From IMG/VR virus record IMGVR_UViG_3300032236_002285, positions 412,237 through 476,236 of that record: DNA of 64,000 nt; one strand, written 5' to 3'. The translations under genes were made by a program, and so were the position numbers. Shown one piece after another: positions 1 through 64,000 of this stretch. How positions within the stretch are numbered: position 1 is the stretch's first letter; each line of letters opens with the position of its first letter. The notes under the pieces are model-generated. The model ran no database searches, had not been told where the DNA came from, and saw only the letters and a list, made by a program, of their open reading frames with translations.

Positions 1-279
1 AAATTCTATTTCTTTTTGATTTATTATGTCTATATCCTCTGTCTCAAAAATAATTTCCCATTTTATTGAATCAAAGCCATATTTATTTATAGCATTTGTA
101 AGTTTTGTATTATAATATCGTGTACTATAAGAGTGTTTGATTTTTCTACTATCAAAGTCTTTACTTTTACCAATATAAACTTTACCATTTGGAAATTCTG
201 CTTTATATATAACAAACATAGATTATATATTAAACAAAGTGAACTCTTAGAACTATAATTAAAAAAACATAATAAATAG

Positions 280-1458
280 ATGCCAAAATTAATTTTAAAT
301 ACTATCGTTAAAGATGAATCACATTGTATTTTAACAATGTTAAAATCAGCTATACAAATATCAGATGCTATAGTTATAGCAGACACTGGTTCTACTGATG
401 GAACACAAGAAATAATTAGAAAATTTGGAGAGGAAAATAATATTCCAACATATGTCGTTGAAAGACCATTTGATGACTTTGAGAAAAGTAGAAATTTTGG
501 AATGGAGAAGGCAAGAGAAATTGTAAAAGAGTTAGGTTGGAATCCAAATGATTGTTGGACTTGGTGGTGTGATGCTGATGAAACTATTATAGTTGATTCA
601 AAGTTTGATAAAAAACAATTTGTTAATGACCTTTATATGATAAACACATACATAGGTCAAATGAAATATACAAGAAATACATTTGCTAGAGTTTCAAAAC
701 CTTTTAGGTTTTATGGTCCAATTCACGAGTTCATTGTTTGTGATGACCAAAACATCACATCTGGTTTAGCAACTGATATTCACGTTGATGTTAAGATGAT
801 TGGTGCTTCTTGGCAAGGTGATATCCCAACTAAATATAAGAACCACGCTTTTGTATTAGAAAAGTACATTGATGCTAATCGTCAAGATCCTCGTTGGATT
901 TTCTATACAGCTCAGTCATATCACGACTCTGCTTCTATTCCTGATAATAAAGAAGAAAATGAAGAAAGATTGCGTAGAGCAATGAAGTATTACAAAGAAC
1001 GTGTTAATAGACCGGATGGTTATGCTGAAGAGGTTTACTATTCACAGTTCCGTATTGGTACTATTATGCGTGCTATGGAAGAACCTTGGAACTTAACACA
1101 CCAAGAGTTATTGAAAGCTTATAATATGGATCCAATGAGAGGTGAATCTATTAAGATTATCATTGATTACTACTTACAAATGAATGAGTGGAATATGGCT
1201 TATTTATATTCTAAGTTTGCTAAATTAAACTTCCACGGTAAGAATCCTTATCCTAATAGATTATTATTTGTTGATGAAGCTCTTTATGTTTGGAAATTTG
1301 CTGAAGCTCACGCCGCTTCTTGTTTCTACACAGGTAGAATGGATGAGGCTAAAGCATCATTTACTGAGATAATGCAAATATCTAAAACAAGTCCTCAGTA
1401 CTTTACACCAGAAGATATGGCTAAGATCCAACAAAACGCACAATTCTTCTTAAAGTAA
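280..1458 (+). CDS. Glycosyltransferase family 2 with TPR-like helical C-terminus
   Basis: N-terminal LNTIVKDE..IVIADTGSTDGT and DADE motifs typical of GT-A/GT2; C-terminal helical repeats (WIFYTAQSY..A, YYSQFRIG, EAKASF). Confidence 0.85.
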   Translation: MPKLILNTIVKDESHCILTMLKSAIQISDAIVIADTGSTDGTQEIIRKFGEENNIPTYVVERPFDDFEKSRNFGMEKAREIVKELGWNPNDCWTWWCDADETIIVDSKFDKKQFVNDLYMINTYIGQMKYTRNTFARVSKPFRFYGPIHEFIVCDDQNITSGLATDIHVDVKMIGASWQGDIPTKYKNHAFVLEKYIDANRQDPRWIFYTAQSYHDSASIPDNKEENEERLRRAMKYYKERVNRPDGYAEEVYYSQFRIGTIMRAMEEPWNLTHQELLKAYNMDPMRGESIKIIIDYYLQMNEWNMAYLYSKFAKLNFHGKNPYPNRLLFVDEALYVWKFAEAHAASCFYTGRMDEAKASFTEIMQISKTSPQYFTPEDMAKIQQNAQFFLK

Positions 1459-1459
1459 A

Positions 1460-1939
1460 ATGGTAAAGATAATAGTAGCAATGTCTGAGAATAGAGTTAT
1501 TGGAAACAATAATGAATTGATATGGAAACTATCATCTGACCTCAAACGATTCAAAGAGTTAACTACAGGACATCCGGTTGTGATGGGTAGAAAGACCTAT
1601 GAATCAATTGGTAGACCTCTTCCTAATAGAAGAAACATAATCATAACAAGAAATTCAGAATATGAAGTTGAAGGTTGTGAGATTGTTTCTTCATTAGAAG
1701 AGGCTTTACTTTTAACAGGTAGCAACTGTTTTATTATAGGTGGTGGAGAAATCTATAAACAATCATTAGAAATAGCTGATAAGATATATCTAACAGTAGT
1801 TCATAAAGACTTTGAAGGTGATACATCATTTCCAGAATTGGATGAAACCTGGGCCAAGTTAGATGTCAAAGACTTCACATCTGATGAGAAGAATGAATAT
1901 GATTATTCATTTATTGAATACGAAAGATATCAGTTTTAA
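1460..1939 (+). CDS. folA: Dihydrofolate reductase
   Basis: IVAMSENRVIGNNNELIW, SDLKRFKELTTGHPVVMGRKTYESIGRPLPNRRNI, FIIGGGEIY, GDTSFP motifs. Confidence 0.97.
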   Translation: MVKIIVAMSENRVIGNNNELIWKLSSDLKRFKELTTGHPVVMGRKTYESIGRPLPNRRNIIITRNSEYEVEGCEIVSSLEEALLLTGSNCFIIGGGEIYKQSLEIADKIYLTVVHKDFEGDTSFPELDETWAKLDVKDFTSDEKNEYDYSFIEYERYQF

Positions 1940-1947
1940 AATAAGAA

Positions 1948-1969
1948 ACCCATTCATTTCTGAATGGGT
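1948..1969. terminator. Hairpin terminator between convergent genes
   Basis: acccattca-tttc-tgaatgggt inverted repeat. Confidence 0.6.
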
Positions 1970-2000
1970 CAGTCAAGGGATGCTATCCTAAGAGGGGTTC

Positions 2001-2531
2001 TTATTTACAAGATTTTATAATAGAAGAAATCTCAGCTTTAATTTTACCTAACTCTTCATATCCTAATTCTTTAGGGAATTTATTACCTACTTTCTTAACA
2101 CCAACATAGTCAGCTCTAAACATTACTTGACCAACGTGTTCATCACAACAATGAATCTCCAAGTCATCACCTACTTGTTTAGTTTTACAATCTTTATTTG
2201 ATTCAATAATATCTTTGATTTTCTTTCTGAAAGAATCTCTCTTATCAGCTTTAACTTCTTTATGTTTATCTTTAGTTCTTACTGACTTCTCAGCAACACC
2301 TTCACCTAACCAACTTGGTTTGCCCATACCATCTTGCCAACCACCTTTTGAGTCAGAGTCATCATATCTTTCATCATCTCTTGGATACATTCCATCTGGA
2401 TCTTCTTTCTGAGATCTTTTTATTCTTTTTTCTCTTTTCTCAGCATCCTCTTTAGCTTTGTGTGGAAAATTAGAGATAGCTGTTTTTTCTGCTGGAGATA
2501 ACTCCTCATTAAATCTCTTTAAGTATTTCAT
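2001..2531 (-). CDS. Hypothetical protein with CTS-like N-terminus (putative head internal protein)
   Basis: Starts MKYLKRFNEE; highly charged. Confidence 0.65.
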   Translation of the reverse strand: MKYLKRFNEELSPAEKTAISNFPHKAKEDAEKREKRIKRSQKEDPDGMYPRDDERYDDSDSKGGWQDGMGKPSWLGEGVAEKSVRTKDKHKEVKADKRDSFRKKIKDIIESNKDCKTKQVGDDLEIHCCDEHVGQVMFRADYVGVKKVGNKFPKELGYEELGKIKAEISSIIKSCK

Positions 2532-2582
2532 ATTTTAATATGTATTTTTATAATGTATATATAAAATTTTACTGCATAAAAA

Positions 2583-2600
2583 AACTCACCGAAGTGAGTT
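2583..2600. terminator. Hairpin terminator
   Basis: aactcac-cgaa-gtgagtt flanked by A/T tracts. Confidence 0.6.
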
Positions 2601-2607
2601 TCTTAAA

Positions 2608-3258
2608 TTATTTACTTAAAAGTTTTATTAAGTCTTCTGTGATTTTAGTAATCATCTTTTTACCTTCAACTTCTAATAAAGGAATGTTTTTAACCATTGA
2701 GTATTTATCATTACCATCAACAACTATTTTAGAAATAGCTTCAATGAACTTTTTATCTTTACCATATTTCTTAGTATAGTATCCTTTTAACTCGTTAACG
2801 AATTTAGATAAATCAACACCTTCTTTGTAGTTATATTTAACCATTTGAAGTTCGTTGTCTTGCTTCTCAACCATAATATACCAAATAGACTTCTTAGAAA
2901 CTTTAACATTCTCAAGGAAGTTATAAGCTTTAGATGCTTTAGTATTCTTAGGGAACTTAGCAACCTTACCAGTGAAGTTTACATTTTCATGTGTTTTATC
3001 ACCTTTCATTTCAATATCATTTTCAAATTCATCTTCGTCAGAAGGTAAATCTACCGTTTGATCTTGAGGAATCAAGTTTTTTCTTGAAGCTGGTTTTTCG
3101 ATTTTTTTAGAATCTTTAGGCACATTAGGATTTGCTGGCAAATCTGAATCAGTAGCCGGTTGAGCGTCTAACGAAGGATTAACCTCTTCAATCTTAGATT
3201 TGCTCTTGATATCTGAGAATTTCTTAAATCCAACAATCTTTTTGTTTTCTTCTGCCAT
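2608..3258 (-). CDS. Hypothetical protein (probable virion/head-associated)
   Basis: 216-aa ORF, upstream TAATATATA at 3283-3291. Confidence 0.65.
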   Translation of the reverse strand: MAEENKKIVGFKKFSDIKSKSKIEEVNPSLDAQPATDSDLPANPNVPKDSKKIEKPASRKNLIPQDQTVDLPSDEDEFENDIEMKGDKTHENVNFTGKVAKFPKNTKASKAYNFLENVKVSKKSIWYIMVEKQDNELQMVKYNYKEGVDLSKFVNELKGYYTKKYGKDKKFIEAISKIVVDGNDKYSMVKNIPLLEVEGKKMITKITEDLIKLLSK

Positions 3259-3323
3259 TTGATTTTATTACGTTTTGTCTATTATATATTAAATAAATTA
3301 TTTAGTTTTCTTGATTTTTAAAA

Positions 3324-3575
3324 TTATCTTTGTCTATAGTGATATTTGTCTACCATATAGTTCTTCCAGTTCTTCATAATGTTCATTTGGTCAAACAAAA
3401 TAGCTACCAATGGTTGCATTTTATTTAGCCAATTATTCATTAAGTCATTTTGAAAAATGTAAGGTGACAAAGACTTATCAAGTATAACCTCATCATATTT
3501 CACAAAATTAGTATCATCATCATGAAGATGTTTCATATGATATAATTCTGGTAACTGATTCTTTTCGTATAACAT
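3324..3575 (-). CDS. Hypothetical protein next to baseplate wedge gene
   Basis: 83-aa ORF, upstream TAATATATA at 3580-3588. Confidence 0.6.
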   Translation of the reverse strand: MLYEKNQLPELYHMKHLHDDDTNFVKYDEVILDKSLSPYIFQNDLMNNWLNKMQPLVAILFDQMNIMKNWKNYMVDKYHYRQR

Positions 3576-3588
3576 ATCTTATATATTA

Positions 3589-5319
3589 TTAAACAGCGGG
3601 TCTGTTTTTAGCATCTATAGTTCCTTTCTTAATAATATTAACAGATTTCAAACCATTGCCATCTATATCATCAGAATAATAAACACCATTTCTATCAAAC
3701 CAACCACCTCTAATAATAGGAATTTCATTTGGTTCGAATATGATATCACCTAAAATAGGATCAAGACCTTTAACATCACTATATGAATAATCAGGATTCA
3801 TGTTAGAAATTGATATATCAGTTTGGTAACTTGAGTTATACATATTTAATTTATTTTGAGCATCGGTCATTGCTTGTGTATGATAATCCTCATTCTTTTT
3901 AGATATAATTTGAATATCAACTGAGTGAATATCTTGTATGCTTGAAAGAGCTCTAATTAAATCTAATTTAGGTATTCTATCAATTCTGGTTAAATTCAAA
4001 AAGTAATCAGAAATAGCTTGTAATATTTGAGAATTAACAGAATCATCTAAAGCATCTGAATAAGACATCACATAGACATTCATCACATAATATGATAAGT
4101 CAGGTGATTTAATTCTATACTTCTTAGTTAATTGTAAGTTACCACCCGCCTTCAAATAAGTATCTATCTTTGATATCTCATAAGCATCTAAACTAAAAGC
4201 CGCAATATCAATCGTAAAATAATCAGAATCTGGACTTTTGAACAATTTAATATTTGGTGTTGCCACTATGAAAATTGTTCCTGTTTGCTCATAAGCATTA
4301 ACATGTGAGAAAACACCTAATTTTTTAATCTCATAAGCATATTGTTGAGGCAAACCTAATACGAAGTTATTAGAAGCAATAGGAAGAATGTTTTTAGTAA
4401 ACATCAAATCCTCTTTATCAGCGCCAAAATTAATATCAGTGTAAATATCAACATCAAATACTTTTGTTATATCTAGTGTGTCACCATTACCATCAAATAC
4501 ATCTTCTACAAACTTCCAATCATTTCTAGTTCTTCTGAAGATATTACCATTAGAACCATTAGTTTTTAAGTAGTTAATTTGTATTACAGAACCTATTGGA
4601 GGAATAGCACCGAATCCACTATTACCAAATACAACATCAATACCACCGTTGAATCCAGTTCTAACAACACAAGCGTTTTCATCTGGAATCATCTCCCAAA
4701 TGTGTTTTTTTATTGACCAATAAACACCATTAACTAAAACTTCAACATTAAAATTTTCGACATCTTGATTAGCTGACTCTGAAAAGTTAAAAGTTTGTAA
4801 AGAAGTTCCATCACCTGTTCTAGTATTTTGAACCCACTCACCTTGAATTATTGGTAAGAAAAATTGATAGTTAGGAGTTATTTTATGACTAACTCTTTCA
4901 GTACCTATATTAAGAATATAACTTAAACTATTAGTTATGTTTTTAATTCTGGTTCTATTTATAATAACAACTCTACCACCTGGTATATCAGTTCCTAAAT
5001 CTACATTACTTTTCAATGTCAGCCTTAATGTACCAGTAGCACTAATAGCTCTACCTGGATTATGACCAGCAAAAATAGCAGCATTTCTAATAATTCTTTC
5101 ATTTATTGAGTTATTATCACCAAGATCAAACTGATTAATAGCATTCTTCAAATATAAGAATGACAACTGATGTAGATTTTCTAAAACAGATAAAATCTGA
5201 CCATAAGGTGATGCAGGACTATAAAGGATGTTGCCTTTATTATGCTCGTTTCTAAGGAAAGTTTCTATATCAGCTTTGATATTTGAGTATGTAATCTGTA
5301 TGAAATTATTTAATGCCAT
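3589..5319 (-). CDS. Baseplate wedge subunit, T4 gp6-like / baseplate J-like
   Basis: N-terminal YSNIKADIETFL..SPYGQILSVL..RNAAIFAGHNPGRAISATGTLRLT, central GGIDVVFGNSGFGAIP and YLKTNGSNGN motifs typical of gp6-like wedges. Confidence 0.85.
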   Translation of the reverse strand: MALNNFIQITYSNIKADIETFLRNEHNKGNILYSPASPYGQILSVLENLHQLSFLYLKNAINQFDLGDNNSINERIIRNAAIFAGHNPGRAISATGTLRLTLKSNVDLGTDIPGGRVVIINRTRIKNITNSLSYILNIGTERVSHKITPNYQFFLPIIQGEWVQNTRTGDGTSLQTFNFSESANQDVENFNVEVLVNGVYWSIKKHIWEMIPDENACVVRTGFNGGIDVVFGNSGFGAIPPIGSVIQINYLKTNGSNGNIFRRTRNDWKFVEDVFDGNGDTLDITKVFDVDIYTDINFGADKEDLMFTKNILPIASNNFVLGLPQQYAYEIKKLGVFSHVNAYEQTGTIFIVATPNIKLFKSPDSDYFTIDIAAFSLDAYEISKIDTYLKAGGNLQLTKKYRIKSPDLSYYVMNVYVMSYSDALDDSVNSQILQAISDYFLNLTRIDRIPKLDLIRALSSIQDIHSVDIQIISKKNEDYHTQAMTDAQNKLNMYNSSYQTDISISNMNPDYSYSDVKGLDPILGDIIFEPNEIPIIRGGWFDRNGVYYSDDIDGNGLKSVNIIKKGTIDAKNRPAV

Positions 5320-5330
5320 AAAGCTATTTA

Positions 5331-5663
5331 TTATTTATTTACTTCTTTTAAGTAATCTTCAGAAAACCTATTTTTTTCAAAGATTTCTTTAATATCAGAT
5401 GTGATATCATCAACACTTGAAAATCTTTCAACAAAATCTGAACTTTCATTAAGTGGATTTTCTGAATATCTCCAAGGGAAACTATAATTCTCTAAATCTT
5501 TCTTAGTCATAATCATTTTGACCTCTTTACCTTCATTGATAACAGAAACCTCAATGTAACTACCATATTTTAAGTTTGATTTTTCTTCTATTTTAATCTC
5601 TGCGTTATAAAACTGCGAAAGAAGATCGCTATGAATCTTATTAATATTATATTTCAAGTCCAT
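5331..5663 (-). CDS. Hypothetical protein
   Basis: 110-aa ORF, upstream TAATATATA at 5684-5692. Confidence 0.6.
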   Translation of the reverse strand: MDLKYNINKIHSDLLSQFYNAEIKIEEKSNLKYGSYIEVSVINEGKEVKMIMTKKDLENYSFPWRYSENPLNESSDFVERFSSVDDITSDIKEIFEKNRFSEDYLKEVNK

Positions 5664-5771
5664 TTTTATTAATTTATTTTATTTATATATTAAATTGGAG
5701 CCACCACTTACTTATTTTTTAATAAAAGAGTTTCAATAATAAATATATACTCCTATAAAATATAATTAAAG

Positions 5772-6491
5772 ATGGATATAAAAGATATAGCAGACCTTTT
5801 AGGTAAATACGGTTTTAAAGGAACCTTATTTGCTGTTTTTGTTTTTTTACTGGTTACTATGTTGAAAAGCAACTGGTTTAGTGGTGTAATGAGTAAGTTG
5901 TCTGATAAGTTTGTTGAAAAGTTTATGAGAAGCAAGGTTAAAGAAGTTAACTCTCATGTTAAATCAATTACTGACTCTGATATAACAAATCATGATATAT
6001 TCAACTATATTGACTTCTGGACTTATTCTAAGGTTCCTACTATTCAATTCTCAACTGAGTATAGAACCGTAGTATTTAGAAAATATTTAACAATATATCT
6101 TAAATCATACAAAAAGAAAATATCAGATTTTGTAAATAGCAAAGAATATCAAGCTATGGATGATGCTAAGGTTTGGAAAGCGTTACTTGATTTAATTAAT
6201 CAAATTGTCTTTGATTACGAAAGAGAGATGATAGATGCTGGTTTACCTAAGATTGTTGTTGATAAAATGAAGGCTAAAAACAATGATACAATTACTTTAA
6301 CAATAGATTTAATTGAGGGTATTTGTAACTCACAATTTTATGATTCGGATAAAAACTTCTTAAAAGTTTATTCTATTCTAAATATTTTATTATCAGTTTT
6401 AGAAAATACAATTTCTAATTCCGAAAATGTTTGTAATTCTATTAACGGTCAGTTAAAAGGATTAAAATTTGATGGAAAAATTGAACCGTAA
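5772..6491 (+). CDS. Membrane-anchored hypothetical protein (possibly holin-like)
   Basis: One N-terminal hydrophobic segment (TLFAVFVFLLVTML) plus a soluble domain; holin role is only a guess. Confidence 0.55.
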   Translation: MDIKDIADLLGKYGFKGTLFAVFVFLLVTMLKSNWFSGVMSKLSDKFVEKFMRSKVKEVNSHVKSITDSDITNHDIFNYIDFWTYSKVPTIQFSTEYRTVVFRKYLTIYLKSYKKKISDFVNSKEYQAMDDAKVWKALLDLINQIVFDYEREMIDAGLPKIVVDKMKAKNNDTITLTIDLIEGICNSQFYDSDKNFLKVYSILNILLSVLENTISNSENVCNSINGQLKGLKFDGKIEP

Positions 6492-6495
6492 TGAA

Positions 6496-6933
6496 ATGAA
6501 ACACTTAAAATCATATAAGATCTACGAAAGTGATAATGTTTGTACTACTTGTAACGGAACTGGTGAAGTAGATAGAGAGATTAATATGTGGGGTGATATG
6601 GGTAGATATGAGTGTGAGGATTGTAATGGAACTGGTAAACTAAGCACTCAATCATTTACAAAAGATTTAAGATCATTCACAGATGAATCTCAATCAGAAT
6701 TGAAATCATTACTGGATAAGTATGAAATAAAATACGGCGCTGTTTTACCTAAAGTTGAAAGATATTCTGATAATCATGAAGATGTTGAGAAGGTAGAAAT
6801 AGAAGCTCAGTTATACTCAACTTCTACATTAACTAAAGAATTACTTGAAGAAATAAATGAAAAATATGTTGATTATAATATTCATTTTGATACTTACAAT
6901 CACTTATATCTAATGGTTTATAAACTTTACTAA
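6496..6933 (+). CDS. CTS-like leader + DnaJ-type CxxCxGxG zinc finger protein
   Basis: Likely start at ATG 6496 (MKHLKSYKIYES); CTTCNGTG and CEDCNGTG repeats. Confidence 0.7.
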   Translation: MKHLKSYKIYESDNVCTTCNGTGEVDREINMWGDMGRYECEDCNGTGKLSTQSFTKDLRSFTDESQSELKSLLDKYEIKYGAVLPKVERYSDNHEDVEKVEIEAQLYSTSTLTKELLEEINEKYVDYNIHFDTYNHLYLMVYKLY

Positions 6934-7475
6934 TCCATAAAATCATAAATATCATCTGGTAAAAATTCTGGATCAGTTATTTTTAAATCATAGTCTCTAA
7001 AGTCTCCGAAGTCAATATCATCAGCATCTAGTCTTCTTGTAATTGAGTCATTTTTATCTTGTCGTCCTAATAGTCTTGACTCTCTAACCTCTCTATCAAT
7101 ATCAAGATAAACAACAAAGCAACCTTCTCTCATCTCAGGTGTTAAGTTAGTAAACTCACCAGGTGTCATAATAAATACTTGTGACTCATTGAATTCTTGT
7201 AAGGTTATACCATAGTACCATGTTTCTGGTTCTCTACCATCAGGTGTAACATAAAATGTTTGGTAAGCTAAAAATTTATTTTCATTTATAGATTGTGTAA
7301 ACTCATAATCAGATACAAAATTGTAAGTAATACCTTGTTCTTCATTTAGTCTTTGAGGTCTTGTTGTCCATTTAAGACAAGCTTTTAATCCTTTTTCAAC
7401 AAGCTTTCTCATTAAGAAGTCCTTACCTGAACCAGATTTACCTAAAATAATTAGTTTCTCATTTTTAACATTCAT
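6930..7475 (-). CDS. gmk: Guanylate kinase-like protein
   Basis: P-loop GKSGSGKD, TTRPQR..E..G..YNFVS motif, YGIT. Confidence 0.88.
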   Translation of the reverse strand: MNVKNEKLIILGKSGSGKDFLMRKLVEKGLKACLKWTTRPQRLNEEQGITYNFVSDYEFTQSINENKFLAYQTFYVTPDGREPETWYYGITLQEFNESQVFIMTPGEFTNLTPEMREGCFVVYLDIDREVRESRLLGRQDKNDSITRRLDADDIDFGDFRDYDLKITDPEFLPDDIYDFMD

Positions 7476-7568
7476 TATATTGTTAATAAATTTATTAATT
7501 ATAATTTGTAAATATGAAAAAGTTTAAGTATTGAATTTTTAATATATACTAAAAACAAATAATAATAT

Positions 7569-8612
7569 ATGTCAGTTGGTACAAAATATGCTACAGCCTT
7601 TACGAATGGTGTTACAATTCCAGGTTTTACTAATATTGGTAAAGTTGCCATAGATACAAACCCAGGTGTCGGAGATTATACACTCGGTAACTTTGTTGGT
7701 GGTATAAATGGCTCATATGACTACACTTCATATATTATTATATCTGATACAACTACAGCTCTTATTGATAATAGAAGCACTGGTAATCACACGGGTTCGG
7801 CTTTACCTAATCAACCAACATTTTTTGCTTCTAAATTTAAAACTGATGAAAGTTTTTTAAGAATGGTTAATAGACTACCAGCAAGATCAGGTCAAACTGC
7901 TTTTACTGATCCTTTATTAGCTTCTTCCTGGCTTAGGTCAAATGGTTATTGGACTACTTATGTAACACCGGTACTATCATTAGATGCTGGTAACCCAGCA
8001 AGTTACCCAGGAACCGGAAATACATGGACTGATACTATTGGTGGTAAAACATTCAATTTATATAATGGCGTTGGTTACGATCCAAACAATGGTGGTAAGT
8101 TTTATTTTTATGCACCAGCGGGTCAATATGCTGAGTGTAATACAAGTTTACCTGATTTAAATACTTGGTCAGTTGGTGTTTGGCACTATTATACTGGTCA
8201 AAATATTGGTTCTGGTATGTGTATTGTAACTGAAGTTTACCCAGGAGTAAATAATAATATAAACTACTCTTTAGGAGATAACGATACTGGCGGTGATATA
8301 AGTGCAGGATTTTTTGATGGCGCTTGGAGAGTAAGTAATCCTTATAGTTTAACACCTAATAATTGGTATTATATCGTTGGTACCTATGATGGTAGTACAA
8401 TTAGTCTTTATGTTAATGGTAGTCTAGTACAATCAAATAATTATAATGGTTACCCAATATCATCCCAGGGTGGTATAAGATTAATGAGAAGATGGGATAA
8501 TCCTGATTATTGGGATGGTTATTTATCTACGGTTGATATTTATGATCAAGCATTAGATTCATCAAAGATATCATCTATCTTTAATTCAACTAAATCAAGA
8601 TTTGGTTTGTAA
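7569..8612 (+). CDS. LamG/concanavalin-A jelly-roll domain protein (virion/tail-associated)
   Basis: LSLDAGNPASYPGTGNTWTD, NNWYYIVGTYDG..ISLYVNG, IYDQAL motifs. Confidence 0.85.
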   Translation: MSVGTKYATAFTNGVTIPGFTNIGKVAIDTNPGVGDYTLGNFVGGINGSYDYTSYIIISDTTTALIDNRSTGNHTGSALPNQPTFFASKFKTDESFLRMVNRLPARSGQTAFTDPLLASSWLRSNGYWTTYVTPVLSLDAGNPASYPGTGNTWTDTIGGKTFNLYNGVGYDPNNGGKFYFYAPAGQYAECNTSLPDLNTWSVGVWHYYTGQNIGSGMCIVTEVYPGVNNNINYSLGDNDTGGDISAGFFDGAWRVSNPYSLTPNNWYYIVGTYDGSTISLYVNGSLVQSNNYNGYPISSQGGIRLMRRWDNPDYWDGYLSTVDIYDQALDSSKISSIFNSTKSRFGL

Positions 8613-8614
8613 TA

Positions 8615-8860
8615 TTATCTAATTGGTTTGTAATTAGGAATAGCACCTTTGTAATTAGTGTTACCTTTTCTGATTTCTTCATGTTCAGCTTCTACTGCTG
8701 CTTGATATTCAGGATCATTCTTTTCATCCTGTTTACAATTCATACAAATAACATCTTCATTAAACATAGACATTGTAGTAACACCATTAGTTGGCTCACC
8801 ACATCTATCACAGATAGATTTATTCATTTCAAATGATTCGTATGTTTTTAAGTGTTTCAT
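8615..8860 (-). CDS. CTS-like leader + small zinc-finger protein
   Basis: MKHLKTYESFE; CDRC...CMNC. Confidence 0.7.
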   Translation of the reverse strand: MKHLKTYESFEMNKSICDRCGEPTNGVTTMSMFNEDVICMNCKQDEKNDPEYQAAVEAEHEEIRKGNTNYKGAIPNYKPIR

Positions 8861-9372
8861 TATTTCTTAATAGTATTGATATCATTCTTTTGAAAGTCAT
8901 CAAAACTCATAACTTTCTTTTCACCATTTTTAGATTGACCTGATGTGAAATCTTGTTTTTTAGCAAAAACACTTTTAAGAGCTTTTAAGTCTAATTTTTT
9001 AGTTCTTGATTTCTTACCGGTTCTTGGTCCGTGGTCATTACCCATTGGTGCTGGTATTTTCTGAAATACTCTATTAGCACCACTTGGATTATAAGGAACA
9101 TCAACATCACCTGAACCTGTTGTACCACCGTGAGATGCCCAACTTGTACCAATTGTAGCACCTGCTAAACCTGAAGGTTGAGCATTAACAACAGCACCCA
9201 TACCACCAACAGCTGGACCACCAGTAGCAGAAGTACCACCACCATCTTCAAGAAGACTTTCTCTGTTTGATATTTTCTCACAAAGTTTCAAATACCCTTC
9301 TTCAGAAGAAAGATTTTCTTTTTCCATTGTTTCTTTTAAAAGATGTAATTGGTATAATGATAATTGATTCAT
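8860..9372 (-). CDS. Gly-rich hypothetical protein
   Basis: LLEDGGG..GGPAVGGMG segment; upstream TAATATATA at 9378-9386. Confidence 0.65.
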   Translation of the reverse strand: MNQLSLYQLHLLKETMEKENLSSEEGYLKLCEKISNRESLLEDGGGTSATGGPAVGGMGAVVNAQPSGLAGATIGTSWASHGGTTGSGDVDVPYNPSGANRVFQKIPAPMGNDHGPRTGKKSRTKKLDLKALKSVFAKKQDFTSGQSKNGEKKVMSFDDFQKNDINTIKK

Positions 9373-9453
9373 AAACTTATATATTAAATATTAAACTCAC
9401 TATTTTGTTTTCAACAAAAGCAGTGACTAATTATATATAAACTACCTATTTGT

Positions 9454-10086
9454 ATGAGCAAGATAAAACAACTTGAGATTAAAAAACTATTGAAAGAGTT
9501 AGATTTTATTGAATCTGATTATAACTATAAAAGTGAAATAATAAATGAGGCTGATAGTAATTTCATTAAAACGGTTAATGATCTACTTGAAGAGCATCCA
9601 TTATTAAAAGAGGTATTTGACAAAAAAATTAATAGTAAGCTAGATCAAATATTTGAAAAAAAATCAGAACAGATAAAAGAAAAGATTGAAGTTGATATCG
9701 AAAAAGAAAATCAAGAGGAAGTATTTGAAGATGTTATAATTGAAAAGTTTGTAGATGATAAGGTTAAAAAACTTTATAGAGAAATAGCTAAACTAACACA
9801 TCCAGATAGAGTCAGTAATAAAAAACTAAACGACCTGTATATTAAAGCAACCGATTGCTATCATAACAATGATAGACCCGGAACTTATACTATTTGTGAT
9901 GAGTTAGATATAGACTATGAACCAGATGATTCAGATAATCAAATGATAAGTAGTAAGATTTCTAGCATTAAAGGTAAGATTAATTTCATAGAATCAACTA
10001 TGACTTGGAATTGGTACCACTCAAATGATGAAAAAGAAAAAGAACAAATGGTGTTAAGATATATTAAAAATAGATTAGATAATTGA
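9454..10086 (+). CDS. J-domain (HPD) co-chaperone-like protein
   Basis: VKKLYREIAKLTHPDR..LNDLYIKATDCY matches J-domain helices II-III. Confidence 0.75.
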   Translation: MSKIKQLEIKKLLKELDFIESDYNYKSEIINEADSNFIKTVNDLLEEHPLLKEVFDKKINSKLDQIFEKKSEQIKEKIEVDIEKENQEEVFEDVIIEKFVDDKVKKLYREIAKLTHPDRVSNKKLNDLYIKATDCYHNNDRPGTYTICDELDIDYEPDDSDNQMISSKISSIKGKINFIESTMTWNWYHSNDEKEKEQMVLRYIKNRLDN

Positions 10087-10707
10087 TATTTTAACTTTTC
10101 TTTCGTTTAATAATGATTGTAACTCATCTTTTCTGAAAAATCTCTTATAAATATCGTTTTCCTTATCAAGGTTTTGAAGTTCCCAAGTATTACCATCAGC
10201 TGTTGTGTAGATATAATTCTCGTCACCATCTGCAACTTCAATAGTTTTAGATGAAAGTTTATCATAAAACTTTTTAACATCACCATTAATTTGAAATAGT
10301 TTAACATCTTCCCAGTCTTTATTAGTTTCATTCCATGTTTGAAAAGCAATATAAACAGGGTTTTCTAGTTCATTGGAATTAATATCATAAATAAACATCC
10401 ATTTACAAGGTTTATTGACAAATGTTTGATAATCTTCTGTATTTTGAACTGGTGACTTTTTCAAACCTAAAGAAGATAGAGAATTAATAAATTCTATGTT
10501 ATCTGATAAAAAGTCTAAAGTAAGTCTACCTTGATAAAAATCTTTAGGTAATTTTAAAGTATCAAAAATATCTTTTTCTTCAGCTGAAATAGCCGAAAGA
10601 AGCACATCATGCCATATATTCATCGATTCTAGTATATCAACTGACATAGTAACCAAGTCGATAACTAAAGATTCTTTGAATTGTTTGTATGTTTTTATTG
10701 TCTTCAT
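10075..10707 (-). CDS. Hypothetical protein with CTS-like N-terminus
   Basis: MKTIKTYKQFKES. Confidence 0.7.
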   Translation of the reverse strand: MKTIKTYKQFKESLVIDLVTMSVDILESMNIWHDVLLSAISAEEKDIFDTLKLPKDFYQGRLTLDFLSDNIEFINSLSSLGLKKSPVQNTEDYQTFVNKPCKWMFIYDINSNELENPVYIAFQTWNETNKDWEDVKLFQINGDVKKFYDKLSSKTIEVADGDENYIYTTADGNTWELQNLDKENDIYKRFFRKDELQSLLNERKVKISII

Positions 10708-10724
10708 AAAAAAAGAATTAATAC

Positions 10725-10744
10725 TTTTAATATATATATTAAAA
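10725..10744. promoter_or_regulatory. Perfect 20-bp palindrome, putative bidirectional phage late promoter
   Basis: ttttaatatatatattaaaa between divergent CTS-type genes; contains TAATATATA on both strands. Confidence 0.55.
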
Positions 10745-10762
10745 TACTACATCACAAATCGA

Positions 10763-12136
10763 ATGAAATGGTTGAGAGGTTATAAATTATTCAAAGAAGC
10801 TAAGCAAGAAAAATCTTATAAGAATTTAATTAATGAGATATGTACTTGTATGGTACTCTTAAACAATGAATTCTTAGATAATTTATTAGATAGAGGATTG
10901 AAAGCAAGATATTCTGAAAACTCAGAAATATTTGTTACTGACTTAAAAAATTTGTTATTAGCTAAGAATAGATTGAATTTAGGTAAGTTTGAAGGTGATA
11001 CTTGTATTGCTGATGATGAGCTAGCAAAGGTTAATATGGCTTTTGATGGTATTGAGTTTGATATTGAGAAAGATTGGGATAAATTAGTTTCTGCTAGAAC
11101 AACTGCTAGAAATATTATTGATAAGTTATTATTAGATTCTAAACTAAAACCAGAGATGATTAAAAATATCTACTGGATTGGTCCTAATAAAGATACCGAT
11201 CATGAGGAAGATATAGTTATAGAAGATAAAAATGGTCAACAATATAGTTTTTACTTAAATAAAAATCTTGCTACACAAAAAACTGCTTCATTTAGTTTAT
11301 TTGCTGATGACTTGATTGGTGCTGATATTGATAAATTATATAAAGATGAGTATTTACCTAAATGGGATAAATTAACTCAAGAATGGATTAGATTAATCTA
11401 TGAGAATGCTAATAAAAATATTCAACAATTAATTGAGAAGTTTATTGACCCTAAAAGAATTGATACAATTGGTTATTTTGAATACTATGACATAAGACAT
11501 AAAGACCCAAAATTCAAACACTTAGGTGAATTTGTTAGAGAGTTTGAAAAGAATATTTTAAAGTTTTCAGATTTAATGTCTGAAATATGGAAGAATAAAG
11601 ATAATTGCTTTATGGACTCAAATAGAGTTACTAAGGAATGGATGGAAGTTAAAATAGTTATTCTTAACTCTAAAATTCTTGAGAATCTATTAACAACAAG
11701 TCTTAAATCAAATCATGTTGATGATATTCAAAAAGTTGAAGATAGTTGGAAATTGGCTGGTGGAACCGTTAAGATGAAACTATTTAAGACTTTAGTTGAA
11801 AAAATGGGTTGTCTAGAAAGACCTGTTTACTTCTTGGGTAAAAATGGTGACATCTTTAATCTAGTCCCATCAAGAGAATTCTTTAGAGAAAACTATGATG
11901 ACTTAAATATTAAATTTGATTATCATGTTAACTTTAATGTTAGTGACGAAGAAGAGAATAATGATTTCACAATTAAAATAAAACTAGAGTTAGATGACAA
12001 CACATTGATAGATATGTTTGTTATAGTTAAATTCTCTGGTGGTGAAATGTCTGGTAAATTATCAGCTAAATATAAATTTGATATCGCTGATAACTTTAAT
12101 TATTTAATTTCCAAAAAACAATCTAGTGTTGAATAA
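10763..12136 (+). CDS. Hypothetical protein with CTS-like N-terminus
   Basis: Likely start ATG 10763 (MKWLRGYKLFKEA), 457 aa. Confidence 0.75.
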   Translation: MKWLRGYKLFKEAKQEKSYKNLINEICTCMVLLNNEFLDNLLDRGLKARYSENSEIFVTDLKNLLLAKNRLNLGKFEGDTCIADDELAKVNMAFDGIEFDIEKDWDKLVSARTTARNIIDKLLLDSKLKPEMIKNIYWIGPNKDTDHEEDIVIEDKNGQQYSFYLNKNLATQKTASFSLFADDLIGADIDKLYKDEYLPKWDKLTQEWIRLIYENANKNIQQLIEKFIDPKRIDTIGYFEYYDIRHKDPKFKHLGEFVREFEKNILKFSDLMSEIWKNKDNCFMDSNRVTKEWMEVKIVILNSKILENLLTTSLKSNHVDDIQKVEDSWKLAGGTVKMKLFKTLVEKMGCLERPVYFLGKNGDIFNLVPSREFFRENYDDLNIKFDYHVNFNVSDEEENNDFTIKIKLELDDNTLIDMFVIVKFSGGEMSGKLSAKYKFDIADNFNYLISKKQSSVE

Positions 12137-12187
12137 ATTTTAGGAATACATGATATAAAAATATATATCTAAAATTCTTAAAATTAA

Positions 12188-15100
12188 ATGGCTTTACCTG
12201 GTTTATTTCCACTTTACCCCGATCCAATACCAATGAAATATCAAGTTTCATTAGGTCTACCGCCTCTTCCGGTAAGTGAAATAACTAAGTCAATTGGTAT
12301 AACTTCATCAAGCTCATTTTTAGTTCCTAATATTGAATATCTTCAAAAGTTTATTGAAGGTGATTTAGGAATTGCTGATAAGGCAGTAAAAGAAACATTA
12401 TATAAAAACTTTAATGACCCTATTGCTCAGAATAATGATAAAGTATTCAAAAGCTATGCTAGTCTAAATCAAATTGACATACCAGATATTAATAAGTATA
12501 AAGTAGATGGTAAAATAAAATTCCCTAAAGAAGATGTAACAGCTCCTAATTTAGATGGCATTGGATTCAAAGCATTTGAGAAAACCATTATGACTTCTAT
12601 CTTTGAAACTCAGAAACCATATCTTGAAGTTGCTAAATTAGTTATTGCTAATGTTGCTAAAATAGAAGACATAACCGCAAGAGTCATGCCTTTATTGGGT
12701 GTTCCTCTTAAAACTAAATCGCTAAAACCAACAGGTAATAGTGGTGCGGGTGATAGACCTAAAGCAATTGGTTATCAAAATGGTGATGAGTTAAAGAAAG
12801 CTCTTTCTCAATTACAAACACTAACTAATCAAGGATCAAAGATAAAAATAGATAAAAATGGTAATGCTACTCAAAGTATAACACCAACCGGAACAGCAAG
12901 CGTTTCGGGTAACGGTGATAATACAAACTGGCAGATACTATCAAGTGTTTATTCAACTGGTAAATTCATACCAGGCATAGACTATCAATATACTTATATT
13001 GATTTACCAAGCCAAACAAAGAACACACCAGAAACAGCTGACTTAAATTTAGGAGATGATGATCCATATAGTGGTTATAAACCAGAGAGAATAATATTGG
13101 GTATATTTAGATCGGATGGAACGCCATTAGATCCTAATGAATATCTAAAGACTATTGGTTCAAATGGCAATAATATAACATATAATGAAACAAATTTCAA
13201 AAGAGCTGATTGGGTATTAAAATCACCGAAGTGGCATTTACCACCATATCTTTCAGATACAAGATCGGCTATTTACTCTTGGCCGGCATTTGGCTCACCA
13301 ACATATAAGTGGAAAGGTCCTTTATTATTAACTCAAGATAGTAAGACGAAACCAGCGGATGGTTGGGAAATAATGAAATATGAAAAAGGAGATAAGAATG
13401 TAATTACCGGAGATGACGCTATCGAAGGTGACCCAATAATAACTGGGTTTGATACTAATCAAATTAATGAGTATAAGTCTTATTTTACCGATACGGTTAA
13501 ATATAAAATGAATCAATCTGATGGTTTAGAACAAACAGAAAAAGATCAATATTCTAATGAAATAATTAGCAAACTAAATATTCAATCACATCTTCAAAAT
13601 GTTTACTTATATGGTCAATCAAAGTCATCTGTTTACAAACAAATTAATAATAAACCGGCTTACCCTGAATCATTAAAAATATCTTTTAAGCCTTTTCAGA
13701 TATATTCAGCATCGGCTTCTCAAGATGTTAATCTTGCTGCTTATAATAAATCAGTGGGTTTACAACCAGGATTTATTTGGATTGATCCAGAATCTGATTA
13801 TGAAACAAAGATAATAAGAGTTGATCCTACAACTAAAATTGCTTTTGAAGAGGGAAAAGGTCAGCCTCAAATTTCATCAACAATTAAATCATTTGTTAAA
13901 AACAAAGCCAGTTTTAGTATATCTAATGGTCAAAACTTTAATATTGATATTCAAAAGAACGGCTTAGTAACGGAATCATTTACAAATGTTAATCAGTATG
14001 TTCTTGAAAATTGGAATTATAATTCAGATACTAATTTACCACCAGAAAATAGATTTGAGAATACTAACTTTTATAACATCTCTATTTGGTCAACAACACC
14101 TACAAAAGACTATGTTAATAAATCAGGAACAATAGAATTAAATCCTGACTCCTACTATCGTGAGTTAGTTAGAGAAAATGATAAATGGCTATATAAATCA
14201 TATATCTATGATAGCAATGGTGATAAATCTTATGTCGTGATATCAGATGGTGATATACTACTTAATGATAATATGAAAACTAGAGTTAGAATTCAAAATG
14301 GTTATATTATAAGATGGTATTATGCTTATAATAGAGTATTTAATGCTACAAACCTACCCGCATTTGGAAAAGGAAGAAACTTAGTATTAAACTACACAAA
14401 CGATTTGGATTCAAATTCTAACTTAATCATAAACACAACAGATACTGATATACCTTTATATCAATTAAAAGTCGAAAATAGTGATTTTCCTTATGGTAAA
14501 ATTATAGACCCATCAAAAATAACTAACGACAACTTAATTAAAGACCAATTATTCTCAAAAGGTAAGTATGGTCATGGTGATGCTGAAAATCCACAAGAGA
14601 TAGAAGTTATACAAAGATATATGCTAACTGATTTAGACACAGAGTCTTATTATATCATAGAGGGAGTTTTAACAGAAAAAAATACACAAACTGACACGGT
14701 ACCTTCAACAGGCGGCGCTGCGTCCGGTGGTGGTTATTATAGACTACCACATGCTTTAGGTGCGACTAAAGTTTTCTTATCTTTATTAGTAGATATCTTT
14801 TCAAAGTTAATACCTCAAATAACTAAGATGATAGCTCTTTTCAAAAATCCAGGAAGTTTTATAATAGACATTATACAAAGAAAGTTAGGTGAAGGTTTTT
14901 CTATTTTTTCTAAACAATCATTTGATACATTTGAAAAGGCAAAATCTATTTCAAATAAGAAAGTTGATAGCACCAATAGAGTATCCGATAAGGTTAATAG
15001 GCTTAAAGATACATTTAAAAACTCACCATTATCTAATGTGGTTTATGTTGATAAAAAAGGTAATTACAAATTTTTACTTGATGGTGTAGCTATGTTACCA

Positions 15101-16483
15101 TTTGAGATGTTTGGTTTAAGTATTCCTTTTGGTGCTGATTTGAACTTTTCTAATTTACCTGATGTGCCTATAAAATTAATAACAGATGTTAAAACAGCAA
15201 AAGCTAAAAATATTCAAGACTTCTTAAAACCTAAGTTAAAAGAATTTAACGGACCAGGTAGTACCGGTGTTGCGCCAACAGGAGCAGGAAAGCTAGCACC
15301 TGGATTAAATATCTCAGATATAAAGTCAATTAAAGATGATCCTATTTATAATACTAATGTAAATAATGGTAAAACCAATCCTAATGATTATCAGATTATT
15401 GATGTTAAATATTCAACTGGTTCTTATATAAATGGTGTGAATTATAATTATATTTATATTAATCAAGATGAAGATAAAATATTAACTGATGCTAATAATT
15501 TAGTAAATACTCCTAATGAAGCGGTCGATTTACCTAAGGCTCAAAAAACTTTACAGGATTTGAATGATGCTCAAAAGAAAGACCCTACAAATGAGGCAAT
15601 AAAAGATATGATTAATAAACTTAAAAATAAGTTAGCAAATCTTTCTGATAATACTCAACCAATTATTAAAATGTTATTAGGCTTTGTTACAATACCTGTA
15701 AAAATAATTGGTGGTATAATAAGTTGGTTAATGGACTTTTTCAAAAGTCTAACAAATCCACTAACACTACCTGCTAAAATAGCAGAATTATTATCTTTTA
15801 GTTGGCTCATGAAGTTTTTCACACCTATTGGTATGATGGAACTTATAGGATTTAAGTTTGAACCAGCTAAACTAGCAGAGTGGCTTGCCTTGGTTAAGGT
15901 ACCAAGTGTAAAACCACCTAATATATCACCTAAAATACCAGATGGTTTTGATTTACCAAGTGCTCATTATTACAAGGATGCAACACCAAAAGGTAGATTT
16001 TTAATACCAGATGATTTTGATATAGCTGACTTAAATATGGTAATTGCTGCTCCGTTTATTCCTAAATTACCAACCTATACAGCTAGACAATTCAGAGAGA
16101 ATCCAACAAGACCTATTAAGTTAATATTGCCTTTTCTTTGTTTCTTTGAAAAAATAATAAATGGTATAATTGATTTTATTTGGTCAACATTAGGTATAGA
16201 AGCTTTAATACCAGCACCTCATATAAAATTATGTAGTAATTCAGTAAATCCTAGTATAAGTGATGCTGTTAAGATAGCTGATGACTTGAAGAAAACGGGA
16301 ACTGAACCGGTTGCTACAGGTGGTACCTTTAGTAATGGTAGTAGCACTAATATACCAACAGATGCTGGGTTTTTATATGATATAACTCTTGATAATGGGA
16401 CCGTAGTAAAAGGTTTAAACTATGAAGAAATGCAAAAGTATATTAAAGACCATGAGAATATTGGTTATGATTTTAAATTCTAA
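12188..16483 (+). CDS. Large (1431 aa) hypothetical virion-type protein with internal repeat
   Basis: Long ORF; YSTGx[FY]IxG[IV][DN]YxYxYI motif occurs twice; amphipathic helical segments in C-terminal half. Confidence 0.7.
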   Translation: MALPGLFPLYPDPIPMKYQVSLGLPPLPVSEITKSIGITSSSSFLVPNIEYLQKFIEGDLGIADKAVKETLYKNFNDPIAQNNDKVFKSYASLNQIDIPDINKYKVDGKIKFPKEDVTAPNLDGIGFKAFEKTIMTSIFETQKPYLEVAKLVIANVAKIEDITARVMPLLGVPLKTKSLKPTGNSGAGDRPKAIGYQNGDELKKALSQLQTLTNQGSKIKIDKNGNATQSITPTGTASVSGNGDNTNWQILSSVYSTGKFIPGIDYQYTYIDLPSQTKNTPETADLNLGDDDPYSGYKPERIILGIFRSDGTPLDPNEYLKTIGSNGNNITYNETNFKRADWVLKSPKWHLPPYLSDTRSAIYSWPAFGSPTYKWKGPLLLTQDSKTKPADGWEIMKYEKGDKNVITGDDAIEGDPIITGFDTNQINEYKSYFTDTVKYKMNQSDGLEQTEKDQYSNEIISKLNIQSHLQNVYLYGQSKSSVYKQINNKPAYPESLKISFKPFQIYSASASQDVNLAAYNKSVGLQPGFIWIDPESDYETKIIRVDPTTKIAFEEGKGQPQISSTIKSFVKNKASFSISNGQNFNIDIQKNGLVTESFTNVNQYVLENWNYNSDTNLPPENRFENTNFYNISIWSTTPTKDYVNKSGTIELNPDSYYRELVRENDKWLYKSYIYDSNGDKSYVVISDGDILLNDNMKTRVRIQNGYIIRWYYAYNRVFNATNLPAFGKGRNLVLNYTNDLDSNSNLIINTTDTDIPLYQLKVENSDFPYGKIIDPSKITNDNLIKDQLFSKGKYGHGDAENPQEIEVIQRYMLTDLDTESYYIIEGVLTEKNTQTDTVPSTGGAASGGGYYRLPHALGATKVFLSLLVDIFSKLIPQITKMIALFKNPGSFIIDIIQRKLGEGFSIFSKQSFDTFEKAKSISNKKVDSTNRVSDKVNRLKDTFKNSPLSNVVYVDKKGNYKFLLDGVAMLPFEMFGLSIPFGADLNFSNLPDVPIKLITDVKTAKAKNIQDFLKPKLKEFNGPGSTGVAPTGAGKLAPGLNISDIKSIKDDPIYNTNVNNGKTNPNDYQIIDVKYSTGSYINGVNYNYIYINQDEDKILTDANNLVNTPNEAVDLPKAQKTLQDLNDAQKKDPTNEAIKDMINKLKNKLANLSDNTQPIIKMLLGFVTIPVKIIGGIISWLMDFFKSLTNPLTLPAKIAELLSFSWLMKFFTPIGMMELIGFKFEPAKLAEWLALVKVPSVKPPNISPKIPDGFDLPSAHYYKDATPKGRFLIPDDFDIADLNMVIAAPFIPKLPTYTARQFRENPTRPIKLILPFLCFFEKIINGIIDFIWSTLGIEALIPAPHIKLCSNSVNPSISDAVKIADDLKKTGTEPVATGGTFSNGSSTNIPTDAGFLYDITLDNGTVVKGLNYEEMQKYIKDHENIGYDFKF

Positions 16484-16535
16484 TAAACATTTTAGTAAGC
16501 TTCATATATAACTAAAAACATAAATTAAATTAAAA

Positions 16536-16757
16536 ATGGGAAAAGCAGCAAAAGAACACCGTAAGAAAGTTCAAGCAAGAAACAATCGCATCAATCAACA
16601 AAAGCAAAAAGTGCAAAAGATGCAAAAAGATTTTATCATGAATTTGATTAAGCAAGAGCAAGAAAAAGGAATGTTTGAGAATAATCCAAGTATTACACCA
16701 ATGCCGGGATTGAATGGACCAGCAATCGATACAACAATAGAAGGACCTTCTATCTAA
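16536..16757 (+). CDS. Small basic coiled-coil protein
   Basis: K/R/Q-rich N-terminus, high-expression-style codons. Confidence 0.65.
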   Translation: MGKAAKEHRKKVQARNNRINQQKQKVQKMQKDFIMNLIKQEQEKGMFENNPSITPMPGLNGPAIDTTIEGPSI

Positions 16758-16763
16758 TACTAT

Positions 16764-16943
16764 TTAAAATAAAAAAAAGGCTTTGCTTGGTTGAACTAAT
16801 TTAGTTCTCTCAAACAGAGCCTTATTTATTTTAGCAACAAGATATTTTCTTGCTAGTTCCGTCTTAGGACAAGATGGCTTTTCCATCTTACACTTAATAA
16901 GGTACCAATTTGCTAAAAGAATCGAATCTATGTCTTGTTTCAT
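16764..16943 (-). CDS. Possible 59-aa hypothetical protein (below ORF-track cutoff)
   Basis: MKQDIDSILLANWYLIKC...AFFLF* fills the intergenic gap. Confidence 0.35.
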   Translation of the reverse strand: MKQDIDSILLANWYLIKCKMEKPSCPKTELARKYLVAKINKALFERTKLVQPSKAFFLF

Positions 16944-17001
16944 TTAATATTTAAACTTTTAATGAGATTATATATAAAAAAATAAAATCAATTTTCTTAT
17001 T

Positions 17002-18087
17002 TTGAAAAATAAATCTACATACACAACACCTACACTGAATCTTAATGTAAATAAAGATGATGCTGAATTAAATGACTTTTTATATTGTTGGGAACAATTT
17101 GGAACTCGTCCTAATAAAATAGTTATACATAATACATACTCAACAAAGCCATTTAACCAGCTTTTATCAGAGTTAATAATTGAAAAAAATTATTTTACAG
17201 AGATTTTACCAGCAGAAGATGAGTTTGTCATCAATGATAAAATGTTTGTTAAAATAACAGATGAAGTTTATTGCGCATATGTGGTTGTTGATAGAAAACA
17301 TGAAAACTCTATTATCAGCGAACTAACATTCTTTTACAAATCAGAAGAAGATTTCAAAACTATTCAAGAAATTGTAGAAGATCTAAATACTTGCACACTT
17401 AATTTTCAAGAAGAAGAATCTAATAATCTAAATACAATTGCGCTAAGCACTACCAGTGGTTTAGAAATAGAGCCTATTGAAATGTCTGAGCTAGATATTG
17501 ATAATTTTGATTTGTATTACACAAAGAGTACCGGTAAAGATATTAACAAACTAGTAAAAGAGATTAAAAAATCTGATAAAGGTTTAAGTATATTATACGG
17601 TGAAAGAGGAACAGGTAAAACATCAGTTATTAACTTCTTAGCATCTAAACTTGATAGAATTGTAATATTCATACCAAATAGTATGATTGAACACACTATA
17701 AACAATCCAGAGTTTAGAAAATTCTTAAAAAGATATACCAAACCGGTAATTGTAATTGATGATTGTGAGATGATGTTTCATGAATATTTTAATAAATCAA
17801 ATATGTTTGTAAATAATCTTTTACAAATGGTAGATGGTTTCTTATCTGATTCAATGGAGGTAAATGTAGTTGCTATATTTAATGTTAATAGTGATGATGA
17901 AATAGACCATTCTCTTTTAGAGTCAAATAACTTGATAAGAGTTATTGAATTTGATCATTTATCATCTGAAGAAGCAACGGATTTATCTGAATTTATAGGA
18001 TACAAAAAGCAATATAAAAACAAAACAAAGGTTTTAGATATAATAAGGAATAGAAAACCAAAGGATGTGAAGGAGTTTGGTTTGTAA
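17002..18087 (+). CDS. AAA+ family ATPase
   Basis: Walker A GERGTGKT, Walker B IVIDDCE, LLQMVDG; TTG start. Confidence 0.85.
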   Translation: MKNKSTYTTPTLNLNVNKDDAELNDFLYCWEQFGTRPNKIVIHNTYSTKPFNQLLSELIIEKNYFTEILPAEDEFVINDKMFVKITDEVYCAYVVVDRKHENSIISELTFFYKSEEDFKTIQEIVEDLNTCTLNFQEEESNNLNTIALSTTSGLEIEPIEMSELDIDNFDLYYTKSTGKDINKLVKEIKKSDKGLSILYGERGTGKTSVINFLASKLDRIVIFIPNSMIEHTINNPEFRKFLKRYTKPVIVIDDCEMMFHEYFNKSNMFVNNLLQMVDGFLSDSMEVNVVAIFNVNSDDEIDHSLLESNNLIRVIEFDHLSSEEATDLSEFIGYKKQYKNKTKVLDIIRNRKPKDVKEFGL

Positions 18088-18104
18088 AAAAAATATATAT
18101 ACAC

Positions 18105-18446
18105 ATGATTTCAGAACTAAAAGATGACGAAATATTAGATTTCTTGATGACTTCCGACTTCGAAGATGATTATTCTCCAACAGAGCTAAAATATCTATTG
18201 GTTAAATGGAGATATTTTTACAGACTTCAAAACGGTGCGTTAGAAAGAAGGTCAGTTGATTTAGAAGGTAAAATAAGAATTTTAGAAGAAAAAGTTAATG
18301 CTCAAGAAAGAGAGAAAACAAATCTTCAAATTCAATTAGCTGATAGTCAAAACACCATCGATAGTATGAAAAACAGAAATCTTACCTTCAAGGAAAGATG
18401 GTCTGGAAAAATTATTCTAAAAGAAGATGAAAATACAAGAGTTTAA
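18105..18446 (+). CDS. Coiled-coil hypothetical protein
   Basis: Heptad-rich C-terminal half. Confidence 0.65.
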   Translation: MISELKDDEILDFLMTSDFEDDYSPTELKYLLVKWRYFYRLQNGALERRSVDLEGKIRILEEKVNAQEREKTNLQIQLADSQNTIDSMKNRNLTFKERWSGKIILKEDENTRV

Positions 18447-19551
18447 AAAACTAGAAGAGAAAATAACGGGTCAAGACTTCAATAGAGGTTATAAAAACAT
18501 TAATACTTTAATGCTTATACTTTCTATTTTTGGACACTTTGCCTCTATTTTCTTGGCTTATTTTATGGTTTCTAAAGTTTTATCAGGTGCTATGACTGAT
18601 AACCCTGTTGCTGTGTTCATAGCTTCAATCGTAATCCTTTCTGGATTAGAGTTATTAAAAAGAGATATCTTTGATAAATTCAGTATTCAATACTTGAAAT
18701 TCAAATCATTTACAAAAGAAGTTTTACCGCTTTTTATTTTAAGTGTTGCTATTATAAGTATATCTTTCTACTCATCTATATCAGGTGCTAAAGAGTTTTC
18801 ATCTAAAGCCGCAGTGATTGAGCAAAACAAAAAAGAAGTGGTTAGTCAGTTTGCTGATAGTTTAACTAAAATTTATGATGCTAAAGTATCTGAAATTGAT
18901 AGTGAAATTAAATCAGATAAAGATAAAATTGATGCTAAAGATAAAGAACAAACAGATCTTGAAGCTATTCAACCACCTACTCGTTCTCAAAGATCTAGAA
19001 TTAAAGACTTAAAAGATGAGAAGACTATTTTAAGAAATGAGATTACTAAATTTGAAAGTGATCAAAATAATATTAAAGCTGAGCTTGCTACTAAGTTAAA
19101 AGAACATGAAACTGAAGTAAGTAAAGATGCTGATAGTAAAAAGAAAGATAACAGCTCTAACTCTTTAGCATTTGTTTTAATATCAACTTTGATTGAATTG
19201 GTTATCTTAGCTGGTGTTTATTTCAATGAGTATTATAAATTCAGATCGTATAGAGAATTTAGAAATAAAATTGAAAAAGATCCTAACTATCAAAAATGGA
19301 TGCTTTACGACCAAATGTTACACATTGTTTACACAGAAGATTCTAAAATGAATCAAAAACTACCAGCTAATAAAGGTATTGCTGATATGTGTAAAGTAAA
19401 TGATATCATTGTTATGCCTAAAGATATCACAGATTTCTTAAAAGTTATGAACGGTCTTGGTATTATTAAAACATCTGGTTCAACTAGGTATATAAATAAG
19501 CAAAGAGATTTAGCTTTTGAGATTTTAAGAAGACATTTTAATATTCAATAA
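18427..19551 (+). CDS. Multi-pass membrane protein with long coiled coil
   Basis: Three N-terminal hydrophobic helices, charged coiled coil, fourth helix LAFVLISTLIELVILAGVYF. Confidence 0.75.
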   Translation: MKIQEFKKLEEKITGQDFNRGYKNINTLMLILSIFGHFASIFLAYFMVSKVLSGAMTDNPVAVFIASIVILSGLELLKRDIFDKFSIQYLKFKSFTKEVLPLFILSVAIISISFYSSISGAKEFSSKAAVIEQNKKEVVSQFADSLTKIYDAKVSEIDSEIKSDKDKIDAKDKEQTDLEAIQPPTRSQRSRIKDLKDEKTILRNEITKFESDQNNIKAELATKLKEHETEVSKDADSKKKDNSSNSLAFVLISTLIELVILAGVYFNEYYKFRSYREFRNKIEKDPNYQKWMLYDQMLHIVYTEDSKMNQKLPANKGIADMCKVNDIIVMPKDITDFLKVMNGLGIIKTSGSTRYINKQRDLAFEILRRHFNIQ

Positions 19552-19552
19552 T

Positions 19553-20359
19553 ATGTATATAGATTCTGTAATGAATTACACGGGAAGTAAATTCAAGCTA
19601 CTTGAACAATTACTTCCCGTTTTTGATTATACAAAACCTTACTTTGTAGATGTATTTGCCGGTGGTGGCTCAATCTACACAAATGTCGTTGATAAGTATC
19701 AAAAGGTATTAGTCAATGATGTTATATCTGATTTAGTCGGAATACATCAAAATCTTCTATTAGGAGACGAAATTATTCAAACAACTAAAGAACTATGCCC
19801 GGGTAAAAATAACCCAACCAAGTTCGCCGAATTGAGAAATTCATACAATTTAGAACCAACACCTGCTAAACTTTGGGCTTTGATGTTATCATCAACTAAT
19901 AATATGATGAGGTTCAATCAAAAGTTCAAGTATAATCAAACTTATGGTGATAGAGGTTGGAATGCTAACACTGATAAGAAGGTAGAAACATTTACTAATC
20001 ATATCAGACAATACAAAGAAAGGATTAAATTCATTTCTAAACCATTTGATCAGATAGAGATATCTTCAAATAAAATTATGTTTTATTGTGATCCGCCATA
20101 CAAAAACTCAAATGCTGGTTATAACGCATATTGGAAAAATGAAGATGAGGATAAGTTATATGAATATCTAAAAAAAATAGACAACCATGGTTCTTCATTT
20201 ATGGTATCTGGAGTTTTAAAACATAATAATATTGAATCTGAGTTGTTAAAAAAACTGATATCAGATGGATATAAGTATAAAGAGTTAAGATTTGATTATA
20301 ATAAGGTCTCAAGAGTTGGTAAAAAAGAAACAACGGAGATTATAGTTATGAACTATTAG
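19553..20359 (+). CDS. dam: DNA adenine methyltransferase (Dam/D12 class)
   Basis: MNYTGSKFKLL, FVDVFAGGGS (motif I), FYCDPPY (motif IV). Confidence 0.9.
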   Translation: MYIDSVMNYTGSKFKLLEQLLPVFDYTKPYFVDVFAGGGSIYTNVVDKYQKVLVNDVISDLVGIHQNLLLGDEIIQTTKELCPGKNNPTKFAELRNSYNLEPTPAKLWALMLSSTNNMMRFNQKFKYNQTYGDRGWNANTDKKVETFTNHIRQYKERIKFISKPFDQIEISSNKIMFYCDPPYKNSNAGYNAYWKNEDEDKLYEYLKKIDNHGSSFMVSGVLKHNNIESELLKKLISDGYKYKELRFDYNKVSRVGKKETTEIIVMNY

Positions 20360-20447
20360 ATATATTTAAATATATTGATCCTCCCTATTAAAAATCCAAA
20401 GAAAGCGCACTTTTTAATATATAAACCATAAAAAATAAAAATAAATT

Positions 20448-20663
20448 ATGGAATACTTAGACAAATACGATAAATTGGTTAAGTTACTTACAGAAGATTT
20501 TGAGATTGAAGGTAAGAATTTTAATCTAAAAGATGACTTTGAAAAGTTCTTCGTAAAAGGCAACAAAACTGCAGGCACTCGTATTAGAAAAGCAATGCAA
20601 GAGTTAAAGAAATTATCTCAAGAAGTTAGAAATGATGTTCAAGAGTATAAAACTAAAATCTAA
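20448..20663 (+). CDS. Histone H1-like (Hc1-family) nucleoid protein
   Basis: KGNKTAGTRIRKAMQELKKLSQEVR resembles the Bacteroidota Hc1-like consensus KGNKAAGTRARK. Confidence 0.75.
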   Translation: MEYLDKYDKLVKLLTEDFEIEGKNFNLKDDFEKFFVKGNKTAGTRIRKAMQELKKLSQEVRNDVQEYKTKI

Positions 20664-20675
20664 TGAAAAGATATT

Positions 20676-20702
20676 AAAACCCATCTCAAAAAGATGGGTT
20701 TT
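20676..20702 (+). terminator. Intrinsic terminator
   Basis: aaaacccatct-caaaa-agatgggtttt. Confidence 0.75.
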
Positions 20703-20740
20703 GCTTTTTAATATATAATTATACAAATAAGATTTATAAT

Positions 20741-21325
20741 ATGAAAAAGTTCAGTAACATATCAAACGTAAAGGTTTCAGAAGAACCTAAAATAGAAGTT
20801 AAACAATTAAACGAAGAAGAAATGTTTAAGGTTAAGGTAATGAACCTTATGGAACAACTTCTTTCTGTAAGAACTTATGGCCCGGTTGATAGATATCTAA
20901 GAGCCGGTAACATTAAAGTTGTTGGTAAAGAAATGTTTTTAGAAGCTTTAATGGACTTACTAAAAGATAAATCTTCAAAAGATGAAAAGAAAATATTAGA
21001 ATCACTTAAAGCTGAAGTTTCCAACTGGGAAGTGATTGATTCTAAAATTGATGAAGTAAATCAAAAAATTGCTGAGAATCAAGAAAAGGATAAAATGATT
21101 CCTCATAGAAACAAGCTCAAATCTCTTTATAATAACTACGGTCAAGACGAAGAAATGTTTATGAACATGGTTCAAGAAGCTTGTAACAAAATTACAAATA
21201 GCGAAACAGCTTATTTAAGAGGTTTAACAGCCGAATATATGGCTAATGAAGGTAAATACCCAAAAGAAGTATTTGCTAAAGTATCTGAATTATTTAAAGA
21301 AAAATCTAAACAATTAGGCTCATAA
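20741..21325 (+). CDS. Hypothetical protein
   Basis: 194-aa helical ORF; upstream TAATATATA at 20709-20717. Confidence 0.7.
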   Translation: MKKFSNISNVKVSEEPKIEVKQLNEEEMFKVKVMNLMEQLLSVRTYGPVDRYLRAGNIKVVGKEMFLEALMDLLKDKSSKDEKKILESLKAEVSNWEVIDSKIDEVNQKIAENQEKDKMIPHRNKLKSLYNNYGQDEEMFMNMVQEACNKITNSETAYLRGLTAEYMANEGKYPKEVFAKVSELFKEKSKQLGS

Positions 21326-21332
21326 TTAATTA

Positions 21333-21587
21333 ATGACTGATCTAACAGACAATCAACTTGAAAAGCTTTATGCTATGTCTGAAATCCACTACAAATGGTT
21401 CCAGATATATTCTCCTGAGACTAAATATGAAGATGTTTTAAAGCTTAATCATATAAAGATGTTAAGTATAATGGAAGGTTGTTCTGATTGTTCAGAAGAT
21501 ATGTTAGATTTTATTTTTGATGCTATTATTAGAGATTATAAAGAAATGTTAAATGATTATTCAATTGGCTTAGACGATATTATCTAA
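21333..21587 (+). CDS. Hypothetical protein
   Basis: 84-aa ORF. Confidence 0.6.
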   Translation: MTDLTDNQLEKLYAMSEIHYKWFQIYSPETKYEDVLKLNHIKMLSIMEGCSDCSEDMLDFIFDAIIRDYKEMLNDYSIGLDDII

Positions 21588-21950
21588 GTTCTTTCTTCTG
21601 CGATACTTTTGTTTTGACTTTTCCACTTCATCTTCGTTGTTTCCGTACATATAGTTATAATAATAAAGAAGTGTTGCGTCTTGTAAGTTTTCTTTAATAC
21701 AATCATCACAAATAGCAATCACGAATTGATCACCATCATGTGTTGAACCATAACCAGCGTCAATGATATGAATTATACCATTATCAATCATTTCATTATT
21801 GACATTAACCAAACTACCATCTTCTCTTCTTTCTCTTTTCCAAATAACATCCTCTTCACTTTGAGGGGGTGAATCTTCAGTTGAGATTTTAGAACCCATT
21901 CTTGGTGTATAAGGAATTACATTATTTTTCTTACAACAGATGCAATACAT
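21570..21950 (-). CDS. Zinc-binding hypothetical protein, C-tag
   Basis: CICC...CDDC; ends RRKNLDNIV. Confidence 0.65.
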   Translation of the reverse strand: MYCICCKKNNVIPYTPRMGSKISTEDSPPQSEEDVIWKRERREDGSLVNVNNEMIDNGIIHIIDAGYGSTHDGDQFVIAICDDCIKENLQDATLLYYYNYMYGNNEDEVEKSKQKYRRRKNLDNIV

Positions 21951-22099
21951 TAGTTAAATATCTTTTTAATTTTTTTCATTCTTTTCTTTTCTCTACTTAA
22001 TGGTCTGTTATAAGTTATAATAGAAGATATTCTTGTTTCTAAATTAGGTAGAAACCTTATTTTAGCACCTGGCTTTAACTCAAAGAATTCTTTTTTCAT
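21950..22099 (-). CDS. 49-aa C-tag protein (not in ORF track)
   Basis: MKKEFFELKPG...REKKRMKKIKKIFN*; overlaps neighbours by TAATG/ATGA. Confidence 0.65.
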   Translation of the reverse strand: MKKEFFELKPGAKIRFLPNLETRISSIITYNRPLSREKKRMKKIKKIFN

Positions 22100-22281
22100 A
22101 TATCAAATATGTTTTTAATTTTTTTCATTCTTCTGCTTTGCTTAGAAGGAAACTTCATTGTCATAAAAGATGGATAAATAATTCTATCGTAGTTTTTAAT
22201 ACTATCTTGAATTTTACCCTTCTGTTCTTTTCTAAGTGATGCTAGTTCTTCTAACATCTTCTTCATTTGTTCTTCGTTCAT
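22096..22281 (-). CDS. Small C-tag protein
   Basis: Ends RMKKIKNIFDI. Confidence 0.65.
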   Translation of the reverse strand: MNEEQMKKMLEELASLRKEQKGKIQDSIKNYDRIIYPSFMTMKFPSKQSRRMKKIKNIFDI

Positions 22282-22421
22282 AGATTAAACAAGTTCTTTA
22301 TTTTCTCTTTTCTTTTTGTTCGTCTTGATGGTAGAATAGTTACTGAATGTGTTAAAGAGGATATACCACCTTGTAATCCACTTGGTAAAGTAAAAACAAA
22401 ATCAAAATTCTTTATATTCAT
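22278..22421 (-). CDS. 47-aa C-tag protein (not in ORF track)
   Basis: MNIKNFDFVF...RKEKIKNLFNL*; ATGA overlaps at both ends. Confidence 0.65.
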   Translation of the reverse strand: MNIKNFDFVFTLPSGLQGGISSLTHSVTILPSRRTKRKEKIKNLFNL

Positions 22422-23260
22422 TTCTCTGCTACTTTTCTAAAGTCAGTTAAGATAGTGTTTCTTAGTTCTCTGAACTCTTCATCTAATTCCTCCCAAGTCC
22501 ATCTTTTTCTTTTAATCTTATCCCAAATAAAGTTAGCACAAGAAAAATCTGTAATACGACCTGACGTTGCTATTTGAGTAGCAAACATAGGAATTCTCAA
22601 TGAGTGAAAAAGAGATTTAACTCCGGTGTGGTATTCGTCAGTTAGTTCTAATTTCTTTTTGCACTTGACCCAGCTATTAGAACTTATATGAGAAGTTGCG
22701 TGTCTGAGTTTAGCTAAGTTGATTTTGAAATTATCAAACTTGATAGTTTCTTTTAACTTAGCCCAATCTGGTGCCCAAATACATTCTAGATTGTTTATAC
22801 GATGCCATTCTAAATCAGCTTTGAACTTATCAGGAGTGTAAACGTGAATGTTGAATAAACCATTACGAATCTCAGTTGATTCAACAGAGTTGTTAGCGAT
22901 CATAATAATATCCCAATCAGAATCAGAGGTAGCTGTTCCGTATACCTGAGACCCGAAGATGTACACGTTAAAGACCCGACTTGGGTGTATCTTTGATGCT
23001 TTAATTATTGTTTCTAATGTTGGTATCATTATCTTATCTATTTTAATATTTCTTACTGCTGATGGATCTAAACTCTCTAAAATCCCCTCAATACAATCTT
23101 GACAAAGAATTGAAACTCCACCATCTAATGTGTGTATAGAAGCACACTTCACAACGTGAGAGTCACAACCATCACATATCTTATTATCATCAACAAACAT
23201 TAGAGATGCTTTAAGTACTTGTGGTCTTTCTGGAAACTTAGATAAGTGTATTTTTCTCAT
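22418..23260 (-). CDS. Zn-finger/C-tag module fused to DNA pol-beta-like nucleotidyltransferase
   Basis: CDGC..CQDC, internal RNIKIDKI, then YIFGSQVYGTATSDSDWDII (GS..YG....SDxD). Confidence 0.8.
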   Translation of the reverse strand: MRKIHLSKFPERPQVLKASLMFVDDNKICDGCDSHVVKCASIHTLDGGVSILCQDCIEGILESLDPSAVRNIKIDKIMIPTLETIIKASKIHPSRVFNVYIFGSQVYGTATSDSDWDIIMIANNSVESTEIRNGLFNIHVYTPDKFKADLEWHRINNLECIWAPDWAKLKETIKFDNFKINLAKLRHATSHISSNSWVKCKKKLELTDEYHTGVKSLFHSLRIPMFATQIATSGRITDFSCANFIWDKIKRKRWTWEELDEEFRELRNTILTDFRKVAEK

Positions 23261-23478
23261 ATTCCTAATTCTTTTAACTTGTCGTCTCTTAATTTACTAA
23301 GCAATTCATACTTACTACGAATGAATCTTGTTTCACCAATACAATTACCATTATCATCTTCTAAATCAAGACCTCTAATGTCATCATCACCTGTAATAGT
23401 GAACTGATGTCCTTTCTTATATACTTTACCGTTAAATTCAAAGTCCTCTAAAAAAACTACTCTGTCTCCAATTCTCAT
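23257..23478 (-). CDS. SH3-like small protein, C-tag
   Basis: IGDRVVF..KKGHQFTIT; ends RDDKLKELGI. Confidence 0.7.
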   Translation of the reverse strand: MRIGDRVVFLEDFEFNGKVYKKGHQFTITGDDDIRGLDLEDDNGNCIGETRFIRSKYELLSKLRDDKLKELGI

Positions 23479-23717
23479 TTTAATATTTTATTTATTTGTT
23501 GTTCTCTAAATTCTTCTAACGTCATAAAATGTTTAGCATCCATCTTCCTAAACTTACCATCATCACACTTGATAACATATGATGGTGCTACAGGTTTTAA
23601 TGTAACTGGATCATAAATAACAGGAGTCAATTCACACTCATAAAAGCTACCTGGCTTTACATAGTAAGCCATTTCATCAACTGGTGATATAGTATCTTTA
23701 AGATAGAGTGTAGCCAT
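23475..23717 (-). CDS. Small protein, C-tag
   Basis: Ends REQQINKILK; TATCTTTG 4 nt upstream of ATG. Confidence 0.7.
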   Translation of the reverse strand: MATLYLKDTISPVDEMAYYVKPGSFYECELTPVIYDPVTLKPVAPSYVIKCDDGKFRKMDAKHFMTLEEFREQQINKILK

Positions 23718-23721
23718 TTTA

Positions 23722-23729
23722 CAAAGATA
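23722..23729 (-). promoter_or_regulatory. Bacteroidota sigma70 -7 element
   Basis: TATCTTTG-TAAA-ATG. Confidence 0.65.
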
Positions 23730-23740
23730 GTTATTTTTAT

Positions 23741-23974
23741 TTAGATTCCTAATTCACTTAACTTTTTATCTCTATCCTCTTTAACTGAACAAGATTCACA
23801 TTTTGTAGGCTCTCCTCTGAATCCACCTTTATATAGGTCTAATTCTTTTTTACAAGATTCACAAAGCTCACCAATACCAATTGAAAATAATTCATCAGAA
23901 TCATATTTACCATATGACTTAGGTTCTTTCAAATCAAGATGTAAAATTGTTTTGATAAGATCTACAAATTTCAT
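23741..23974 (-). CDS. Zn-finger small protein, C-tag
   Basis: CESC..CESC; ends RDKKLSELGI. Confidence 0.7.
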   Translation of the reverse strand: MKFVDLIKTILHLDLKEPKSYGKYDSDELFSIGIGELCESCKKELDLYKGGFRGEPTKCESCSVKEDRDKKLSELGI

Positions 23975-24198
23975 ATACCTAATTCATTTAGTTTATCTTC
24001 TCTTAAATCTACTATATCAATACAATCTTCTGGTATTATAGCCCAACTAGTCAAACCATGTGACTTAATAACACGGTAATATTCATCTTTGTCATTAAGA
24101 CCAACCTCAAATACTTCACCCACTTTATCATGATACCAATATCTGTCTGTACTAGATTCTGAGTAATCACAAGAGCATTTTATAATTTTTACTTTCAT
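23971..24198 (-). CDS. SH3-like small protein, C-tag
   Basis: MKVKII..KVGEVFEV; ends REDKLNELGI. Confidence 0.7.
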   Translation of the reverse strand: MKVKIIKCSCDYSESSTDRYWYHDKVGEVFEVGLNDKDEYYRVIKSHGLTSWAIIPEDCIDIVDLREDKLNELGI

Positions 24199-24482
24199 AT
24201 TCCTAAATCATTTAGCTTAATATCTCTATCTAATTCAGTTGAGATATTTTTTAACTTCTTTGATAGAAACCACATTAAGCCAGAATCACCAAACTGATAT
24301 GGTTCTTCGGGCCAAGAGTCTCTATCTTTTGAGTTCATCTGTCTTGCTTCTTCGCACCATTCTTCTGGTATCAATTTATAGATTTCTTCATCCAAGTCAT
24401 TACAACCGTGATTATCAAATTCATCTTTAGCCATCATCAACATCTTTGATGATAACTCTAATAGCAATTTTATATCTTTCAT
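24195..24482 (-). CDS. Small protein, C-tag
   Basis: Ends RDIKLNDLGI. Confidence 0.7.
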   Translation of the reverse strand: MKDIKLLLELSSKMLMMAKDEFDNHGCNDLDEEIYKLIPEEWCEEARQMNSKDRDSWPEEPYQFGDSGLMWFLSKKLKNISTELDRDIKLNDLGI

Positions 24483-24706
24483 ATCCCTATGTGTTTAAGT
24501 TTCTTTTGTCTTAACAAGTTTAAGTATTCTGACTTTAATAAACAAAGAGTATGTCCATCCATTTGTCTATTTGGTACATCAAATGAAACTAAAATATCAT
24601 TCTCTCTTTGAGAGATAGTATGAATTTTAATATCCATTGGATTTTCTAAACCAATGTTCCATTTGTATAAACAAATGTCATATAACAACTCTTCATCTAA
24701 TATCAT
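24479..24706 (-). CDS. Small protein, C-tag
   Basis: Ends RQKKLKHIGI. Confidence 0.7.
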   Translation of the reverse strand: MILDEELLYDICLYKWNIGLENPMDIKIHTISQRENDILVSFDVPNRQMDGHTLCLLKSEYLNLLRQKKLKHIGI

Positions 24707-25065
24707 ATACCCAAACCATTTAACTTTTGATCTCTCTTATATAACAAAGAAACTTCAATGTTATTATCTTCTGGATAACTTAAAACATTTTGTAAGTAGT
24801 CATAAACTTCTTGAGTTCTACCTTCGTCTGATTCATATCCATAAAGATATCCACCTCTGAATATTCTACCATCAGATGGATCATCAATCTCACCTTGAGC
24901 AGTTAGTATCAATGATTCTATTTCACCTTCATCAATACCAAAAGATTTTAATTGATTAAGTAAATCAATCAAATCTTCCAATCTTTCTTTATAGTCCCAA
25001 CCCCAGTTGCCTCTAAGGTCTAATTGTAAGTGACCAATTGCGGTTTTCAATTCTTCTATATTCAT
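24703..25065 (-). CDS. Small protein, C-tag
   Basis: Ends RDQKLNGLGI. Confidence 0.7.
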   Translation of the reverse strand: MNIEELKTAIGHLQLDLRGNWGWDYKERLEDLIDLLNQLKSFGIDEGEIESLILTAQGEIDDPSDGRIFRGGYLYGYESDEGRTQEVYDYLQNVLSYPEDNNIEVSLLYKRDQKLNGLGI

Positions 25066-25277
25066 ATTCCTATTTTTTCTAAATTATCTATTCTTGTTTT
25101 TACTTTAACTGATATCCAATGTTCATCACCACAAAATTGAGATTCCGGATCAGTTATACTGGCTTCTGAGCCGTGTAAGTGACAAGCAAACTCAACACAC
25201 CAATTAGCTGATGTGTATAGTTCAGGTCTGCTTTTATCAATAAAAAACAAACAATTTTTACAACACTTTTCTCTCAT
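25062..25277 (-). CDS. Cys-rich small protein, C-tag
   Basis: CCKNC..C..C..C; ends RIDNLEKIGI. Confidence 0.7.
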   Translation of the reverse strand: MREKCCKNCLFFIDKSRPELYTSANWCVEFACHLHGSEASITDPESQFCGDEHWISVKVKTRIDNLEKIGI

Positions 25278-25528
25278 ATTCCTAAATCGGTTAAAGTGTT
25301 ATCTAATTTCAAATCTTTATTCCATTCTTCTAACTCATTTAAATAATATTCTTTGCTTACCCATTTAGCACCATTATAAACTGCCTTATCCATTCCATAC
25401 CAAACGGTTGCCATTGCTTTATCAAACTCAACATAAAGACCGTTGTGAGGTGTATCTATGCTTACGAGTATACCAAACCCATCTTCAGTTTTAACCTCTT
25501 GAAATATTCTTAAAAATGATGGTTTCAT
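25274..25528 (-). CDS. Small protein, degenerate C-tag
   Basis: Ends KLDNTLTDLGI. Confidence 0.7.
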   Translation of the reverse strand: MKPSFLRIFQEVKTEDGFGILVSIDTPHNGLYVEFDKAMATVWYGMDKAVYNGAKWVSKEYYLNELEEWNKDLKLDNTLTDLGI

Positions 25529-26352
25529 ATAGCAACTAAATCTTCGTATTTAAATTTTGTTTGTTTTTTCTTTTTATTAATGAACTTAACCTCATTTACC
25601 ACTAAATCACCTTTTTCTATCTCAGATTTAATTTTATCAAATGTTTCTTTTTTTGGTTCAAATAATTTAAGTGAGTCCCAAATGCTACCAGAATGTATTG
25701 AAGCATTATAAACTTCTATCAAACCATCTTTATAGTCATATGAAAACCAAACACCTTCTACCCAAACAGATCTACCTCTTTGAATATTAAATGCGATATC
25801 AAGTGCAACTTCTCTCCAGTAAGATTTAGTGAGAGCTTCACAAGCTGGTTTTGACCAATCTAATATACCTCTAGCATCCTTGACATTCTCAGGAAAACTA
25901 ACTTCATATTTTACTCCTTCAATTCCATCCACACTAAATCTTCTCTCTTCTGAATAGTGACCCGCGTATTTGAGTTTATCTTTTTGGTGAACTACTGGTA
26001 TAGTCCATTCATCAATATTGCTAAATTCTGGATTTCTTTCTAAAAATGTTTTTAGCTTAATACTCACATTTGATGAGGTTTTGTAATGATCATACCCATT
26101 AACGCCTGTTATAAATTTAGGCGATGTATCTGATTTAGGATTAAAAAAGAAACCAACATTTATTGTAAGAACATCCCAGTTGTTAGCATTGAAACTTAAT
26201 CCGTAGATATCACGACTACACAAAGGCCTGCTGTCAATAGAAGGTGGACAAATACCAATTAAATCCTTAGTATATCCTGGTGAGTTTAGAATTTCTTGTC
26301 TAATGACTTCTAATACCGGATGGTCTTTTTTTATTGTATAAATTTTTTTCAT
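25525..26352 (-). CDS. Hypothetical protein
   Basis: 275-aa ORF, ATGA-coupled, no C-tag. Confidence 0.7.
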   Translation of the reverse strand: MKKIYTIKKDHPVLEVIRQEILNSPGYTKDLIGICPPSIDSRPLCSRDIYGLSFNANNWDVLTINVGFFFNPKSDTSPKFITGVNGYDHYKTSSNVSIKLKTFLERNPEFSNIDEWTIPVVHQKDKLKYAGHYSEERRFSVDGIEGVKYEVSFPENVKDARGILDWSKPACEALTKSYWREVALDIAFNIQRGRSVWVEGVWFSYDYKDGLIEVYNASIHSGSIWDSLKLFEPKKETFDKIKSEIEKGDLVVNEVKFINKKKKQTKFKYEDLVAI

Positions 26353-26864
26353 ATTCCTAATTTATTTAATACTTTACTTCTAATGTTTGCTTTAGTGTCC
26401 CAATATTTCTTTGTGTCTAAGTAATACAACTCAATATCACCTTTTGATTGGTCTAAAAATCTAATCTTCCAATCTGCTGATGTTTCTTTAACATCAATAA
26501 TAACAAGTTCAGTACCTTTTGAAATCTTCCACCAGTTTGGCTTCTGACTCGGATCGCTGTGATTGATATATTTCTTAAATATACCATCATAATAGAAATC
26601 TTTTTTAACTACAACTATCTCACCAACTTGAGGAACTTGATAGCCACTTCTATCAAAGTCAACCATTCCATCATAAATAAGAATTCGATAGAGACCTAAG
26701 ACACAAAGTATCAATATCATTGACACACCGAAGAATAGATTGCCAGTTTGTATGTTAATCATACTAAAGGCAACAATCGAAACCATGAAAAGAAACTTAA
26801 ATACTTCATTTCTGTCTAACCAACGATTCAATCTAAAAATACTATTCTTTAACATGCTAACCAT
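26349..26864 (-). CDS. Two-TM membrane protein + SH3-like domain, C-tag
   Basis: Two hydrophobic helices; VGEIVVVK; ends RSKVLNKLGI. Confidence 0.7.
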   Translation of the reverse strand: MVSMLKNSIFRLNRWLDRNEVFKFLFMVSIVAFSMINIQTGNLFFGVSMILILCVLGLYRILIYDGMVDFDRSGYQVPQVGEIVVVKKDFYYDGIFKKYINHSDPSQKPNWWKISKGTELVIIDVKETSADWKIRFLDQSKGDIELYYLDTKKYWDTKANIRSKVLNKLGI

Positions 26865-27190
26865 ATACTTTCTTTTGGTAATTTATCTAAAACTTCATCA
26901 ATTTTAATTTGTCTTTTATAAGCAATCATCTTACTCAAAGTATCTCTGAGAAAGGTTAATGTTTTTTGCTTTCTCGTTTCACTTCTGAATTTAGTATTCT
27001 CGGTTTGTCTGATATTTGATTTCATTTGTTCAATATTAATCTTCATATCAAAATTATAATCATTAGCATTCTGCCAATAGAGAATTTCATCATTTTTTAA
27101 GATGATGAAATCCTTCTTTTCATTGAAAGGACATTTTAATTCCTCAATGATTTGATACCACTCTCCGTTATTACTTGACATTATTCTCAT
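26849..27190 (-). CDS. Hypothetical protein, near-terminal C-tag
   Basis: RQIKIDEVL near C-terminus. Confidence 0.6.
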   Translation of the reverse strand: MRIMSSNNGEWYQIIEELKCPFNEKKDFIILKNDEILYWQNANDYNFDMKINIEQMKSNIRQTENTKFRSETRKQKTLTFLRDTLSKMIAYKRQIKIDEVLDKLPKESIWLAC

Positions 27191-28143
27191 GACCCAAATA
27201 AACTATTTAATAAATCATCACGATGTGACTGAACATCTTCAAAACAAGAATACTGAAACCAATTTGAACGATTGTCGTCACCATAAATTAAAACATTTAC
27301 ATAACCATTAGAAATGCTTGTACTACGAACTTCATAATATTGGTCTTTAGTAAGACTTTTCTGACCATAATTATAAACATCATTCAAACACTTTAATCTT
27401 GTTCCTTCAGGAACTTTCATCAACTTAGATATCTTTTCAGAAATTGAACTAATGATATAATCAGAGTTTAATTTTCTAAAATCAATTTTACTATCATCAA
27501 CAATCTGAGCCAAACTACTCAATAACTTACGAGTTACATCAATCTCACGCTTAGGTACACCAGAGAAGTCTAACTCTTTATCTATATACCAACGAACTGA
27601 TGATTCAATTATTGATTGATTTTTGAAATAAGAATAATGTTCTTTACGATCATCATAACTATCATAGACATCAATGTTATTTTCCATGATATAGTTAATC
27701 ATTGGGACAATACAATACTTGAAACCCTCAATATGTTCGTGACTTCTGCGACCAGAAGTTCTACGACCTCTACTAGTTACACTGGGTTTGGAAACCCAAC
27801 GACCATTTAGATAACGATCAAAAGTAGCACCATCATTTAGTATCTCATTGAACTGACGTTGAGTTCTATTAAGTAAAAACTTCTTAAATCTTTCATTGTT
27901 AGTTTGTTCAACTAACATTGGTTTTAATCTACGCCAAGTCATACCTTTCATAACAGGATTAAATCCTGCGTTGAAACAATTAGTTAAAAAAGAACCAAAA
28001 CTAGCAAAGTCACCAAGACCTAACTTGTTCATTGTACCATAACTAACTTGACCCTGCTCATATTCAGATATGATAGGGAATATCTCTTTTGCTTCTTTGT
28101 AAGTTTCTAAGTTCTTTTTAATTAGATCGTAGTTTAACTTCAT
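27187..28143 (-). CDS. Hypothetical protein with C-terminal SH3-like module, C-tag
   Basis: GTRLKCLND..LTKDQYYEVR; ends RDDLLNSLFGS. Confidence 0.7.
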   Translation of the reverse strand: MKLNYDLIKKNLETYKEAKEIFPIISEYEQGQVSYGTMNKLGLGDFASFGSFLTNCFNAGFNPVMKGMTWRRLKPMLVEQTNNERFKKFLLNRTQRQFNEILNDGATFDRYLNGRWVSKPSVTSRGRRTSGRRSHEHIEGFKYCIVPMINYIMENNIDVYDSYDDRKEHYSYFKNQSIIESSVRWYIDKELDFSGVPKREIDVTRKLLSSLAQIVDDSKIDFRKLNSDYIISSISEKISKLMKVPEGTRLKCLNDVYNYGQKSLTKDQYYEVRSTSISNGYVNVLIYGDDNRSNWFQYSCFEDVQSHRDDLLNSLFGS

Positions 28144-28439
28144 AGTTTAGATATGATTTTAGAAACACTTTTGTTGATCTCATCAAAAGTAGGAACACCT
28201 TCACCGATGTAAACAAAAGCTATATTCTTGTTATTGATTGTTGATTTTCTAACAGATTCTTTCATTAATCTTTTGATTCTATTTCTATCAACAGCTCTTT
28301 TGAACTTCTTAGATGAAACAGCAAAAAGAAAAGAAGTAGATTCAGATTCTAAAACTTTAGCCAATACGATACCATTTGAAACGGACTTACCCCTTTCAAA
28401 AAGTGCATCAATTGATATCTTATTTTTTAGAATATTCAT
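28140..28439 (-). CDS. rnpA: Ribonuclease P protein component
   Basis: IDALFERGK, FAVSSKKFKRAVDRNRIKRLMKE (RNR motif). Confidence 0.88.
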   Translation of the reverse strand: MNILKNKISIDALFERGKSVSNGIVLAKVLESESTSFLFAVSSKKFKRAVDRNRIKRLMKESVRKSTINNKNIAFVYIGEGVPTFDEINKSVSKIISKL

Positions 28440-28443
28440 TAAG

Positions 28444-28474
28444 CAAAGATAAGAAATATTTTTGATAAAACAAA
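28444..28474 (-). promoter_or_regulatory. Bacteroidota sigma70 promoter (-33 TTTG / -7 TATCTTTG)
   Basis: TTTG-N19-TATCTTTG-CTTA-ATG(rnpA). Confidence 0.75.
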
Positions 28475-28501
28475 AAACCCACCAATTACTTGATGGGTTT
28501 T
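28472..28501 (-). terminator. Terminator after clpP
   Basis: aaaaccca..tgggtttt hairpin. Confidence 0.6.
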
Positions 28502-28517
28502 AATTCTAAAAAAAGAA

Positions 28518-29276
28518 TTACTTCTTTTTCTTATCAGTGCCAGGTACTTGTAAGATTTCTCTTTGATAGTATTCATCGAAACCATCCATTAAAGTTGTGA
28601 TTGAAGATGTTTTATCACTAATGATAATTTCATCAATAAATCCAAAGTCTAATGCTTCTTGTGAATTTAACCACTTGTCTCTACGAGCACTTTCCAAAAC
28701 TTCTTCAAATGATTTACCAGAGTTTTCAGCCAACATCTTAAACAAGATGTAGTTGTACTTTTCAGACTCCATTTGAGAGATACGATTATCTTGAACGTGT
28801 CCTTGAGCACCAGAACTAACTTGGTGAATCATTACTTTAGAGAAGTTCAAAGAAGATCGTTTACCTTTTGTACCAGATGATAGTAAGATAGACCCCATTG
28901 ATGCTGCCATACCAGTATTAATAGTTGCTACATCAGATTTGATATATCTCATTACGTCTACCATAGATAAACCAGATTTAACTGAGCCACCTGGTGAGTC
29001 AACGTGCATTGTGATGTCGCTGTTGTTTAAATTATCCAAGAACATTAACTGAGCTTGAACAATAGTTGACATATTGTCGTTAACAACACCGGCTACCCAC
29101 AAAATACGATCTCTCATTAAACGAGAGAAGATATCCATTTGAGTTACACGCATTTCTCTTTCTTCAAGAATGTATGGTGTCATACTATTCTCCAAGTTTT
29201 TATCGAAATAGTGTAGGTTAAGTGACGAGATACCTTCACTCAAGGCGTACTTTTGAAATTCTTTTCCGTAATTCAT
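28518..29276 (-). CDS. clpP: ATP-dependent Clp protease proteolytic subunit
   Basis: MDIFSRLMRDRI, SPGGSV, GMAASMG (catalytic Ser), MIHQ (His), RDKWL. Confidence 0.95.
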   Translation of the reverse strand: MNYGKEFQKYALSEGISSLNLHYFDKNLENSMTPYILEEREMRVTQMDIFSRLMRDRILWVAGVVNDNMSTIVQAQLMFLDNLNNSDITMHVDSPGGSVKSGLSMVDVMRYIKSDVATINTGMAASMGSILLSSGTKGKRSSLNFSKVMIHQVSSGAQGHVQDNRISQMESEKYNYILFKMLAENSGKSFEEVLESARRDKWLNSQEALDFGFIDEIIISDKTSSITTLMDGFDEYYQREILQVPGTDKKKK

Positions 29277-29301
29277 ATTAGTTATATTAGTTGTTTGTTA
29301 T

Positions 29302-29667
29302 TTAGTTTATAGAATATTTTCTTTTGTGAATGATTTCTTTTACCTCAGATAGTTCTTTAGCATACTTTCTACGAAGATGATCTTTAAGATTACTTGGTAA
29401 CATTCTTTGATTATCAATTATTTCTAAAACGGCTACAACACCTCGTTCTTTAATATCATTATCAATCTTTAGTAGTTCTTCATCTGAAAGCATAGTAGGT
29501 TCAACCCAAGTATCTAAAATCATTTCTCCTTTAAGGAAATTCTCCCAAAGGTCTGCTTTTTTGGTACCAGGTACAGGAATAGAATTGATATACTTATCAA
29601 TCTGTTCGAACTTATCTTCTGATAGTAAGCCTTTAGCTTTTTCTTTTGCTGCTTCTAATCTTGTCAT
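29302..29667 (-). CDS. Hypothetical protein
   Basis: 121-aa ORF. Confidence 0.65.
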   Translation of the reverse strand: MTRLEAAKEKAKGLLSEDKFEQIDKYINSIPVPGTKKADLWENFLKGEMILDTWVEPTMLSDEELLKIDNDIKERGVVAVLEIIDNQRMLPSNLKDHLRRKYAKELSEVKEIIHKRKYSIN

Positions 29668-29669
29668 TT

Positions 29670-30146
29670 TTATTTATTTAACAATTCATTTATTTTATCG
29701 TCTCTAACAATAGACTTATCAACGGATTTTTTTACATCCATTACATATTTGTTTACTTTTTCTTCATCAAGATCTCTTTTCTTTTGAGTATCTAAAAAAT
29801 AAAGAGTATCGAATATGAATTTTTGTTTTGAGTAAGAATTATCTTTTCTTGAGTCAAAAATTAACTCTTCAATATCATTACCATAGCTTTTATTTTCAGT
29901 AATAATAACGGTTGTTATATATCTATTGCGGAATAATCTTTTTATCCTATATACGTTAATAGCGTATCTATAATTCATACCATCTTCTGATATTTTAAAT
30001 GAGTAGTAATCTGATTTTTTATTAATATCATCAATATCTCTATTTCTAAAAGAAATACGAGAAGTGTTTAACATCTTTATCCAATCTTTTCTACTTTTTA
30101 TAGAATTTAAGATAGTATCTAATAACGGGTTATATTTATTCATCAT
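29670..30146 (-). CDS. Hypothetical protein, C-tag
   Basis: Ends RDDKINELLNK. Confidence 0.7.
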   Translation of the reverse strand: MMNKYNPLLDTILNSIKSRKDWIKMLNTSRISFRNRDIDDINKKSDYYSFKISEDGMNYRYAINVYRIKRLFRNRYITTVIITENKSYGNDIEELIFDSRKDNSYSKQKFIFDTLYFLDTQKKRDLDEEKVNKYVMDVKKSVDKSIVRDDKINELLNK

Positions 30147-30148
30147 AA

Positions 30149-30601
30149 CTAATTTAATATTTGATTAATCTTACGGTCTCTTCGCATTTGATCATCAACA
30201 ACAAGCTCAATATCTTTCCTAGAAATCCATTTTTTGTTCATGAAATCAATAATACCTTGTCGGTTTTGAGGATCTCTACCTACTTTATCAGTTGATGTGA
30301 AATCAATTGCTTTGACTTTTACTTTATCCGTTGAGACTTCAAGTATTTCAATCTCATAAGTAACCTTAAAATTCTGTTCTTCTTTGGTACCACCATGGTA
30401 ACAAAGACCATAGTTTGGTATAATAGCTTTATCACCTGGTTCTATTGAGACCAATTCTTCAAGTTGGCTAACTTTTTCGTCAACTTTGGATATCATGCCG
30501 GTGATTTCTTTTCGTAAGTTAGTATTATCTGAATATAACTTACCAATAAAAAATAAACTAATTAGTAAAGTAAAAGACAATACAATTAATGATATTTCCA
30601 T
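30149..30601 (-). CDS. N-terminally anchored membrane protein, C-tag
   Basis: N-terminal TM; ends RDRKINQILN. Confidence 0.7.
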   Translation of the reverse strand: MEISLIVLSFTLLISLFFIGKLYSDNTNLRKEITGMISKVDEKVSQLEELVSIEPGDKAIIPNYGLCYHGGTKEEQNFKVTYEIEILEVSTDKVKVKAIDFTSTDKVGRDPQNRQGIIDFMNKKWISRKDIELVVDDQMRRDRKINQILN

Positions 30602-30603
30602 AA

Positions 30604-30876
30604 TTAAATTTCTTGTGCTAACTCTGAATAAATAGGTGAACGTTTAACGATTTCGCGGATTATCTCTGAGCCTAAATCTTGTAGTGCAAACTTCAATATC
30701 GCATCATCTGTTTCTTTTTCAAGTATATCACCTGAGCACAATTTCTTCATATCAATTCTGGTGAATCTCACATCATAAGTACCAGAGAGTGTGCTTTGGT
30801 GTTTAATAAATCCATGCTTACAAATGTTTGTAAACATTCCTTCTGTTAATGATATTCTAATTTCTTTCATATTCAA
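30604..30876 (-). CDS. Hypothetical protein
   Basis: 90-aa ORF. Confidence 0.6.
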   Translation of the reverse strand: MNMKEIRISLTEGMFTNICKHGFIKHQSTLSGTYDVRFTRIDMKKLCSGDILEKETDDAILKFALQDLGSEIIREIVKRSPIYSELAQEI

Positions 30877-30878
30877 TT

Positions 30879-31091
30879 TTATATTTTTTTATCAGTAAAG
30901 TTTATTGAACCAATACAAACATTTTTTTCATCAATTTTGGTTTTATAACCCCATACATCTTTATTTATCATATGACAAGAATGGTTTTCTATCTTACCGA
31001 GTTTGCGCATCTTTTCTACATAGGTTCTGAATTTCAAACTATGTACATTATCATTTTTCCAGGGGCATTCTTTACACGGCTTTCTGCACAT
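30879..31091 (-). CDS. Small Cys/His metal-binding protein
   Basis: PCKECPW..HSCH..CIG pattern. Confidence 0.65.
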   Translation of the reverse strand: MCRKPCKECPWKNDNVHSLKFRTYVEKMRKLGKIENHSCHMINKDVWGYKTKIDEKNVCIGSINFTDKKI

Positions 31092-31659
31092 TCTTTTGAG
31101 CTTTTAAGAAGTTATCTTTTCTTTTATTAGACACCATTACTCTGGTATTATAACCATTAATTTTTTGATAAAAAACATCTACCATTTCTTTAATATCCAA
31201 AAAGTCAATAAGTATCTCAAACCATCTAACATCATCAGTGATCTCACATAATAGAAAATCTTTTTGTGATTTAAGATATTTGGTGATAACTTTTTTATCA
31301 TTACCCAACATATTTAACTTATCAAGGAGTGGATGAATCATCAAACTTACACCCTTAGAATTTATATTGGAATATTTAATCAGTTCGGATTTGAAATTTT
31401 CAAATTTTGAAAACCAAGGATCTTTAGATACAATCGCTTGTATTTTACTATCACGAGCATTTGCTTCTTTAATTGAATCGACATAGCTTTGTAAGCTAGT
31501 TTCTTGTAAAACTTCTGCCTCAAGAATTTTTACTTCTTTTGATTGTTTTGATGTTTTTGGTGTAAATACATTAGGTAAAATTCTACTTTGTTTTAATAAT
31601 TCCATATTAAAACTAGATTCATCAAAAAATACTTTATCACCTATAATCCAAATTTTCAT
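31072..31659 (-). CDS. Hypothetical protein with internal C-tag-like helix
   Basis: Internal RDSKIQAIV. Confidence 0.65.
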   Translation of the reverse strand: MKIWIIGDKVFFDESSFNMELLKQSRILPNVFTPKTSKQSKEVKILEAEVLQETSLQSYVDSIKEANARDSKIQAIVSKDPWFSKFENFKSELIKYSNINSKGVSLMIHPLLDKLNMLGNDKKVITKYLKSQKDFLLCEITDDVRWFEILIDFLDIKEMVDVFYQKINGYNTRVMVSNKRKDNFLKAQKNVQKAV

Positions 31660-31892
31660 AATTTTTTTATCTTTTCTTTTCTTAGTAAACTTCTCTTCTT
31701 TGATTTGTAATGTCTTAATGATATTTCATCGGATTCATCTGATGTCCAACCATTCTTACAATTATCACAATAGTAAGATAAATATTCATTACCATTTTGA
31801 TTTTGCCACTCAAGATTCGCCTCAATATTACTTTCTAGTGAGTAACAAATTGGACACTTTATACTATGAGGTATAGAATCTGGTAAATTCAT
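31656..31892 (-). CDS. Zn-ribbon protein, C-tag
   Basis: CPIC..CDNC; ends RKEKIKKL; TATATTTG 4 nt upstream of ATG. Confidence 0.7.
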   Translation of the reverse strand: MNLPDSIPHSIKCPICYSLESNIEANLEWQNQNGNEYLSYYCDNCKNGWTSDESDEISLRHYKSKKRSLLRKEKIKKL

Positions 31893-32035
31893 TTAGCAAA
31901 TATAAGGAAAATATAAATAACAAAATAAAAATTATTTTTAGATTTTATTAAACTTTTTAAAACTTAATGCCTGCCTACATCTATAAGAATCATACGGATA
32001 ATAAAGGATTCCGTAATAAAAAAATATAATGACAC

Positions 32036-32308
32036 ATGAATAAGACAGATTTAGTAAACTCGATAGCTAAACAAACAGGTCTATCAAAGTCAAAGTCTAA
32101 CGAGGTTATCAACGCTTTCGTTTCAGCTGTATCTGAATCACTTTCAAAAGGTGAGAAAGTTACACTTGTAGGCTTCGGTACATTTACCACTTCCGAAAGA
32201 GAAGCTCGTAAAGGTCGTAACCCTAAGACTGGTGAAGTTATTAACATCTCGGCTAAAACCGTTGCTCGCTTCAAAGCCGGCTCTGAACTTAGCAAGAGTG
32301 TTAATTAA
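32036..32308 (+). CDS. hup: HU family DNA-binding protein
   Basis: MNKTDLV..IA, GEKVTLVGFGTF, RKGRNPKTGEVI..ARFKAGSEL. Confidence 0.96.
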   Translation: MNKTDLVNSIAKQTGLSKSKSNEVINAFVSAVSESLSKGEKVTLVGFGTFTTSEREARKGRNPKTGEVINISAKTVARFKAGSELSKSVN

Positions 32309-32323
32309 TAACATCTTGATATT

Positions 32324-32352
32324 AAAAGCCCACTCAAATGAGTGGGTTTTTT
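32324..32352 (+). terminator. Terminator after HU
   Basis: aaaagcccactc-aaat-gagtgggtttttt. Confidence 0.8.
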
Positions 32353-32363
32353 ATTTTAAACAT

Positions 32364-32391
32364 AAAAAACCCCATTTGATAATGGGGTTTT
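32364..32391 (-). terminator. Terminator for the convergent minus-strand operon
   Basis: aaaaccccatt-tgat-aatggggtttt. Confidence 0.7.
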
Positions 32392-32523
32392 GTTTGTGTG
32401 AGGGTTAACGGTTATTACCTCAACTTACTACCTGATACAAGCATGATGTATCTTCTATTGCCAGGGACTAATAGTATGTGCTACTTATATACCGTTCAGC
32501 CATCTAGGACCTTTTACACTACA
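32392..32523 (-). ncRNA. Candidate structured RNA (unassigned)
   Basis: About 130-nt ORF-free, GC-richer segment with several complementary stems; no Rfam family recognised. Confidence 0.25.
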
Positions 32524-33039
32524 CTAATTCAACATATAAGTGAAACCTTTTGAAATAGTATCACCATATTCTTTTTTCATTTCGTGATCTCTGTATTTAA
32601 TACCAACAATCAAATCAGAGCAACCATCTAATAATTCAAGTGTTTCAGCAATTATCAAGCTTGGATCAAAGTCTTCATCAGTTTCTAAAACATAGTTAAA
32701 GAAATTACCCTTTTGATAATCCTCTGCTGAAAAATAAGTTGTATCATTGAATTTATAATCATCTTCATACTCCTCAAATTCAAAATCATCGTCTGATTCC
32801 CAAACTACTTCACCCGATTCATCTTTAACAATGATTTGAATATTCTCACCACCGGGATAAATACCCATCACGATATCTTCACTATCTAAAAAATCAATAC
32901 CTAAAACCTCATTGATTTGTTCGTGTTCCATTAAATCATCTTCAACACCACCTTCTTGTAGTTGTTCGTATTGTTCTTCATTTAATTTATGAATAAAAGC
33001 TTCAGCACCTTTACCATTAACTTCAATTGTATATTTCAT
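32524..33039 (-). CDS. Acidic hypothetical protein
   Basis: 171 aa, very D/E-rich. Confidence 0.7.
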   Translation of the reverse strand: MKYTIEVNGKGAEAFIHKLNEEQYEQLQEGGVEDDLMEHEQINEVLGIDFLDSEDIVMGIYPGGENIQIIVKDESGEVVWESDDDFEFEEYEDDYKFNDTTYFSAEDYQKGNFFNYVLETDEDFDPSLIIAETLELLDGCSDLIVGIKYRDHEMKKEYGDTISKGFTYMLN

Positions 33040-33040
33040 A

Positions 33041-33352
33041 TTATCTTTTTACATACATTATACAATCAACATTACCTAAAGTTTTTATGTTGATTTTTTT
33101 ATACTCAAGACCTTCATATTCATCTATTAAAGGCATCATTTCTTCTGGTATATGAACAATTGCTCCTAAAATAGGTGATTTTTTATTCTCACTTGGAATA
33201 GCAACATTATAGTAAATACCACTCATTTTAACTTTTATAATATCCCAACCATTGATGAAGTCTAAATCAGGCTCAACATAAAACTCTTGACCAAACTCTC
33301 TAAGTTGAACTTCTTTTTCACAAAGTGTACCATATGAGAATAACTTAATCAT
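33041..33352 (-). CDS. Gamma-glutamylcyclotransferase (GGCT/AIG2)-like protein
   Basis: LFSYGTL N-terminus, LIDEYEG..YKK motif. Confidence 0.75.
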   Translation of the reverse strand: MIKLFSYGTLCEKEVQLREFGQEFYVEPDLDFINGWDIIKVKMSGIYYNVAIPSENKKSPILGAIVHIPEEMMPLIDEYEGLEYKKINIKTLGNVDCIMYVKR

Positions 33353-33746
33353 TGATTATGCTTTTAATAGTTATATCTCTTTTAAGTTTTTTGAATGTTT
33401 CTCTATCACAATCTTTCCAATTCATTTTGAAATGAAATGCAAAAGCTTGTTCGAATCCAAACTCACCAACACCAACACTATCTTCTAATAATTTTCTTTC
33501 TTTTACAGGTAGTGATATCCAATCTAAACAAAATTCTGGTGTTGCTTTTTTAGCAAAATCTTGAATCATTCTATCCCACTCAAAATCTAATGAGTCTTGC
33601 TCATCAAATTTATGACCACAAAAACAACATTGATATAATTGTTCATCATCAAGTATGATAACTAAGTCAGTTGCCTTGCCATCTGGATTACAAGTTTTAC
33701 AATCACATTTATTTATCTTCTCACATTTTGGACAAAGCAAAGCCAT
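33345..33746 (-). CDS. Zn-binding hypothetical protein, C-tag
   Basis: CPKC..CDCKTC..CCFCG; ends RDITIKSIIND. Confidence 0.65.
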   Translation of the reverse strand: MALLCPKCEKINKCDCKTCNPDGKATDLVIILDDEQLYQCCFCGHKFDEQDSLDFEWDRMIQDFAKKATPEFCLDWISLPVKERKLLEDSVGVGEFGFEQAFAFHFKMNWKDCDRETFKKLKRDITIKSIIND

Positions 33747-33949
33747 TATAAATTATTTTTATAATTATTAAGAAAATTCTTTTCATGTATTGATAAACTA
33801 TCATATCCTTCTTTAGATATTCTATCTAAAATAGAGTTTAGTTTATCTTCTCTACCTTTACGCATAGAATTGAATTCATCATCACTGATAACTCTTTTTC
33901 TAACTTGCTTAGGTTTAGACTTAAATAAATTTTTGAACCAATTAAACAT
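33746..33949 (-). CDS. DUF6576-like small protein
   Basis: REDKLNSILDRISKEGYDSLSIHEKNFL resembles the helical domain at the C-terminus of Bacteroidota rhomboids; probable start ATG 33949. Confidence 0.65.
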   Translation of the reverse strand: MFNWFKNLFKSKPKQVRKRVISDDEFNSMRKGREDKLNSILDRISKEGYDSLSIHEKNFLNNYKNNL

Positions 33950-33951
33950 AA

Positions 33952-34914
33952 TTAACAACCATATACGCTTTCGTGAGGTGAAAACCTAAGTGTAGGTTTT
34001 TCATCTAATACGTTAGCAATTTTTAACTCTCTATTTATATTTTTAATATTTTCAATTTCTTTCCAACCTCTATCCTCTAACTTAGCTTTTCTATGTTGTG
34101 CTCTTTTTTGAGAATACATTTTAGCAAACATATTAACTGAGAAAACTTTGCTCTGACAATGAACAATAGCATTAGGAAAATCCTCATAAAGTGTTTCACC
34201 ATCATAAGAAACACCACAACAACTAAAGTCAACATTAGCAATTAAATCTGAAAATCCTTGACGATAAACTTGTTCATCTTTACCTTTAGAACCTATTGAT
34301 GGTCTAATTAACTGAACAATCTTTTTACCTTTAATCCAAGTGTGTGGCTCATTAATAACGTGAATATCAGAATAAATTTCTTGAAGATCTTTACCATTCA
34401 ACATTTCCATATACTGATAATCATTTTGTTCTAAAACAGATTCAATATACCTAAGTGCTTTAGAGCCACAAAGAATATCAACATCATTGATTGGTTGTTC
34501 TGCTAGAATATCTCTGATGGCTCCACCAAAAATTCTAACTAAATTAAACTTACTTTTGAATAATTCATCTGAATCAAATTCTAAATATTCATTTAATGAT
34601 TGTCTAATCTTATCTTCTTGAGTTACTGCTATGTGCCTCAGTTTTTCTTCTCTCATAAATTGTAGGTAAATATCCTTCTTTATACTTAAAGTCTCGTATT
34701 TGTTTATAACATCATCCGGATTTTTATAATTAGTAAGAGTAACTGCAAAACTAACACTAATAGTATCTTCAATTTCAAATACTCTTGTTAATCTAATCTT
34801 TAGTTTATATTCATTAAGATTAGGTTTAAGAAGGGTGAATTTTTTATCTAACCAATTATCATTAGTTACCACATTGTAAACTATTTTCTCAACTAACTTG
34901 TCGTAGATTTCCAT
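33952..34914 (-). CDS. C-tag module fused to class II (CCA-adding/poly(A) polymerase head) nucleotidyltransferase
   Basis: IFGGAIRDIL..INDVDIL and DFSCCG motifs; REEKLRHIA at domain junction, RELKIANVL near end. Confidence 0.8.
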   Translation of the reverse strand: MEIYDKLVEKIVYNVVTNDNWLDKKFTLLKPNLNEYKLKIRLTRVFEIEDTISVSFAVTLTNYKNPDDVINKYETLSIKKDIYLQFMREEKLRHIAVTQEDKIRQSLNEYLEFDSDELFKSKFNLVRIFGGAIRDILAEQPINDVDILCGSKALRYIESVLEQNDYQYMEMLNGKDLQEIYSDIHVINEPHTWIKGKKIVQLIRPSIGSKGKDEQVYRQGFSDLIANVDFSCCGVSYDGETLYEDFPNAIVHCQSKVFSVNMFAKMYSQKRAQHRKAKLEDRGWKEIENIKNINRELKIANVLDEKPTLRFSPHESVYGC

Positions 34915-34930
34915 AATTTACAAATATAAA

Positions 34931-34958
34931 AAAACCCTTTGATAATTCAAAGGGTTTT
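34931..34958 (-). terminator. Terminator after tyrosinase
   Basis: aaaaccctttga-taat-tcaaagggtttt. Confidence 0.75.
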
Positions 34959-34977
34959 AATAATTAGTTTTAAGATT

Positions 34978-36435
34978 TTATCTACCAGTGACGGTAACAT
35001 TATCAATAATCATATCAGATGTAACTTGATTATGCTTATAGATTGTTATATTATATTCACCAGAAGTAACTGATTCTTTTGATAACTCAAAATAGAATTT
35101 AGTATAAGGTCTGCCATTTGAATTCAATGGAGTGCAACATCCTTTTCTACAAGATTTACCTTGCATCTTATCATCAAAGCCAAAGAAGTTCATAAATCCA
35201 ACAAAGTATTTACTACCAGGATAATAGATTTCACTAGCTGGTATGTTTAAGTAAACTTCATAAATACCTCTTGGTACTTTATCAAAAGACACAGATACTT
35301 CCATATTCATTTTACGGAATGAATTATTATCAGATGTTAATAAACCATCAACTCTAAGACTTGTAAAACCTGAGGCAACCTTAACATTTACATTCTTATT
35401 AGCAATAACTTTAATAGGTGTTGCTTGAACTAATGTGTTTTGAGATTTAGGTTGAACCTTTGTATCATCAAAATCATAATCCATATTGTATATGATTTTA
35501 ATAACCGAATCCATTGTATATTCTACCTTTTTACCATTCTCATCAAAGAATACATAGGGCCATTCAACAGACTTCAATTCTTCTAAAGTAATCATTTTAC
35601 CATTTTCAGAATTAGTCCATTGTTGCCAGATTCTATCAATGTTAGAGTGATGTAACCAAAAAATTGGATCAAAACCAGCAGTTGGTACCCAACCCATTAA
35701 TCCTGTATTAGTAACAGAGTTTGTGATAGGATTGTTAAATTTAAGTAACCCTGTTGTATCATTACCAGCACCAATATAATCATGCATTGCTCCGTGAGGT
35801 GCCGCATTGATATTCATACAAAAAGTATAATAATCTGTATAAGACATTAACTTAGTCATATCTAATGCTCTTTCGATTTCACCAGAGATAGGGTAACCAT
35901 TGTTTAAACTATCATATCTACAAGATTCATATAAAGCTGACTTTGAATCTCTAAACATAACAGGCATCATTTTGTCAGAATCGTTTAAGTTTGTATAACC
36001 CCAATAAGGTAAAGCAAAGTCTTTCTTTCCTGATAATTTTCTTACAATCTTTTCAAAGTGCCAGATATAAAGTCTGTGCCAAACTAAGAAGTGTATTTTT
36101 TCTTTACCAGAAGGTGAGTGAGTACAATTGTCCCAAGCTTCTTTTAAATCAGCTACGGTGCTATAAGATTCACATAAAGGATTCTTACCAATTGAATCTG
36201 GAATCCAGTGCATTGCACCTTGATAGTACCAACTCATTGGATCAGTACATCCTTTCTCTCTCATAATAGTCAAAGCCTTATTCATAGCCTCAATATCTGA
36301 CTGAGCTTCTGTCGAGTTAGCATTCTTTCTAACAAAACGACCTATCTTATTATGTGCGAAGTGAGTATAAACAACACCAGTCATGATAGATAACACCAAT
36401 ATAATGATTAGTGATGAAATTGTTTTTCTATTCAT
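34978..36435 (-). CDS. Tyrosinase / polyphenol oxidase (type-3 copper) with N-terminal signal or TM anchor
   Basis: CuA AMHW..CTH..HFLVWHR, PYW; CuB PHGAMHDYIG..DPIFWLHHSNIDRIW. Confidence 0.92.
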   Translation of the reverse strand: MNRKTISSLIIILVLSIMTGVVYTHFAHNKIGRFVRKNANSTEAQSDIEAMNKALTIMREKGCTDPMSWYYQGAMHWIPDSIGKNPLCESYSTVADLKEAWDNCTHSPSGKEKIHFLVWHRLYIWHFEKIVRKLSGKKDFALPYWGYTNLNDSDKMMPVMFRDSKSALYESCRYDSLNNGYPISGEIERALDMTKLMSYTDYYTFCMNINAAPHGAMHDYIGAGNDTTGLLKFNNPITNSVTNTGLMGWVPTAGFDPIFWLHHSNIDRIWQQWTNSENGKMITLEELKSVEWPYVFFDENGKKVEYTMDSVIKIIYNMDYDFDDTKVQPKSQNTLVQATPIKVIANKNVNVKVASGFTSLRVDGLLTSDNNSFRKMNMEVSVSFDKVPRGIYEVYLNIPASEIYYPGSKYFVGFMNFFGFDDKMQGKSCRKGCCTPLNSNGRPYTKFYFELSKESVTSGEYNITIYKHNQVTSDMIIDNVTVTGR

Positions 36436-36556
36436 TTTTATTTTATTTTTATTTCTTATATAAAATCAAGGATTAAATGTTTAATTATTAATATATACAG
36501 AAAATTAAACCGTTAAAATTGGTTTTTACCAAAATAAATTTAATATATAATCTACT

Positions 36557-38224
36557 ATGAAATGGATAAAAGACAGAGAAAAATTCTTAAACGAGGCTAA
36601 GCTTCGTGACGTTATTTTCCAAAGACAAGCTAAAGAAGTTAGCCGTATTTGGGGAGAAAAATTCCTTGATTATGAAGAAGTTACACCTACTGATAAAATT
36701 AAACAAGGTAAGTGGAAGCTATCTGAAGAAGATAAAAATAAAGTATTAGGCAAATTTTTTGATGCTAATATGGAAGTTGTTACTGGTATATTCAATAGTT
36801 TACCAGATAAATTTGCTGAAGTTTTGGCACAATCTATTAACACTGAATTACTTAGAAATGATAAATTCAAAGTAATAGCTAAAGACTTAAATATTAAAAA
36901 TCCATCCATAGACCAAATTGTTATTATATTCGATCCTATCTTTAGAAAAATATCAGTATCTGAAACAATGGCTACTGAGATTATCCAAAAAGATGAGAAT
37001 GGTAGACCAGTAAAAGATGAAGCTGGTAATATGATTAAAATTAAGAAAGAAAAAGGCGATTTAATGTTCACTAATAACTTAGTTAATATCAATACATTTG
37101 TTGATGACTTTAATAGATGTTTCACTGAAGAAAAAGTAGGTGTTAATTTTGAAGAAAGAAATATACAAAGATTAAGAAGTGCTGCTAGTATGGATGAGAA
37201 TCAAGAGTATAAAGTTGATTTCAAAATTTTTGACAAAGATGTTTATTTATCTATCACACATAATCCAAAAGACATTTTGAATATGTCTATTTCTAAGTTC
37301 TATGCTTCTTGTCAACATTTATATTCAGGTGGTTATAGAGAACAAGTTTTAGGTAACGTATTTGACCCTAACTCTATTCCTGCTTTCTTAACATTTGAGA
37401 CTCCAATTTATTGGGATGATGAAAAGATATCTGATCAATTACCACTTTCAAGAATGGTGATTAGAAATATTGAAACATTTGACGAACAATCAACTGAGGC
37501 TAAATTATTTTTTGATAGAGCTTATCCAGATAGAATGAAAGAAGTATTTGATGAGATAGTTGAAAAGTATGCTGATATGAAACAAAATACTGATAGAAAT
37601 AGTATTACTTATGTATTTACACCAGATATTGACACAGAAGATAAGTTAAGAGATCCTTATATGGATAGATTAGGAATTCAAAGAAAACCTTATATCGGTA
37701 AAAACACTAGAACTCTTTACTTAAATAGAATGCATGACTGGTCTAATGTTAAGATTGCTCCAGATGCTAAGATTAAAGAATTAATTATTGAAACAACTGA
37801 TATTCCTGAAGACTTAACTAAAGTTCCTTTGAATCCAGATTGGGTTAAATTCAAATACCTAACTATTAATTCATTATCAAACTTTGATAAAATTAAAACA
37901 GATTCAATTGCTTTTGATAAGTGTAAATTAGATACTTCAGTTTTAGAAGAGATGAACAAATCAAATCCTAATATCAAAAAGTTACAAATTGTTAGTTGTG
38001 ATTTAACAGGGTCTTTAGGTTTCTCTCAATTCCAAAGCTTAGAAGAGCTACATATTATTTATACATTAGATACTATTGAAGAGTTAAAAGACCTAACTGA
38101 AAACCTTAAAATTAAGAAACTTGTTATATCAGGTGACTTGATTAAAAATAAAGAAGCTAAGACTCAAATTAACCAGGTTAGACAACGTGGTATAAAAGTA
38201 GAAATCGTAGGTCCAGTTATATAA
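36557..38224 (+). CDS. CTS-like leader protein with C-terminal LRR-like solenoid
   Basis: MKWIKDREKFLNEA; periodic LxxLxI repeats in last ~170 aa; TAATATATA at 36541-36549. Confidence 0.7.
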   Translation: MKWIKDREKFLNEAKLRDVIFQRQAKEVSRIWGEKFLDYEEVTPTDKIKQGKWKLSEEDKNKVLGKFFDANMEVVTGIFNSLPDKFAEVLAQSINTELLRNDKFKVIAKDLNIKNPSIDQIVIIFDPIFRKISVSETMATEIIQKDENGRPVKDEAGNMIKIKKEKGDLMFTNNLVNINTFVDDFNRCFTEEKVGVNFEERNIQRLRSAASMDENQEYKVDFKIFDKDVYLSITHNPKDILNMSISKFYASCQHLYSGGYREQVLGNVFDPNSIPAFLTFETPIYWDDEKISDQLPLSRMVIRNIETFDEQSTEAKLFFDRAYPDRMKEVFDEIVEKYADMKQNTDRNSITYVFTPDIDTEDKLRDPYMDRLGIQRKPYIGKNTRTLYLNRMHDWSNVKIAPDAKIKELIIETTDIPEDLTKVPLNPDWVKFKYLTINSLSNFDKIKTDSIAFDKCKLDTSVLEEMNKSNPNIKKLQIVSCDLTGSLGFSQFQSLEELHIIYTLDTIEELKDLTENLKIKKLVISGDLIKNKEAKTQINQVRQRGIKVEIVGPVI

Positions 38225-38225
38225 T

Positions 38226-39857
38226 ATGAAACATTTAAAACACATACAAGTATTTGAAGCCTTTGAATCTAAGATTCTTAGCAAAACATTAGGTTATATT
38301 AAAGAACCAAATGATAGAGAAAAGTTTTTTGACCAAATCAAAAGACTATGTAATTCTATAGATTATCCTTATTCAGAAATGTCTGATGACTTCTTTGAAT
38401 ATTTACCATTTAAAAAAGCAATCAACAAAGCAGCAATGACTGGTGATGAACCTTGTGAAGCAACTTCAAAAAGTGAATTCCCGGAATATGCGGTAGATGG
38501 AGCTAAGTGTGAAGGTGGTAAACTTAAAAGAAAATGGGGAGCTAGGACAAGAGAGGTAGTTTGTCCAGTTTGTAATGGTACTGGGGTTAAACCAAAAAAA
38601 TCTGAAGTAAAATTAGTTAAATTCTGGTTTACATCAGAAGGTAAATATGTTACTACAACAATTGTTGATGGTGTGATAAGAAGTGGTAAATCTGGTTCTA
38701 AAATATCAACTAGATTATCAGATTATATAGTATCTTCAAATGTTTCGGATATAAACACACTAACCGGTGGTGAAATTGTTAGTGTTAATATAAGAGGTGA
38801 TCAAGTTATTGCCTACATAGTCAAAGAGTATGGTAGATATTTTGCTATACAAAATAAAGTCTCAGGTAGCACACCAAGTTCTTCAAGTTGGAGGTCATAT
38901 GGTAAGTATTCATGGGCTTTAGGTCGTGGTGAATACTCTGATATGAAACTTCTTACAAAAAAACCAAAAAGTAAAGAAGAGGAAGAAGTAGATCCATATA
39001 CTTGGAATGTTGGTGTTAATTTCTCATATGGTCAAGTATCAGTAAATAGTTCAATAGATGTTCAAAATGTAATTAAAGATGCTCACTTTGCTATTGTATT
39101 TGATTATGGTAAATTGAAAAAGTCTGAATTTAAAAATAGAGAAGAAACTAAACAAAAAAGAGAAGAGGCTAAAGAAGGCTCTAAATTAGATCCTAATCAA
39201 TCAGATGTAGAAATAAGAAAAAGAAATATTGAAAGATATGTTAATTTACTTTCTCAAAAGTTAGACATATCGACTGATATAGGAAATTGTAATAGACTAG
39301 TAGTTAGAGCTTTAGGTCATAAAGCTGCTTTATATATTGTTTATGGAACAAACATCTATTCTTATTTAACAAACCTTATCGACTCTTATATGAAGTTTAT
39401 GAAGGCTGATGACAATAATACTAAAAAATCATATGCTGAAGATATATCAGAAAAAACAAATGATATGTTTAAGAGTGGTATGAAAAGAGCTGATAGAGCC
39501 AACGATATTGTTAAAGATGTTAGATCCAAACTTAAAGCAAATAATGCAGATGAAAAATATATTCAATTGTTAGATTTAACTCAAAAACTAAGTGATGCTA
39601 TCTATGATAATATTAAAAACTATCAAATAGATAGTATTGAAGATTTAGAAGTTGTTGCTCAAAAGATTAGCTCAATCAGAAACATTCTTAAATCAGATAG
39701 ATATGGACTAAGTAGATATTTCAATTATTATATTTCTTATGTAGTGGATAATAGACCAGAGAGGGCATATGATTATTTATCAGATCCTTATTATGTAAAT
39801 ATTGATGCTGCCTTAGAAAACTTACCAAGAATAATAACAATTATCTCTAAACTATAA
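38226..39857 (+). CDS. CTS-like leader protein with DnaJ-type zinc finger
   Basis: MKHLKHIQVFEAFES; CEGG..CPVCNGTG. Confidence 0.7.
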   Translation: MKHLKHIQVFEAFESKILSKTLGYIKEPNDREKFFDQIKRLCNSIDYPYSEMSDDFFEYLPFKKAINKAAMTGDEPCEATSKSEFPEYAVDGAKCEGGKLKRKWGARTREVVCPVCNGTGVKPKKSEVKLVKFWFTSEGKYVTTTIVDGVIRSGKSGSKISTRLSDYIVSSNVSDINTLTGGEIVSVNIRGDQVIAYIVKEYGRYFAIQNKVSGSTPSSSSWRSYGKYSWALGRGEYSDMKLLTKKPKSKEEEEVDPYTWNVGVNFSYGQVSVNSSIDVQNVIKDAHFAIVFDYGKLKKSEFKNREETKQKREEAKEGSKLDPNQSDVEIRKRNIERYVNLLSQKLDISTDIGNCNRLVVRALGHKAALYIVYGTNIYSYLTNLIDSYMKFMKADDNNTKKSYAEDISEKTNDMFKSGMKRADRANDIVKDVRSKLKANNADEKYIQLLDLTQKLSDAIYDNIKNYQIDSIEDLEVVAQKISSIRNILKSDRYGLSRYFNYYISYVVDNRPERAYDYLSDPYYVNIDAALENLPRIITIISKL

Positions 39858-39860
39858 AAT

Positions 39861-39888
39861 AAAAGCCTTTCAAATGAAAGGCTTTTTT
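39861..39888. terminator. Bidirectional terminator
   Basis: aaaagcctttca-aa-tgaaaggctttt. Confidence 0.75.
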
Positions 39889-40732
39889 ATTTCATAACAC
39901 TTAAATATCTACTATGTTGTTCTGCTGATTTTGAACCGTGAACAAATAGTAAACTCTCAAAGTTATTATTTATCAACACAATTCTATTATGTCTAGCTAA
40001 AGTCCAACCATGACTTAAAATGAAAGTGTCTTCATTATCAGCTATTCTATGACTAATATCAAATAAATTATAATATTCTTCAGATGTTTTAGACATCAAA
40101 GCCGCTTCCACTATATAAGGACTAAAATAATGTGTGCATAAAAACACATCACCTAAATTACTAGTCAGTTTATCACGCCACATTATACAATTAATAATAC
40201 TTTCATCACCATAAGGATAAACATCACTACTAAAATCTTTATAGTATTTAAGAATTTCATTAAAGAAGCTTATACATTTTTTATTAAAAACCATACAACA
40301 AGCTTGTAAATAAGTATTACTAAAATCATTATTAGTAACACCTATTCTTCTTTTAGCTTCACCTAAGAAATTAGGATCGTTGTAATTTGGCTTAGGACTA
40401 GGCCAAATATGAAAGTTATTGAATCGTTCTGTTGGTAATAAAGGATAGTTATCAACTTTATAATCCCACACCTTATCTATATTATATGTAGGTAAGCAAT
40501 CATTGTCTAACCAAACAACATCATCATACTTTTCTAATGCTTTTAAACAAGAAAGAACCTTATAAATAAAGACATAAGCAGGTTGCCAGTTCTCTGGTTC
40601 CCATTTAATATCAAAGTCTTCTGGTTTATAAACAATCAATTTATAATCAGAGAACTCATCAATACTATCTTTTAGAACCTCTGCTAATTTTTCATATTGT
40701 TCACCAGCGGCAAATGTTATAAATCTTTTCAT
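39887..40732 (-). CDS. GT-A fold glycosyltransferase-like protein
   Basis: FITFA..Y, YKVLSCLKAL..VVWLDNDC (DxD), DESIIN, FVHG. Confidence 0.7.
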   Translation of the reverse strand: MKRFITFAAGEQYEKLAEVLKDSIDEFSDYKLIVYKPEDFDIKWEPENWQPAYVFIYKVLSCLKALEKYDDVVWLDNDCLPTYNIDKVWDYKVDNYPLLPTERFNNFHIWPSPKPNYNDPNFLGEAKRRIGVTNNDFSNTYLQACCMVFNKKCISFFNEILKYYKDFSSDVYPYGDESIINCIMWRDKLTSNLGDVFLCTHYFSPYIVEAALMSKTSEEYYNLFDISHRIADNEDTFILSHGWTLARHNRIVLINNNFESLLFVHGSKSAEQHSRYLSVMK

Positions 40733-40740
40733 TATTATAG

Positions 40741-41427
40741 TTATCTAGATCTTTCGGGTCTATATGTGTTGTCAATTATAGAATCACCACCTGCCTGACT
40801 AGTTAGTATAAAGTCTTTAAAAGCTGGCATTTTCTCACCTACTTTTTCAAATGCGTAATTTAAAAAGAAATCAGGCGAGTGCCAACCAACATTTTTTATT
40901 CTATCTAGCCAAAAATCCATATTTCTTGAATGTACCATATAACAATGACCAAGTGTCATCATATTACCTAAATATAAGTTATCAGATAACTTATCAGTGT
41001 AAACAACTTGATGATTTGGTGATTCAAATCTAACTATCTTATAATCAGAATTCTCTAATAGATTGATGGCTTCATCTACTCTATCCCTAAAGAATTGAGG
41101 ATCAACGGTAATTAAACAATCACATTCACATATTAAAGTATAATCCTCATCAACAAAAGATGCTAGAATCGCAGACATGTGTCCCTGCCATGCGCCATAA
41201 TGGCCCGATGTAAACCCAAATTTATTAGGATCCGGTTTTGTTATACCAACTATCCAATCAGTCCTCCCCTCAAAAACATTATGGGTTGGTGGATATTGCA
41301 TATATCTTGGGTTAATAATTCTAATATATCTATAACCTAATTGAGATAAAGATTTATGTGACCTTACTTCTCTTTGCTTATCTGGTTCAGATGATACTTG
41401 TATAATCTTTACATCAGTTCTATTCAT
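40741..41427 (-). CDS. Glycosyltransferase family 25-like protein
   Basis: GHYGAWQGH..AI, LICECDC, GHCYMV resemble GT25 GC..SH / LILEDD / AYxV motifs. Confidence 0.65.
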   Translation of the reverse strand: MNRTDVKIIQVSSEPDKQREVRSHKSLSQLGYRYIRIINPRYMQYPPTHNVFEGRTDWIVGITKPDPNKFGFTSGHYGAWQGHMSAILASFVDEDYTLICECDCLITVDPQFFRDRVDEAINLLENSDYKIVRFESPNHQVVYTDKLSDNLYLGNMMTLGHCYMVHSRNMDFWLDRIKNVGWHSPDFFLNYAFEKVGEKMPAFKDFILTSQAGGDSIIDNTYRPERSR

Positions 41428-41480
41428 CTAATTTATATTTTTTATTTTATATACTAAATGGCTTATTTAGTTTAAAACTA

Positions 41481-41505
41481 AAAACCCATCATTTCTGATG
41501 GGTTT
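41481..41505 (-). terminator. Terminator
   Basis: aaacccatca-tttc-tgatgggttt. Confidence 0.7.
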
Positions 41506-41520
41506 AACTGATTGATAAGA

Positions 41521-42168
41521 TTATTTATACAAAGTCAGTAAGATTGCTAACAAAGAACCTAAAGTGATAATCAAGAAATTATACTTAGCATGAACAGAGG
41601 TAGAAGCCAAAACCGCAATCTTATCTGATGATGGTGGATTATATGGATTATGATTTTTATTAAAAGATTTTACATAAAAAATAGAAAAAATATAACCAAC
41701 AACTGATAGAATCAAAGCTATAAACAAAGGCACACCAACAAACATATGAACTAAGCCAAATATAATATTAGCAGTAATTCGTTTTCTAACACCAAACACC
41801 ATACTACGGAAAGTTTCTTCTTCACTTTTTGCTAAGTAGGGTAAAGCCAAGCTCAATAGGAACCAGAAACCAACAATGATTAAGACTGAATTAGATCTGA
41901 ACGGTGCGGTGATGATGTTACCACTCGGAGCATCAGTACCACTACCTAACATACTAACCCAAGACCAAGTCATGAATTTAGGTAGACCAATAGAAGCTAA
42001 AACACCAACAGAAATAATCACAAAAATAACAATTAAGAAAGCCCATAGGTAGTCAATTTTGTTATTTAAGTAAGCATTCCTCAAAACTGAGGAGTCTTTG
42101 CGAAAGTCTTTGTAAGAGTTGTAAAAGGCTGAGCCAATAAGTAAAGTTGCGATTATATTAAATATCAT
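41521..42168 (-). CDS. CPBP/Abi (CAAX-like) intramembrane protease-like protein
   Basis: Multi-TM; EEETFR and IFGLVH motifs; probable start ATG 42168, 6 nt after TATATTTG. Confidence 0.65.
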   Translation of the reverse strand: MIFNIIATLLIGSAFYNSYKDFRKDSSVLRNAYLNNKIDYLWAFLIVIFVIISVGVLASIGLPKFMTWSWVSMLGSGTDAPSGNIITAPFRSNSVLIIVGFWFLLSLALPYLAKSEEETFRSMVFGVRKRITANIIFGLVHMFVGVPLFIALILSVVGYIFSIFYVKSFNKNHNPYNPPSSDKIAVLASTSVHAKYNFLIITLGSLLAILLTLYK

Positions 42169-42210
42169 ATTATACAAATATACGGATAAAAAATAAAAAA
42201 ACCTAATTAA

Positions 42211-42444
42211 TTAGGCTTTTAATTTTTCTTTAAGATGATTAATCTTTATTTTTAACTCTTCTCTTCTAGCAAGTTTCAATTTACAATATTCATTGAACCT
42301 ATCGTTTATATTCAACTTACCATCAAAGAACTTAGTGTTATTAGAAATTAAATAAACTTTATAATACATAATATCATTATATATTGAGTCTATTTCAGAT
42401 TCAAGCTTCCATATTTTATATCTAATATACAGCTTTTTTAACAT
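42211..42444 (-). CDS. Hypothetical protein
   Basis: 77 aa; upstream TAATATATA at 42449-42457. Confidence 0.55.
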   Translation of the reverse strand: MLKKLYIRYKIWKLESEIDSIYNDIMYYKVYLISNNTKFFDGKLNINDRFNEYCKLKLARREELKIKINHLKEKLKA

Positions 42445-42477
42445 AAACTATATATTAATTAATATCATGGAAAACCT

Positions 42478-43281
42478 TTATTTATCTATATTTGATAAGA
42501 TATTATTTAATTTATTATCTCTTACTCTTTGATTGATTAATTTCAATAATTCTTCTTCTTTTTCTGGATAATAGCGAGCTAACCCAAATGGCTCAAACTG
42601 CATATTATCAATCAAATCTTGATTAACATTTAACTTAAACTTATGCCTAATCGAATCATTATATTTTTTAACAAACTCAGTTGATCTATCAACTACTAAA
42701 CCACCACCTGTTTGAAACTTCCAGAACCTAAATAACATCAAGCTTCTTGATAAAACAGAGTGCTCGAAATAAAAGTTATCTCTTTGTTCATCAGTCATTG
42801 GTAGTTTAGGTGACACACTACTTAAATGTAAATCAGCATTGTAAATATAAATAGCGTCATTAATTAGATAGAAAAATGATTCTACAAAACTAGTAGCAGG
42901 TGATAGAAGATTTTCTCTAACATTTGTATCAAATGGTCTTTGACGATTCCACTCTTCAGTAGCCATCTTACTTAAATGTAAACATTCATCGTAATAAGAT
43001 TGTGTCATTTTGAACTTAGAATATTTATCAAAGACATATTTATACTTTTGCGGATAAAGATATTCTAACCAGTCAACTTCTTTTAACATTTGTTTAAGTG
43101 CTAACGATTGTTCTTTAGTTGCTTTAGGTATACCATATTTTTTATACCAGTTTTTGCGAGATTGAATTTTATAATTATCGAATTCAAACCAATCTAATTG
43201 AACAACTAAAAGTTCTTTTACACCAAGATTTGTATTATCGTTTGGAACTCTATCTATAATCTTTAACTCTGGAAATTTCAT
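42478..43281 (-). CDS. Hypothetical protein, C-tag
   Basis: RDNKLNNIL near end. Confidence 0.7.
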   Translation of the reverse strand: MKFPELKIIDRVPNDNTNLGVKELLVVQLDWFEFDNYKIQSRKNWYKKYGIPKATKEQSLALKQMLKEVDWLEYLYPQKYKYVFDKYSKFKMTQSYYDECLHLSKMATEEWNRQRPFDTNVRENLLSPATSFVESFFYLINDAIYIYNADLHLSSVSPKLPMTDEQRDNFYFEHSVLSRSLMLFRFWKFQTGGGLVVDRSTEFVKKYNDSIRHKFKLNVNQDLIDNMQFEPFGLARYYPEKEEELLKLINQRVRDNKLNNILSNIDK

Positions 43282-43892
43282 ATACCTAATTCATTTAACT
43301 TTTTACCACGGTCTTCACTAATAATCTGACCAATGATATCAGAACCAAAACAATTTATCAACTCAGAACGCTTACTATAGATATCATTTTGTTTGAAAAA
43401 TGTTTCTAAATCAGGTTGATTTTTAGTGATGAAGTTAATCCATTCATCACCAGAGTTTATATCAACTGGACAATTCCAATCACATGCAATAGGATGTGAT
43501 TTATCAAAAATAGGATAACTATTCCTAACACTCATTTTGATATTCAAATGCCAGTTAGATTTTAACTCCAGTAACCGCTTATTATCAGTTATAATCTGCA
43601 TAAGAGTACGACCAATCGCAATAACTTTTATCTCACCTTTTGTAGTAAGTGTATTAAAATAATACTTTGTGGACCTACTTATCTCCCTGTTCATAAATTT
43701 TTCATTAGTAGATCTATGATAGTAGATTTTTGAAACCCATTTGTACTCTGGATCATAAAGAACACTAAGCTGGCCAGTATCACCTTGATACATTAAACTA
43801 TCAACTTTTGTTACCCATTGAATTTTACCATCAACTATTCTTGGGATAAGTTTAATGATATCACCATCTTCTAATTTATGAATTTTTATCAT
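43278..43892 (-). CDS. Hypothetical protein, C-tag
   Basis: Ends RGKKLNELGI. Confidence 0.7.
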   Translation of the reverse strand: MIKIHKLEDGDIIKLIPRIVDGKIQWVTKVDSLMYQGDTGQLSVLYDPEYKWVSKIYYHRSTNEKFMNREISRSTKYYFNTLTTKGEIKVIAIGRTLMQIITDNKRLLELKSNWHLNIKMSVRNSYPIFDKSHPIACDWNCPVDINSGDEWINFITKNQPDLETFFKQNDIYSKRSELINCFGSDIIGQIISEDRGKKLNELGI

Positions 43893-44244
43893 CTAATATC
43901 GTTTTTAATTTCATATCTCGAATAGCATCTTGGTTATTCATTTCATAAAGTCTTTTACGAATTGAACTAACCTTATCATTTATTTTATTGAGAATCTTAC
44001 TATGTTCAAAAATTTCTTCAATAAACTCTTTTGTCATTTCATTTGGTATTCTTACTTCCACATCTTCTTTATTAACCCAAACACTACAATACCAAATACA
44101 ATCTGGTTTAGATGAATCTTGATTATAAGTAAAAAACCTTAAACCAGGTAAATCAATAACAGAGTATTTACTTTTTGGCTCTAAATAAATTGATTGACCA
44201 ACAAATACTTTATCTAATATGTCTAATATTTCTAACTTAGTCAT
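43876..44244 (-). CDS. Hypothetical protein, C-tag
   Basis: RDMKLKTIL near end. Confidence 0.7.
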   Translation of the reverse strand: MTKLEILDILDKVFVGQSIYLEPKSKYSVIDLPGLRFFTYNQDSSKPDCIWYCSVWVNKEDVEVRIPNEMTKEFIEEIFEHSKILNKINDKVSSIRKRLYEMNNQDAIRDMKLKTILDDKNS

Positions 44245-44587
44245 TTCCTAAAACATTATTTAGTTTCTCATCTCTCTTTTTCTCAATTTTCAATAAATCT
44301 ATATCTTCTCTTGATAATTTTTCATATTGCTTGAACTCACGAATGTTTTTACAATAGATAATAAAATCCCATTCCCAATAATTTTCATCATCAATATCTT
44401 CCACAATATGCACACCTAACCACAAATGAGACTTTGTTCCATAACTTTCGTGTGACCAAAGAATAATATTAAACATTTGATCACGAATAAAATCAGTAAA
44501 ACTTCTAGCATTATCAAACTCCCAAAACATAGGTATATGGCTATATGATCCATTACCACCACCTATATTCATTGATACTTTTATCAT
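44237..44587 (-). CDS. Hypothetical protein, C-tag
   Basis: Ends RDEKLNNVLGND. Confidence 0.7.
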   Translation of the reverse strand: MIKVSMNIGGGNGSYSHIPMFWEFDNARSFTDFIRDQMFNIILWSHESYGTKSHLWLGVHIVEDIDDENYWEWDFIIYCKNIREFKQYEKLSREDIDLLKIEKKRDEKLNNVLGND

Positions 44588-44644
44588 AACAAAACATTTA
44601 ATTTTAAATATCTAATATTATCTTTTCTCTACACTCTGGTATAT

Positions 44645-44986
44645 TCATAATAATCTATCTAGTTTATACTGACGTTTCAATTGTTTCTCCCATTCTGGTG
44701 AAGGATACAAACCCAAAGGATTTCTATCAGACTGCATTTTATCCATCAAACTACCTTCTGCTTTAATCATAACTTTAACACTCCAGAAAGTTAAGTGTTG
44801 AGTATATTCAACTATTTCATAGTTATATATATCAGGTCCTAAACCAACCATCATACCAATTGGATACCACTTCTCTAAAATCTGTAATTGTAAATCTTTA
44901 GGAGTAGAATTAAAACGCAATAAGGCGGCCCTATCACGAGTGTGATAGTCCCACCATATTAACGATTTTTTACCAAATGTGCTCAT
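44645..44986 (-). CDS. Hypothetical protein, C-tag
   Basis: Ends RQYKLDRLL. Confidence 0.7.
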   Translation of the reverse strand: MSTFGKKSLIWWDYHTRDRAALLRFNSTPKDLQLQILEKWYPIGMMVGLGPDIYNYEIVEYTQHLTFWSVKVMIKAEGSLMDKMQSDRNPLGLYPSPEWEKQLKRQYKLDRLL

Positions 44987-45672
44987 TAGCTCTTTACCAT
45001 ATATTTAGCCATATCCACCCAGTTATCAGGATAAGCGGCTTTCATTTTAATTACCATAATCAACATACGCATATTCAAGTTGACTTCATTTTTAACACTA
45101 GCTAAGAAATTCAAAGCCTCAAGTTTATCTTCTAATACATAGTCTGGTAAGATTGAACCTATAATAGAAGTCATACGGTCAATTTTATCATCTGGTGTCA
45201 TACTCAAATCTACGGTCAAACTTCTCGATAAGATAGCATCATTCATGCTTTCTTTAGATTTGTTAGAGATAAAGATTATACGACCAGTGAAGTCAAATTG
45301 TTGAGGGTACTCGTCATTTTTATTCATCTTAGCCATCCAAGTGATAGTTCTCTTCTCATAAGAATCTAACGCAGACTTCAAAATATTTAGTGCTACTTTA
45401 TCTTCTAAAACCGAATCACAATCGTCAAAGATAATCAATTTACCATTATTATCATAAAGTGCGTTGTATAAGCCACGAGCAGTTGAGTAACCTTTGAAGA
45501 AAACATAATCATCTTCAGTCATATCGGTGCTCTCAATAGTTTGATTAACTGAGTGTGTCTTACCTAAGCCACCTTCACCAGTAACAATTAGTGATGGCGT
45601 AACACCACCAATAACCATATGAGTTAAGTTATTAAGAAATTCAAATCTTTGATTTATTGTAAATGTAGACAT
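44986..45672 (-). CDS. Phage AAA-type P-loop ATPase
   Basis: GEGGLGKT, IIFDDCD, NILKSALDS. Confidence 0.85.
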   Translation of the reverse strand: MSTFTINQRFEFLNNLTHMVIGGVTPSLIVTGEGGLGKTHSVNQTIESTDMTEDDYVFFKGYSTARGLYNALYDNNGKLIIFDDCDSVLEDKVALNILKSALDSYEKRTITWMAKMNKNDEYPQQFDFTGRIIFISNKSKESMNDAILSRSLTVDLSMTPDDKIDRMTSIIGSILPDYVLEDKLEALNFLASVKNEVNLNMRMLIMVIKMKAAYPDNWVDMAKYMVKS

Positions 45673-45692
45673 AGTGGTTATTATTTGTTATA

Positions 45693-45723
45693 CAAAGATA
45701 AGGAATTTATACCAATAAACAAA
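45693..45723 (-). promoter_or_regulatory. Bacteroidota sigma70 promoter
   Basis: TTTG-N19-TATCTTTG upstream of the ATPase operon. Confidence 0.7.
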
Positions 45724-45788
45724 AAAAATTGATTTTTAGAGATATGTATTTTTATATATACAAGTAATAAAAAAATAATTTTTTAACC

Positions 45789-47885
45789 ATGGCAGGTAGA
45801 TCAATTGAAGATATTTTGAGACAACAGGCGGCTCAACGTCAAGCTCAAATTCAACAACAACAAGCTCAAGAAAGAGCTCTTCATGAACAAAGAGAAAGAG
45901 CAAGACAAGACTATTTACAAAGAATGAGAATGTTTGAAAAGCTTTCTAATACAAATCCAGCGGCAGCAGCATCTGCGGCAGCAGGTGGTCACACGACACC
46001 AATAATTAACGGTCATACTGAAATCATTTTATTCAGTACAACAGACTCATCTAACTGGCATTATGTAATACTAGATTTTCAACATGATACTATCAGTGAT
46101 TCTAAAGACACTGGAATTTCAAATTCACTAAATATAAATCACTATTATGTTATTGATAACACAGGTTATGTTGTAAAAATCAGTGATAACTATTTGTGTA
46201 TAAATGATAGCACTCATATAGTTAAAACTATTACTGGTTCATATGGTGTTCATGCTAAGAGTGATTTAGTTATCTTCTATGATGAGACTGCTGGTGAAAT
46301 TAATTACTTTGATGGTAAGGTTTTCTCTACATTTACTGGTGCTCCTGTTTCACCAAACTCATATAATTTAACAAGAGGTGGATATTTAATCATTGAATAT
46401 AGAAATTCAGATAATGGTGATATTACAATTTATAACTGGACACCTACTGATGGTTTAACATCTATTTATACGGATGTTTATTGGGGATTCACTGGTGAAT
46501 ACAATGGTATTGATGTAGACCCATCAGTTCCATTTTTCTGTGTTGAGATTAACCCAGGTGGTCATTGGAAAAAAATTAAAATTATAGGTGAACAAGGTGA
46601 TGCTAGATCTATACTTGATGTTGATGCTCTTAGTGGTGGTACAATGGCAAGTGGATATATTCAGTTTTATGGTGATAGTAAAGTAGAATGGCAGTTTAAT
46701 GCTTTTGGTGGTTCTGTAAGATATATTGGTAACTATGACTATAATACAGATACTTGGAAAACAACAAGACACAATACAACAGCTAACTATGTTAACCAAG
46801 AAAATGTTTTTCAATATTCTCCAATAGGAACACAATTTACATCTCCATCAAATGGTAAAGTAAACTTATTTCATGATGGTGCTAGTGGTAGCCAATATAA
46901 TATTGACCTATATAGACACTTAGATGTAATTTGGACAATTGATGGTGGCAACTACCTTACTTATTCAGTTAACAATACAACAACTTGGTCAAAAGGCGTT
47001 GACTTAAACGATGCTAGTCGTGATTATGGTAACAATACTTTGTATTGTGGTAAATCAATGTTCTTCCCTATGTGGTTGAACAATAGCTACCTTTCTTTAT
47101 TATGTTTAACATCTACACAATCTGTAGTTATACAAGCTGGTTCAACTACAGGATTAACCGGTAGTCAAGGTTATGGTCATATTCCAGGATGGTATAATGG
47201 CCAAAGATATGCTACATTTAGAGTAGGTGATTATTTTGGTATTTGGTTAGCTTATGCTACTAGTGATGTTTATAAAATTTATGATTATACAGGTAATAAA
47301 GTTGTATCATTAACAATGAGTGTTGGTACTTACCTAAACTATAGAGGTAATATAGCTGTTATAACAACACCAACTACTGATTATCTTTTTGCTGAAAGTA
47401 CATTAGGTGCTTCACCTTCTTACGCTACTTATTCAAATTTAGGTTGGAACGCTATAGGACAATCACCTGATTACTCTAGCACAGAAGATGCGTCACTTAT
47501 AATTAATTCTAATTTATCAACTGGTCAATTTAGAATATTCAAAAATCCAGGAGCTATTGATGGTACGGTGCCTTCTGGAAAGATATCTTACGCATTTGCT
47601 AGTACTACATATGTTGGATTTGTGGATGATAGTAGTGGTAGTGTTGTTGTTTATTTATATGACTCAGATGCTAATCTTTTACAAACAGCTGATCTTGGTG
47701 TATCATCTATCAATAACTGGTTTATAGTAGAAGATAGAATAAATCTTGAAAAAGATAATGGTTCTACAAAAACATTCTGGTATGTTTCTCCAACTAAGGT
47801 AGATACTAAAGTAATAAAAAATGTATCATCATATGATGTTTACTATGACAATTACAACTGGTGGGCTCAACAATCTTGGTGCTAA
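45789..47885 (+). CDS. Large beta-rich virion/tail-type protein with Q/A-rich N-terminus
   Basis: RQQAAQRQAQIQQQQ..AAAASAAAGG followed by a Y/W/T/S/N-rich beta region. Confidence 0.65.
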   Translation: MAGRSIEDILRQQAAQRQAQIQQQQAQERALHEQRERARQDYLQRMRMFEKLSNTNPAAAASAAAGGHTTPIINGHTEIILFSTTDSSNWHYVILDFQHDTISDSKDTGISNSLNINHYYVIDNTGYVVKISDNYLCINDSTHIVKTITGSYGVHAKSDLVIFYDETAGEINYFDGKVFSTFTGAPVSPNSYNLTRGGYLIIEYRNSDNGDITIYNWTPTDGLTSIYTDVYWGFTGEYNGIDVDPSVPFFCVEINPGGHWKKIKIIGEQGDARSILDVDALSGGTMASGYIQFYGDSKVEWQFNAFGGSVRYIGNYDYNTDTWKTTRHNTTANYVNQENVFQYSPIGTQFTSPSNGKVNLFHDGASGSQYNIDLYRHLDVIWTIDGGNYLTYSVNNTTTWSKGVDLNDASRDYGNNTLYCGKSMFFPMWLNNSYLSLLCLTSTQSVVIQAGSTTGLTGSQGYGHIPGWYNGQRYATFRVGDYFGIWLAYATSDVYKIYDYTGNKVVSLTMSVGTYLNYRGNIAVITTPTTDYLFAESTLGASPSYATYSNLGWNAIGQSPDYSSTEDASLIINSNLSTGQFRIFKNPGAIDGTVPSGKISYAFASTTYVGFVDDSSGSVVVYLYDSDANLLQTADLGVSSINNWFIVEDRINLEKDNGSTKTFWYVSPTKVDTKVIKNVSSYDVYYDNYNWWAQQSWC

Positions 47886-47892
47886 TAAAACT

Positions 47893-47923
47893 AAAAACCC
47901 TCTCAAATCGAGAGGGTTTTTTT
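47893..47923. terminator. Bidirectional terminator
   Basis: aaaaaccctctc-aaatc-gagagggttttt. Confidence 0.8.
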
Positions 47924-48194
47924 ATTTTAAAATATTATCAATCTTTTTATCACGTTCTTCTTCTAAATATTCATAAACCCAACCTGGGCAGTTTCCTTCT
48001 TCTTCACCTCTGAATGTATCTTCATTGATATCACATCCAGCAATATGGTCTTCATAACCATCTTCATGAGAAAACTTACAAGTATAACAATGCTTTGTTG
48101 CTTTATTAAAACAACACACTGGCTCATGTTTAGCCATCAAATCAGCATTTATATCTGTATGTGAACAATGGTCACACTTCCAAACTTGTTTCAT
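47922..48194 (-). CDS. Zn-finger protein, C-tag
   Basis: CDHC..HEPVC..CYTC; ends RDKKIDNILK. Confidence 0.7.
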   Translation of the reverse strand: MKQVWKCDHCSHTDINADLMAKHEPVCCFNKATKHCYTCKFSHEDGYEDHIAGCDINEDTFRGEEEGNCPGWVYEYLEEERDKKIDNILK

Positions 48195-48742
48195 TAAAAA
48201 TCAGGTCTAACCCATTTAGTTTTATAATTCTTGTTATTAACGGCATAAGCCGCATAATCATTGACTTGAGGATAACCAGTATTGTAATAACCTAAAGTCA
48301 AGTCCCATCGACCATATATGCCATATATCTTTCTTAACATCTTACAACTAACATCAACATTTAACTCTAAATTAGTTCTTAATTCTTTGGCACTAACATG
48401 ATGTCCAGCGTGAGCATGTGCAAACTTGGTTATAATTTGCATTGGGCCTTGAGCACCACCATCAGATGTTAAATAAGGATCATAATCCCAATCAAAAGGA
48501 CCACAATACCTTGTTTCAAGCCAAGCAACATTATACAAGATATGTTTTGGTATTGAATATTGCTTTGACTTACGTTCAATTAAGTTATACATTTGTAAGC
48601 AAGCAGGTGAATTAGTAGAGTCACCTAACGAAATGATTTTCATTTCAAACTTAGACTTTTGAGTTTGTAACAAATAACCACAGGTCAGAACGGCACTAAT
48701 AACCAAAAGTGTAATCAGTATTAATGTGCTTTTAATCTTCAT
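48194..48742 (-). CDS. Lytic transglycosylase (SLT domain) with N-terminal TM
   Basis: Catalytic WLETR, GPMQI, N..V..ML..YG.W..LGYYNTG. Confidence 0.85.
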   Translation of the reverse strand: MKIKSTLILITLLVISAVLTCGYLLQTQKSKFEMKIISLGDSTNSPACLQMYNLIERKSKQYSIPKHILYNVAWLETRYCGPFDWDYDPYLTSDGGAQGPMQIITKFAHAHAGHHVSAKELRTNLELNVDVSCKMLRKIYGIYGRWDLTLGYYNTGYPQVNDYAAYAVNNKNYKTKWVRPDF

Positions 48743-48747
48743 AGAAA

Positions 48748-49074
48748 TTATTTAGGTGTAACCGGAGTATGCTGACTCCAAATGTTTTTAGCATAAATAT
48801 CAAAAATAGCTCTACCTACACTATCATCAAGTAAAGTATAAGTACCATCATTTTTAGTGATAATCATAAAATCCGAGTTTTCATCAATTGCTAGTGTAAC
48901 CTCAGAACGTCTGATTGTAACGGGTTTGTGTTTAACTGAATAAGACTTTAAGTCTTTGTAGTAGTAGCCTAATGTAAAAAACATAGACATACCTAAAATA
49001 ACTAATGAATAATGTAAAATTACTTTTAAAATCTTGAGAGCCTTTTCTTTAATCTGTTGTAGTTGTTCCTTCAT
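48748..49074 (-). CDS. Single-pass membrane protein
   Basis: ILHYSLVILGMSMFFTLGYYY. Confidence 0.65.
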   Translation of the reverse strand: MKEQLQQIKEKALKILKVILHYSLVILGMSMFFTLGYYYKDLKSYSVKHKPVTIRRSEVTLAIDENSDFMIITKNDGTYTLLDDSVGRAIFDIYAKNIWSQHTPVTPK

Positions 49075-49133
49075 AAAATTGTATTTAAATTGTTAATGTG
49101 ACAAAGGTAATACAAAAAATTCAAAAATAAAAG

Positions 49134-49355
49134 TCAGATAAGCAATTTAATCTTATTATCTCTTATAGTTTCTTTTGATAAAGGTTTCAATCTATCTTGA
49201 TCAGTACACTGATAACACCTGGTGCCTTGATGTTGATAATGTATCGTGAATGTATAAGAACAATCTTCACAATATACCTCACCACACATATCACATATCA
49301 TAATATCTGGTTCAACATTAGTTGTATAGCAAATATGACAATGTGGTTGAATCAT
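49134..49355 (-). CDS. Cys-rich Zn-finger protein, C-tag
   Basis: CHIC..CDMC..CEDC..CYQC; ends RDNKIKLLI. Confidence 0.7.
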   Translation of the reverse strand: MIQPHCHICYTTNVEPDIMICDMCGEVYCEDCSYTFTIHYQHQGTRCYQCTDQDRLKPLSKETIRDNKIKLLI

Positions 49356-49639
49356 TTTAATATTTTACTTATTTTACTATCTCTTGAATCTCTTAACTTA
49401 TAAAATTCTTTATATTCTTTTTTAGCAACTGATATTATTTCTTTAGCTTGTGTTTTAGTTGGGTTATCTGTTCTTGTGTTAGGTAAACCATCTACAAAAT
49501 CCCAATAGATTTCATCATTTAAGTAAACAATAGCTTTTAGATATGAACCACCCCATTTTGAACTGGTGTAATAAACATAATCTACTCGCCAAACATCCTC
49601 ATTACTTTGAAAGTAAAAACTTGACTTAATATGTTCCAT
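49352..49639 (-). CDS. Small protein, C-tag
   Basis: Ends RDSKISKILK. Confidence 0.7.
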   Translation of the reverse strand: MEHIKSSFYFQSNEDVWRVDYVYYTSSKWGGSYLKAIVYLNDEIYWDFVDGLPNTRTDNPTKTQAKEIISVAKKEYKEFYKLRDSRDSKISKILK

Positions 49640-49964
49640 TTAATATAGTATTAATTTTTTTATCTCTTAGAAAAGAAGCATAAGCCGACTTAAACAACGA
49701 CTCATGCCTAATCATAGAAAGTATTTCATCTTCACCAACATTACCAGGTATAGAATGAATTAACTCATTTATATTTGAAATCTTTAACTTAACATCATTA
49801 TACTCAAATAAAACAGCATCAAATTCAAAAGTAATATGATTATATAAAAATGACATTTCTAACATCATCTTTATTTGATCAGGTGAAAACTTATCATTGA
49901 ACTTACCATCAATGATATCTTGAAAACTATCCTTTATAAACTGATTTGTGTCATTTAATTTCAT
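49626..49964 (-). CDS. Small protein, C-tag
   Basis: RDKKINTIL near end. Confidence 0.7.
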   Translation of the reverse strand: MKLNDTNQFIKDSFQDIIDGKFNDKFSPDQIKMMLEMSFLYNHITFEFDAVLFEYNDVKLKISNINELIHSIPGNVGEDEILSMIRHESLFKSAYASFLRDKKINTILNGTY

Positions 49965-50500
49965 AATAGTGCTTTTAATTTAATTGTTCTTTGTAATTGA
50001 ATATCATGTGGATACTTCTTTGCTTCTTTCAATATTACTGAAGCAACCCACTCTTCTAATGTTACTGACTTACCTTTGATATCTAACATACCATCTTTAT
50101 AAGAATACCAGTAACCATAAGAATCATCTGATATCATATCTTTATGAATATCATTCATATAAACCGTTATCCAAGAATCACCAAAAATAAATCTTTGAGT
50201 AAATACCGTTTTATCCTTTCTTTTCAAAGATTTCATTGCCGTAACATTCAACTCTAGTGACCAATCATTAAACACCCGTTCAATATGCTTCAACATCACA
50301 GATGGTCTTTTACTAAGTATTAATGTCTTATCAACACGACCATCTACATAATGAACCACATGATATGAATCTTCATCCCACTTAGTTAAGTAATCACCTT
50401 CTACTGCACGACTAACCGTTTCAGTTGAAATTGTAGAAACTTCTTCAAGCCACTTGCGAAGCTGAATATCTCTTTGCGAATTATGTATTTGTAAATCCAT
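49961..50500 (-). CDS. Hypothetical protein, C-tag
   Basis: Ends RTIKLKALL. Confidence 0.7.
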   Translation of the reverse strand: MDLQIHNSQRDIQLRKWLEEVSTISTETVSRAVEGDYLTKWDEDSYHVVHYVDGRVDKTLILSKRPSVMLKHIERVFNDWSLELNVTAMKSLKRKDKTVFTQRFIFGDSWITVYMNDIHKDMISDDSYGYWYSYKDGMLDIKGKSVTLEEWVASVILKEAKKYPHDIQLQRTIKLKALL

Positions 50501-50889
50501 TATATTCCTATTTGTTCTAATTTTTTATTTCTTAACCACTCATTATATAATGATTCAAATGCTTCATCATCCCATTGAAAACCAAAGATATAAGTTGAAC
50601 CACCACACCATCTTGACCAAACATCATAAAATAAATTCCAAGATTTAAATAACTTTTCTAATGACTCAGCTTCTTCCCTTGTAGTGTATAATTGAAAACC
50701 TGACTCAGATAAGTACATCATTAAAACATCAATCTTATGTGAACGGTTGCTCCAGTTTTCTAAGTACCACTCACCTTTCAAGTCTTTAACTTGTTGCTTT
50801 ATCTCAGGTAAATGATGGTCACAATATCCCTTTGTAACAATATCAAATACCTCAAAAGGTTTTAGTTTCCTAATTATACGCCAACTCAT
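50500..50889 (-). CDS. Hypothetical protein, C-tag
   Basis: Ends RNKKLEQIGI. Confidence 0.7.
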   Translation of the reverse strand: MSWRIIRKLKPFEVFDIVTKGYCDHHLPEIKQQVKDLKGEWYLENWSNRSHKIDVLMMYLSESGFQLYTTREEAESLEKLFKSWNLFYDVWSRWCGGSTYIFGFQWDDEAFESLYNEWLRNKKLEQIGI

Positions 50890-51158
50890 ATTCCTAACTT
50901 ATTTAGTTTTAAATCTCTTTCACCAGCCAAATCCACAAAACACTCAATTGGTACAAACTCTTCATGAAAGTAATAAGGACCTTTTAACTTAACACATATT
51001 CTATCCGGAAAATGAAAATCAACATCAGTTACTTTATATTTTTCACCTATGATTAAACGCTCATTATCATAATCACCACCTATATAACCAATAGAATAAG
51101 AATTTAACTTAACACAAGTTAAAATATCACCTATTTTGAAATCTTTATATGTTTTCAT
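50886..51158 (-). CDS. SH3-like small protein, C-tag
   Basis: IGDILTCV..LIIGEKYKV; ends RDLKLNKLGI. Confidence 0.7.
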   Translation of the reverse strand: MKTYKDFKIGDILTCVKLNSYSIGYIGGDYDNERLIIGEKYKVTDVDFHFPDRICVKLKGPYYFHEEFVPIECFVDLAGERDLKLNKLGI

Positions 51159-51544
51159 ATACCTAACTCACTTAATATTTTATCACGCTTAATCGCTTCA
51201 TCTGAATCAAAGTAAATATCACCACGAAGATAAAACTCCATCGTCTCAGTATAGTTTTGACCATGTTGTGATGAACGAAACTGAACCGTTAACCTCTTTG
51301 CTTTAGCAACCAAATCTGGACAATCCAATATCTTTGATTTTAACTGCTCACGAATATCCTTTTTAACCCAATTCATCAACTCATGTGTTAAACACGAACC
51401 GTTCATTGTACTGCGCTCAACTTCTTCATAAGCATCCTGATATCGTGTAGGTAATCTAAACTCTAAAGTATCAACCTGCCAAAACATCCACCAATACTTG
51501 CGGTAAACCGCATAACCCTTATTATGTTTTTTAATATAACCCAT
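51155..51544 (-). CDS. Hypothetical protein, C-tag
   Basis: Ends RDKILSELGI. Confidence 0.7.
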   Translation of the reverse strand: MGYIKKHNKGYAVYRKYWWMFWQVDTLEFRLPTRYQDAYEEVERSTMNGSCLTHELMNWVKKDIREQLKSKILDCPDLVAKAKRLTVQFRSSQHGQNYTETMEFYLRGDIYFDSDEAIKRDKILSELGI

Positions 51545-52043
51545 CTAATATCTTATTTAAAACATTATCTCTTCTTAAAGCAACATAGTCAAAGTATTCA
51601 TCTACCAAGCGAACCGTATAAACAAAACACGGCTTACCTAAACTATTACCACCTTTACCTTTAGCAGCACCTAATCTATACAATTCATCATCAGATAATA
51701 AACAAAATGAATTAATTTGACTATCTGAACAAAGGCATTGAAAGTAAGGCATATCTATCTTCTTGGTATATAAATCATGAAATTCTTTAGTAGTTTTATA
51801 ACCAGGTATCACCTCATGTAAAGTTTCTTCAGTATAACCCTTACGAATCCACTCAATTGAATTACAAACCAATCCATTGTAATACCAATACTTATCATAA
51901 TCAGTAATAATCTGAGTTGATTTAAAAACAATTTTACCAAGATACTCTTGACCAGGTATAAGTATCTCACCCCAATGAGCCGCCATTGATTTCTTACACT
52001 TCAATGTCAAAGATTCTCCTAATTTTGTTTTTTCTAAGTTCAT
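51531..52043 (-). CDS. Hypothetical protein, C-tag (start uncertain)
   Basis: LKCKK..LIPGQEY; RDNVLNKIL near end. Confidence 0.65.
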   Translation of the reverse strand: MNLEKTKLGESLTLKCKKSMAAHWGEILIPGQEYLGKIVFKSTQIITDYDKYWYYNGLVCNSIEWIRKGYTEETLHEVIPGYKTTKEFHDLYTKKIDMPYFQCLCSDSQINSFCLLSDDELYRLGAAKGKGGNSLGKPCFVYTVRLVDEYFDYVALRRDNVLNKILDGLY

Positions 52044-52116
52044 TTCTCAAAGTTTTAATTGTTTGCCTCATAGCACGAGCAAACGTTTCATCAGCTAATC
52101 CATTCATCCAACTCAT
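51994..52116 (-). CDS. 40-aa C-tag protein (not in ORF track)
   Basis: MSWMNGLADETF...LRKNKIRRIFDIEV*; ATGA-coupled to the ACP-like gene. Confidence 0.5.
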   Translation of the reverse strand: MSWMNGLADETFARAMRQTIKTLRNELRKNKIRRIFDIEV

Positions 52117-52403
52117 AAACCCAACTCTTCTATTTTCTTATTACGAAGATACGATTTAAATACCATCGGCTTTTTATTTCCTCCAATAAAAGCATCCACC
52201 ACTTCATCTGGAATAACAATGTCTAATCTTTTCTCTAGCTCCATTGCCAACTCAACACAATCTAAATCATCATAACCATTATCATTCCAAGTTTTATTCA
52301 TATCTAATGGATAACCTATCTTTTCATTAGCAACCTCCATCAAAATCTCTGGAGTTACCTTAACTATATCTGGACACTTTTCGATCATTTCTAATTCTGT
52401 CAT
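52113..52403 (-). CDS. Acyl carrier protein-like protein lacking the pantetheine serine, C-tag
   Basis: GYDDLDCVELAMELEKRLDIVIPDE versus ACP GxDSLDxVELxMxxE..F.IxIPDE; ends RNKKIEELGL. Confidence 0.8.
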   Translation of the reverse strand: MTELEMIEKCPDIVKVTPEILMEVANEKIGYPLDMNKTWNDNGYDDLDCVELAMELEKRLDIVIPDEVVDAFIGGNKKPMVFKSYLRNKKIEELGL

Positions 52404-52777
52404 AGTATTTGCTTTAATTTTTTATCTCTTATTTCTTGTAATAGTGAAGGTATATACTGACCCCACTTTATATAAATCTTCATCTTTTCAGCATCCCAAT
52501 CAAAATCATCAATTGATTTATAACTATTTTTGCCATATACCGCCGTGTGATGATTAATCAACATATCAATACACTCATTCATAAACACCTGACGAATTCC
52601 AATATCCGATATCTCACCAGCCCAATCTGTTAACTGCTTATGAAATTCAGACCACTCATTTAACTTTCTCATTCGCTTACTATGTTGACGGGTTTCTTTA
52701 AAGAATCTCCAAACTATTCCAACAATTACAAACAAAAACACTAAAAATAATGCCGCTTGTATAATCTTAAATATCAT
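52400..52777 (-). CDS. N-terminal TM protein, C-tag
   Basis: Ends RDKKLKQIL. Confidence 0.7.
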   Translation of the reverse strand: MIFKIIQAALFLVFLFVIVGIVWRFFKETRQHSKRMRKLNEWSEFHKQLTDWAGEISDIGIRQVFMNECIDMLINHHTAVYGKNSYKSIDDFDWDAEKMKIYIKWGQYIPSLLQEIRDKKLKQIL

Positions 52778-53067
52778 ATACCTAACTTATTTAACTTTTC
52801 TTGACGATTTATTAATTTAGTAATATCAACCAAATACCCTTTAGTAAAACAACCAGCAATAGTTAACCTAACACTCGTCATTTTATCCCAATCTATTGTA
52901 AATTCAGCATCATACTCTACCTTACCAAACACCACCTTAGGACCTTTATCTGAATACATATGAATAGTAATAATATCACCAATATCAAAATGATGATAAT
53001 AATGAACATCAGTATCTAAACAGATACTAACACCACCCTTCATTACTTCTAAATAATAAACCGTCAT
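52774..53067 (-). CDS. Small protein, C-tag
   Basis: Probable start ATG 53067, 6 nt after TATCTTTG; ends RQEKLNKLGI. Confidence 0.7.
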   Translation of the reverse strand: MTVYYLEVMKGGVSICLDTDVHYYHHFDIGDIITIHMYSDKGPKVVFGKVEYDAEFTIDWDKMTSVRLTIAGCFTKGYLVDITKLINRQEKLNKLGI

Positions 53068-53073
53068 AAAACA

Positions 53074-53105
53074 CAAAGATACGAATAATATTTTAAAAAA
53101 ACAAA
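53074..53105 (-). promoter_or_regulatory. Bacteroidota sigma70 promoter
   Basis: TTTG-N20-TATCTTTG. Confidence 0.7.
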
Positions 53106-53112
53106 AATCAAT

Positions 53113-53331
53113 CTATTGATTGATCTTCTTACACTTTTTAAGTAAAACATTAATAGTTTTTACCACATCACCTCCAAAACTTAACCTACAGAATTTATAA
53201 ATATGTCCTTCACGATTACGATAATATATCCTATCTACTTGACATATAATATCACTGCCATAATAATTATCACCGCAAGTAACCTTATCACCTACTTTTA
53301 TATCACTACTTAAAAAATTAAACCATTTCAT
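53113..53331 (-). CDS. Small hypothetical (SH3/KOW-like) protein
   Basis: IKVGDKVTC. Confidence 0.55.
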   Translation of the reverse strand: MKWFNFLSSDIKVGDKVTCGDNYYGSDIICQVDRIYYRNREGHIYKFCRLSFGGDVVKTINVLLKKCKKINQ

Positions 53332-53447
53332 ACTAACTCTTATTTATATTATACTTTTTAATTATTACGATGTTTTTAGTTTAAAAATTTTTTCTTTTCG
53401 AGTTTACGAGTTTAAAAATTTTCCAGGAATCTCCACCCACCACAACA

Positions 53448-53672
53448 TTAAACCCTACTCAACCTATCTCGCAACCTTTTCATAGCTTCTATACGAAAAT
53501 AAACACTATCCGCCCAACGATTAACCAAATCATCAACATCACCACGACCACAATAATATAAATTATTCATAATAGTCATATCATACCTATACTTAAATAT
53601 ATTCATCTCTAAAACACGAATACGATGGTCCAAAATAGCTACCTTCATTTTATTAGATATACTTACACACAT
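53448..53672 (-). CDS. Hypothetical protein
   Basis: 74 aa; upstream TAATATATA at 53677-53685. Confidence 0.5.
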   Translation of the reverse strand: MCVSISNKMKVAILDHRIRVLEMNIFKYRYDMTIMNNLYYCGRGDVDDLVNRWADSVYFRIEAMKRLRDRLSRV

Positions 53673-53763
53673 AAGTTATATATTAATAACATATTATTAA
53701 CAATGATAAATTTTACTTATTTTTTATAATAAAACAAATAAATAACAAATTCATATAAACACT

Positions 53764-54024
53764 ATGATAGAACACTTTAAACTAACAGATATAAATATAC
53801 AATCAAACGAAGGTAAATTACTAATGGCAGCAGTAGCCATTCTTACCTCTATCGATCATAAACATATCATCTCAGGTAGATGGGGTGGCACAATAACACC
53901 AGATACAGCAGTTAAACAAATAACAGAACTATCTAACAAAATCTACTACGAAGAAGAATACAAAGCAGAACAACAAAGAATCGAAAGAGATAATAAAATT
54001 AATAAGATACTAAGAAATGAGTAA
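53764..54024 (+). CDS. Small protein, C-tag
   Basis: RDNKINKIL near end. Confidence 0.7.
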   Translation: MIEHFKLTDINIQSNEGKLLMAAVAILTSIDHKHIISGRWGGTITPDTAVKQITELSNKIYYEEEYKAEQQRIERDNKINKILRNE

Positions 54025-54406
54025 TTTAACTAACAGGTCAGCGTGGCACGGTGCTGGTATTGCACAAATAACAGGGTCTCAAGGCTCTATAGGAATAACA
54101 GGCGCTAAAGGTACACCAGGTAACCAATTCCAAATAGAAGAACTTGAAGAACTACAAAAAAAGTATCATAACCGCTTTATCATTAGAATAGAATACGATG
54201 ATGTAGACTTATCTCCTACTAACCTAATAAAAGATACTCACGAAGTGAGAGTGTCTAAAGACACTACTACTACCAATAGAGAATATAAGCTCATACCTAA
54301 AAGTATTTCTAATATAGTAAACGAAACAGATAAATTCATACAAACTCTAATAGTAATGATTAGAGATGAAAAATTAGACAAAATCATCAATGGCAGAAAA
54401 AGTTAA
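54017..54406 (+). CDS. Protein with short Gly-X-Y run, C-tag
   Basis: GSQ-GSI-GIT-GAK-GTP-GNQ; RDEKLDKII near end. Confidence 0.7.
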   Translation: MSNLTNRSAWHGAGIAQITGSQGSIGITGAKGTPGNQFQIEELEELQKKYHNRFIIRIEYDDVDLSPTNLIKDTHEVRVSKDTTTTNREYKLIPKSISNIVNETDKFIQTLIVMIRDEKLDKIINGRKS

Positions 54407-54629
54407 AAAAATAGGTTGGGAAAAAGCTTCACTATTTAATAAGAACTTCGATAAAATATACGACTTCTGGAAAAAGAAAGCCGAAGACGAATATAACTAC
54501 TACGATGACCTGAAACTAATCAAAGAACATAATAAAGTAATTATCTATATTATAATAGATGATATTGACCAATACACAGAACGTGAAGAATGGCATAATG
54601 ACCCAGATGACCCAGAAACAATAATATAA
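54390..54629 (+). CDS. Hypothetical protein
   Basis: 79-aa ORF coupled to the upstream gene. Confidence 0.6.
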   Translation: MAEKVKKIGWEKASLFNKNFDKIYDFWKKKAEDEYNYYDDLKLIKEHNKVIIYIIIDDIDQYTEREEWHNDPDDPETII

Positions 54630-54632
54630 GAT

Positions 54633-54821
54633 ATGGTAAGAGTACCTTGTTATAACTGCGGAATAGGAATTGATTTAGAACCAATCGGGATTCGGTCGGG
54701 TTATGATACCTTATGTAAAGAATGTAAATGCCATATAGAATCAGATAAAAGAGATAAGAAGTTAGACAAACTATTGAAAAGAAATATATGGCAACGAATA
54801 AAACAACTTATAAAAATATAA
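54633..54821 (+). CDS. Zn-ribbon protein, C-tag + amphipathic tail
   Basis: CYNC..CKEC; RDKKLDKLL-KRNIWQRIKQLIKI. Confidence 0.65.
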   Translation: MVRVPCYNCGIGIDLEPIGIRSGYDTLCKECKCHIESDKRDKKLDKLLKRNIWQRIKQLIKI

Positions 54822-54976
54822 ACGGGGTTTATAAATTAAAGATAATAGTATGTAATAATTGCGGTACTATCATGGATGGTGAAGTTAGTTCTTGTACCGT
54901 ATGCAGAGATGCGAAATTGGGTAAATTACTGAAAAGGTCTATTTGGAGGAAAATTAGAGATTTTGTTAGATTATAA
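54788..54976 (+). CDS. Zn-ribbon paralog, C-tag + amphipathic tail
   Basis: CNNC..CTVC; RDAKLGKLL-KRSIWRKIRDFVRL. Confidence 0.6.
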   Translation: MATNKTTYKNINGVYKLKIIVCNNCGTIMDGEVSSCTVCRDAKLGKLLKRSIWRKIRDFVRL

Positions 54977-54982
54977 AAACAT

Positions 54983-55009
54983 TACAGAAAAGTGCTACGT
55001 TTTTCTGTA
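54983..55009 (+). repeat. 27-bp imperfect palindrome, copy 1
   Basis: tacagaaaa-gtgctacgt-ttttctgta. Confidence 0.85.
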
Positions 55010-55231
55010 GAATTTTGTGTTGATCCTATTCACGCTTATCAGCATCTACCGAAACCTTCTACTCTGTACTGATCCGTATATACAAGCACCTCTGAAAGCC
55101 GCACCCCCATTACGTTTCCGAGGTGTCATTTTTTCACAAAAAATCGATGTTAATTTGGCCTTACCACAAAGGTTTTCAGCGGCCGAATGACGATTTGACA
55201 AAACCAAATAAAGTTGTCCACATATTACATA

Positions 55232-55258
55232 TACAGAAATTTGCTGCGTTTTTCTGTA
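55232..55258 (+). repeat. 27-bp imperfect palindrome, copy 2
   Basis: tacagaaat-ttgctgcgt-ttttctgta. Confidence 0.85.
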
Positions 55259-55263
55259 GTCAA

Positions 55264-55290
55264 TTATATACCTAATGACTCTAATTTATC
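55264..55290 (-). pseudogene. Orphan C-tag-coding remnant
   Basis: GAT AAA TTA GAG TCA TTA GGT ATA TAA (DKLESLGI*) directly after the stop of 55289..55534. Confidence 0.6.
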
Positions 55291-55534
55291 ATATACCTAA
55301 TGATTTTAGTTTTTTATCACGACTTTCGTCTAAGTTTAATTCTGTATCGCGCCAGTGAGCGTATAAACTCTTAGTTTGTAATTGCTTTTTAGAACATCTT
55401 TTACATATTCGGAATAAGGTATGCTGCTGCCAACGGTAGGTTGAGCTGTTTTGCTTTTTTACCACAAGAGAGCCAAAAGAATCGCGATCTGTAAAGTATC
55501 GCCAGTTGTGGCCTATTATTTTACAAAGTATCAT
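55289..55534 (-). CDS. DUF1660-like small protein, C-tag
   Basis: CKIIGHNW..CKRC; ends RDKKLKSLGI. Confidence 0.7.
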   Translation of the reverse strand: MILCKIIGHNWRYFTDRDSFGSLVVKKQNSSTYRWQQHTLFRICKRCSKKQLQTKSLYAHWRDTELNLDESRDKKLKSLGI

Positions 55535-55665
55535 ATTCCTAAATTTCTTAGTTTCTGCTGTCCTACTGGTGATGTAGCATCTTCATTTACATCACCATAG
55601 AATGTTATAAAGATAAAGATAAAAAGTGGGTCTACAAAATTATGTAGCGTTTTTCTGTAACTACT
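55531..55665 (-). pseudogene. Start-less frame ending in C-tag
   Basis: ...SPVGQQKLRNLGI*; no ATG/GTG/TTG in frame; 5' part overlaps palindrome copy 3. Confidence 0.45.
55633..55659 (+). repeat. 27-bp imperfect palindrome, copy 3
   Basis: tacaaaatt-atgtagcgt-ttttctgta. Confidence 0.8.
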
Positions 55666-55882
55666 TTAGAATAGAATCTATCTTTGTTTCTCGCCATTTG
55701 TCTAATGGGGTTAGTATCCTTTCAATTGTGTTTAAGTGTAGTGTTGTTACCCGTTTATTTTCGGTGGTGAATATATCACGGTATGCACCGCCTAGTGATA
55801 GTGGTGTTTTTATTATATAGATGTTACCTTTTTGGAAGGTGATATCGTGTAGAGTAAAGGTTTTTATACAGATGTATTTCAT
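55661..55882 (-). CDS. SH3-like small protein, C-tag
   Basis: MKYICIK..FQKGNIYI; ends RETKIDSILK. Confidence 0.7.
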   Translation of the reverse strand: MKYICIKTFTLHDITFQKGNIYIIKTPLSLGGAYRDIFTTENKRVTTLHLNTIERILTPLDKWRETKIDSILK

Positions 55883-55903
55883 ACTTTTTCGAGTATTACA
55901 TAT

Positions 55904-55930
55904 TACAGAAAAGTGCCGCGGATTTCTGTA
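55904..55930 (+). repeat. 27-bp imperfect palindrome, copy 4
   Basis: tacagaaaa-gtgccgcgg-atttctgta. Confidence 0.85.
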
Positions 55931-55935
55931 GTTTA

Positions 55936-56274
55936 TTAGAATAATATTACTGGTGGTTGGTTATTTAAGTAAAGTGCATAGGTGAATAAGCAAATTGTGG
56001 TTATAAGCCATATCCACCAAGATTTTTTTGTCATAAATCTGTTTTCGGATTGAACTTCTTTGTTTTTAGCGAACAAGAGTAGATATAGATATGCTTTGAT
56101 AGTTGATGATATCAGTATAAGTATTAAGATTAATGTTTTTAATTCAAATCCTATCATTTTAGAATTAGGTCCAAACTTCAGTGAATTAAAACTTAACAAA
56201 TTAGTTGTTCTGCTTATGATAAATAGCATGGCAAATCCGATAATGAATGCTATTAGTTTGTGTGATGCTTTCAT
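55936..56274 (-). CDS. Three-TM membrane protein
   Basis: Three hydrophobic helices; TAACTTTG upstream. Confidence 0.7.
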   Translation of the reverse strand: MKASHKLIAFIIGFAMLFIISRTTNLLSFNSLKFGPNSKMIGFELKTLILILILISSTIKAYLYLLLFAKNKEVQSENRFMTKKSWWIWLITTICLFTYALYLNNQPPVILF

Positions 56275-56353
56275 AGTTTTGTTTTAAGCAAAGTTACTAT
56301 AATATAAAATAACTACCAAAATCATATGTAATCTAGCGTGTGTATTTCATACT

Positions 56354-56692
56354 TTATAATGATTCAATCTTAGCAATTACTTTATCTCTACGTTTGATAG
56401 CTGATTCGTTTTTATCACCGGTAGAGTTGTTAGACCAGAATGTATTGAAGTCAAATCTTACATAGAAGTTGTAGTTATCATTACCTGAGATACCACCTGA
56501 ACGAGCATTATAAGATTTAGGGAATTTGGCTTTATAAGCTTCAGCTTCGTCTTTTGTTTCAAAGTAAGCGGTAATACTTCTTACTTCATTAGCATCTCCA
56601 ATATCATTTACAGATGTTAATAAAGGTAGGGCGTAGTAGCCACTGGTATCTGTAGGGTTTTTATAATCTAGACGGTGAACAAGTAGTTTCAT
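56354..56692 (-). CDS. Hypothetical protein
   Basis: 112 aa; promoter TTTG-N19-TATCTTTG at 56709-56739. Confidence 0.7.
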   Translation of the reverse strand: MKLLVHRLDYKNPTDTSGYYALPLLTSVNDIGDANEVRSITAYFETKDEAEAYKAKFPKSYNARSGGISGNDNYNFYVRFDFNTFWSNNSTGDKNESAIKRRDKVIAKIESL

Positions 56693-56748
56693 AGTGTAGT
56701 GATTTATACAAAGATATGAAATATTACTAACAAAACAAAATTGTGAGG

Positions 56749-57306
56749 TTAAATGTTATTATATCCCTCAACGGATTCTACTGGTGGTTTTCCAATCTCT
56801 TGTAGGAAATCGTTTAATCTATCGATGATTATCTCATCATCATGTATAATATCATAATCATTAAACAATTCTATATAATCTTTATTATAGAATAATAGCC
56901 AAATGTCACTAACTGGGTTATTATAAAGGTAAATATCACCAACAACCACCTTTGGAAAATGTTCTAACGATGTTAATTTATTATTTTTACAACTAAAATA
57001 ACCACCAACGGATTCAGGACAATCTTCCAAAGATGTTAATTGATTATAAGAACAATTAAAATTACCACCAACGTATTTAGGAGCACCTTCCAAAGATATT
57101 AGTTTATTATCAATACAATTAAAATCACCAGTAACCTTTCTAAACTTTAATGGTAGCTTTGCTAATCCTTTATTTTCTAAATCAACATTACCATCAACAT
57201 CAATCGAACCATCTTCGTTAATAGTATAATCTTCTATACCACAAATTTTACATATATCATCAATGTCATTTTCAATAAATGATTCATATAGTTTTAAGTA
57301 TTTCAT
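56749..57306 (-). CDS. LRR protein paralog A with CTS-like leader
   Basis: Probable start ATG 57306 (MKYLKLYESFIE); about 22-aa repeats VGGxFxCxxNxLTSLExxP. Confidence 0.85.
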   Translation of the reverse strand: MKYLKLYESFIENDIDDICKICGIEDYTINEDGSIDVDGNVDLENKGLAKLPLKFRKVTGDFNCIDNKLISLEGAPKYVGGNFNCSYNQLTSLEDCPESVGGYFSCKNNKLTSLEHFPKVVVGDIYLYNNPVSDIWLLFYNKDYIELFNDYDIIHDDEIIIDRLNDFLQEIGKPPVESVEGYNNI

Positions 57307-57310
57307 TATC

Positions 57311-57922
57311 TTATATATTATTATATCCTTCAACGGATTTCACTGGTGGCTTACCAATCTCTTGTAAGAACTCATTTAATCTATCAATGATAATGCTATT
57401 ACCACGAATAACATCGTAATCGTTGAGTAATTCAATCTTATCTTTATCCTTGAATAATTGCCAAATATTATCAACCGGATTATCATAAAGGTAAATATCA
57501 CCACCAACCTGTGGGAAATGTTCTAAAGATCTTAATTGATTATTACAACAATTAAAATAACCACTAACTGATCTAGGAGAACCAACCAAACTAGTTAATT
57601 GATTATGACTACAATCAAAACGATCACCTACCGATTCAGGACAACCTTGCAAACTAGTTAATCTATTGAAAGAGCAATAAAAACTACCACCAACATATTG
57701 AGGAGAACCCTCTAATGATGTTAATTGATTATTAGAACAATAAAAAGTACCAGTAACCTTACCGAACTTTAGTGGTAGCTTTTTTAATCCTTTATTATTT
57801 AAATTAACATTACCATCGACATCAATAGATCCATCCGAGTTTATAGTATAGTTTTTTATACCATACTTTTTACAGATAGCATCAATTTCATTAAATGATT
57901 CATATAGTTTTAAGTATTTCAC
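57311..57922 (-). CDS. LRR protein paralog B with CTS-like leader
   Basis: GTG start, MKYLKLYESFNE; one more repeat than paralog A; near-identical caps. Confidence 0.85.
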   Translation of the reverse strand: MKYLKLYESFNEIDAICKKYGIKNYTINSDGSIDVDGNVNLNNKGLKKLPLKFGKVTGTFYCSNNQLTSLEGSPQYVGGSFYCSFNRLTSLQGCPESVGDRFDCSHNQLTSLVGSPRSVSGYFNCCNNQLRSLEHFPQVGGDIYLYDNPVDNIWQLFKDKDKIELLNDYDVIRGNSIIIDRLNEFLQEIGKPPVKSVEGYNNI

Positions 57923-57949
57923 AAGGTATATATTAAATGTCTTTTATAT

Positions 57950-58045
57950 AAAAAAAGACAACCTGCCCTTGATTTCTTCAGACATTTTATAGTCCGCCCT
58001 TCGTACTTTGATATCCAGTCGGCAACCTGTTTATCGTTTCTGACA
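57950..58045 (-). ncRNA. Candidate small RNA
   Basis: TATCTTTG (58049-58056) followed by about 95 GC-richer nt ending in a weak hairpin plus U-tract; only mini-ORFs under 20 aa. Confidence 0.3.
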
Positions 58046-58071
58046 ATACAAAGATAAGGAGGATTACTTAA

Positions 58072-58347
58072 TTAAACAAGGGATTCTAATAATTTATTTC
58101 TTTTATATACTTTATAATCTTCTAATGGCATCCAATGTGTTGGTTGAAAAGGAAATTGAGGATGATTGTCGGTAAAGAAGTTATCTGAATCTTGTGGGTC
58201 TTGAAAGTTCCATTTATATTCACTACTCATAAGATACCACATAATAGCTTCTTGGTTACCATCAGTAGTCATAACATCATATCCTTCTGGTGGATAGTTG
58301 CTATCTGGTTGGTTATTTAAATCTTTATTATTAAAGGCTATCCACAT
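58072..58347 (-). CDS. Small protein (DUF551-like PTHWMPL tail), C-tag
   Basis: MWI..N..P..V...PTHWMPL; ends RNKLLESLV. Confidence 0.65.
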   Translation of the reverse strand: MWIAFNNKDLNNQPDSNYPPEGYDVMTTDGNQEAIMWYLMSSEYKWNFQDPQDSDNFFTDNHPQFPFQPTHWMPLEDYKVYKRNKLLESLV

Positions 58348-58349
58348 TG

Positions 58350-58613
58350 TTATATTAGTTCTGATAATTTAATACCTCTTAAAATTGATTTCCATTTACT
58401 TACTTCTGAGTTATCTATAATGCTATCTGCTTTATAGATAATAACTTTATCATCAACTATTTCATAGATAACTTTTTTAGTATGATTTAAATGTGACATT
58501 GGTTTACCAATTAACATAATCATATTATCACCTATAAGTTTAACATCTTGTATCTCAGTGGTGTGATTAGGATAGTGTAGTTTAATAAGGTCTATAATTT
58601 CTTGTTTATCCAT
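58350..58613 (-). CDS. Small protein, C-tag
   Basis: Ends RGIKLSELI; TATCTTTG 4 nt upstream of ATG. Confidence 0.7.
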   Translation of the reverse strand: MDKQEIIDLIKLHYPNHTTEIQDVKLIGDNMIMLIGKPMSHLNHTKKVIYEIVDDKVIIYKADSIIDNSEVSKWKSILRGIKLSELI

Positions 58614-58661
58614 TAGGCAAAGATAATATTTAGCAATTAATTATTTTTATAATGTATAGGT

Positions 58662-59045
58662 TTATTTCAAATCCTTTACTGATAACTTACCTTTAAATAA
58701 ACAACCTTGTGATTCAAAATCTTTTCTTTCAAGTCCTAAACTTGTTAAATAATTAGAAACTTCTTCTAATTTAGAAAGGTCAAATTCAAAAATACTAGAC
58801 ATATATTGTCCATTTTTATCTTTATTAAAACCTAAATTGAACTTATCATTCAACATATCCATTATTTTAACATTTACCTTGCTATCAAGATCCTTGTTTA
58901 ATATTCTTGGCATTCCATTATTTGTGAATACCCAAATAAAAACAGATTCTGCATATGTACCCATAACATTTCTTTTCCAAGATGTTTTAGCACCTGAGAC
59001 AATATCATTGAATAAACCTTCGTTAAATCTTTTTAAGTGTTTCAT
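58662..59045 (-). CDS. Hypothetical protein with CTS-like N-terminus
   Basis: MKHLKRFNEG. Confidence 0.7.
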   Translation of the reverse strand: MKHLKRFNEGLFNDIVSGAKTSWKRNVMGTYAESVFIWVFTNNGMPRILNKDLDSKVNVKIMDMLNDKFNLGFNKDKNGQYMSSIFEFDLSKLEEVSNYLTSLGLERKDFESQGCLFKGKLSVKDLK

Positions 59046-59099
59046 ATATTTAATTTTTTTACAGGAGTATATATAAAAGAAAATATTTATTTAATTTAG

Positions 59100-59819
59100 T
59101 TAGCTTAATATTTGATTTAACTTCTCATCACGATATTGTGATATGTCTGGTTGCCAATCATATAGATAAGAATGTATTCTAAATCTTTTATCTACATATT
59201 TAGTCCATTGTGGTCCATTATAACTAAAAGGACCACCCAACTCTGTTTGTTGAAAAGCAGTTACTGGTAGATAATAACCAACCTCAGTAAATAACTTTTC
59301 TAACATATCTACGAATTGATTCAAAGCTAATTGTTCTTCTACATAATCATTATAATTGTCTTCTAAGTGCCATTGAAGCATATTATCTCTATCAATGGCG
59401 GCTTGAACACCCTGATTAACCATTTCTTTCCTAACATCACCAAGAATATTAGAGTTACCAAATGGTCGTTTGAATTCCATAGTGATGTAAGTGTCATCTT
59501 CATCCCAATCTAAGTAAAGTTGTTTTAATAAACCAATCTGCCAATCCTCTACATTATACTTTTGTATAAAGTCAGGTTTTAATTGACACGATATGGTGAT
59601 AAACTGCATCGCAGGATAAATGTCATTTAATTCTTTTTTGGTTAAATACTCATTATCTTCTAAACGCCATTGAAGCATATTATCATAGTAACCACTCTCA
59701 TCTGAGTGGTGTGCTTTCAATGACTTAATCCTTTGTATCATATCATCGGTAATATGATATGCTCGTGGTATATTTTTTGATACCCACTTACCTGAATAAA
59801 AGAATTCTGATGTGTACAT
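59100..59819 (-). CDS. Hypothetical protein with internal duplication, C-tag
   Basis: DNMLQWRLEDN / DNMLQWHLEDN; ends RDEKLNQILS. Confidence 0.7.
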   Translation of the reverse strand: MYTSEFFYSGKWVSKNIPRAYHITDDMIQRIKSLKAHHSDESGYYDNMLQWRLEDNEYLTKKELNDIYPAMQFITISCQLKPDFIQKYNVEDWQIGLLKQLYLDWDEDDTYITMEFKRPFGNSNILGDVRKEMVNQGVQAAIDRDNMLQWHLEDNYNDYVEEQLALNQFVDMLEKLFTEVGYYLPVTAFQQTELGGPFSYNGPQWTKYVDKRFRIHSYLYDWQPDISQYRDEKLNQILS

Positions 59820-60061
59820 TATTTAATTTCTAATACGTTAAATACGTTATCAATCTTAGCTTCTCTGATATCTGCTAACTCTACATAATAGATAATAGCA
59901 GAGTATGATTCAATTGATCGATGAGGTCCAGAAGAAACACCTATTGAGTATTCTGTTTTGATAATCTGTCTGATATCAATTTTTTGTAGAAAGTCATTAA
60001 CCGCAACTTCTAATGTATGAGTATGGTCCTCATTAAATATCTTTACTTTAGCATTTATCAT
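59819..60061 (-). CDS. Small protein, C-tag
   Basis: REAKIDNVF near end. Confidence 0.65.
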   Translation of the reverse strand: MINAKVKIFNEDHTHTLEVAVNDFLQKIDIRQIIKTEYSIGVSSGPHRSIESYSAIIYYVELADIREAKIDNVFNVLEIK

Positions 60062-60315
60062 ATACCTAGTTCTTTTAATTTCTTATCTCTTTCTTGTTCT
60101 ACATTCAGCGCAACATTACGCCAATCCGTTTTTTCATCACCAGAATGTGCCACTCTAACTTGATTAATAAAACACCTTGGACAATATCTAAATTCAGTAT
60201 TTACTGGAAAGGTATATGATGGTATTACTCTATGTGTTAAATTAACAGGTGATGTTATATGGGGAACATCTTCTTTATAGTAGTTCCACTTATGACCAAA
60301 CAACTTACACTTCAT
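60058..60315 (-). CDS. DUF1660-like small protein, C-tag
   Basis: MKCKLFGHKW..CPRC; ends RDKKLKELGI. Confidence 0.7.
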   Translation of the reverse strand: MKCKLFGHKWNYYKEDVPHITSPVNLTHRVIPSYTFPVNTEFRYCPRCFINQVRVAHSGDEKTDWRNVALNVEQERDKKLKELGI

Positions 60316-60550
60316 TTGCTTCTGTTTGTTTTATCAACTCTAATATAATAGATTTATTATCTTGACAGGTTTGAATTAGTGAATGAAGTAATGGTATACC
60401 ACCATCAGTAGCAAGTATCTTTTGAAATTTATCTTCATTTGACAATATGTCAGTTAAGGTCCAAAATGGACTTAGTTTATTTCTAAGCTTTGCTTGTGGG
60501 GTTTCTGGTACCCAATTACCGTTAATATCTCTGGTGCCGCTATCTTGCAT
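60305..60550 (-). CDS. Hypothetical protein
   Basis: 81-aa ORF. Confidence 0.6.
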   Translation of the reverse strand: MQDSGTRDINGNWVPETPQAKLRNKLSPFWTLTDILSNEDKFQKILATDGGIPLLHSLIQTCQDNKSIILELIKQTEANEV

Positions 60551-60553
60551 ATA

Positions 60554-60775
60554 TTACTTTAATTGTATCATAGAAACAGACTCTACACCTCTGTAAATAA
60601 GAATTGTAGTTGAGTCATTTAATTGTACTTTATATAAACCGTGATCTATTTCATCCATTACTTTTTCTACTTTAGTATTAGATGAAGGTGCGGGTGAGTT
60701 GTTTTCAGTTGTTACCACTGGTGTGTTACAAGCAAAAAGACATAGTGTGATTAGAATGATAAGTATATTTTTCAT
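60554..60775 (-). CDS. Small lipoprotein
   Basis: MKNILIILITLCLFA-C lipobox. Confidence 0.7.
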   Translation of the reverse strand: MKNILIILITLCLFACNTPVVTTENNSPAPSSNTKVEKVMDEIDHGLYKVQLNDSTTILIYRGVESVSMIQLK

Positions 60776-60835
60776 AATGTAAATATAAGATAATTAATTG
60801 AATAAACAAAATAGATATAAAATATAAAAGTTTAT

Positions 60836-61132
60836 ATGATTATATATAAAGGTGTTTCTTATAACTCTACTAAATTAATTTGCACTAGTAAGCTATCTTT
60901 AATGTTAAGCTACCCTAATTATAACAAATTAGAAATAGGTAAGATATATGATGGTTTCTTAGTTTATGTTTATGGTAATGGTACATCTGGTTGTGTTGAT
61001 AAACCAAATGGAGATAATACTCAACCATGTGGTTGGTATATAGATGGAGTTAGTAGTTCTATAAATGAGAACTTTGGTCTTGAGTTTTTTAAGCCACTTA
61101 GAGATTACAACTTATCATTGATAAATTTATAA
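60836..61132 (+). CDS. SH3-like small protein, degenerate C-tag
   Basis: KLIC..LEIGKIYD; ends RDYNLSLINL. Confidence 0.6.
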   Translation: MIIYKGVSYNSTKLICTSKLSLMLSYPNYNKLEIGKIYDGFLVYVYGNGTSGCVDKPNGDNTQPCGWYIDGVSSSINENFGLEFFKPLRDYNLSLINL

Positions 61133-61354
61133 TATTCCTAACTTCTTTAGTTTCTTATCACGAGTATATTCAATTGATTCAAATCTTTTATGATGATAAA
61201 AACGTTTATTGCCATAATCATTAATAATAGCAAATGAATGGTCGCTAATAGAAACATTATCACCTAACACTTCATAAGCTTTACCAATAGTTAAATTGAC
61301 ATGTTCATCTTGAGCACCATCAACTTCACCATTATTAATACAAACTACTTTCAT
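61127..61354 (-). CDS. SH3-like (DUF6501-like) protein, C-tag
   Basis: MKVVCIN..LTIGKAYEV..IINDYG; ends RDKKLKKLGIL. Confidence 0.7.
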   Translation of the reverse strand: MKVVCINNGEVDGAQDEHVNLTIGKAYEVLGDNVSISDHSFAIINDYGNKRFYHHKRFESIEYTRDKKLKKLGIL

Positions 61355-61626
61355 ATTCCTAACTGATCTAATTTTTGATTTCTATATTCTTCTAAGGTAA
61401 TAAAATTATTAGGGTCAACATCCATAGTTGTTTCTAATTTATCATGATGGATAATAAGATACGACTTACCATGACCCCTTCCTGTGCATTTATCATAAAC
61501 TTCAAAGATATCACCTTTATAATAAGCTCTTTCAATATAAACACCTTTATAATAATAACCTTTCTTAGGTATCGCCCGAAATGCCTTTAGGGGCAGCGGC
61601 GCGTCATTAATAGCAATCACTTTCAT
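61351..61626 (-). CDS. SH3-like small protein, C-tag
   Basis: MKVIAIN..KGDIFEV; ends RNQKLDQLGI. Confidence 0.7.
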   Translation of the reverse strand: MKVIAINDAPLPLKAFRAIPKKGYYYKGVYIERAYYKGDIFEVYDKCTGRGHGKSYLIIHHDKLETTMDVDPNNFITLEEYRNQKLDQLGI

Positions 61627-61841
61627 AGAATCTTATCTAATTGTCTCCTTCGCCATTCATCTAATTTAAGGAATGTGCTTTTATAGTAATACTCTTTGTG
61701 ACCTCTATCATTTATTATCCACCAGTTGTAATTATCAATACCCGGTAGGCCGCATCCTGGCAGGACATCATATATCTTACCATAGGTTAATTCATATTGT
61801 AAACCTTGTGACCTGTATTTCTTAATACAAACTACTTTCAC
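61623..61841 (-). CDS. SH3-like (DUF6501-like) protein, C-tag
   Basis: MKVVCIK..LTYGKIYDV..IINDRG; ends RRRQLDKIL. Confidence 0.7.
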   Translation of the reverse strand: MKVVCIKKYRSQGLQYELTYGKIYDVLPGCGLPGIDNYNWWIINDRGHKEYYYKSTFLKLDEWRRRQLDKIL

Positions 61842-62059
61842 TTCAATATCTTTTTAATCTTCTCTTCTCTGTGGCAAGCTTCACAAATTAACTTACTATC
61901 ACCAATAGTTAAATCACCTGTTGGTCTCAATATAACATGAATTATAATATTTACAATGGTAACAAATCTACTAGGTTTCTTAACAAAGTATTTATCTTTT
62001 ACTAAATCAAATTTAGATTGACAATCGGGACAAGTTCTTTCAGTTATTCTCTTACTCAT
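61838..62059 (-). CDS. Zn-ribbon protein, C-tag
   Basis: CPDC..CEAC; ends REEKIKKILK. Confidence 0.7.
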   Translation of the reverse strand: MSKRITERTCPDCQSKFDLVKDKYFVKKPSRFVTIVNIIIHVILRPTGDLTIGDSKLICEACHREEKIKKILK

Positions 62060-62184
62060 ATGCCTAACTCATTTAACTTTTCTTCTCTAAGAATAGATGT
62101 TATATCATTAATACATCTAATTGGTTTTAATTCACCATCAACTAAAGATATGTAATAACTATTATCTTTAACAGGATAATTCAT
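62056..62184 (-). CDS. 42-aa C-tag protein (not in ORF track)
   Basis: MNYPVKDNSYYISLVDGELKPIRCINDITSILREEKLNELGI*. Confidence 0.7.
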   Translation of the reverse strand: MNYPVKDNSYYISLVDGELKPIRCINDITSILREEKLNELGI

Positions 62185-62428
62185 TCTTTTTCCAGCTTCT
62201 TAGAGTATTATTACCAATCATTAAATTCAATTTATTCAATTGAATTTCATTGTCTAATCTAAATTTTATACCATAAACATTTTTCAAAAAGCTCATACCG
62301 AAATCATTTTCTAATAAAGTTTCAATAGGTGTACAATCAAATTCTTTTTTTACATTAGCAATAATGTTATTGTAAGAATTTATAAAATCTTCTTTAGATT
62401 GAAATTTAGATTTATAAATAAAATTCAT
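62168..62428 (-). CDS. Hypothetical protein
   Basis: 86-aa ORF. Confidence 0.55.
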   Translation of the reverse strand: MNFIYKSKFQSKEDFINSYNNIIANVKKEFDCTPIETLLENDFGMSFLKNVYGIKFRLDNEIQLNKLNLMIGNNTLRSWKKNELSC

Positions 62429-62474
62429 TTTAAATATATCATAATTAATGTGTAAAGTTGTAAATATTTATACC

Positions 62475-62501
62475 TACAAAATTCCGCATCGTTTTTCTGT
62501 A
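62475..62501 (+). repeat. 27-bp imperfect palindrome, copy 5
   Basis: tacaaaatt-ccgcatcgt-ttttctgta. Confidence 0.75.
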
Positions 62502-62505
62502 GTTT

Positions 62506-62778
62506 TTAAATGCCTAACGCTTCGAGTTTATCTTGTCTAATAGATTGTGTATCTAATATCATAGTGCCACTATAATGACCTGTTACCATATTACGAAGTT
62601 GTTCATATGAATAGTTAATAATACGACCATTTTCCCATTCAATAGCAACTTCATACTCAAACGGAGCATTAACAACTTTCCCATGTGTATTTAATTTAGA
62701 GAGTGTATTTTCTTTATCAACCATTTCCTCTATCCAAATAACTTTATCACCTATATTTAGTTTCATAGAATCAATCAT
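62506..62778 (-). CDS. SH3/KOW-like small protein, C-tag
   Basis: LNIGDKVIW; ends RQDKLEALGI. Confidence 0.7.
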   Translation of the reverse strand: MIDSMKLNIGDKVIWIEEMVDKENTLSKLNTHGKVVNAPFEYEVAIEWENGRIINYSYEQLRNMVTGHYSGTMILDTQSIRQDKLEALGI

Positions 62779-62866
62779 TATAAAATATTTAATTCAACTT
62801 CTTTGATTTCTAATTGGTCATTTGTGTACACTTCATGAGTGTATATCTACCCTAAATTAGGGTGTA

Positions 62867-63322
62867 TTAAGCCCCTACCTTCCAAGCATTCTTAACAATC
62901 TTTCTAATTTGATTAGCATCTGCTTTATTACCAATCACTGAACCATCTTTAATAGTGAAAGCATGACCAGTTACACGAATAATATAAGTACCTTTATTAT
63001 ATTCTTTAACAAAAGTACCTACTGACATTTGTGATTTACCACCATTGGTCTTTAAATATTTACTATCAATCTTTTTAGTTACTTTACGATTAAGGCGAGT
63101 TTTAGCATCAGACATTCTATCCATGCCTTGAGGAAACCCACGAGTGCCTTTACGCATCTGACGATTGAATGTATCAGCTACCCAAGTATGAGCTTTATCA
63201 TATTCCATACCATAAGCAGAAGCAACAGCACGAACAACGCAGTCAGCTCGTTCTGAACGTGCTAAAGCAGAATCGGAATAACCTTTAATAGCTTCGGAGG
63301 TGGCTGTGTATGGTATCTTCAT
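62867..63322 (-). CDS. Conserved-type phage hypothetical protein (DCVVRA motif)
   Basis: ERADCVVRAVASA..GH AFTIKDG, suggestive of a papain-like Cys/His pair; TATCTTTG upstream at 63342-63349. Confidence 0.6.
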   Translation of the reverse strand: MKIPYTATSEAIKGYSDSALARSERADCVVRAVASAYGMEYDKAHTWVADTFNRQMRKGTRGFPQGMDRMSDAKTRLNRKVTKKIDSKYLKTNGGKSQMSVGTFVKEYNKGTYIIRVTGHAFTIKDGSVIGNKADANQIRKIVKNAWKVGA

Positions 63323-63373
63323 AACTTGTAGTGATTTTATACAAAGATACGAATAATTTACCTAACTAGCAAG

Positions 63374-64000
63374 TTAATACTTTATGAATATATTCGATAC
63401 ATTATCCACTATTAAATAATAAGTGCCTGGTACAAACCAACTAACATCTATTGAACCACAACCCATCGGCATATATTTAGAATACCAGATTCTACCATCT
63501 ATTGACATAATACTTACTTTACTATATTTAGGTAAGGTAACTACTATCTTACTATTAGTAGGGTTTGGATAAAAACTGAATTTAGGTAATTGATTATCTA
63601 CAATAACCAATGGACTACATTCTGTAATAGTATCATATAAAGCATCAAATGCTGTTACTGGCATATTATCATGTGACCAAGATTTCCTTATAGTTGGTGG
63701 CATTAAATCATCATAACACCAACAAATAGAATCACTGGTTGAAACGGTGACATAAGTGGTTAATGTGGCAAGTGTTATTGGTGGGAAAGGTAGTAACACT
63801 TTATATTTAAGTGTGGTATCACCATAAATAGTAAATGTAGTATCTAATAATAAAGTCCTGGCAGCATCACTGGTGAATACAGCCATTTCTACATTTGATT
63901 TACAATTACTAGGGTTGATAATAGTTTCATTAATATAGTAAGCTTGTGAGTAAGCATTTATTGATATTAGTAAACTAAGTAAGGTTAATAGTTTTTTCAT
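63374..64000 (-). CDS. Secreted protein with Sec signal peptide and T9SS type-A C-terminal sorting domain
   Basis: MKKLLTLLSLLISINAYSQ signal; FYPNPT..I...VSIMSIDGR..IDVS..PGTYYLIV..FIK CTD. Confidence 0.88.
   Translation of the reverse strand: MKKLLTLLSLLISINAYSQAYYINETIINPSNCKSNVEMAVFTSDAARTLLLDTTFTIYGDTTLKYKVLLPFPPITLATLTTYVTVSTSDSICWCYDDLMPPTIRKSWSHDNMPVTAFDALYDTITECSPLVIVDNQLPKFSFYPNPTNSKIVVTLPKYSKVSIMSIDGRIWYSKYMPMGCGSIDVSWFVPGTYYLIVDNVSNIFIKY

What the first reader, a model, noticed from the sequence alone, without database searches (positions are those of the whole stretch)
54983..62501. Five same-orientation 27-bp palindromes (9-9-9) bounding gene cassettes
Copies at 54983, 55232, 55633, 55904 and 62475 all have exact length 27, arms TACA[GA]AA[AT][AT] / [TA]TTTCTGTA and a GC-rich asymmetric 9-bp core, mostly ending CGT. 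Copies 2 and 4 also share an upstream TATTACATAT. Each lies a few nt after a gene end or tag remnant, yet all keep one orientation whether the gene is plus or minus, and they differ from the window's ordinary GC-stem terminators. Fixed arms with an oriented spacer resemble tyrosine-recombinase sites (dif/lox-type geometry) or initiator iterons; no recombinase is in this window.
Basis: partly seen in the sequence, partly recalled or inferred. Interest (0 to 1): 0.68.

Follow-up and report, generated by a model that had tools for sequence, protein, structure and literature searches.

The report
Palindromic junction elements between phage cassettes
Five copies of a 27-bp palindrome sit at the joints between small genes in a variable region of a huge freshwater phage of Bacteroidota. 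Related phages carry the same element, often fused to a host-type promoter, and differ from one another exactly at these joints, much like the 'PeSL' shuffling cassettes known from T4-type phages.

Summary
The five 27-bp palindromes are real (0.02 expected by chance). They are the only copies in the 476-kb record, a huge phage with a Gp23-type capsid, related to the Bacteroidota-infecting 'Mahaphage' genomes. Each starts 1-6 nt after a stop codon.

Several related freshwater contigs and the published 635-kb genome LR745206.1 carry the same element in 27- or 26-nt form, again in local clusters. In 12 of 45 copies the right arm (variant ATTTTGTA) supplies the TTTG -33 box of a Bacteroidota sigma-A promoter. 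TAnnTTTG follows exactly 19 nt later (window copy 3: TATCTTTA).

Homology between relatives breaks at the element far more often than expected: 39 of 286 alignment ends against about 4 expected, and 13 of 15 palindrome junctions against 60 of 151 others. Gene content and order between copies differ.

Orthologous copies can be exact reverse complements, so orientation is not conserved. The record has no integrase, resolvase, Y1, TnpB or IS110 gene.

Best reading: a PeSL-like stem-loop/promoter junction cassette that punctuates transcription and gives a homology patch for shuffling orphan genes. This is a new variant of a known kind. Copies 1 and 2 flank a conserved ORF-less 222-nt element.

The parts
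54983..55009 (.). Palindrome copy c1, at the convergent junction between the + strand Zn-ribbon genes and the - strand block. It is the 3' boundary of the conserved ORF-less element.
   Evidence: Flagged terminator-like on the + strand (13 pairs, 3-nt loop, T-rich tail). Orthologous copies in 7 relatives, in both core orientations.
55232..55258 (.). Palindrome copy c2, 5' boundary of the conserved ORF-less element. A weak -7-like box (TTTATTTG; TAAATTTG in L122) lies 21 nt after the arm.
   Evidence: Homology with L122 and L128 begins at its outer edge (55258/55260). The X2 contig's homology ends inside it.
55633..55659 (.). Palindrome copy c3. Read on the - strand its right arm is AATTTTGTA, which supplies a TTTG -33 box.
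55608..55638 (-). Predicted Bacteroidota sigma-A-type promoter fused to c3: TTTG (55638-55635), 19 nt, TATCTTTA (55615-55608). It lies upstream of gene 55289..55534.
   Evidence: -7 box found at N19. The same architecture with TATCTTTG is seen at 11 copies in relatives. Consensus from PMC6847099 and PMC7366714.
55904..55930 (.). Palindrome copy c4, between gene 55936..56274 (stop 5 nt away) and the ATG of 55661..55882 (21 nt away). There is no room for a promoter.
   Evidence: Orthologous copy L122:3837. An X4 contig starts matching exactly at 55904.
62475..62501 (.). Palindrome copy c5, 4 nt after the stop of the tagged gene 62506..62778. The right arm on the - strand is AATTTTGTA, but no clear -7 box follows.
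   Evidence: The tag-coding sequence plus palindrome is 81% identical over 64 nt to L123:10528-10588, which follows an unrelated gene.
55010..55231 (-). Conserved ORF-less element between c2 and c1, probably an ncRNA or cis-regulatory region. Strand not settled.
   Evidence: 78% mean column identity in 5 relatives. The core is also found in L126, L134 and the 635-kb genome LR745206.1, where no flanking protein of the window is conserved. No frame is open in all relatives. No Rfam match.
55264..55287 (-). Orphan remnant coding 'KLESLGI-stop', lying between the real stop of 55289..55534 and c2. It looks like a scar of a cassette swap within the tag-coding sequence.
   Evidence: 31 nt (55262-55292) are 97% identical to L122:3056-3085.
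55289..55534 (-). Cassette gene, 81 aa, weak DUF1660 match, ends ...RDKKLKSLGI.
   Evidence: Zero depth in the X3 and X4 relatives' contigs, so absent there.
55661..55882 (-). Cassette gene, 73 aa, between c4 and c3.
   Evidence: Present in L122, which also carries a second paralogue.
55936..56274 (-). Cassette gene, 112 aa, hydrophobic, upstream of c4.
   Evidence: Only a remnant with an internal deletion survives in L122.
62506..62778 (-). Cassette gene, 90 aa, ends ...RQDKLEALGI, upstream of c5.
54633..54976 (+). Two overlapping small Zn-ribbon genes (CxxC...CxxC) with an internal copy of the tag motif, running into c1. They are absent or replaced in the X3 and X4 relatives.
   Evidence: In L123 and L132 the orthologue reads through the palindrome.
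56709..56739 (-). Promoter of the conserved 112-aa gene 56354..56692 (TTTG-N19-TATCTTTG). It has no palindrome here, but carries one in L123, L128 and L132.
   Evidence: Homology between palindrome-bearing and palindrome-free versions begins at ATTTTGT, the -33 box.

Best explanation
The 27-bp palindromes are junction elements of a hyperplastic region, full of orphan genes, in a huge T4-superfamily phage that infects Bacteroidota. They work like the PeSL cassettes of T4-type phages.

Shown:
- Each element abuts the stop codon of the upstream gene.
- In about a quarter of family members its right arm is the -33 TTTG box of a host sigma-A-type promoter for the next gene. The other copies are 'stem-loop only' joints.
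- The element is a dispersed patch with 8-nt invariant arms, often extended by the conserved C-terminal-tag coding sequence upstream and the promoter downstream.
- Related genomes differ in gene content and order exactly at these elements.
- Orthologous copies occur in both core orientations.

Inferred:
- The stem-loop attenuates or terminates incoming transcription. This is most plausible for c1, at the convergent junction.
- The phage's general recombination machinery, not a dedicated site-specific recombinase, uses the repeats as crossover points. This would insert, delete, replace and reorder small cassettes and flip the palindrome core.
For: 1. Real and local. Five copies against 0.02 expected, and none elsewhere in 476 kb.
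2. Phage type. The record has a Gp23-family capsid protein (91.8 bits), 69% identical to those of the 635-642-kb genomes LR745206.1 and LR756502.1. These belong to the Mahaphage clade with predicted Bacteroidetes hosts (PMC7162821). The window also holds a T9SS sorting-domain protein.
3. The host-type promoter consensus TTTG-N19-21-TAnnTTTG occurs 61 times in the genome against 11-26 in shuffles. Sigma-70-type sites are not enriched.
4. 12 of 45 palindromes are followed by a -7 box 19-21 nt after the arm's TTTG. The background for other TT[T/C]TG sites is 4.5% (binomial p = 4.5e-7).
5. The same promoter exists with and without the palindrome. Homology starts at the -33 box.
6. Breakpoints. 39 of 286 alignment ends lie within 10 nt of an element, against 4.0 +/- 2.0 for random placement (maximum 12 in 2000 trials). 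13 of 15 gene junctions with a palindrome carry a breakpoint, against 60 of 151 without (Fisher p = 6e-4). Metagenome contigs start matching exactly at 54983 and 55904.
7. Cassette content and order differ between homologous elements. Examples: [HP]F1[HP]F3 in L128, F1-F13-[HP]-F3 in L123, and F3...c5...20 genes...F1 in the window.
8. Unrelated genes share 64-70 nt of 'tag-coding sequence plus palindrome' at 81% identity, and a tag remnant sits at c2.
9. PeSLs are defined as upstream stop codon + host promoter + stem-loop, with one subclass overlapping -35. They lie in hyperplastic regions and have recombination breakpoints inside them (PMC2839356, PMC4122927).
Against: - Only c3, and weakly c2, of the five window copies has a recognisable -7 box. 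Copy c4 lies 21 nt from an ATG and c5 lacks a box. So 'promoter cassette' describes the family, not every copy.
- The stems are weak (-5 to -8.5 kcal/mol on the gene-sense strand, z -1.6 to -3.4) and mostly lack a U-tract. Terminator activity is therefore unproven.
- Pairing shows no covariation above shuffled controls: 78.8% of cells paired against 83.4% in shuffles. Positions 9-10/18-19 are conserved mismatches.
- The near-invariant arm sequence, fixed length and genome-specific arm type (G:C or A:T) are not needed for a generic stem-loop. They fit a sequence-specific binding protein equally well.
- No RNA data and no read-level junction data were available.
- Breakpoint counts are not phylogenetically independent.
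Confidence: 0.6

Rival explanations
1. Operator for a dimeric, sequence-specific DNA-binding protein, encoded by the phage or the host. The 27-bp palindrome would span about -56 to -30 of the fused promoters (centre near -43, a class-II-activator or repressor position) and co-regulate this block of orphan genes. Recombination at the sites would be a side effect. This reading can coexist with the best explanation.
For: - The arms are invariant at 10 positions and G12/C16 nearly so across 45 copies. Flanks and orthologous genes are only 70-85% identical.
- No pairing covariation beyond sequence conservation.
- The function appears orientation-independent, because cores flip.
- Arm type changes on both arms together, and does so genome by genome: TACAGAAA/TTTCTGTA against TACAAAAA/TTTTTGTA in L126, with L070 mostly A:T-armed.
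- Stacked sites occur: four copies in 150 nt at L070:3035-3187.
- Position is fixed relative to -33.
Against: - No candidate binding protein was identified. Neighbouring conserved genes have no DNA-binding Pfam domain.
- Most copies have no promoter to regulate.
- The same promoter works, or at least persists, without the site in the window and in L122.
- Five sites in 476 kb is a very small regulon.
- The known Bacteroidetes LexA-like boxes (GGA-N5-TCC, CTAA-N5-TTAG) do not match.
Confidence: 0.3
2. Plain RNA hairpins: intrinsic terminators or 3'-end stabilisers of the upstream genes, repeated only because neighbouring genes were duplicated.
For: - Every copy starts 1-6 nt after a stop codon.
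- c1 passes a simple terminator scan. It lies at a convergent junction and is followed by a T-rich (G/A)TGTTT tail in most relatives, T-rich but different in L128, L126 and L134.
Against: - Flanking genes are not paralogues.
- Stems are AT-rich and weak, and a U-tract is mostly absent.
- There are no compensatory changes beyond one arm position, and mismatches are conserved.
- The loop flips relative to the direction of transcription.
- The apparent G.U wobble on the gene strand is better explained as the C-to-T change that creates the TTTG -33 box.
Confidence: 0.2
3. Core sites of a site-specific recombination system (dif/lox-like or attC-like). A recombinase, possibly host Xer or an unrecognised phage enzyme, would excise and integrate the cassettes.
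For: - Inverted arms around a central region.
- Position at the 3' end of cassettes.
- Homology breakpoints lie exactly at element edges.
Against: - No tyrosine or serine recombinase, Y1 HUH, TnpB or IS110 domain in the 97%-complete record.
- Geometry is 8 + 11 + 8 (or 13-1-13), not 11-13-nt arms around a 6-8-nt spacer.
- Core orientation is not conserved between orthologous copies.
- Element length differs (26 or 27 nt) between relatives.
- Breakpoints also fall inside the element and in the adjoining tag-coding sequence and the -33 box. This is typical of homologous exchange, not of a fixed cleavage point.
Confidence: 0.05
4. REP- or MITE-like selfish palindromes spread by a transposase that is now absent or host-encoded.
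For: - Short imperfect palindromes in intergenic DNA, some ending ...CTGTAG (a GTAG-like end).
- Stacked copies in L070.
- Within-genome homogeneity of copies.
Against: - No Y1/RAYT gene.
- Only 4-8 copies per genome, all in one syntenic region, even in 476-635-kb genomes.
- No clean presence/absence with target duplications. Where a copy is missing, the whole upstream flank differs.
Confidence: 0.05
5. Iterons of a replication origin.
For: Four copies lie within 950 bp, next to an AT-rich strand-switch region.
Against: - The repeats are inverted, not direct.
- They are separated by whole genes, and spacing and number vary among relatives.
- The cumulative GC-skew maximum is 34 kb away, at window 21568.
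- No initiator gene was recognised nearby.
Confidence: 0.02

Closest known systems
PeSL (promoter-early stem-loop) cassettes of T4-type phages (Arbiol et al. 2010, PMC2839356; Comeau et al. 2014, PMC4122927)
   Same: - A composite intergenic motif that starts at the stop codon of the upstream gene and joins a stem-loop to a promoter for the host's primary sigma factor. One PeSL subclass overlaps the -35 box, as here.
- Concentrated in hyperplastic regions full of orphan genes of a phage with a Gp23-type capsid.
- Insertions, deletions and replacements between relatives have their breakpoints in the motif.
   Different: - The promoter is the Bacteroidota -33/-7 type, not sigma-70.
- The stem-loop is AT-rich, of fixed length (26/27 nt) and nearly fixed arm sequence, instead of variable GGGG...CCCC stems.
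- Only about a quarter of copies carry a promoter.
- Copies are few (4-8) and confined to one region of a 0.5-0.6-Mb genome.
- The core flips between orthologues.
- Terminator and promoter activity and mini-circles are not shown here.
Integron attC sites
   Same: An imperfect palindrome at the 3' end of each promoter-poor small gene cassette. Cassette content varies between relatives.
   Different: - No IntI integrase, attI or common Pc promoter.
- The element is 27 bp, not 57-141 bp with R''-L''/L'-R' boxes.
- Orientation is not conserved, and many copies bring their own promoter.
REP/BIME elements and their RAYT transposases
   Same: Short imperfect extragenic palindromes just downstream of genes, sometimes stacked, and homogenised within a genome.
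   Different: - No RAYT gene.
- A handful of copies in one locus rather than hundreds genome-wide.
- Fused to promoters.
Stoperators and intergenic palindromes of mycobacteriophages (cluster A stoperators, cluster O 17-bp palindromes). Compared from my own knowledge, not checked here.
   Same: A short conserved site repeated in small intergenic gaps of a phage genome and presumed to bind one phage protein.
   Different: - Stoperators are asymmetric, orientation-dependent and spread over the whole genome.
- Here the site is palindromic, orientation-free and local, and no repressor is identified.

Membership tests
PeSL-type regulatory/shuffling cassette | Repeated intergenic motif concentrated in a hyperplastic, orphan-gene-rich region of a T4-superfamily phage | tested here: met
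   Gp23-family capsid protein in the record. All five copies lie in a 7.5-kb stretch of small genes without Pfam matches. Gene content is mosaic among relatives.
PeSL-type regulatory/shuffling cassette | Contains a consensus promoter for the host primary sigma factor | tested here: inconclusive
   Met for 12 of 45 family members (TTTG-N19-TA..TTTG; p = 4.5e-7 against background). Among window copies it is met for c3 and weakly for c2. It is not met for c1, c4 and c5. Promoter activity was not measured.
PeSL-type regulatory/shuffling cassette | Stem-loop-forming sequence adjacent to or overlapping the promoter, beginning at the upstream gene's stop codon | tested here: met
   8-bp arms, -5 to -8.5 kcal/mol. 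The right arm overlaps the -33 box. Stop codons lie 1-6 nt upstream.
PeSL-type regulatory/shuffling cassette | The stem-loop terminates or attenuates transcription | not testable with these tools
   No RNA run holds this DNA. Only c1 resembles an intrinsic terminator.
PeSL-type regulatory/shuffling cassette | Indel and replacement breakpoints between related phages fall in the motif | tested here: met
   39/286 alignment ends against 4.0 expected. 13/15 against 60/151 junctions, p = 6e-4. Exact edge coincidences at 54983, 55258 and 55904.
PeSL-type regulatory/shuffling cassette | Mini-circles formed by recombination between neighbouring motifs | not testable with these tools
   Only assembled contigs were served, not reads. 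The single 'goes back' joint (59387 to 55284, 33-nt side) lies in tag-coding repeat sequence and is not evidence for a circle.
Tyrosine-recombinase core site (dif/lox type) | Two 11-13-bp inverted binding arms around a 6-8-bp asymmetric spacer that sets direction | tested here: not met
   Invariant arms are 8 nt and the core is 10-11 nt. Length is 26 or 27 nt. The core is inverted between orthologous copies.
Tyrosine-recombinase core site (dif/lox type) | Cognate recombinase | tested here: not met
   PF00589 and PF00239 are absent from the 476-kb record, while the controls scored. Host Xer enzymes cannot be excluded.
Integron attC | IntI integrase, attI and Pc next to the array; attC of 57-141 bp with paired R/L boxes in one orientation | tested here: not met
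   No integrase. The element is 27 bp, with variable orientation.
REP/RAYT | Y1 HUH transposase (RAYT) and many dispersed copies | tested here: not met
   PF01797 absent. Five copies, all local.
Replication iterons | Closely spaced direct repeats next to an initiator gene, an AT-rich unwinding element and a skew switch | tested here: not met
   Inverted repeats separated by genes. The skew maximum lies elsewhere.
Rho-independent terminator | Stable GC-rich stem followed by a U-tract | tested here: inconclusive
   c1 passes a lenient scan. The others have weak AT-rich stems without a U-tract. No covariation support.

The most novel reading that the evidence does not exclude
The palindrome is the recognition site of a dedicated, still unrecognised phage protein. 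That protein would both gate transcription and catalyse or target cassette exchange: an integron-like gene-capture system without a known recombinase fold. The conserved ORF-less RNA-like element, always flanked by palindrome copies, would be its core component. The C-terminal RDxKLxxLGI tag would mark the captured cassette proteins.
Probability: 0.1. Interest if true: 0.8.

Novelty: new variant of a known kind. Interest (0 to 1): 0.5.

Why it matters
Huge phages of the Mahaphage group carry hundreds of orphan genes, and how these are gained, lost and expressed is unknown.

A short junction element that couples a host-type promoter to a palindrome, and that marks the places where related genomes differ, would carry the PeSL 'modular shuffling' idea over from enterobacterial and Vibrio T4-like phages. 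It would then apply to 0.5-0.6-Mb phages of Bacteroidota that use a different promoter grammar.

The element also gives concrete handles for experiments:
- a 27-mer for pull-downs;
- predicted transcription starts;
- predicted recombination joints.

In addition, it points to two unexplained companions: a conserved ORF-less element and a C-terminal peptide tag found on about 5% of the proteome.

Tried and rejected
- Rfam, gathering thresholds on the whole window and E<=10 on 54500-56500: nothing relevant.
- ARAGORN on the window: no tRNA or tmRNA.
- Megablast of 54000-63000 against GenBank phages: no match.
- The search for related loci with two neighbouring proteins in IMG/VR: no relatives.
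- Exact-pattern scan of IMG/VR: more than 116 loci, nearly all single matches that are probably chance. Only L070, from a 281-kb contig, holds a real cluster.
- RNA-level reading of the G.U pairs on the gene strand. I first took the TTTTGTA arms as wobble-preserving changes. I dropped this when the same change proved to create the TTTG -33 box at fixed spacing from a -7 box.
- Covariation test of the hairpin: not above shuffles.
- Bacteroidetes LexA-like SOS boxes: different motifs.
- Origin/iteron idea: GC skew gives no support.
- IS200/605, TnpB and IS110 (omega- or bridge-RNA) idea for the ORF-less element: no such genes.
- Small-protein reading of the ORF-less element: no frame is open in all relatives, there is a stop in L123, and there is no start codon.
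- The X1 joint 59387 to 55284 as a circle junction: only 33 nt of support, in repeated tag-coding sequence.
- RNAalifold on the ORF-less element, both strands: only short hairpins, and the strand stays undecided.
- Pfam on 24 neighbouring proteins: no DNA-binding or recombination domain.

Full report
**Observation**

The degenerate pattern is expected 0.02 times in shuffled sequence.

The window is the last 64 kb of a 476,236-bp IMG/VR virus record (29.9% G+C, 97% complete by CheckV). Neither the pattern nor looser versions occur anywhere else in it.

Read on the minus strand, which carries most genes here, each copy starts just after a stop codon:
- c5: 4 nt after gene 62506..62778.
- c4: 5 nt after 55936..56274.
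- c3: 1 nt after 55661..55882.
- c2: 30 nt after 55289..55534, but only 5 nt after an orphan 'KLESLGI-stop' remnant at 55264-55287.
- c1: at a convergent junction, 6 nt after the plus-strand gene 54788..54976.

**What kind of genome**

- The record encodes a Gp23-family major capsid protein. It is 69% identical to those of the 635- and 642-kb metagenomic phages LR745206.1 and LR756502.1.
- These belong to the 'Mahaphage' clade, predicted to infect Bacteroidetes (PMC7162821).
- A T9SS C-terminal sorting domain at the window's end fits that host.
- The Bacteroidota promoter consensus (-33 TTTG, -7 TAnnTTTG; PMC6847099, PMC7366714) occurs 61 times in the genome, against 11-26 in shuffles. Sigma-70-type sites are not enriched.
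- The record has no tyrosine or serine recombinase, Y1 transposase, TnpB or IS110 domain.

**Relatives**

Freshwater metagenomes hold relatives. Through homologues of the conserved 112-aa protein 56354..56692 I fetched contigs L122-L137.

- L122, L123/124/125, L128/129 and L132/133 each carry 3-4 copies of the same 27-mer.
- L126, L130, L134/135, an IMG/VR contig of 281 kb (L070) and LR745206.1 carry a 26-nt version. Several of these have arms TACAAAAA/TTTTTGTA.
- In every genome the copies are few and local. LR745206.1 has four within 10 kb of a 635-kb genome.

An alignment of 45 copies shows invariant arms at 10 positions, a near-constant G12 and C16, and conserved mismatches at positions 9-10/18-19. 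Pairing is no better than in column shuffles (78.8% against 83.4%). So the sequence is conserved, not merely the ability to fold.

Orientation is not conserved. L122:5862 and L128:9716 are the exact reverse complement of the orthologous L123:12342, within identical flanks.

**Link to promoters**

In gene-sense orientation many copies end in ATTTTGTA instead of TTTCTGTA. That TTTG is followed after exactly 19 nt by TATCTTTG or TATATTTG, and about 20-25 nt later by the start codon. Examples are L123:9931, 10562 and 11950; L128:6549 and 6960; L132:2586 and 4938; L126:2012 and 15444; L130:8055; and L134:1061.

Window copy c3 has TTTG-N19-TATCTTTA. Copy c2 has a weaker TTTATTTG. Copies c5, c4 and c1 have none.

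Twelve of 45 copies carry the box, against a background of 4.5% (p = 4.5e-7).

The promoter of the conserved 112-aa gene exists with the palindrome (L123, L128, L132) and without it (window, L122). The two forms become homologous at ATTTTGT. The palindrome is therefore an add-on that overlaps the -33 box. It spans about -56 to -30, taking the start site 5 nt after the -7 G as in F. johnsoniae.

I first read the G.U pairs on the gene strand as RNA-level selection. They are better explained as the change that makes the -33 box.

**Link to cassette exchange**

- In pairwise BLAST among the window and four non-redundant relatives, 39 of 286 alignment ends fall within 10 nt of an element. Random placement gives 4.0 +/- 2.0, with a maximum of 12.
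- Counted per gene junction, 13 of 15 junctions with a palindrome carry a breakpoint, against 60 of 151 without (p = 6e-4).
- Specific cases:
  - Homology with L122 and L128 starts at the outer edge of c2 (55258/55260).
  - Contigs of run X4 start matching exactly at 54983 and 55904.
  - A contig of X2 stops inside c2.
  - The Zn-ribbon genes left of c1 and the gene between c2 and c3 are absent from X3 and X4.
- Gene order differs. L128 has [HP]-F1-[HP]-F3. L123 has [HP]-F1-F13-[HP]-F3. L132 has three extra genes. In the window F3 lies 6.5 kb upstream of F1, with c5 and about 20 genes between them.
- Unrelated genes share 64-70 nt of 'tag-coding sequence plus palindrome' at 81% identity. A tag remnant sits beside c2.

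These counts are not phylogenetically independent, and palindrome gaps are longer than average. The effect is large all the same.

**Interpretation**

The anatomy and behaviour match the PeSL cassettes described for T4-type phages. Those comprise:
- the upstream gene's stop codon, a host primary-sigma promoter and a stem-loop that may overlap -35;
- a concentration in hyperplastic regions;
- breakpoints of insertions, deletions and replacements inside the motif (PMC2839356, PMC4122927).

I therefore read the five palindromes as PeSL-like junction elements of a Bacteroidota megaphage.

Shown:
- position at stop codons;
- fusion to host-type promoters in part of the family;
- conservation in a phage lineage;
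- coincidence with homology breakpoints;
- flipping of the core.

Inferred:
- transcription attenuation by the stem-loop (only c1 looks like a terminator);
- exchange by the phage's general recombination system rather than by a dedicated enzyme.

The main rival is not exclusive: the palindrome could be an operator for a dimeric protein. This is favoured by the invariant arm sequence, the fixed length, the genome-specific arm type and the stacked copies in L070. No candidate protein was found.

Dif/lox-type sites, attC, REP elements and iterons each fail defining features that were tested.

**By-products**

- Copies c2 and c1 enclose a 222-nt stretch with no conserved reading frame. It is 78% identical among five relatives. 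Its core recurs next to a palindrome in L126, L134 and LR745206.1, where none of the neighbouring window proteins is conserved. It has no Rfam match, and its strand is undecided.
- Thirty-three of about 630 predicted genes end in R-[D/E]-x-K-[L/I]-x-x-[L/I]-(GI or LK)-stop, against 0.64 expected. Twenty-one of them lie in the last 41 kb. Codons vary synonymously, so the selection acts on the peptide.

**Limits**

- No RNA run holds this DNA, and only assembled contigs could be laid on it. Promoter, terminator and mini-circle activity remain untested.
- Read laying was kept to 5,901 letters.

Noticed in passing
Whole record; in the window e.g. 23257-25083, 43278-43892, 47922-53112, 55289-55534, 60058-62778: A C-terminal peptide tag R-[D/E]-x-K-[L/I]-x-x-[L/I]-(GI|LK)-stop ends 33 of about 630 predicted genes, against 0.64 expected. 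R at -10 and K at -7 are present in 31 of 31. Tagged genes are mostly small proteins (median 91 aa), and 21 of them lie in the last 41 kb. Codons differ synonymously, so the peptide is under selection. The tag is also common in relatives (L130 repeat family D1). Function unknown.
   Followed up: partly
window 55010-55231: An ORF-less element bounded by palindromes c2 and c1. It is conserved in 8 relatives, including LR745206.1, where the flanking window proteins are not conserved. It contains an invariant TCTGAAA...TTTCAGA hairpin and the blocks GTATATAC and ATAGGATCAACACAAAA. No Rfam match; strand undecided.
   Followed up: partly
window 55264-55287: An orphan 24-nt remnant coding 'KLESLGI-stop', directly after the real stop of gene 55289..55534. 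It is a likely scar of a cassette swap within the tag-coding sequence.
   Followed up: yes
L070:3035-3187 (IMG/VR contig of 281 kb): Four palindrome copies are stacked within 150 nt of one intergenic region, and three further identical copies plus one flipped copy lie within 6 kb.
   Followed up: partly
L130:9263-10399 and 5465-5707; L123 about 9870-9930: Repeated units of about 150 nt have tRNA-like ends (AGTCAGGTGGCG ... CAGGTTCGAATCCTGTCCTGACTAC) but are not called as tRNAs by ARAGORN. In L123 one such 3' end abuts palindrome 9931.
   Followed up: no
window 56749-57922: Two adjacent repeat-rich ORFs (194 and 203 aa, weak LRR match). In the metagenome contigs they show many internal skips and back-joins and very high summed depth, so this is a hypervariable repeat protein family.
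   Followed up: no
window 34978-36435 (-): A 485-aa protein with a tyrosinase central domain (E = 1.3e-28), unusual cargo for a phage.
   Followed up: no
window 63374-64000 (-): The protein at the end of the record carries a T9SS Por_Secre_tail sorting domain (E = 1.5e-5, just under Pfam's cut-off). This fits a Bacteroidota host.
   Followed up: partly
L123:12328-12555 and L132:7908-8138: In these relatives the small Zn-ribbon gene next to the c1-type palindrome lacks the stop codon seen in the window. It reads through the palindrome, which is translated as ...LQKSVAFFC....
   Followed up: no

What the first reader, a model, noticed from the sequence alone, without database searches (positions are those of the whole stretch)
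55264..55665. Orphan C-tag scars on both sides of one gene suggest tag-mediated gene shuffling
Gene 55289..55534 (ends KKLKSLGI*) is followed immediately by a second tag fragment DKLESLGI* with no gene body. It is preceded by a start-less frame ending QQKLRNLGI* whose stop overlaps its ATG. Both scars abut 27-bp palindromes. Inference: tag-coding DNA provides microhomology for deletion or insertion of cassettes, which could explain how the tag spread to so many unrelated ORFs (accordion-like arrays).
Basis: partly seen in the sequence, partly recalled or inferred. Interest (0 to 1): 0.62.

Follow-up and report, generated by a model that had tools for sequence, protein, structure and literature searches.

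The report
Gene stumps inside hairpin-bounded phage cassette
The two "orphan tags" are real leftovers of decayed small genes inside a 401-bp one-gene cassette of a 476-kb freshwater jumbo phage. Related strains show that the cassette comes and goes by recombination between its flanking hairpin repeats, not between the tags, so this is ordinary phage accessory-gene turnover.

Summary
Gene 55289..55534 (-) ends ...RDKKLKSLGI*. A 10-codon frame ending DKLESLGI* follows it, and a start-less frame ending QQKLRNLGI* precedes it with its TGA inside the gene's ATG. Both abut copies of a hairpin repeat.

- **Right stump:** 25/25 nt match the 3' end of an intact 72-aa gene in a related phage contig (L077), so it is a deletion remnant.
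- **Cassette:** two independent assemblies of a ~98% identical strain (L075, L076) lack 401 bp (stump + gene + stump). Their junction is a hybrid hairpin crossed over in a 13-nt core shared by the two repeats. L077 carries four other genes at this site.
- **Other stumps:** at least six more occur in the window and its relatives. They arose by internal deletions with 0-4 nt microhomology, a frameshift and in-frame stops.
- **No tag x tag junction was found.** Tags are conserved as peptide, not as DNA (median shared run 6-7 nt).
- **Breakpoints** pile up at gene junctions generally. Tagged junctions are used only about 1.4 times more often than untagged ones.

Best reading: ordinary gene decay in a hyperplastic array, with PeSL-like hairpin repeats as the demonstrable recombination sites. 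The tag makes the remnants visible. It also overlaps the next gene's start, which probably protects it from deletion.

The parts
55264..55296 (-). Right stump: the last 8 codons plus stop (DKLESLGI*) of a deleted 72-aa-type gene. It is out of frame with the gene before it and has no start codon.
   Evidence: Positions 55268-55292 are 25/25 nt identical to the 3' end of the intact gene L077 12798..13016 (...EIRNDKLESLGIN*). This 25-mer occurs nowhere else in the genome or in the fetched loci.
55289..55534 (-). The cassette's gene: an 81-aa DUF1660-like zinc-ribbon-type protein ending RDKKLKSLGI*.
   Evidence: Pfam DUF1660, E 7e-4, 20.5 bits, just under the 21.4-bit cut-off. PHROG 2670. 37% identical to the paralog 60058..60315. 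No other homolog among 5.8 billion proteins.
55531..55631 (-). Left stump: start-less 3' remnant (...YGDVNEDATSPVGQQKLRNLGI*) whose TGA overlaps the ATG of the DUF1660-like gene. The parent gene is unknown.
   Evidence: No start codon in frame. Gly sits at the otherwise near-invariant Arg position of the motif. Only a weak likeness to the ...DITSxxREEKLNxLGI family. No parent found.
55632..55660 (-). Hairpin repeat pal3, a degenerate copy whose 3' arm reads TTTTGTAG. It directly follows the stop of the 73-aa gene.
55232..55258 (.). Hairpin repeat pal2 (TACAGAAA-N11-TTTCTGTA), 5 nt after the right stump.
   Evidence: Homology with L075, L076 and L077 ends exactly at 55258.
55246..55258 (-). 13-nt core TACAGAAAAACGC of pal2. 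It is a direct repeat of 55647-55659 in pal3, and the crossover in the cassette-less strains lies within it.
   Evidence: The junction in L075 and L076 consists of pal3's left flank, the shared core and pal2's right part.
55259..55659 (-). The 401-bp cassette (right stump + DUF1660-like gene + left stump + spacer + part of pal3). It is present or absent between strains.
   Evidence: Absent from L075 (ENA) and L076 (JGI). Replaced by four other genes in L077. Run X2's contig also stops at 55245.
55661..55882 (-). Upstream 73-aa gene with a variant tag (RETKIDSILK*). In L075 only its last 21 nt (IDSILK*) survive, next to the hairpin.
54983..55009 (.). Hairpin repeat pal1, at the point where the + and - strand gene blocks converge. 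It is terminator-like for the + strand operon.
55904..55930 (.). Hairpin repeat pal4, between the 112-aa and 73-aa genes.
   Evidence: Conserved in L077.
62474..62502 (-). Hairpin repeat pal5, directly after the tagged gene 62506..62778.
44584..44628 (-). Third stump in the window: DNIRYLKLNVLL*, the remnant of a 66-aa gene. The gene's first 8 codons also survive at 44606..44650.
   Evidence: The intact gene is L075 2675..2875. The window carries an internal 136-nt deletion with 3-nt microhomology.
60058..60315 (-). Paralogous DUF1660 gene. Its tag/stop/start junction shares 16/16 nt with the junction in the finding. Its ortholog sits in a different gene context in L077.

Best explanation
**Setting.** The window is the last 64 kb of a 476-kb tailed jumbo phage, probably of a Bacteroidota host, from freshwater metagenomes. 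Its accessory arrays hold about 100 small, mutually unrelated genes. They share a C-terminal peptide motif and are tightly stacked, often with the stop of one gene overlapping the ATG of the next.

**What the orphan tags are.** They are pseudogene stumps: 3' ends of former array genes whose bodies were lost.
- Shown: the right stump is the end of a 72-aa gene that is still intact in a relative.
- Inferred: it was cut down by a deletion running from the stop/start overlap of the DUF1660-like gene into the tag-coding DNA. The microhomology is ATGA for certain and possibly ATGATAAAT.
- Inferred by analogy: the left stump is the same kind of remnant. Its parent is unknown.

**Why stumps persist and get noticed.**
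- Deletions, frameshifts and nonsense mutations are frequent in these arrays.
- The last codons of a gene usually overlap the start and initiation region of the next gene, or abut a hairpin. Deletions that spare them are therefore the ones tolerated (inference).
- The conserved tag makes 3' remnants recognisable, whereas 5' remnants go unseen.

**What moves.** The unit at this locus is the whole 401-bp cassette. It is bounded by two copies of a hairpin repeat, and strains differ by recombination in the 13-nt core the two copies share. The phage encodes no tyrosine or serine recombinase, so this is short-homology recombination of the kind described for PeSL elements of T4-like phages, not a site-specific system.
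For: - **Genome context:** 476,236 bp, 30% GC; large terminase; T9SS-type Por_Secre_tail and CHU_C domains in phage genes.
- **Tag:** on at least 97 ORFs whose bodies fall into 93 BLAST clusters. The peptide rather than the DNA is conserved, as the Ile codon switches with junction type.
- **Right stump:** 25/25 nt identical to L077 12798..13016. The 25-mer is unique, and tag-to-tag shared runs are otherwise 16 nt or less, with one pair at 23.
- **Cassette polymorphism:** homology of L075, L076 and L077 to the window ends at 55258. In L075 and L076 the end of the 73-aa gene is joined to a hybrid hairpin made of pal3's left flank, the shared core and pal2's right part. L077 homology resumes at 55662, with four other genes in between. 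The cassette-bearing form is seen in a second sample.
- **Further stumps:**
  - window 44584..44628, from an internal deletion of a gene intact in L075;
  - L075 8611..8766 and 8071..8187, from 1.1- and 1.4-kb deletions with breakpoints in gene bodies and 0-4 nt microhomology;
  - IDSILK* in L075;
  - L077 2832..2918 and 3754..3882, from in-frame stops;
  - L056 and L026/L043 in unrelated jumbo-phage contigs.
- **Overlap with the next gene:** 51 of 95 tagged genes overlap the next gene's start, against 128 of 556 untagged genes.
- **No site-specific recombinase:** no integrase or resolvase in the genome.
- **Hairpin family:** conserved in other phage contigs, with 98% of stem cells paired.
- **Precedent:** PeSL elements (PMC2839356, PMC4122927).
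Against: - The parent of the left stump was not found, so calling it a remnant rests on analogy.
- The direction of the cassette event is not resolved: insertion in the window's lineage or deletion in the L075 lineage.
- Several deletion endpoints lie in or within 3 codons of a tag: the right stump, the L056 stump, IDSILK*, the 5' end of the L075 1.1-kb deletion, and three stumps of exactly tag + 3 codons. This is more than about 11% tag DNA would predict, so some endpoint bias towards tag DNA cannot be excluded.
- Hairpin covariation is weak: one variable pair, 175 of 500 shuffles as good.
- No promoter or terminator activity is shown. The sigma-70 scan was no better than shuffles.
- Only three related contigs cover this locus.
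Confidence: 0.75

Rival explanations
1. Tag-coding DNA, repeated at about 100 gene ends, is itself the recombination substrate: tag x tag or tag x start microhomology. It drives cassette deletion and insertion, and so spread the tag to unrelated ORFs.
For: - Tags are more alike in DNA than other coding windows (57% against 31% identity), and 4% of pairs share 12 nt or more.
- The right stump's junction lies in tag DNA, with 4-9 nt microhomology to a gene start.
- About half of the stumps end within 0-3 codons of the tag's 5' edge.
- Tagged junctions carry 0.42 breakpoints each, against 0.30 for untagged junctions.
- Homology of shuffled genes ends at ORF borders.
Against: - No hybrid tag or tag x tag junction occurs among the six recent events between the window and L075.
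- The one clean repeat-mediated event uses the hairpin core.
- At tagged junctions, 26 of 42 breakpoints sit at the stop/start overlap rather than inside the tag.
- Synonymous codons vary freely in the tags.
- The median shared run is only 6-7 nt.
- The enrichment at junctions is equally expected if selection simply favours intact neighbouring genes.
- Stumps were found by their tag, which biases the sample.
Confidence: 0.15
2. The stumps are functional and kept by selection for their own sake. They could act as translation-coupling or initiation pads for the next gene, as tags reached by ribosomal frameshifting, or as ready-made 3' adaptors that give a newly captured ORF the tag.
For: - The left stump's stop overlaps the gene's ATG.
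- The same double-tag architecture occurs in L056.
- In L026/L043 the tag sits in the -1 frame at the end of a 49-aa gene.
- Most tagged gene ends overlap the next gene's start.
Against: - The right stump is followed by a hairpin, not by a gene.
- The left stump has Gly at the conserved Arg position and QQ where D/E is usual, which looks like relaxed constraint.
- The whole cassette is dispensable in a ~98% identical strain.
- L026 and L043 are the same sequence, so they give no independent support.
Confidence: 0.07
3. The right stump is a local tandem duplication, by replication slippage, of the gene's own tag.
For: The two adjacent tags share 13 identical nt and the uncommon Ser in ...SLGI.
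Against: It matches the end of the 72-aa gene of L077 better (25/25 nt) than the adjacent tag (about 22/25 with a 3-nt indel).
Confidence: 0.02
4. Assembly or sequencing artefact.
For: The record is a metagenome assembly.
Against: - The same arrangement and spacing occur in a second sample.
- The Logan contig of run X1 is identical over the stretch, although it may be the source.
- The stump matches real genes in other assemblies.
Confidence: 0.01

Closest known systems
PeSL (promoter-early stem-loop) regulatory cassettes of T4-type phages (Arbiol et al. 2010, PMC2839356; Comeau et al. 2014, PMC4122927)
   Same: - Short repeated intergenic stem-loop motifs concentrated in hyperplastic regions full of small ORFan genes.
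- Indels and replacements between closely related phages have their endpoints in the motifs.
- Single-gene cassettes are bounded by two copies.
   Different: - The sequence is different, and the phage is a 476-kb, probably Bacteroidota-infecting phage rather than a T4-like coliphage.
- There are only about 5 copies, all within 7.6 kb.
- No sigma-70 promoter part is recognisable, and promoter and terminator activity are untested.
- The stems are weak (-5 to -8.5 kcal/mol) and AT-rich, not G/C tracts.
- Mini-circles were not looked for.
Integron gene cassettes with attC sites
   Same: Promoter-less single-gene cassettes, each followed by an imperfect palindromic site. Cassette gain or loss leaves hybrid sites.
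   Different: No tyrosine recombinase (IntI) or any integrase or resolvase in the genome. The palindrome is 27 bp and has no attC-like features. The 13-nt identical core is enough for general short-homology recombination.
Gene-boundary ('linker') sequences and illegitimate recombination followed by selection in phage mosaicism (modular theory of lambdoid phages; from my own knowledge)
   Same: Mosaic joints fall at gene borders, and a conserved short sequence lies at many borders. Here that sequence is the tag plus the ATGA overlap.
   Different: Here the conserved border sequence is a translated peptide motif under amino-acid selection. No recombination joint inside it could be demonstrated.
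Spontaneous loss of ORFan regions in cyanophage (PMC4503421), and pseudogene remnants in hyperplastic regions generally
   Same: Dispensable small genes are lost by deletion, leaving fragments.
   Different: Here the remnants are conspicuous because each carries a lineage-wide C-terminal tag.
Poxvirus 'genomic accordions' (from my own knowledge)
   Same: Only the metaphor of expanding and contracting arrays is shared.
   Different: Accordions are tandem copy-number changes of one gene. Here the array genes are unrelated to one another (93 clusters from 97 genes), and no copy-number variation of this cassette was seen.

Membership tests
PeSL-like shuffling element | Repeated intergenic motif concentrated in the variable (hyperplastic) part of the genome | tested here: met
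   The 12-mer CGTTTTTCTGTA occurs 4 times in 476 kb, all within window 54998-62501, and there is one variant copy. All lie between small accessory genes.
PeSL-like shuffling element | Stem-loop structure | tested here: met
   An 8-9 bp stem with an 11-nt loop, -4.8 to -8.5 kcal/mol. 97.7% of stem cells are paired across 11 distinct copies from four phage contigs; one pair varies GC/GU/AU.
PeSL-like shuffling element | Contains a strong host-type early promoter | tested here: inconclusive
   Sigma-70-type sites are no more frequent than in shuffles. The host is probably Bacteroidota, whose promoters that scan does not cover. In L034 the repeat is followed by TTTG-N20-TATATTTG, but the window copies show no clear match.
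PeSL-like shuffling element | Indels between closely related phages end in the motif | tested here: met
   L075 and L076 have a hybrid pal3/pal2 junction that removes 401 bp. Homology of L075, L076 and L077 ends at 55258, and L077 homology restarts at 55662.
PeSL-like shuffling element | Excised mini-circles | not testable with these tools
   Only contigs of public runs were available, not raw reads.
Integron cassette system | Tyrosine recombinase (IntI) encoded nearby | tested here: not met
   No PF00589 or PF00239 match anywhere in the genome, while the control genomes gave matches.
Tag-mediated (linker-sequence) homologous recombination | Repeated DNA identical over a length usable for homologous exchange | tested here: not met
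   Tag pairs share a median of 6-7 nt. 4% share 12 nt or more, and the maximum is 23 nt in one pair. Synonymous codons vary.
Tag-mediated (linker-sequence) homologous recombination | Recombination joints lying inside the repeated sequence (hybrid tags) | tested here: not met
   None among the six events between the window and L075/L076. At tagged junctions, breakpoints cluster at the stop/start overlap.
Pfam DUF1660 (prophage protein) | Score above the curated cut-off (21.4 bits) | tested here: inconclusive
   Gene 55289..55534 scores 20.5 bits (E 7e-4), just below the cut-off. Its paralog 60058..60315 scores 26.7 bits, above it. The two proteins are 37% identical.
Pseudogene remnant (right stump) | Sequence identity to the matching part of an intact gene elsewhere, with no start codon or body | tested here: met
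   25/25 nt identical to L077 12798..13016. The frame is 10 codons long and has no start.
Pseudogene remnant (left stump) | Sequence identity to the matching part of an intact gene elsewhere | tested here: not met
   No parent was found in the genome, in the fetched loci or in IMG/VR. The classification rests on the lack of a start codon, the tag and the analogous cases.

The most novel reading that the evidence does not exclude
In a widespread lineage of AT-rich jumbo phages, probably infecting Bacteroidota, about 100 unrelated small proteins per genome carry one C-terminal docking peptide (RDxKLxxLGI). The arrays might be renewed by a two-part system. Hairpin repeats would act as PeSL- or attC-like cassette borders. 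Tag stumps, which keep the tag, the stop and the coupled restart, would serve as landing pads that hand the tag to newly captured or newly born ORFs. That would explain how one tag came to sit on unrelated bodies.
Probability: 0.12. Interest if true: 0.75.

Novelty: new member of a known kind. Interest (0 to 1): 0.42.

Why it matters
The result turns a speculative reading into a documented case. It provides a traced gene remnant, a precise cassette presence/absence polymorphism between natural strains, and the repeat that mediates it, all in an uncultivated 476-kb phage.

It also extends PeSL-type modular shuffling, known from T4-like phages, to a very different jumbo-phage lineage.

The more unusual feature is the tag itself: one C-terminal peptide on about 100 unrelated proteins, seen in 69 loci from dozens of metagenomic phage contigs. 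This work shows that the tag is under amino-acid selection and that its spread is not explained by DNA-level recombination at the tag. Its function therefore remains an open and testable question.

Tried and rejected
- **Relatives in public collections.** Megablast of 10 kb against GenBank phages gave no match. The search for related loci with the 81-aa and the 1431-aa proteins in IMG/VR found no relatives. The word search with the 81-aa protein found only itself, and with the 73-aa protein only L077.
- **Large tag-bearing contigs.** The 81-aa protein gave only one weak hit in five contigs of 312-483 kb, so these phages are not syntenic here.
- **Metagenome scan** for the right flank of pal2 gave three chance hits at 39-40% GC with no homology.
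- **Parent of the left stump.** BLAST against all frames of the genome, tblastn against all fetched loci, alignment with the DITS...LGI family and a degenerate-codon scan of IMG/VR gave nothing convincing.
- **Rfam** on 54800-56100 gave no family.
- **NCLDV capsid search** was negative, but its controls were silent too, so it is uninformative.
- **RNA-level function of the tag** (for example a coupling signal) was rejected because synonymous codons vary and Ile is kept with different codons.
- **Slippage duplication** for the right stump was rejected.
- **An integron-like mechanism** was rejected for lack of any recombinase.
- **The breakpoint census** is crude. HSP ends are fuzzy, some loci overlap each other, and tag similarity can carry an HSP through a tag. 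I use it only qualitatively.

Full report
**Context.** The window is the last 64 kb (412237-476236) of a 476,236-bp virus record with 30% GC. The record encodes a large terminase and no tyrosine or serine recombinase. Nearby phage genes carry T9SS-type Por_Secre_tail and CHU_C domains, so I infer a Bacteroidota host. Runs holding the sequence are freshwater and microbial-mat metagenomes. Stops at tag ends are TGA, TAA and TAG, so the standard code applies.

**The observation.** On the minus strand, gene 55289..55534 (81 aa) ends ...ESRDKKLKSLGI-TGA.
- Immediately after it, in another frame, a 10-codon stop-to-stop frame (55264..55296) reads VYDKLESLGI*.
- Upstream, a 44-codon frame without ATG, GTG or TTG (55531..55665) ends ...GQQKLRNLGI*. 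Its TGA lies inside the gene's ATG.
- A perfect hairpin repeat, TACAGAAA-N11-TTTCTGTA (pal2, 55232-55258), lies 5 nt from the right stump.
- K[LI]xxLGI* ends 19 frames in the genome, against 0-1 in the reversed and shuffled genomes. Only two of the 19 lack a gene body, and both flank this gene.
- A contig from a second sample encodes identical 73-aa and 81-aa proteins with the same 126-nt spacing, so the arrangement is not an assembly artefact.

**The tag.**
- The LGI* ending is one form of a wider C-terminal motif, R[DE]xK[LI]xx[LI] followed by 0-8 residues. It is carried by at least 97 ORFs of 40 aa or more, enriched in the last 120 kb of the genome.
- With the tag trimmed off, these proteins fall into 93 BLAST clusters.
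- The gene in the finding is DUF1660-like, and 60058..60315 is a paralog.
- The tag is conserved as peptide. Leu, Gly, Lys and Arg codons vary. The final Ile is ATA in 17 of 23 LGI* tags; 16 of those 23 end in TGA, forming ATATGA with the next gene's ATG. Where the stop is TAA or TAG, Ile is ATT or ATC in six of seven tags.
- 51 of 95 tagged genes overlap the next gene's start, against 128 of 556 untagged genes.
- A degenerate DNA pattern for the tag finds 69 loci in IMG/VR. They have 22-47% GC (nearly all 24-35%), and many come from contigs of 170-483 kb. The tag is therefore a lineage-wide feature.
- I found no paper describing it.

**Relatives of the locus.** Laying contigs of public runs on 53300-59200 showed related strains whose homology broke near 55245 and resumed beyond 55685 or 56304. 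Through a neighbouring 129-aa protein I fetched three contigs:
- L075 (ENA) and L076 (JGI, another sample), both about 98% identical to the window;
- L077 (Logan), about 80-90% identical.

**The right stump is a traced remnant.** L077 12798..13016 encodes an intact 72-aa protein ending ...EIRNDKLESLGIN*. Its last 25 nt before the Ile codon's third base are identical to window 55268-55292. That 25-mer occurs nowhere else. Tag pairs otherwise share 16 nt or less, with a single pair at 23.

The stump begins exactly at the ATGA where the DUF1660-like gene's stop overlaps what was once the next gene's start. At the paralogous locus the same 16 nt occur, and there ATGATAAAT starts the next gene. I infer a deletion between a gene start and the tag-coding ...AAT GAT AAA TTA... 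of the 72-aa-type gene. Its microhomology is 4 nt for certain and possibly 9 nt. A slippage duplication of the adjacent tag fits worse (about 22/25 nt with an indel).

**The cassette moves at the hairpins.** Homology of L075, L076 and L077 to the window ends at 55258, the last base of pal2. In L075 and L076 the minus strand reads, in order: the last 21 nt of the 73-aa gene (IDSILK*), T, the core TACAGAAAAACGC, then the loop, right arm and flank of pal2. This is the window with 401 bp removed (55259-55659) by a crossover in the 13-nt core shared by pal3 and pal2.

In L077 homology resumes at 55662, and four other genes (116, 74, 95 and 76 aa) fill the gap. Three different sequences therefore abut pal2. 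Whether the window gained the cassette or L075 lost it cannot be decided.

Five copies of the repeat exist, all in window 54983-62502. Related copies occur in L077, L034 (a 281-kb contig; stem G-C changed to A-T) and L078. Across these, 98% of stem positions are paired, but only one pair varies, so the covariation evidence is weak. pal1 is terminator-like for the + strand operon.

**Stumps are common and of mixed origin.**
- Window 44584..44628 (DNIRYLKLNVLL*) is what remains of a 66-aa gene intact in L075. An internal 136-nt deletion also left its first 8 codons; the microhomology is 3 nt.
- L075 and L076 carry deletions of 1,362 and 1,091 bp relative to the window. L077 has the deleted DNA, so these are deletions. 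They leave start-less C-terminal remnants of 30 and 49 codons. Breakpoints are mostly in gene bodies, with 0-4 nt microhomology, and an A-run frameshift lies nearby.
- L075 keeps only IDSILK* of the 73-aa gene.
- L077 has two tagged genes split by in-frame stops.
- Unrelated jumbo-phage contigs show the same double-tag architecture (L056), and a tag in the -1 frame at a gene end (L026 and L043, which are the same sequence).

**Are tags recombination sites?**
- For: tag DNA is more self-similar than other coding DNA (57% against 31%). About half of the stumps end within 0-3 codons of the tag's 5' edge.
- Against: no rearrangement joins tag to tag. The single clean repeat-mediated event uses the hairpin core.
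- The breakpoint census covered 15 related loci and 167 HSP-end breakpoints, which are not independent of one another. 42 fell at tagged junctions, 67 at untagged junctions and 58 elsewhere. By chance about 10% would fall at any junction. Usage per junction was 0.42 for tagged and 0.30 for untagged. Within tagged junctions, 26 of 42 breakpoints lie at the stop/start overlap.
- Gene-sized units do move. The DUF1660 paralog sits in a different context in L077, with nucleotide homology confined to the ORF. Selection for intact genes explains this as well as tag microhomology does.

**Conclusion.** The orphan tags are pseudogene stumps in a hyperplastic array. The cassette that holds them is delimited and mobilised by PeSL-like hairpin repeats (PMC2839356, PMC4122927). 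The tag makes stumps visible, and because it overlaps the next gene's start it is probably protected from deletion. A modest bias of deletion endpoints towards tag DNA remains possible. It is not needed to explain the data, and it does not explain how the tag spread.

Noticed in passing
whole genome; window e.g. 23257..25549, 50886..53076, 60058..62793 (-): At least 97 ORFs end in R[DE]xK[LI]xx[LI](GI/LK/...)*. Their bodies form 93 unrelated BLAST clusters. The same tag pattern occurs in 69 IMG/VR loci from AT-rich contigs, many of them jumbo phages. Its function is unknown, and no paper describing it was found.
   Followed up: partly
window 55010-55231: A 222-bp segment richer in G+C lies between pal1 and pal2. 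It is conserved in L075 and L077, with blocks better conserved than the neighbouring genes. It has no Rfam match and no clear covariation. It may be a small RNA or a regulatory region.
   Followed up: partly
window 56749..57333 and 57311..57922 (-): Tandem paralogs with leucine-rich-repeat-like units. Contigs of run X3 show many joints and high summed depth here, as expected for recombining repeat genes shared by many related phages.
   Followed up: no
L077 2832..2918 and 3754..3882 (-): Two tagged genes are interrupted by in-frame stops, leaving start-less tag-bearing frames. One stop is TGA where the window has Trp TGG; the other is TAA. They could be real pseudogenes or contig errors.
   Followed up: partly
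L026 920..961 (= L043 3473..3514): A complete tag, KVLRDQKLKKLGI*, sits in the -1 frame at the end of a 49-aa gene, and its TGA overlaps the next ATG. This is either a frameshift mutation or possibly programmed frameshifting.
   Followed up: no
L034 3818-3844, 4127-4153, 5488-5514, 9086-9112: A 281-kb phage contig carries the same hairpin family with a compensated stem (TACAAAAA/TTTTTGTA) and a conserved loop. Each copy is flanked by a second GGAGAAA...TTTCTCC hairpin and followed by TTTG-N20-TATATTTG, which resembles a Bacteroidota -33/-7 promoter.
   Followed up: partly
window 34978..36435 (-); L074 1-673 and 1535-2161; L075 11585..13675: A tyrosinase-domain protein, and proteins with T9SS sorting domains (Por_Secre_tail, CHU_C), are encoded by the phage or its close relative. 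This points to a Bacteroidota host.
   Followed up: no
window 54633..54821 and 54788..54976 (+): Two overlapping 62-aa Cys-rich paralogs carry the motif internally (RDKKLDKLLKRNIW..., RDAKLGKLLKRSIW...), followed by a 12-15 residue basic extension.
   Followed up: no
whole genome record: IMG/VR labels the record 'provirus', but it has no integrase or resolvase. It is a 476-kb record (a longer contig of 481 kb exists) that CheckV rates 97% complete. The label looks doubtful.
   Followed up: partly

What the first reader, a model, noticed from the sequence alone, without database searches (positions are those of the whole stretch)
60554..64000. Phage cargo for the host type IX secretion system, plus a small lipoprotein
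63374..64000 has a Sec signal peptide, a short Cys-containing passenger and a canonical type-A T9SS CTD (YPNP..GxYxL..K). Established: such CTDs route Bacteroidota proteins to the cell surface. Inference: the phage displays a protein on, or jams, the host T9SS, which could affect gliding, receptor exposure or superinfection. The lipoprotein at 60554 may act similarly in the envelope.
Basis: partly seen in the sequence, partly recalled or inferred. Interest (0 to 1): 0.6.

Follow-up and report, generated by a model that had tools for sequence, protein, structure and literature searches.

The report
Megaphage-encoded type IX secretion cargo
A very large phage of Bacteroidota carries a small gene with both address labels (a Sec signal peptide and a T9SS C-terminal domain) that send a protein out through the host's type IX secretion system, plus a small lipoprotein from a phage-only family; the reading is right, but phage-borne T9SS cargo has been reported before.

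Summary
ORF 63374..64000(-), 208 aa, has a Sec signal peptide, a 4-Cys passenger of about 120 aa, and a type-A T9SS C-terminal domain (CTD). TIGR04183 scores 25.3 bits against a cut-off of 23. Pfam PF18962 scores 25.6, 1.4 bits under its threshold. ORF 60554..60775(-) has a lipobox (L-F-A-C16).

The context is phage, not host. The window is the end of a 476-kb IMG/VR record labelled 'provirus'. The source contig and a second assembly continue with the same phage-type genes beyond the window. The record has a Gp23-like capsid gene and a large terminase, and no tyrosine integrase. Its terminase is 78% identical to the 635-642-kb Mahaphage genomes, which are predicted to infect Bacteroidetes.

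The phage encodes at least six T9SS substrates: two type A and four type B. One type-B protein is only a signal peptide plus a CTD. All four published Mahaphage genomes over 634 kb also carry type-A CTD ORFs.

The passenger has no relative among 1.84 billion representative proteins except a 93% variant, and dN/dS between the two is 0.25. The lipoprotein belongs to a family of 67 clusters; both contexts inspected are phage-like. Its function is unknown and it is not spanin-like.

Phage T9SS cargo was already described (Bellas 2020; de Jonge 2019), so this is a new member of a known kind. Secretion and any exclusion or 'jamming' role remain untested.

The parts
63374..64000 (-). Complete 208-aa gene for a T9SS type-A cargo protein (signal peptide + orphan passenger + CTD)
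   Evidence: ORF. TIGR04183 25.3 bits against cut-off 23, 27.3 bits in the six-frame search. PF18962 25.6 against 27. An identical protein is on 4 contigs. dN/dS is 0.25 against the 93% variant.
63947..64000 (-). Sec signal peptide, residues 1-18. Likely cleavage at A-Y-S|Q leaves an N-terminal Gln, as in the Bacteroidetes Q-rule.
   Evidence: Read from the sequence. Crude hydropathy scan. Q-rule: PMC5837995, listed. The cleavage site is inferred; no signal-peptide predictor was available.
63584..63946 (-). Passenger, residues 19 to about 139, with four Cys (33, 93, 95, 128); probably a small beta-sandwich
   Evidence: No relative among 1.84e9 representatives except P0002 at 93%, and only that one in the word search. 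The ESM Atlas's own model (pLDDT 0.68) has only generic beta-sandwich look-alikes, TM 0.50-0.59. The AF2 single-sequence model failed (pLDDT 35).
63377..63583 (-). Type-A T9SS C-terminal sorting domain, residues 140-208 (YPNP 144-147, D-G-R 168-170, GTYYL 192-196, K207)
   Evidence: HMM stretch 144-203. PDB 7PZJ C-terminal domain at E 0.0034. The conserved Gly of the beta3-beta4 loop and the Lys of the last strand are the functionally tested motifs in PMC11285876.
60554..60775 (-). 73-aa lipoprotein gene, first gene after a short divergent intergenic region
   Evidence: ORF. Family of 67 clusters. Alignments A1 and A2.
60728..60775 (-). Lipoprotein signal peptide with lipobox L-F-A-C16
   Evidence: Read from the sequence. 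C16 is at least 90% conserved in 68 sequences. One of only 2 lipobox candidates in the 476-kb record.
60557..60673 (-). Conserved C-terminal mini-domain of the lipoprotein (residues 35-73): a four-stranded beta-sheet behind a variable tether of about 18 aa
   Evidence: Invariant G46, L47, K49, I60, Y61, G63, E65, M69. AF2 on 68 sequences gives pLDDT 77-89 for residues 31-73 and strands 35-42, 45-51, 57-62, 67-72. Fold matches are weak only.
62867..63322 (-). 151-aa gene directly downstream of the cargo gene (context only): phage family of unknown function
   Evidence: phrog_3754 at E 1.2e-21. No Pfam family. The adjacency is kept on three contigs but not in variant L008.

Best explanation
The 208-aa gene is an accessory gene of a very large T4-like phage (at least 481 kb) of the Mahaphage clade that infects a Bacteroidota host.

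Proposed pathway:
1. Sec exports the product into the periplasm.
2. Signal peptidase I cuts it, probably before Gln19, and the host would cyclise that Gln to pyroglutamate.
3. The host T9SS recognises the C-terminal type-A domain and carries the protein across the outer membrane.
4. The CTD is removed. The mature beta-rich, Cys-containing passenger of about 120 aa is then released or fixed to the cell surface.

The phage brings no T9SS parts of its own that I could find, so it depends on the host machine. The gene is one of at least six T9SS substrates in this genome. It sits in a fast-changing block of small co-oriented genes.

My preferred function is remodelling of the infected cell's surface during a long infection. 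The most likely purpose is to lower adsorption by other or sibling phages (superinfection exclusion or receptor masking).

The 73-aa gene encodes a separately transcribed envelope lipoprotein. It has a flexible tether and a conserved four-stranded beta mini-domain, and belongs to a family seen so far only in phage-like contigs. I read it as a stand-alone envelope factor, possibly for exclusion, and not as a lysis spanin.

Shown: the domains, the phage context, purifying selection and recurrence in the clade.
Inferred: actual secretion, the cleavage sites, the surface location and every functional role.
For: Targeting signals:
- TIGR04183 is above its cut-off, and the CTD aligns to a solved CTD-bearing chain, 7PZJ.
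- The signal peptide and motifs were read from the sequence. The conserved Gly and Lys positions are those shown to matter in PMC11285876.
- Both type-A proteins and all three passenger-less type-B proteins have S|Q or A|Q cleavage sites, as in the Q-rule papers listed.

Phage identity:
- Baseplate wedge gene in the window, large terminase, Gp23-like capsid gene.
- No tyrosine integrase, while the control rang in all 14 genomes.
- Terminase 78.6% and 78.4% identical to LR756502.1 and LR745206.1. All genomes over 634 kb in that study fall in the Mahaphage clade and are predicted to replicate in Bacteroidetes (PMC7162821).

Flank:
- The source contig of 481,145 b and an ENA contig of 471,672 b continue with the same kind of genes.

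The gene is used, not decaying:
- It is intact on 4 contigs, and dN/dS is 0.25 for both type-A genes.

A wider T9SS programme:
- A second type-A gene, PF18962 33.8 bits.
- Four type-B genes over the cut-off.
- Type-A ORFs in all 4 published Mahaphage genomes checked, and type-B ORFs in the 2 closest.
- No PorV or PorU in the record.

Lipoprotein:
- for the family, for the fold, for phage-like contexts.
Against: - The Pfam score is 1.4 bits under its gathering threshold.
- No structure model of the cargo protein is usable.
- Host, expression and secretion are all unobserved. The read-mapping route was unavailable.
- CTDs can be species-specific (PMC11285876), so compatibility with the unknown host is assumed.
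- In the only variant, the last 8 or so codons are replaced and the conserved Lys is lost. So either that Lys is dispensable here or the variant is not secreted.
- Neither of the two closest published genomes has a homologue of this passenger, so whatever it does is not a core function.
- The exclusion role has no direct support.
Confidence: 0.7

Rival explanations
1. The gene is host DNA at the edge of an integrated prophage, so it is an ordinary bacterial T9SS substrate and not phage cargo.
For: IMG/VR labels the record 'provirus', and the record stops exactly at this gene's ATG. T9SS CTDs are a cellular hallmark. The neighbouring 310-aa cargo has full-length homologues at 31-32% identity in true chromosomal contexts (GroEL, peroxiredoxin, OMP) of two Bacteroidetes MAGs.
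Against: Beyond the boundary the contig continues for 4.9 kb, and for 5 kb more in the ENA contig. That stretch has the same GC (0.30 and 0.29 against 0.30). It has dense small ORFs without Pfam families, a phage RNase H (phrog_531, 5e-49), an 81%-identical paralogue of a window gene, and two more ORFs with the phage's own tail motif. In the ENA contig the gene lies at about 313 kb of 472 kb, with phage-type genes on both sides. There is no tyrosine integrase. Relatives are lytic-type T4-like megaphages.
Confidence: 0.04
2. The C-terminal domain is just a generic Ig-like beta-sandwich. It could belong to a periplasmic or membrane-associated phage protein that the T9SS does not recognise.
For: The scores are borderline: 25.3 against 23, and 25.6 against 27. 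Type-A CTDs have weak sequence signatures (PMC11285876). The L008 variant lacks the conserved terminal Lys.
Against: The domain sits at the very C-terminus, behind a Sec signal. It has YPNP, the loop Gly and the strand Lys in register. The same genome has five further CTD proteins with clear scores of 33.8 to 53.7 bits. Related megaphages have SP-passenger-CTD proteins of the same size scoring 42-49 bits.
Confidence: 0.1
3. The cargo proteins act mainly by occupying the T9SS. They compete with host substrates (adhesins such as SprB, enzymes) and so shut down gliding or receptor delivery. On this view the passenger itself has no activity.
For: This phage and its two closest relatives each encode a protein that is only a signal peptide plus a type-B CTD, with no passenger. 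The 208-aa passenger is small and an orphan. Papers titled on phage resistance through gliding-motility and T9SS gene mutations in Flavobacterium were listed (10.1101/2020.10.02.323337, PMC9804748); I read titles and abstracts only.
Against: The passenger is under purifying selection along its length, which a mere plug would not need. There is no evidence on expression level or on competition. Type A and type B use partly different partners (my own knowledge, not tested here).
Confidence: 0.12
4. The 73-aa lipoprotein is the outer-membrane spanin of the lysis cassette.
For: It is a small phage lipoprotein. There is a faint match to spanin2_2, limited to the signal peptide (12.3 bits, E 0.14). 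Rz1 and the colicin lysis protein appear among low-score Atlas feature look-alikes (0.77).
Against: The score is far below the cut-off of 100. No membrane-anchored partner gene is adjacent or overlapping, and the neighbours lack hydrophobic segments. Neighbours differ in every context examined. The conserved part is a folded beta mini-domain. By my own knowledge, Rz1-type spanins instead have a proline-rich extended chain.
Confidence: 0.08

Closest known systems
T9SS-tagged genes of 'Cryophage' (Bellas et al. 2020, PMC7468147)
   Same: Phage-encoded proteins with type-A T9SS sorting domains. They lie in variable genome regions and are proposed to use the host T9SS, with possible roles in competition or superinfection.
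   Different: Their passengers are recognisable (an endoglucanase, a GH39 and a PA14 protein). Here the passenger is a 120-aa orphan. The carrier here is a megaphage of at least 481 kb with six T9SS substrates, including type B. That paper called its case a 'unique occurrence'.
T9SS sorting-domain ORFs on crAss-BACON phage contigs (de Jonge et al. 2019, PMC6949934)
   Same: ORFs carrying a T9SS sorting domain in Bacteroidetes phage contigs.
   Different: Those are gut phage lineages with BACON repeats, located near head genes. There is no sequence relation to this protein.
Small SP-passenger-CTD ORFs of Mahaphage genomes LR756502.1 and LR745206.1
   Same: Same architecture and size: 186 and 199 aa, with a signal peptide, a beta-rich passenger of about 100 aa and a type-A CTD. 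They occur in phages whose terminase is 78% identical.
   Different: The passengers are unrelated by tblastn. The locus also differs: theirs lies next to a DnaJ-like gene. To my knowledge these ORFs have not been described as T9SS cargo.
Cellular type-A T9SS cargo (e.g. P. gingivalis RgpB; the CTD-bearing lipase chain 7PZJ)
   Same: A Sec signal plus a C-terminal Ig-like sorting domain, with the loop Gly and the strand Lys.
   Different: This one is encoded by a virus. Its passenger is far smaller than typical enzymes or adhesins and has no cellular homologue.
Phage exclusion lipoproteins (T5 Llp, phi80 Cor), recalled from my own knowledge
   Same: Small, stand-alone, phage-encoded lipoproteins of 60-80 aa. 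This is a plausible analogy for how the 73-aa protein might work.
   Different: No sequence or fold similarity was found. The target and the location in a Bacteroidota envelope are unknown. This is an analogy, not membership.

Membership tests
T9SS type-A CTD protein (TIGR04183 / PF18962) | Profile score above the curated cut-off | tested here: met
   TIGR04183 scores 25.3 bits against 23 and 27.3 bits in the genome search. Caveat: Pfam PF18962 scores 25.6 against a gathering score of 27, just under.
T9SS type-A CTD protein (TIGR04183 / PF18962) | Domain at the extreme C-terminus of the protein | tested here: met
   The HMM stretch covers residues 144-203 of 208.
T9SS type-A CTD protein (TIGR04183 / PF18962) | N-terminal Sec signal peptide | tested here: met
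   The sequence starts M-K-K, has a hydrophobic core and then A-Y-S|Q, and passes a crude hydropathy scan. No dedicated predictor was available.
T9SS type-A CTD protein (TIGR04183 / PF18962) | Conserved Gly in the beta3-beta4 loop and Lys in the last strand (functionally tested in P. gingivalis) | tested here: met
   D-G-R at 168-170 and K207, read from the sequence against PMC11285876. Variant P0002 lacks the Lys.
T9SS type-A CTD protein (TIGR04183 / PF18962) | Seven-stranded Ig-like beta-sandwich fold | tested here: inconclusive
   The AF2 single-sequence model is unusable (pLDDT 35). There is only a sequence alignment to the 7PZJ C-terminal domain, E 0.0034.
T9SS type-A CTD protein (TIGR04183 / PF18962) | Secretion depends on the T9SS, with CTD removal by PorU | not testable with these tools
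   This needs expression in wild-type and T9SS-mutant cells.
T9SS type-A CTD protein (TIGR04183 / PF18962) | The organism making the protein has a T9SS | not testable with these tools
   The host is unknown. The clade is predicted to infect Bacteroidetes. No PorV or PorU was found in the phage record. No PorP/SprF was found either, but that control was uninformative.
Bacterial lipoprotein (signal peptidase II substrate) | Lipobox with an invariant Cys after a hydrophobic signal | tested here: met
   L-F-A-C16. The Cys is at least 90% conserved in 68 sequences. Two members lack it.
Two-component spanin, outer-membrane subunit | Profile match, and an adjacent or embedded inner-membrane partner gene within a lysis cassette | tested here: not met
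   NF037951 scores 12.3 bits against a cut-off of 100, on the signal peptide only. The neighbours have no membrane segment. Neighbours are not conserved.
Integrated prophage ('provirus' label of the record) | Host genes flanking the element; an integrase | tested here: not met
   The flank beyond the boundary is phage-like. There is no PF00589 match, while the control rang in 14 of 14 genomes. Serine recombinases were not searched.
Mahaphage-clade megaphage (Al-Shayeb et al. 2020) | Large terminase groups with the clade's genomes; very large genome | tested here: met
   TerL is 78.6% and 78.4% identical to LR756502.1 and LR745206.1, and 41-44% to LR756504.1 and LR756501.1. The contig is 481 kb. 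No tree was built.

The most novel reading that the evidence does not exclude
Bacteroidota megaphages may run a dedicated T9SS programme. They would load the host secretion machine with their own mix of type-A and type-B substrates. That mix includes conserved proteins that are only a signal peptide plus a type-B CTD. These could act as decoys that outcompete host adhesins and receptor proteins for the translocon or its PorP/SprF-type partners. The result would be loss of gliding and a closed door to other phages during a long infection. The 208-aa orphan cargo and the tethered 73-aa lipoprotein would be further parts of this surface takeover.
Probability: 0.12. Interest if true: 0.75.

Novelty: new member of a known kind. 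Interest (0 to 1): 0.45.

Why it matters
It adds a clear case of a phage using its host's type IX secretion system, a Bacteroidota-specific machine. It also shows this is not a one-off. Every published Mahaphage genome over 634 kb that I checked carries such genes, and this phage carries six.

These domains are also a cheap, independent marker of host phylum for uncultured megaphages. They can mislead provirus-boundary callers as well, which is probably what happened to this record.

If any of these proteins alters surface receptors, gliding or T9SS throughput, it would be a new kind of superinfection exclusion. That would matter for phage therapy against flavobacterial fish pathogens, where several studies link phage resistance to T9SS and gliding genes.

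Tried and rejected
- AF2 on the 208-aa protein alone gave pLDDT 35, which is useless. No deeper alignment exists, because the passenger has only one near-identical relative.
- The ESM Atlas look-alikes of the passenger are generic beta-sandwiches, including a cupredoxin plus CTD cluster (TM 0.50-0.59). I do not read these as homology.
- tblastn against 50,697 phage records found nothing for the 208-aa protein, the 310-aa protein or the lipoprotein.
- Fold searches with the lipoprotein model gave no clear result. PDB Foldseek had no hit at E <= 0.001. The VIA wide search peaked at Z 4.5, with pilin-like rows caused by the signal helix. BFVD gave weak rows, a DUF6440 protein and a 79-aa 'Lipoprotein' at E about 4e-3 to 5e-3. 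The Atlas search peaked at TM 0.51. These are leads only.
- A PorP/SprF search in the phage found nothing, but the control rang nowhere, so that result is uninformative. PorV and PorU were not found.
- Promoter-like and terminator-like sites are no more frequent than in shuffled sequence. That scan does not cover Bacteroidota-type promoters.
- No Rfam family and no tRNA was found in the region.
- The ENA record behind L002 is not held, so I could not test whether the two long contigs close into one circle.
- One fetch from genomes failed on a size limit and was re-sent corrected.
No alternative genetic code was needed.

Full report
**1. What is in the sequence**

The region 58-64 kb is a dense run of small ORFs, nearly all on the minus strand.

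The ORF 63374..64000(-) is complete at 208 aa, and its ATG is the last triplet of the window. Its parts are:
- Residues 1-18: a classic Sec signal (M-K-K, then a hydrophobic core, then A-Y-S followed by Q).
- Residues 19 to about 139: a beta-rich passenger with Cys at 33, 93, 95 and 128.
- Residues 140-208: a type-A T9SS sorting domain.

NCBIfam TIGR04183 scores 25.3 bits (E 1.1e-5, cut-off 23). It scores 27.3 bits in a six-frame search of the whole record, where this is the only type-A hit. Pfam PF18962 gives 25.6 bits, just under its threshold of 27. The domain also aligns to the C-terminal domain of the solved 'Lipase' chain 7PZJ (E 0.0034).

The positions that mutagenesis showed to matter in P. 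gingivalis CTDs are both present. These are a Gly in the beta3-beta4 loop and a Lys in the last strand (PMC11285876). Here they are D-G-R 168-170 and K207.

The ORF 60554..60775(-) is 73 aa with lipobox L-F-A-C16.

**2. Phage or host?**

The window is the last 64 kb of a 476,236-b IMG/VR record labelled 'provirus'. The record is a phage:
- a baseplate wedge gene in the window;
- a 715-aa open frame matching the large terminase family;
- a 566-aa Gp23-like capsid gene;
- no tyrosine integrase, although the control rang in all 14 reference genomes.

The terminase is 78.6% and 78.4% identical to LR756502.1 (642 kb) and LR745206.1 (635 kb). It is 41-44% identical to LR756504.1 and LR756501.1 (636 and 735 kb). 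Genomes of this size in Al-Shayeb et al. 2020 all fall in the Mahaphage clade and are predicted to replicate in Bacteroidetes (PMC7162821).

The exact protein is on four contigs. The JGI source contig is 481,145 b, so 4,908 b beyond the window were trimmed away, exactly at this gene's start codon. An ENA contig of 471,672 b holds the gene near its middle and is 100% identical over 10.6 kb.

The sequence beyond the window looks like the same phage:
- GC is 0.30 and 0.29, against 0.30 for the window.
- ORFs are small and tightly packed, almost all without Pfam families.
- There is an RNase H of phage type (phrog_531, 5e-49).
- There is an 81%-identical paralogue of a window gene.
- Two more ORFs carry this phage's peculiar C-terminal tail motif.

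The 'provirus' boundary is most likely a caller artefact. It may have been triggered by the two host-like T9SS genes, but that cause is my inference.

The ENA contig runs 5 kb past the JGI contig's end without matching the start of the record. With relatives of 635-642 kb, the true genome is probably larger than 481 kb.

**3.

A second type-A gene of 310 aa lies 1.8 kb beyond the window (L003:3115-4047). PF18962 scores 33.8 bits, above threshold. It shares only the signal peptide and the CTD with the 208-aa protein.

Unlike the 208-aa protein, it has cellular homologues. Full-length matches at 31-32% identity sit in genuine chromosomal contexts (GroEL, peroxiredoxin, OMP barrel) of two Bacteroidetes MAGs.

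A crude scan for exported proteins led to four type-B CTD genes. All are above the TIGR04131 and PF13585 thresholds:
- Three encode proteins of 935-987 aa, one of them with PKD and Ig_7 repeats.
- One encodes a 111-aa protein that is only a signal peptide followed by the CTD.

Comparison with relatives:
- All four published Mahaphage genomes carry at least one type-A ORF above the cut-off.
- The two closest have ORFs of 186 and 199 aa with the same signal-passenger-CTD layout.
- The two closest also carry type-B ORFs, including their own CTD-only proteins of about 110-116 aa.
- The cultured Tenacibaculum phage PTm1 has none.

Both type-A proteins and the three CTD-only proteins have Gln right after the likely cleavage site. 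That fits the Bacteroidetes Q-rule (PMC5837995, PMC10653852). The same has been noted for P. gingivalis phage proteins (PMC10367356).

No PorV or PorU was found in the phage. PorP/SprF was not found either, but that control was uninformative.

**4. The passenger**

The word search found one relative, P0002, at 93% identity. An exhaustive phmmer search of residues 20-143 against 1.84 billion representatives found only the same protein. There is no PHROG family and no hit in GenBank phages.

The Atlas's own model (pLDDT 0.68) resembles generic beta-sandwiches only. My AF2 run failed.

P0002 lies on a 15.8-kb contig of a variant phage. That contig keeps both type-A genes, while the genes between and around them differ. 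dN/dS is 0.25 for each gene, so both are under purifying selection.

The homology between the two phages breaks inside the last 8 or so codons of the cargo gene. The variant ends differently and lacks the terminal Lys.

**5. The lipoprotein**

This protein has a real family: 67 clusters of 55-98 aa.
- The lipobox Cys is at least 90% conserved.
- The tether is variable.
- The C-terminal module is almost invariant (G46, L47, K49, I60, Y61, G63, E65, M69).

AF2 with 68 sequences models the protein in three parts. These are the signal helix, a disordered tether (residues 16-30) and a four-stranded beta-sheet (residues 35-72, pLDDT 77-89). No convincing fold relative was found. There are only weak rows to a DUF6440 protein and to a 79-aa 'Lipoprotein' of an uncultured phage.

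The two contexts I could inspect are phage-like:
- an 816,658-b contig with small ORFs and the same RNase H;
- a 52.5-kb contig with Gp23, DnaB-like and SmpB genes.

Neighbours are not conserved, and no membrane-anchored partner gene is adjacent. The spanin profile match is negligible. I therefore reject a spanin role and regard it as a stand-alone envelope factor. An exclusion role like T5 Llp or phi80 Cor is an analogy from my own knowledge, not a finding.

**6. How it most likely works**

Shown: the two address labels, the phage context, selection, and recurrence in the clade.

Inferred: Sec export, cleavage before Q19, transport by the host T9SS, CTD removal, and release or surface attachment of a 120-aa domain.

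My preferred function is surface remodelling that limits further phage adsorption. It rests only on context:
- the genes lie in a variable block of small co-oriented genes;
- this phage carries many T9SS substrates;
- several Flavobacterium papers tie phage resistance to mutations in gliding and T9SS genes (titles and abstracts only).

The 'jamming' idea fits the CTD-only type-B proteins better than the 208-aa protein, because the latter's passenger is itself conserved.

**7. Comparison with what is known**

Phage-encoded T9SS cargo is already published. Bellas et al. 2020 found three variable genes with type-A sorting domains in 'Cryophage' and proposed hijacking of the host system. de Jonge et al. 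2019 noted T9SS sorting-domain ORFs on crAss-BACON contigs.

A search combining type IX secretion with huge, mega or jumbo phage terms listed 15 of 192 papers, and none of those 15 mentions type IX secretion. The megaphage angle therefore seems undescribed in the held library.

Verdict: a new member of a known kind. The added points are an orphan passenger, a six-gene T9SS set, CTD-only proteins, and a phage-only lipoprotein family.

**8. Limits**

- Signal-peptide cleavage sites were read by eye.
- Clade membership rests on terminase identity, not on a tree.

Noticed in passing
window 23257-25065, 43278-43892, 50500-53067, 55289-55534, 60058-60315, 61127-61626, 62056-62184, 62506-62778 (all minus strand); also L002:960-1202 and 1423-1647: Twenty-one small ORFs of the record, 17 of them in this window, end in the same tail: R-[DENQ]-x-K-[LI]-x-x-[LI]-G-I-stop. 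About 0.06 would be expected by chance. The codons vary synonymously, so the constraint is on the peptide. The protein bodies are mostly unrelated (DUF1660, ACP-like, or nothing). In 15 of the 21 the ORF ends ATA-TGA, which contains an ATG in the frame where a next gene would start. I found the motif in no other locus examined. It looks like a portable C-terminal tag for a shared partner, and it is unexplained.
   Followed up: partly
record G000 C1:254936-255271 (-), outside the window; L033:309-659 (-); L034:238-618 (+): Proteins that are only a signal peptide plus a type-B T9SS CTD, with no passenger. They occur in this phage (111 aa, CHU_C 53.7 bits) and in both closest Mahaphage genomes. 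They are candidate decoys for the T9SS.
   Followed up: partly
record G000 C1:320982-323789 (+), 233836-236799 (+), 249565-252501 (-), outside the window: Three secreted proteins of 935-987 aa with type-B T9SS CTDs. One has PKD and Ig_7 (CHU_C-associated) repeats, so it looks like an adhesin.
   Followed up: partly
L003:3115-4047 (+), 1.8 kb beyond the window's end: A second type-A T9SS cargo gene of 310 aa (PF18962 33.8 bits). It is conserved in variant L008 with dN/dS 0.25. It has full-length homologues at 31-32% identity in chromosomal contexts of two Bacteroidetes MAGs.
   Followed up: yes
window end (64000), equal to record end; L003:1-4908: The IMG/VR 'provirus' boundary falls exactly on the cargo gene's ATG and cuts off 4.9 kb of evidently phage DNA. 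There is no tyrosine integrase in the record. The label is probably a boundary-caller artefact.
   Followed up: yes
L002:1-5092: The ENA contig continues 5 kb past the end of the 481-kb JGI contig without matching the start of the record. With relatives of 635-642 kb, the genome is probably well above 481 kb, despite CheckV's estimate of 97% complete.
   Followed up: partly
L009 (JGI 3300071516, contig Ga0620986_00085, 816,658 b): A homologue of the lipoprotein sits on an 816.7-kb contig. Its local gene content is phage-like: small ORFs without families and the same RNase H. If the whole contig is phage, it would exceed the 735-kb record. Only 16 kb were seen.
   Followed up: no
window 62867-63322 (-): The 151-aa gene just downstream of the cargo gene belongs to phrog_3754 (E 1.2e-21), a family of unknown function, and has no Pfam family. 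It has a Cys early and a His late, which might suggest a small cysteine peptidase fold. That is speculation.
   Followed up: no
window 63374-63400; L008:8596-8624: The mosaic junction between this phage and the L008 variant lies inside the last 8 or so codons of the cargo gene. The variant gets a different last strand without the conserved Lys.
   Followed up: partly
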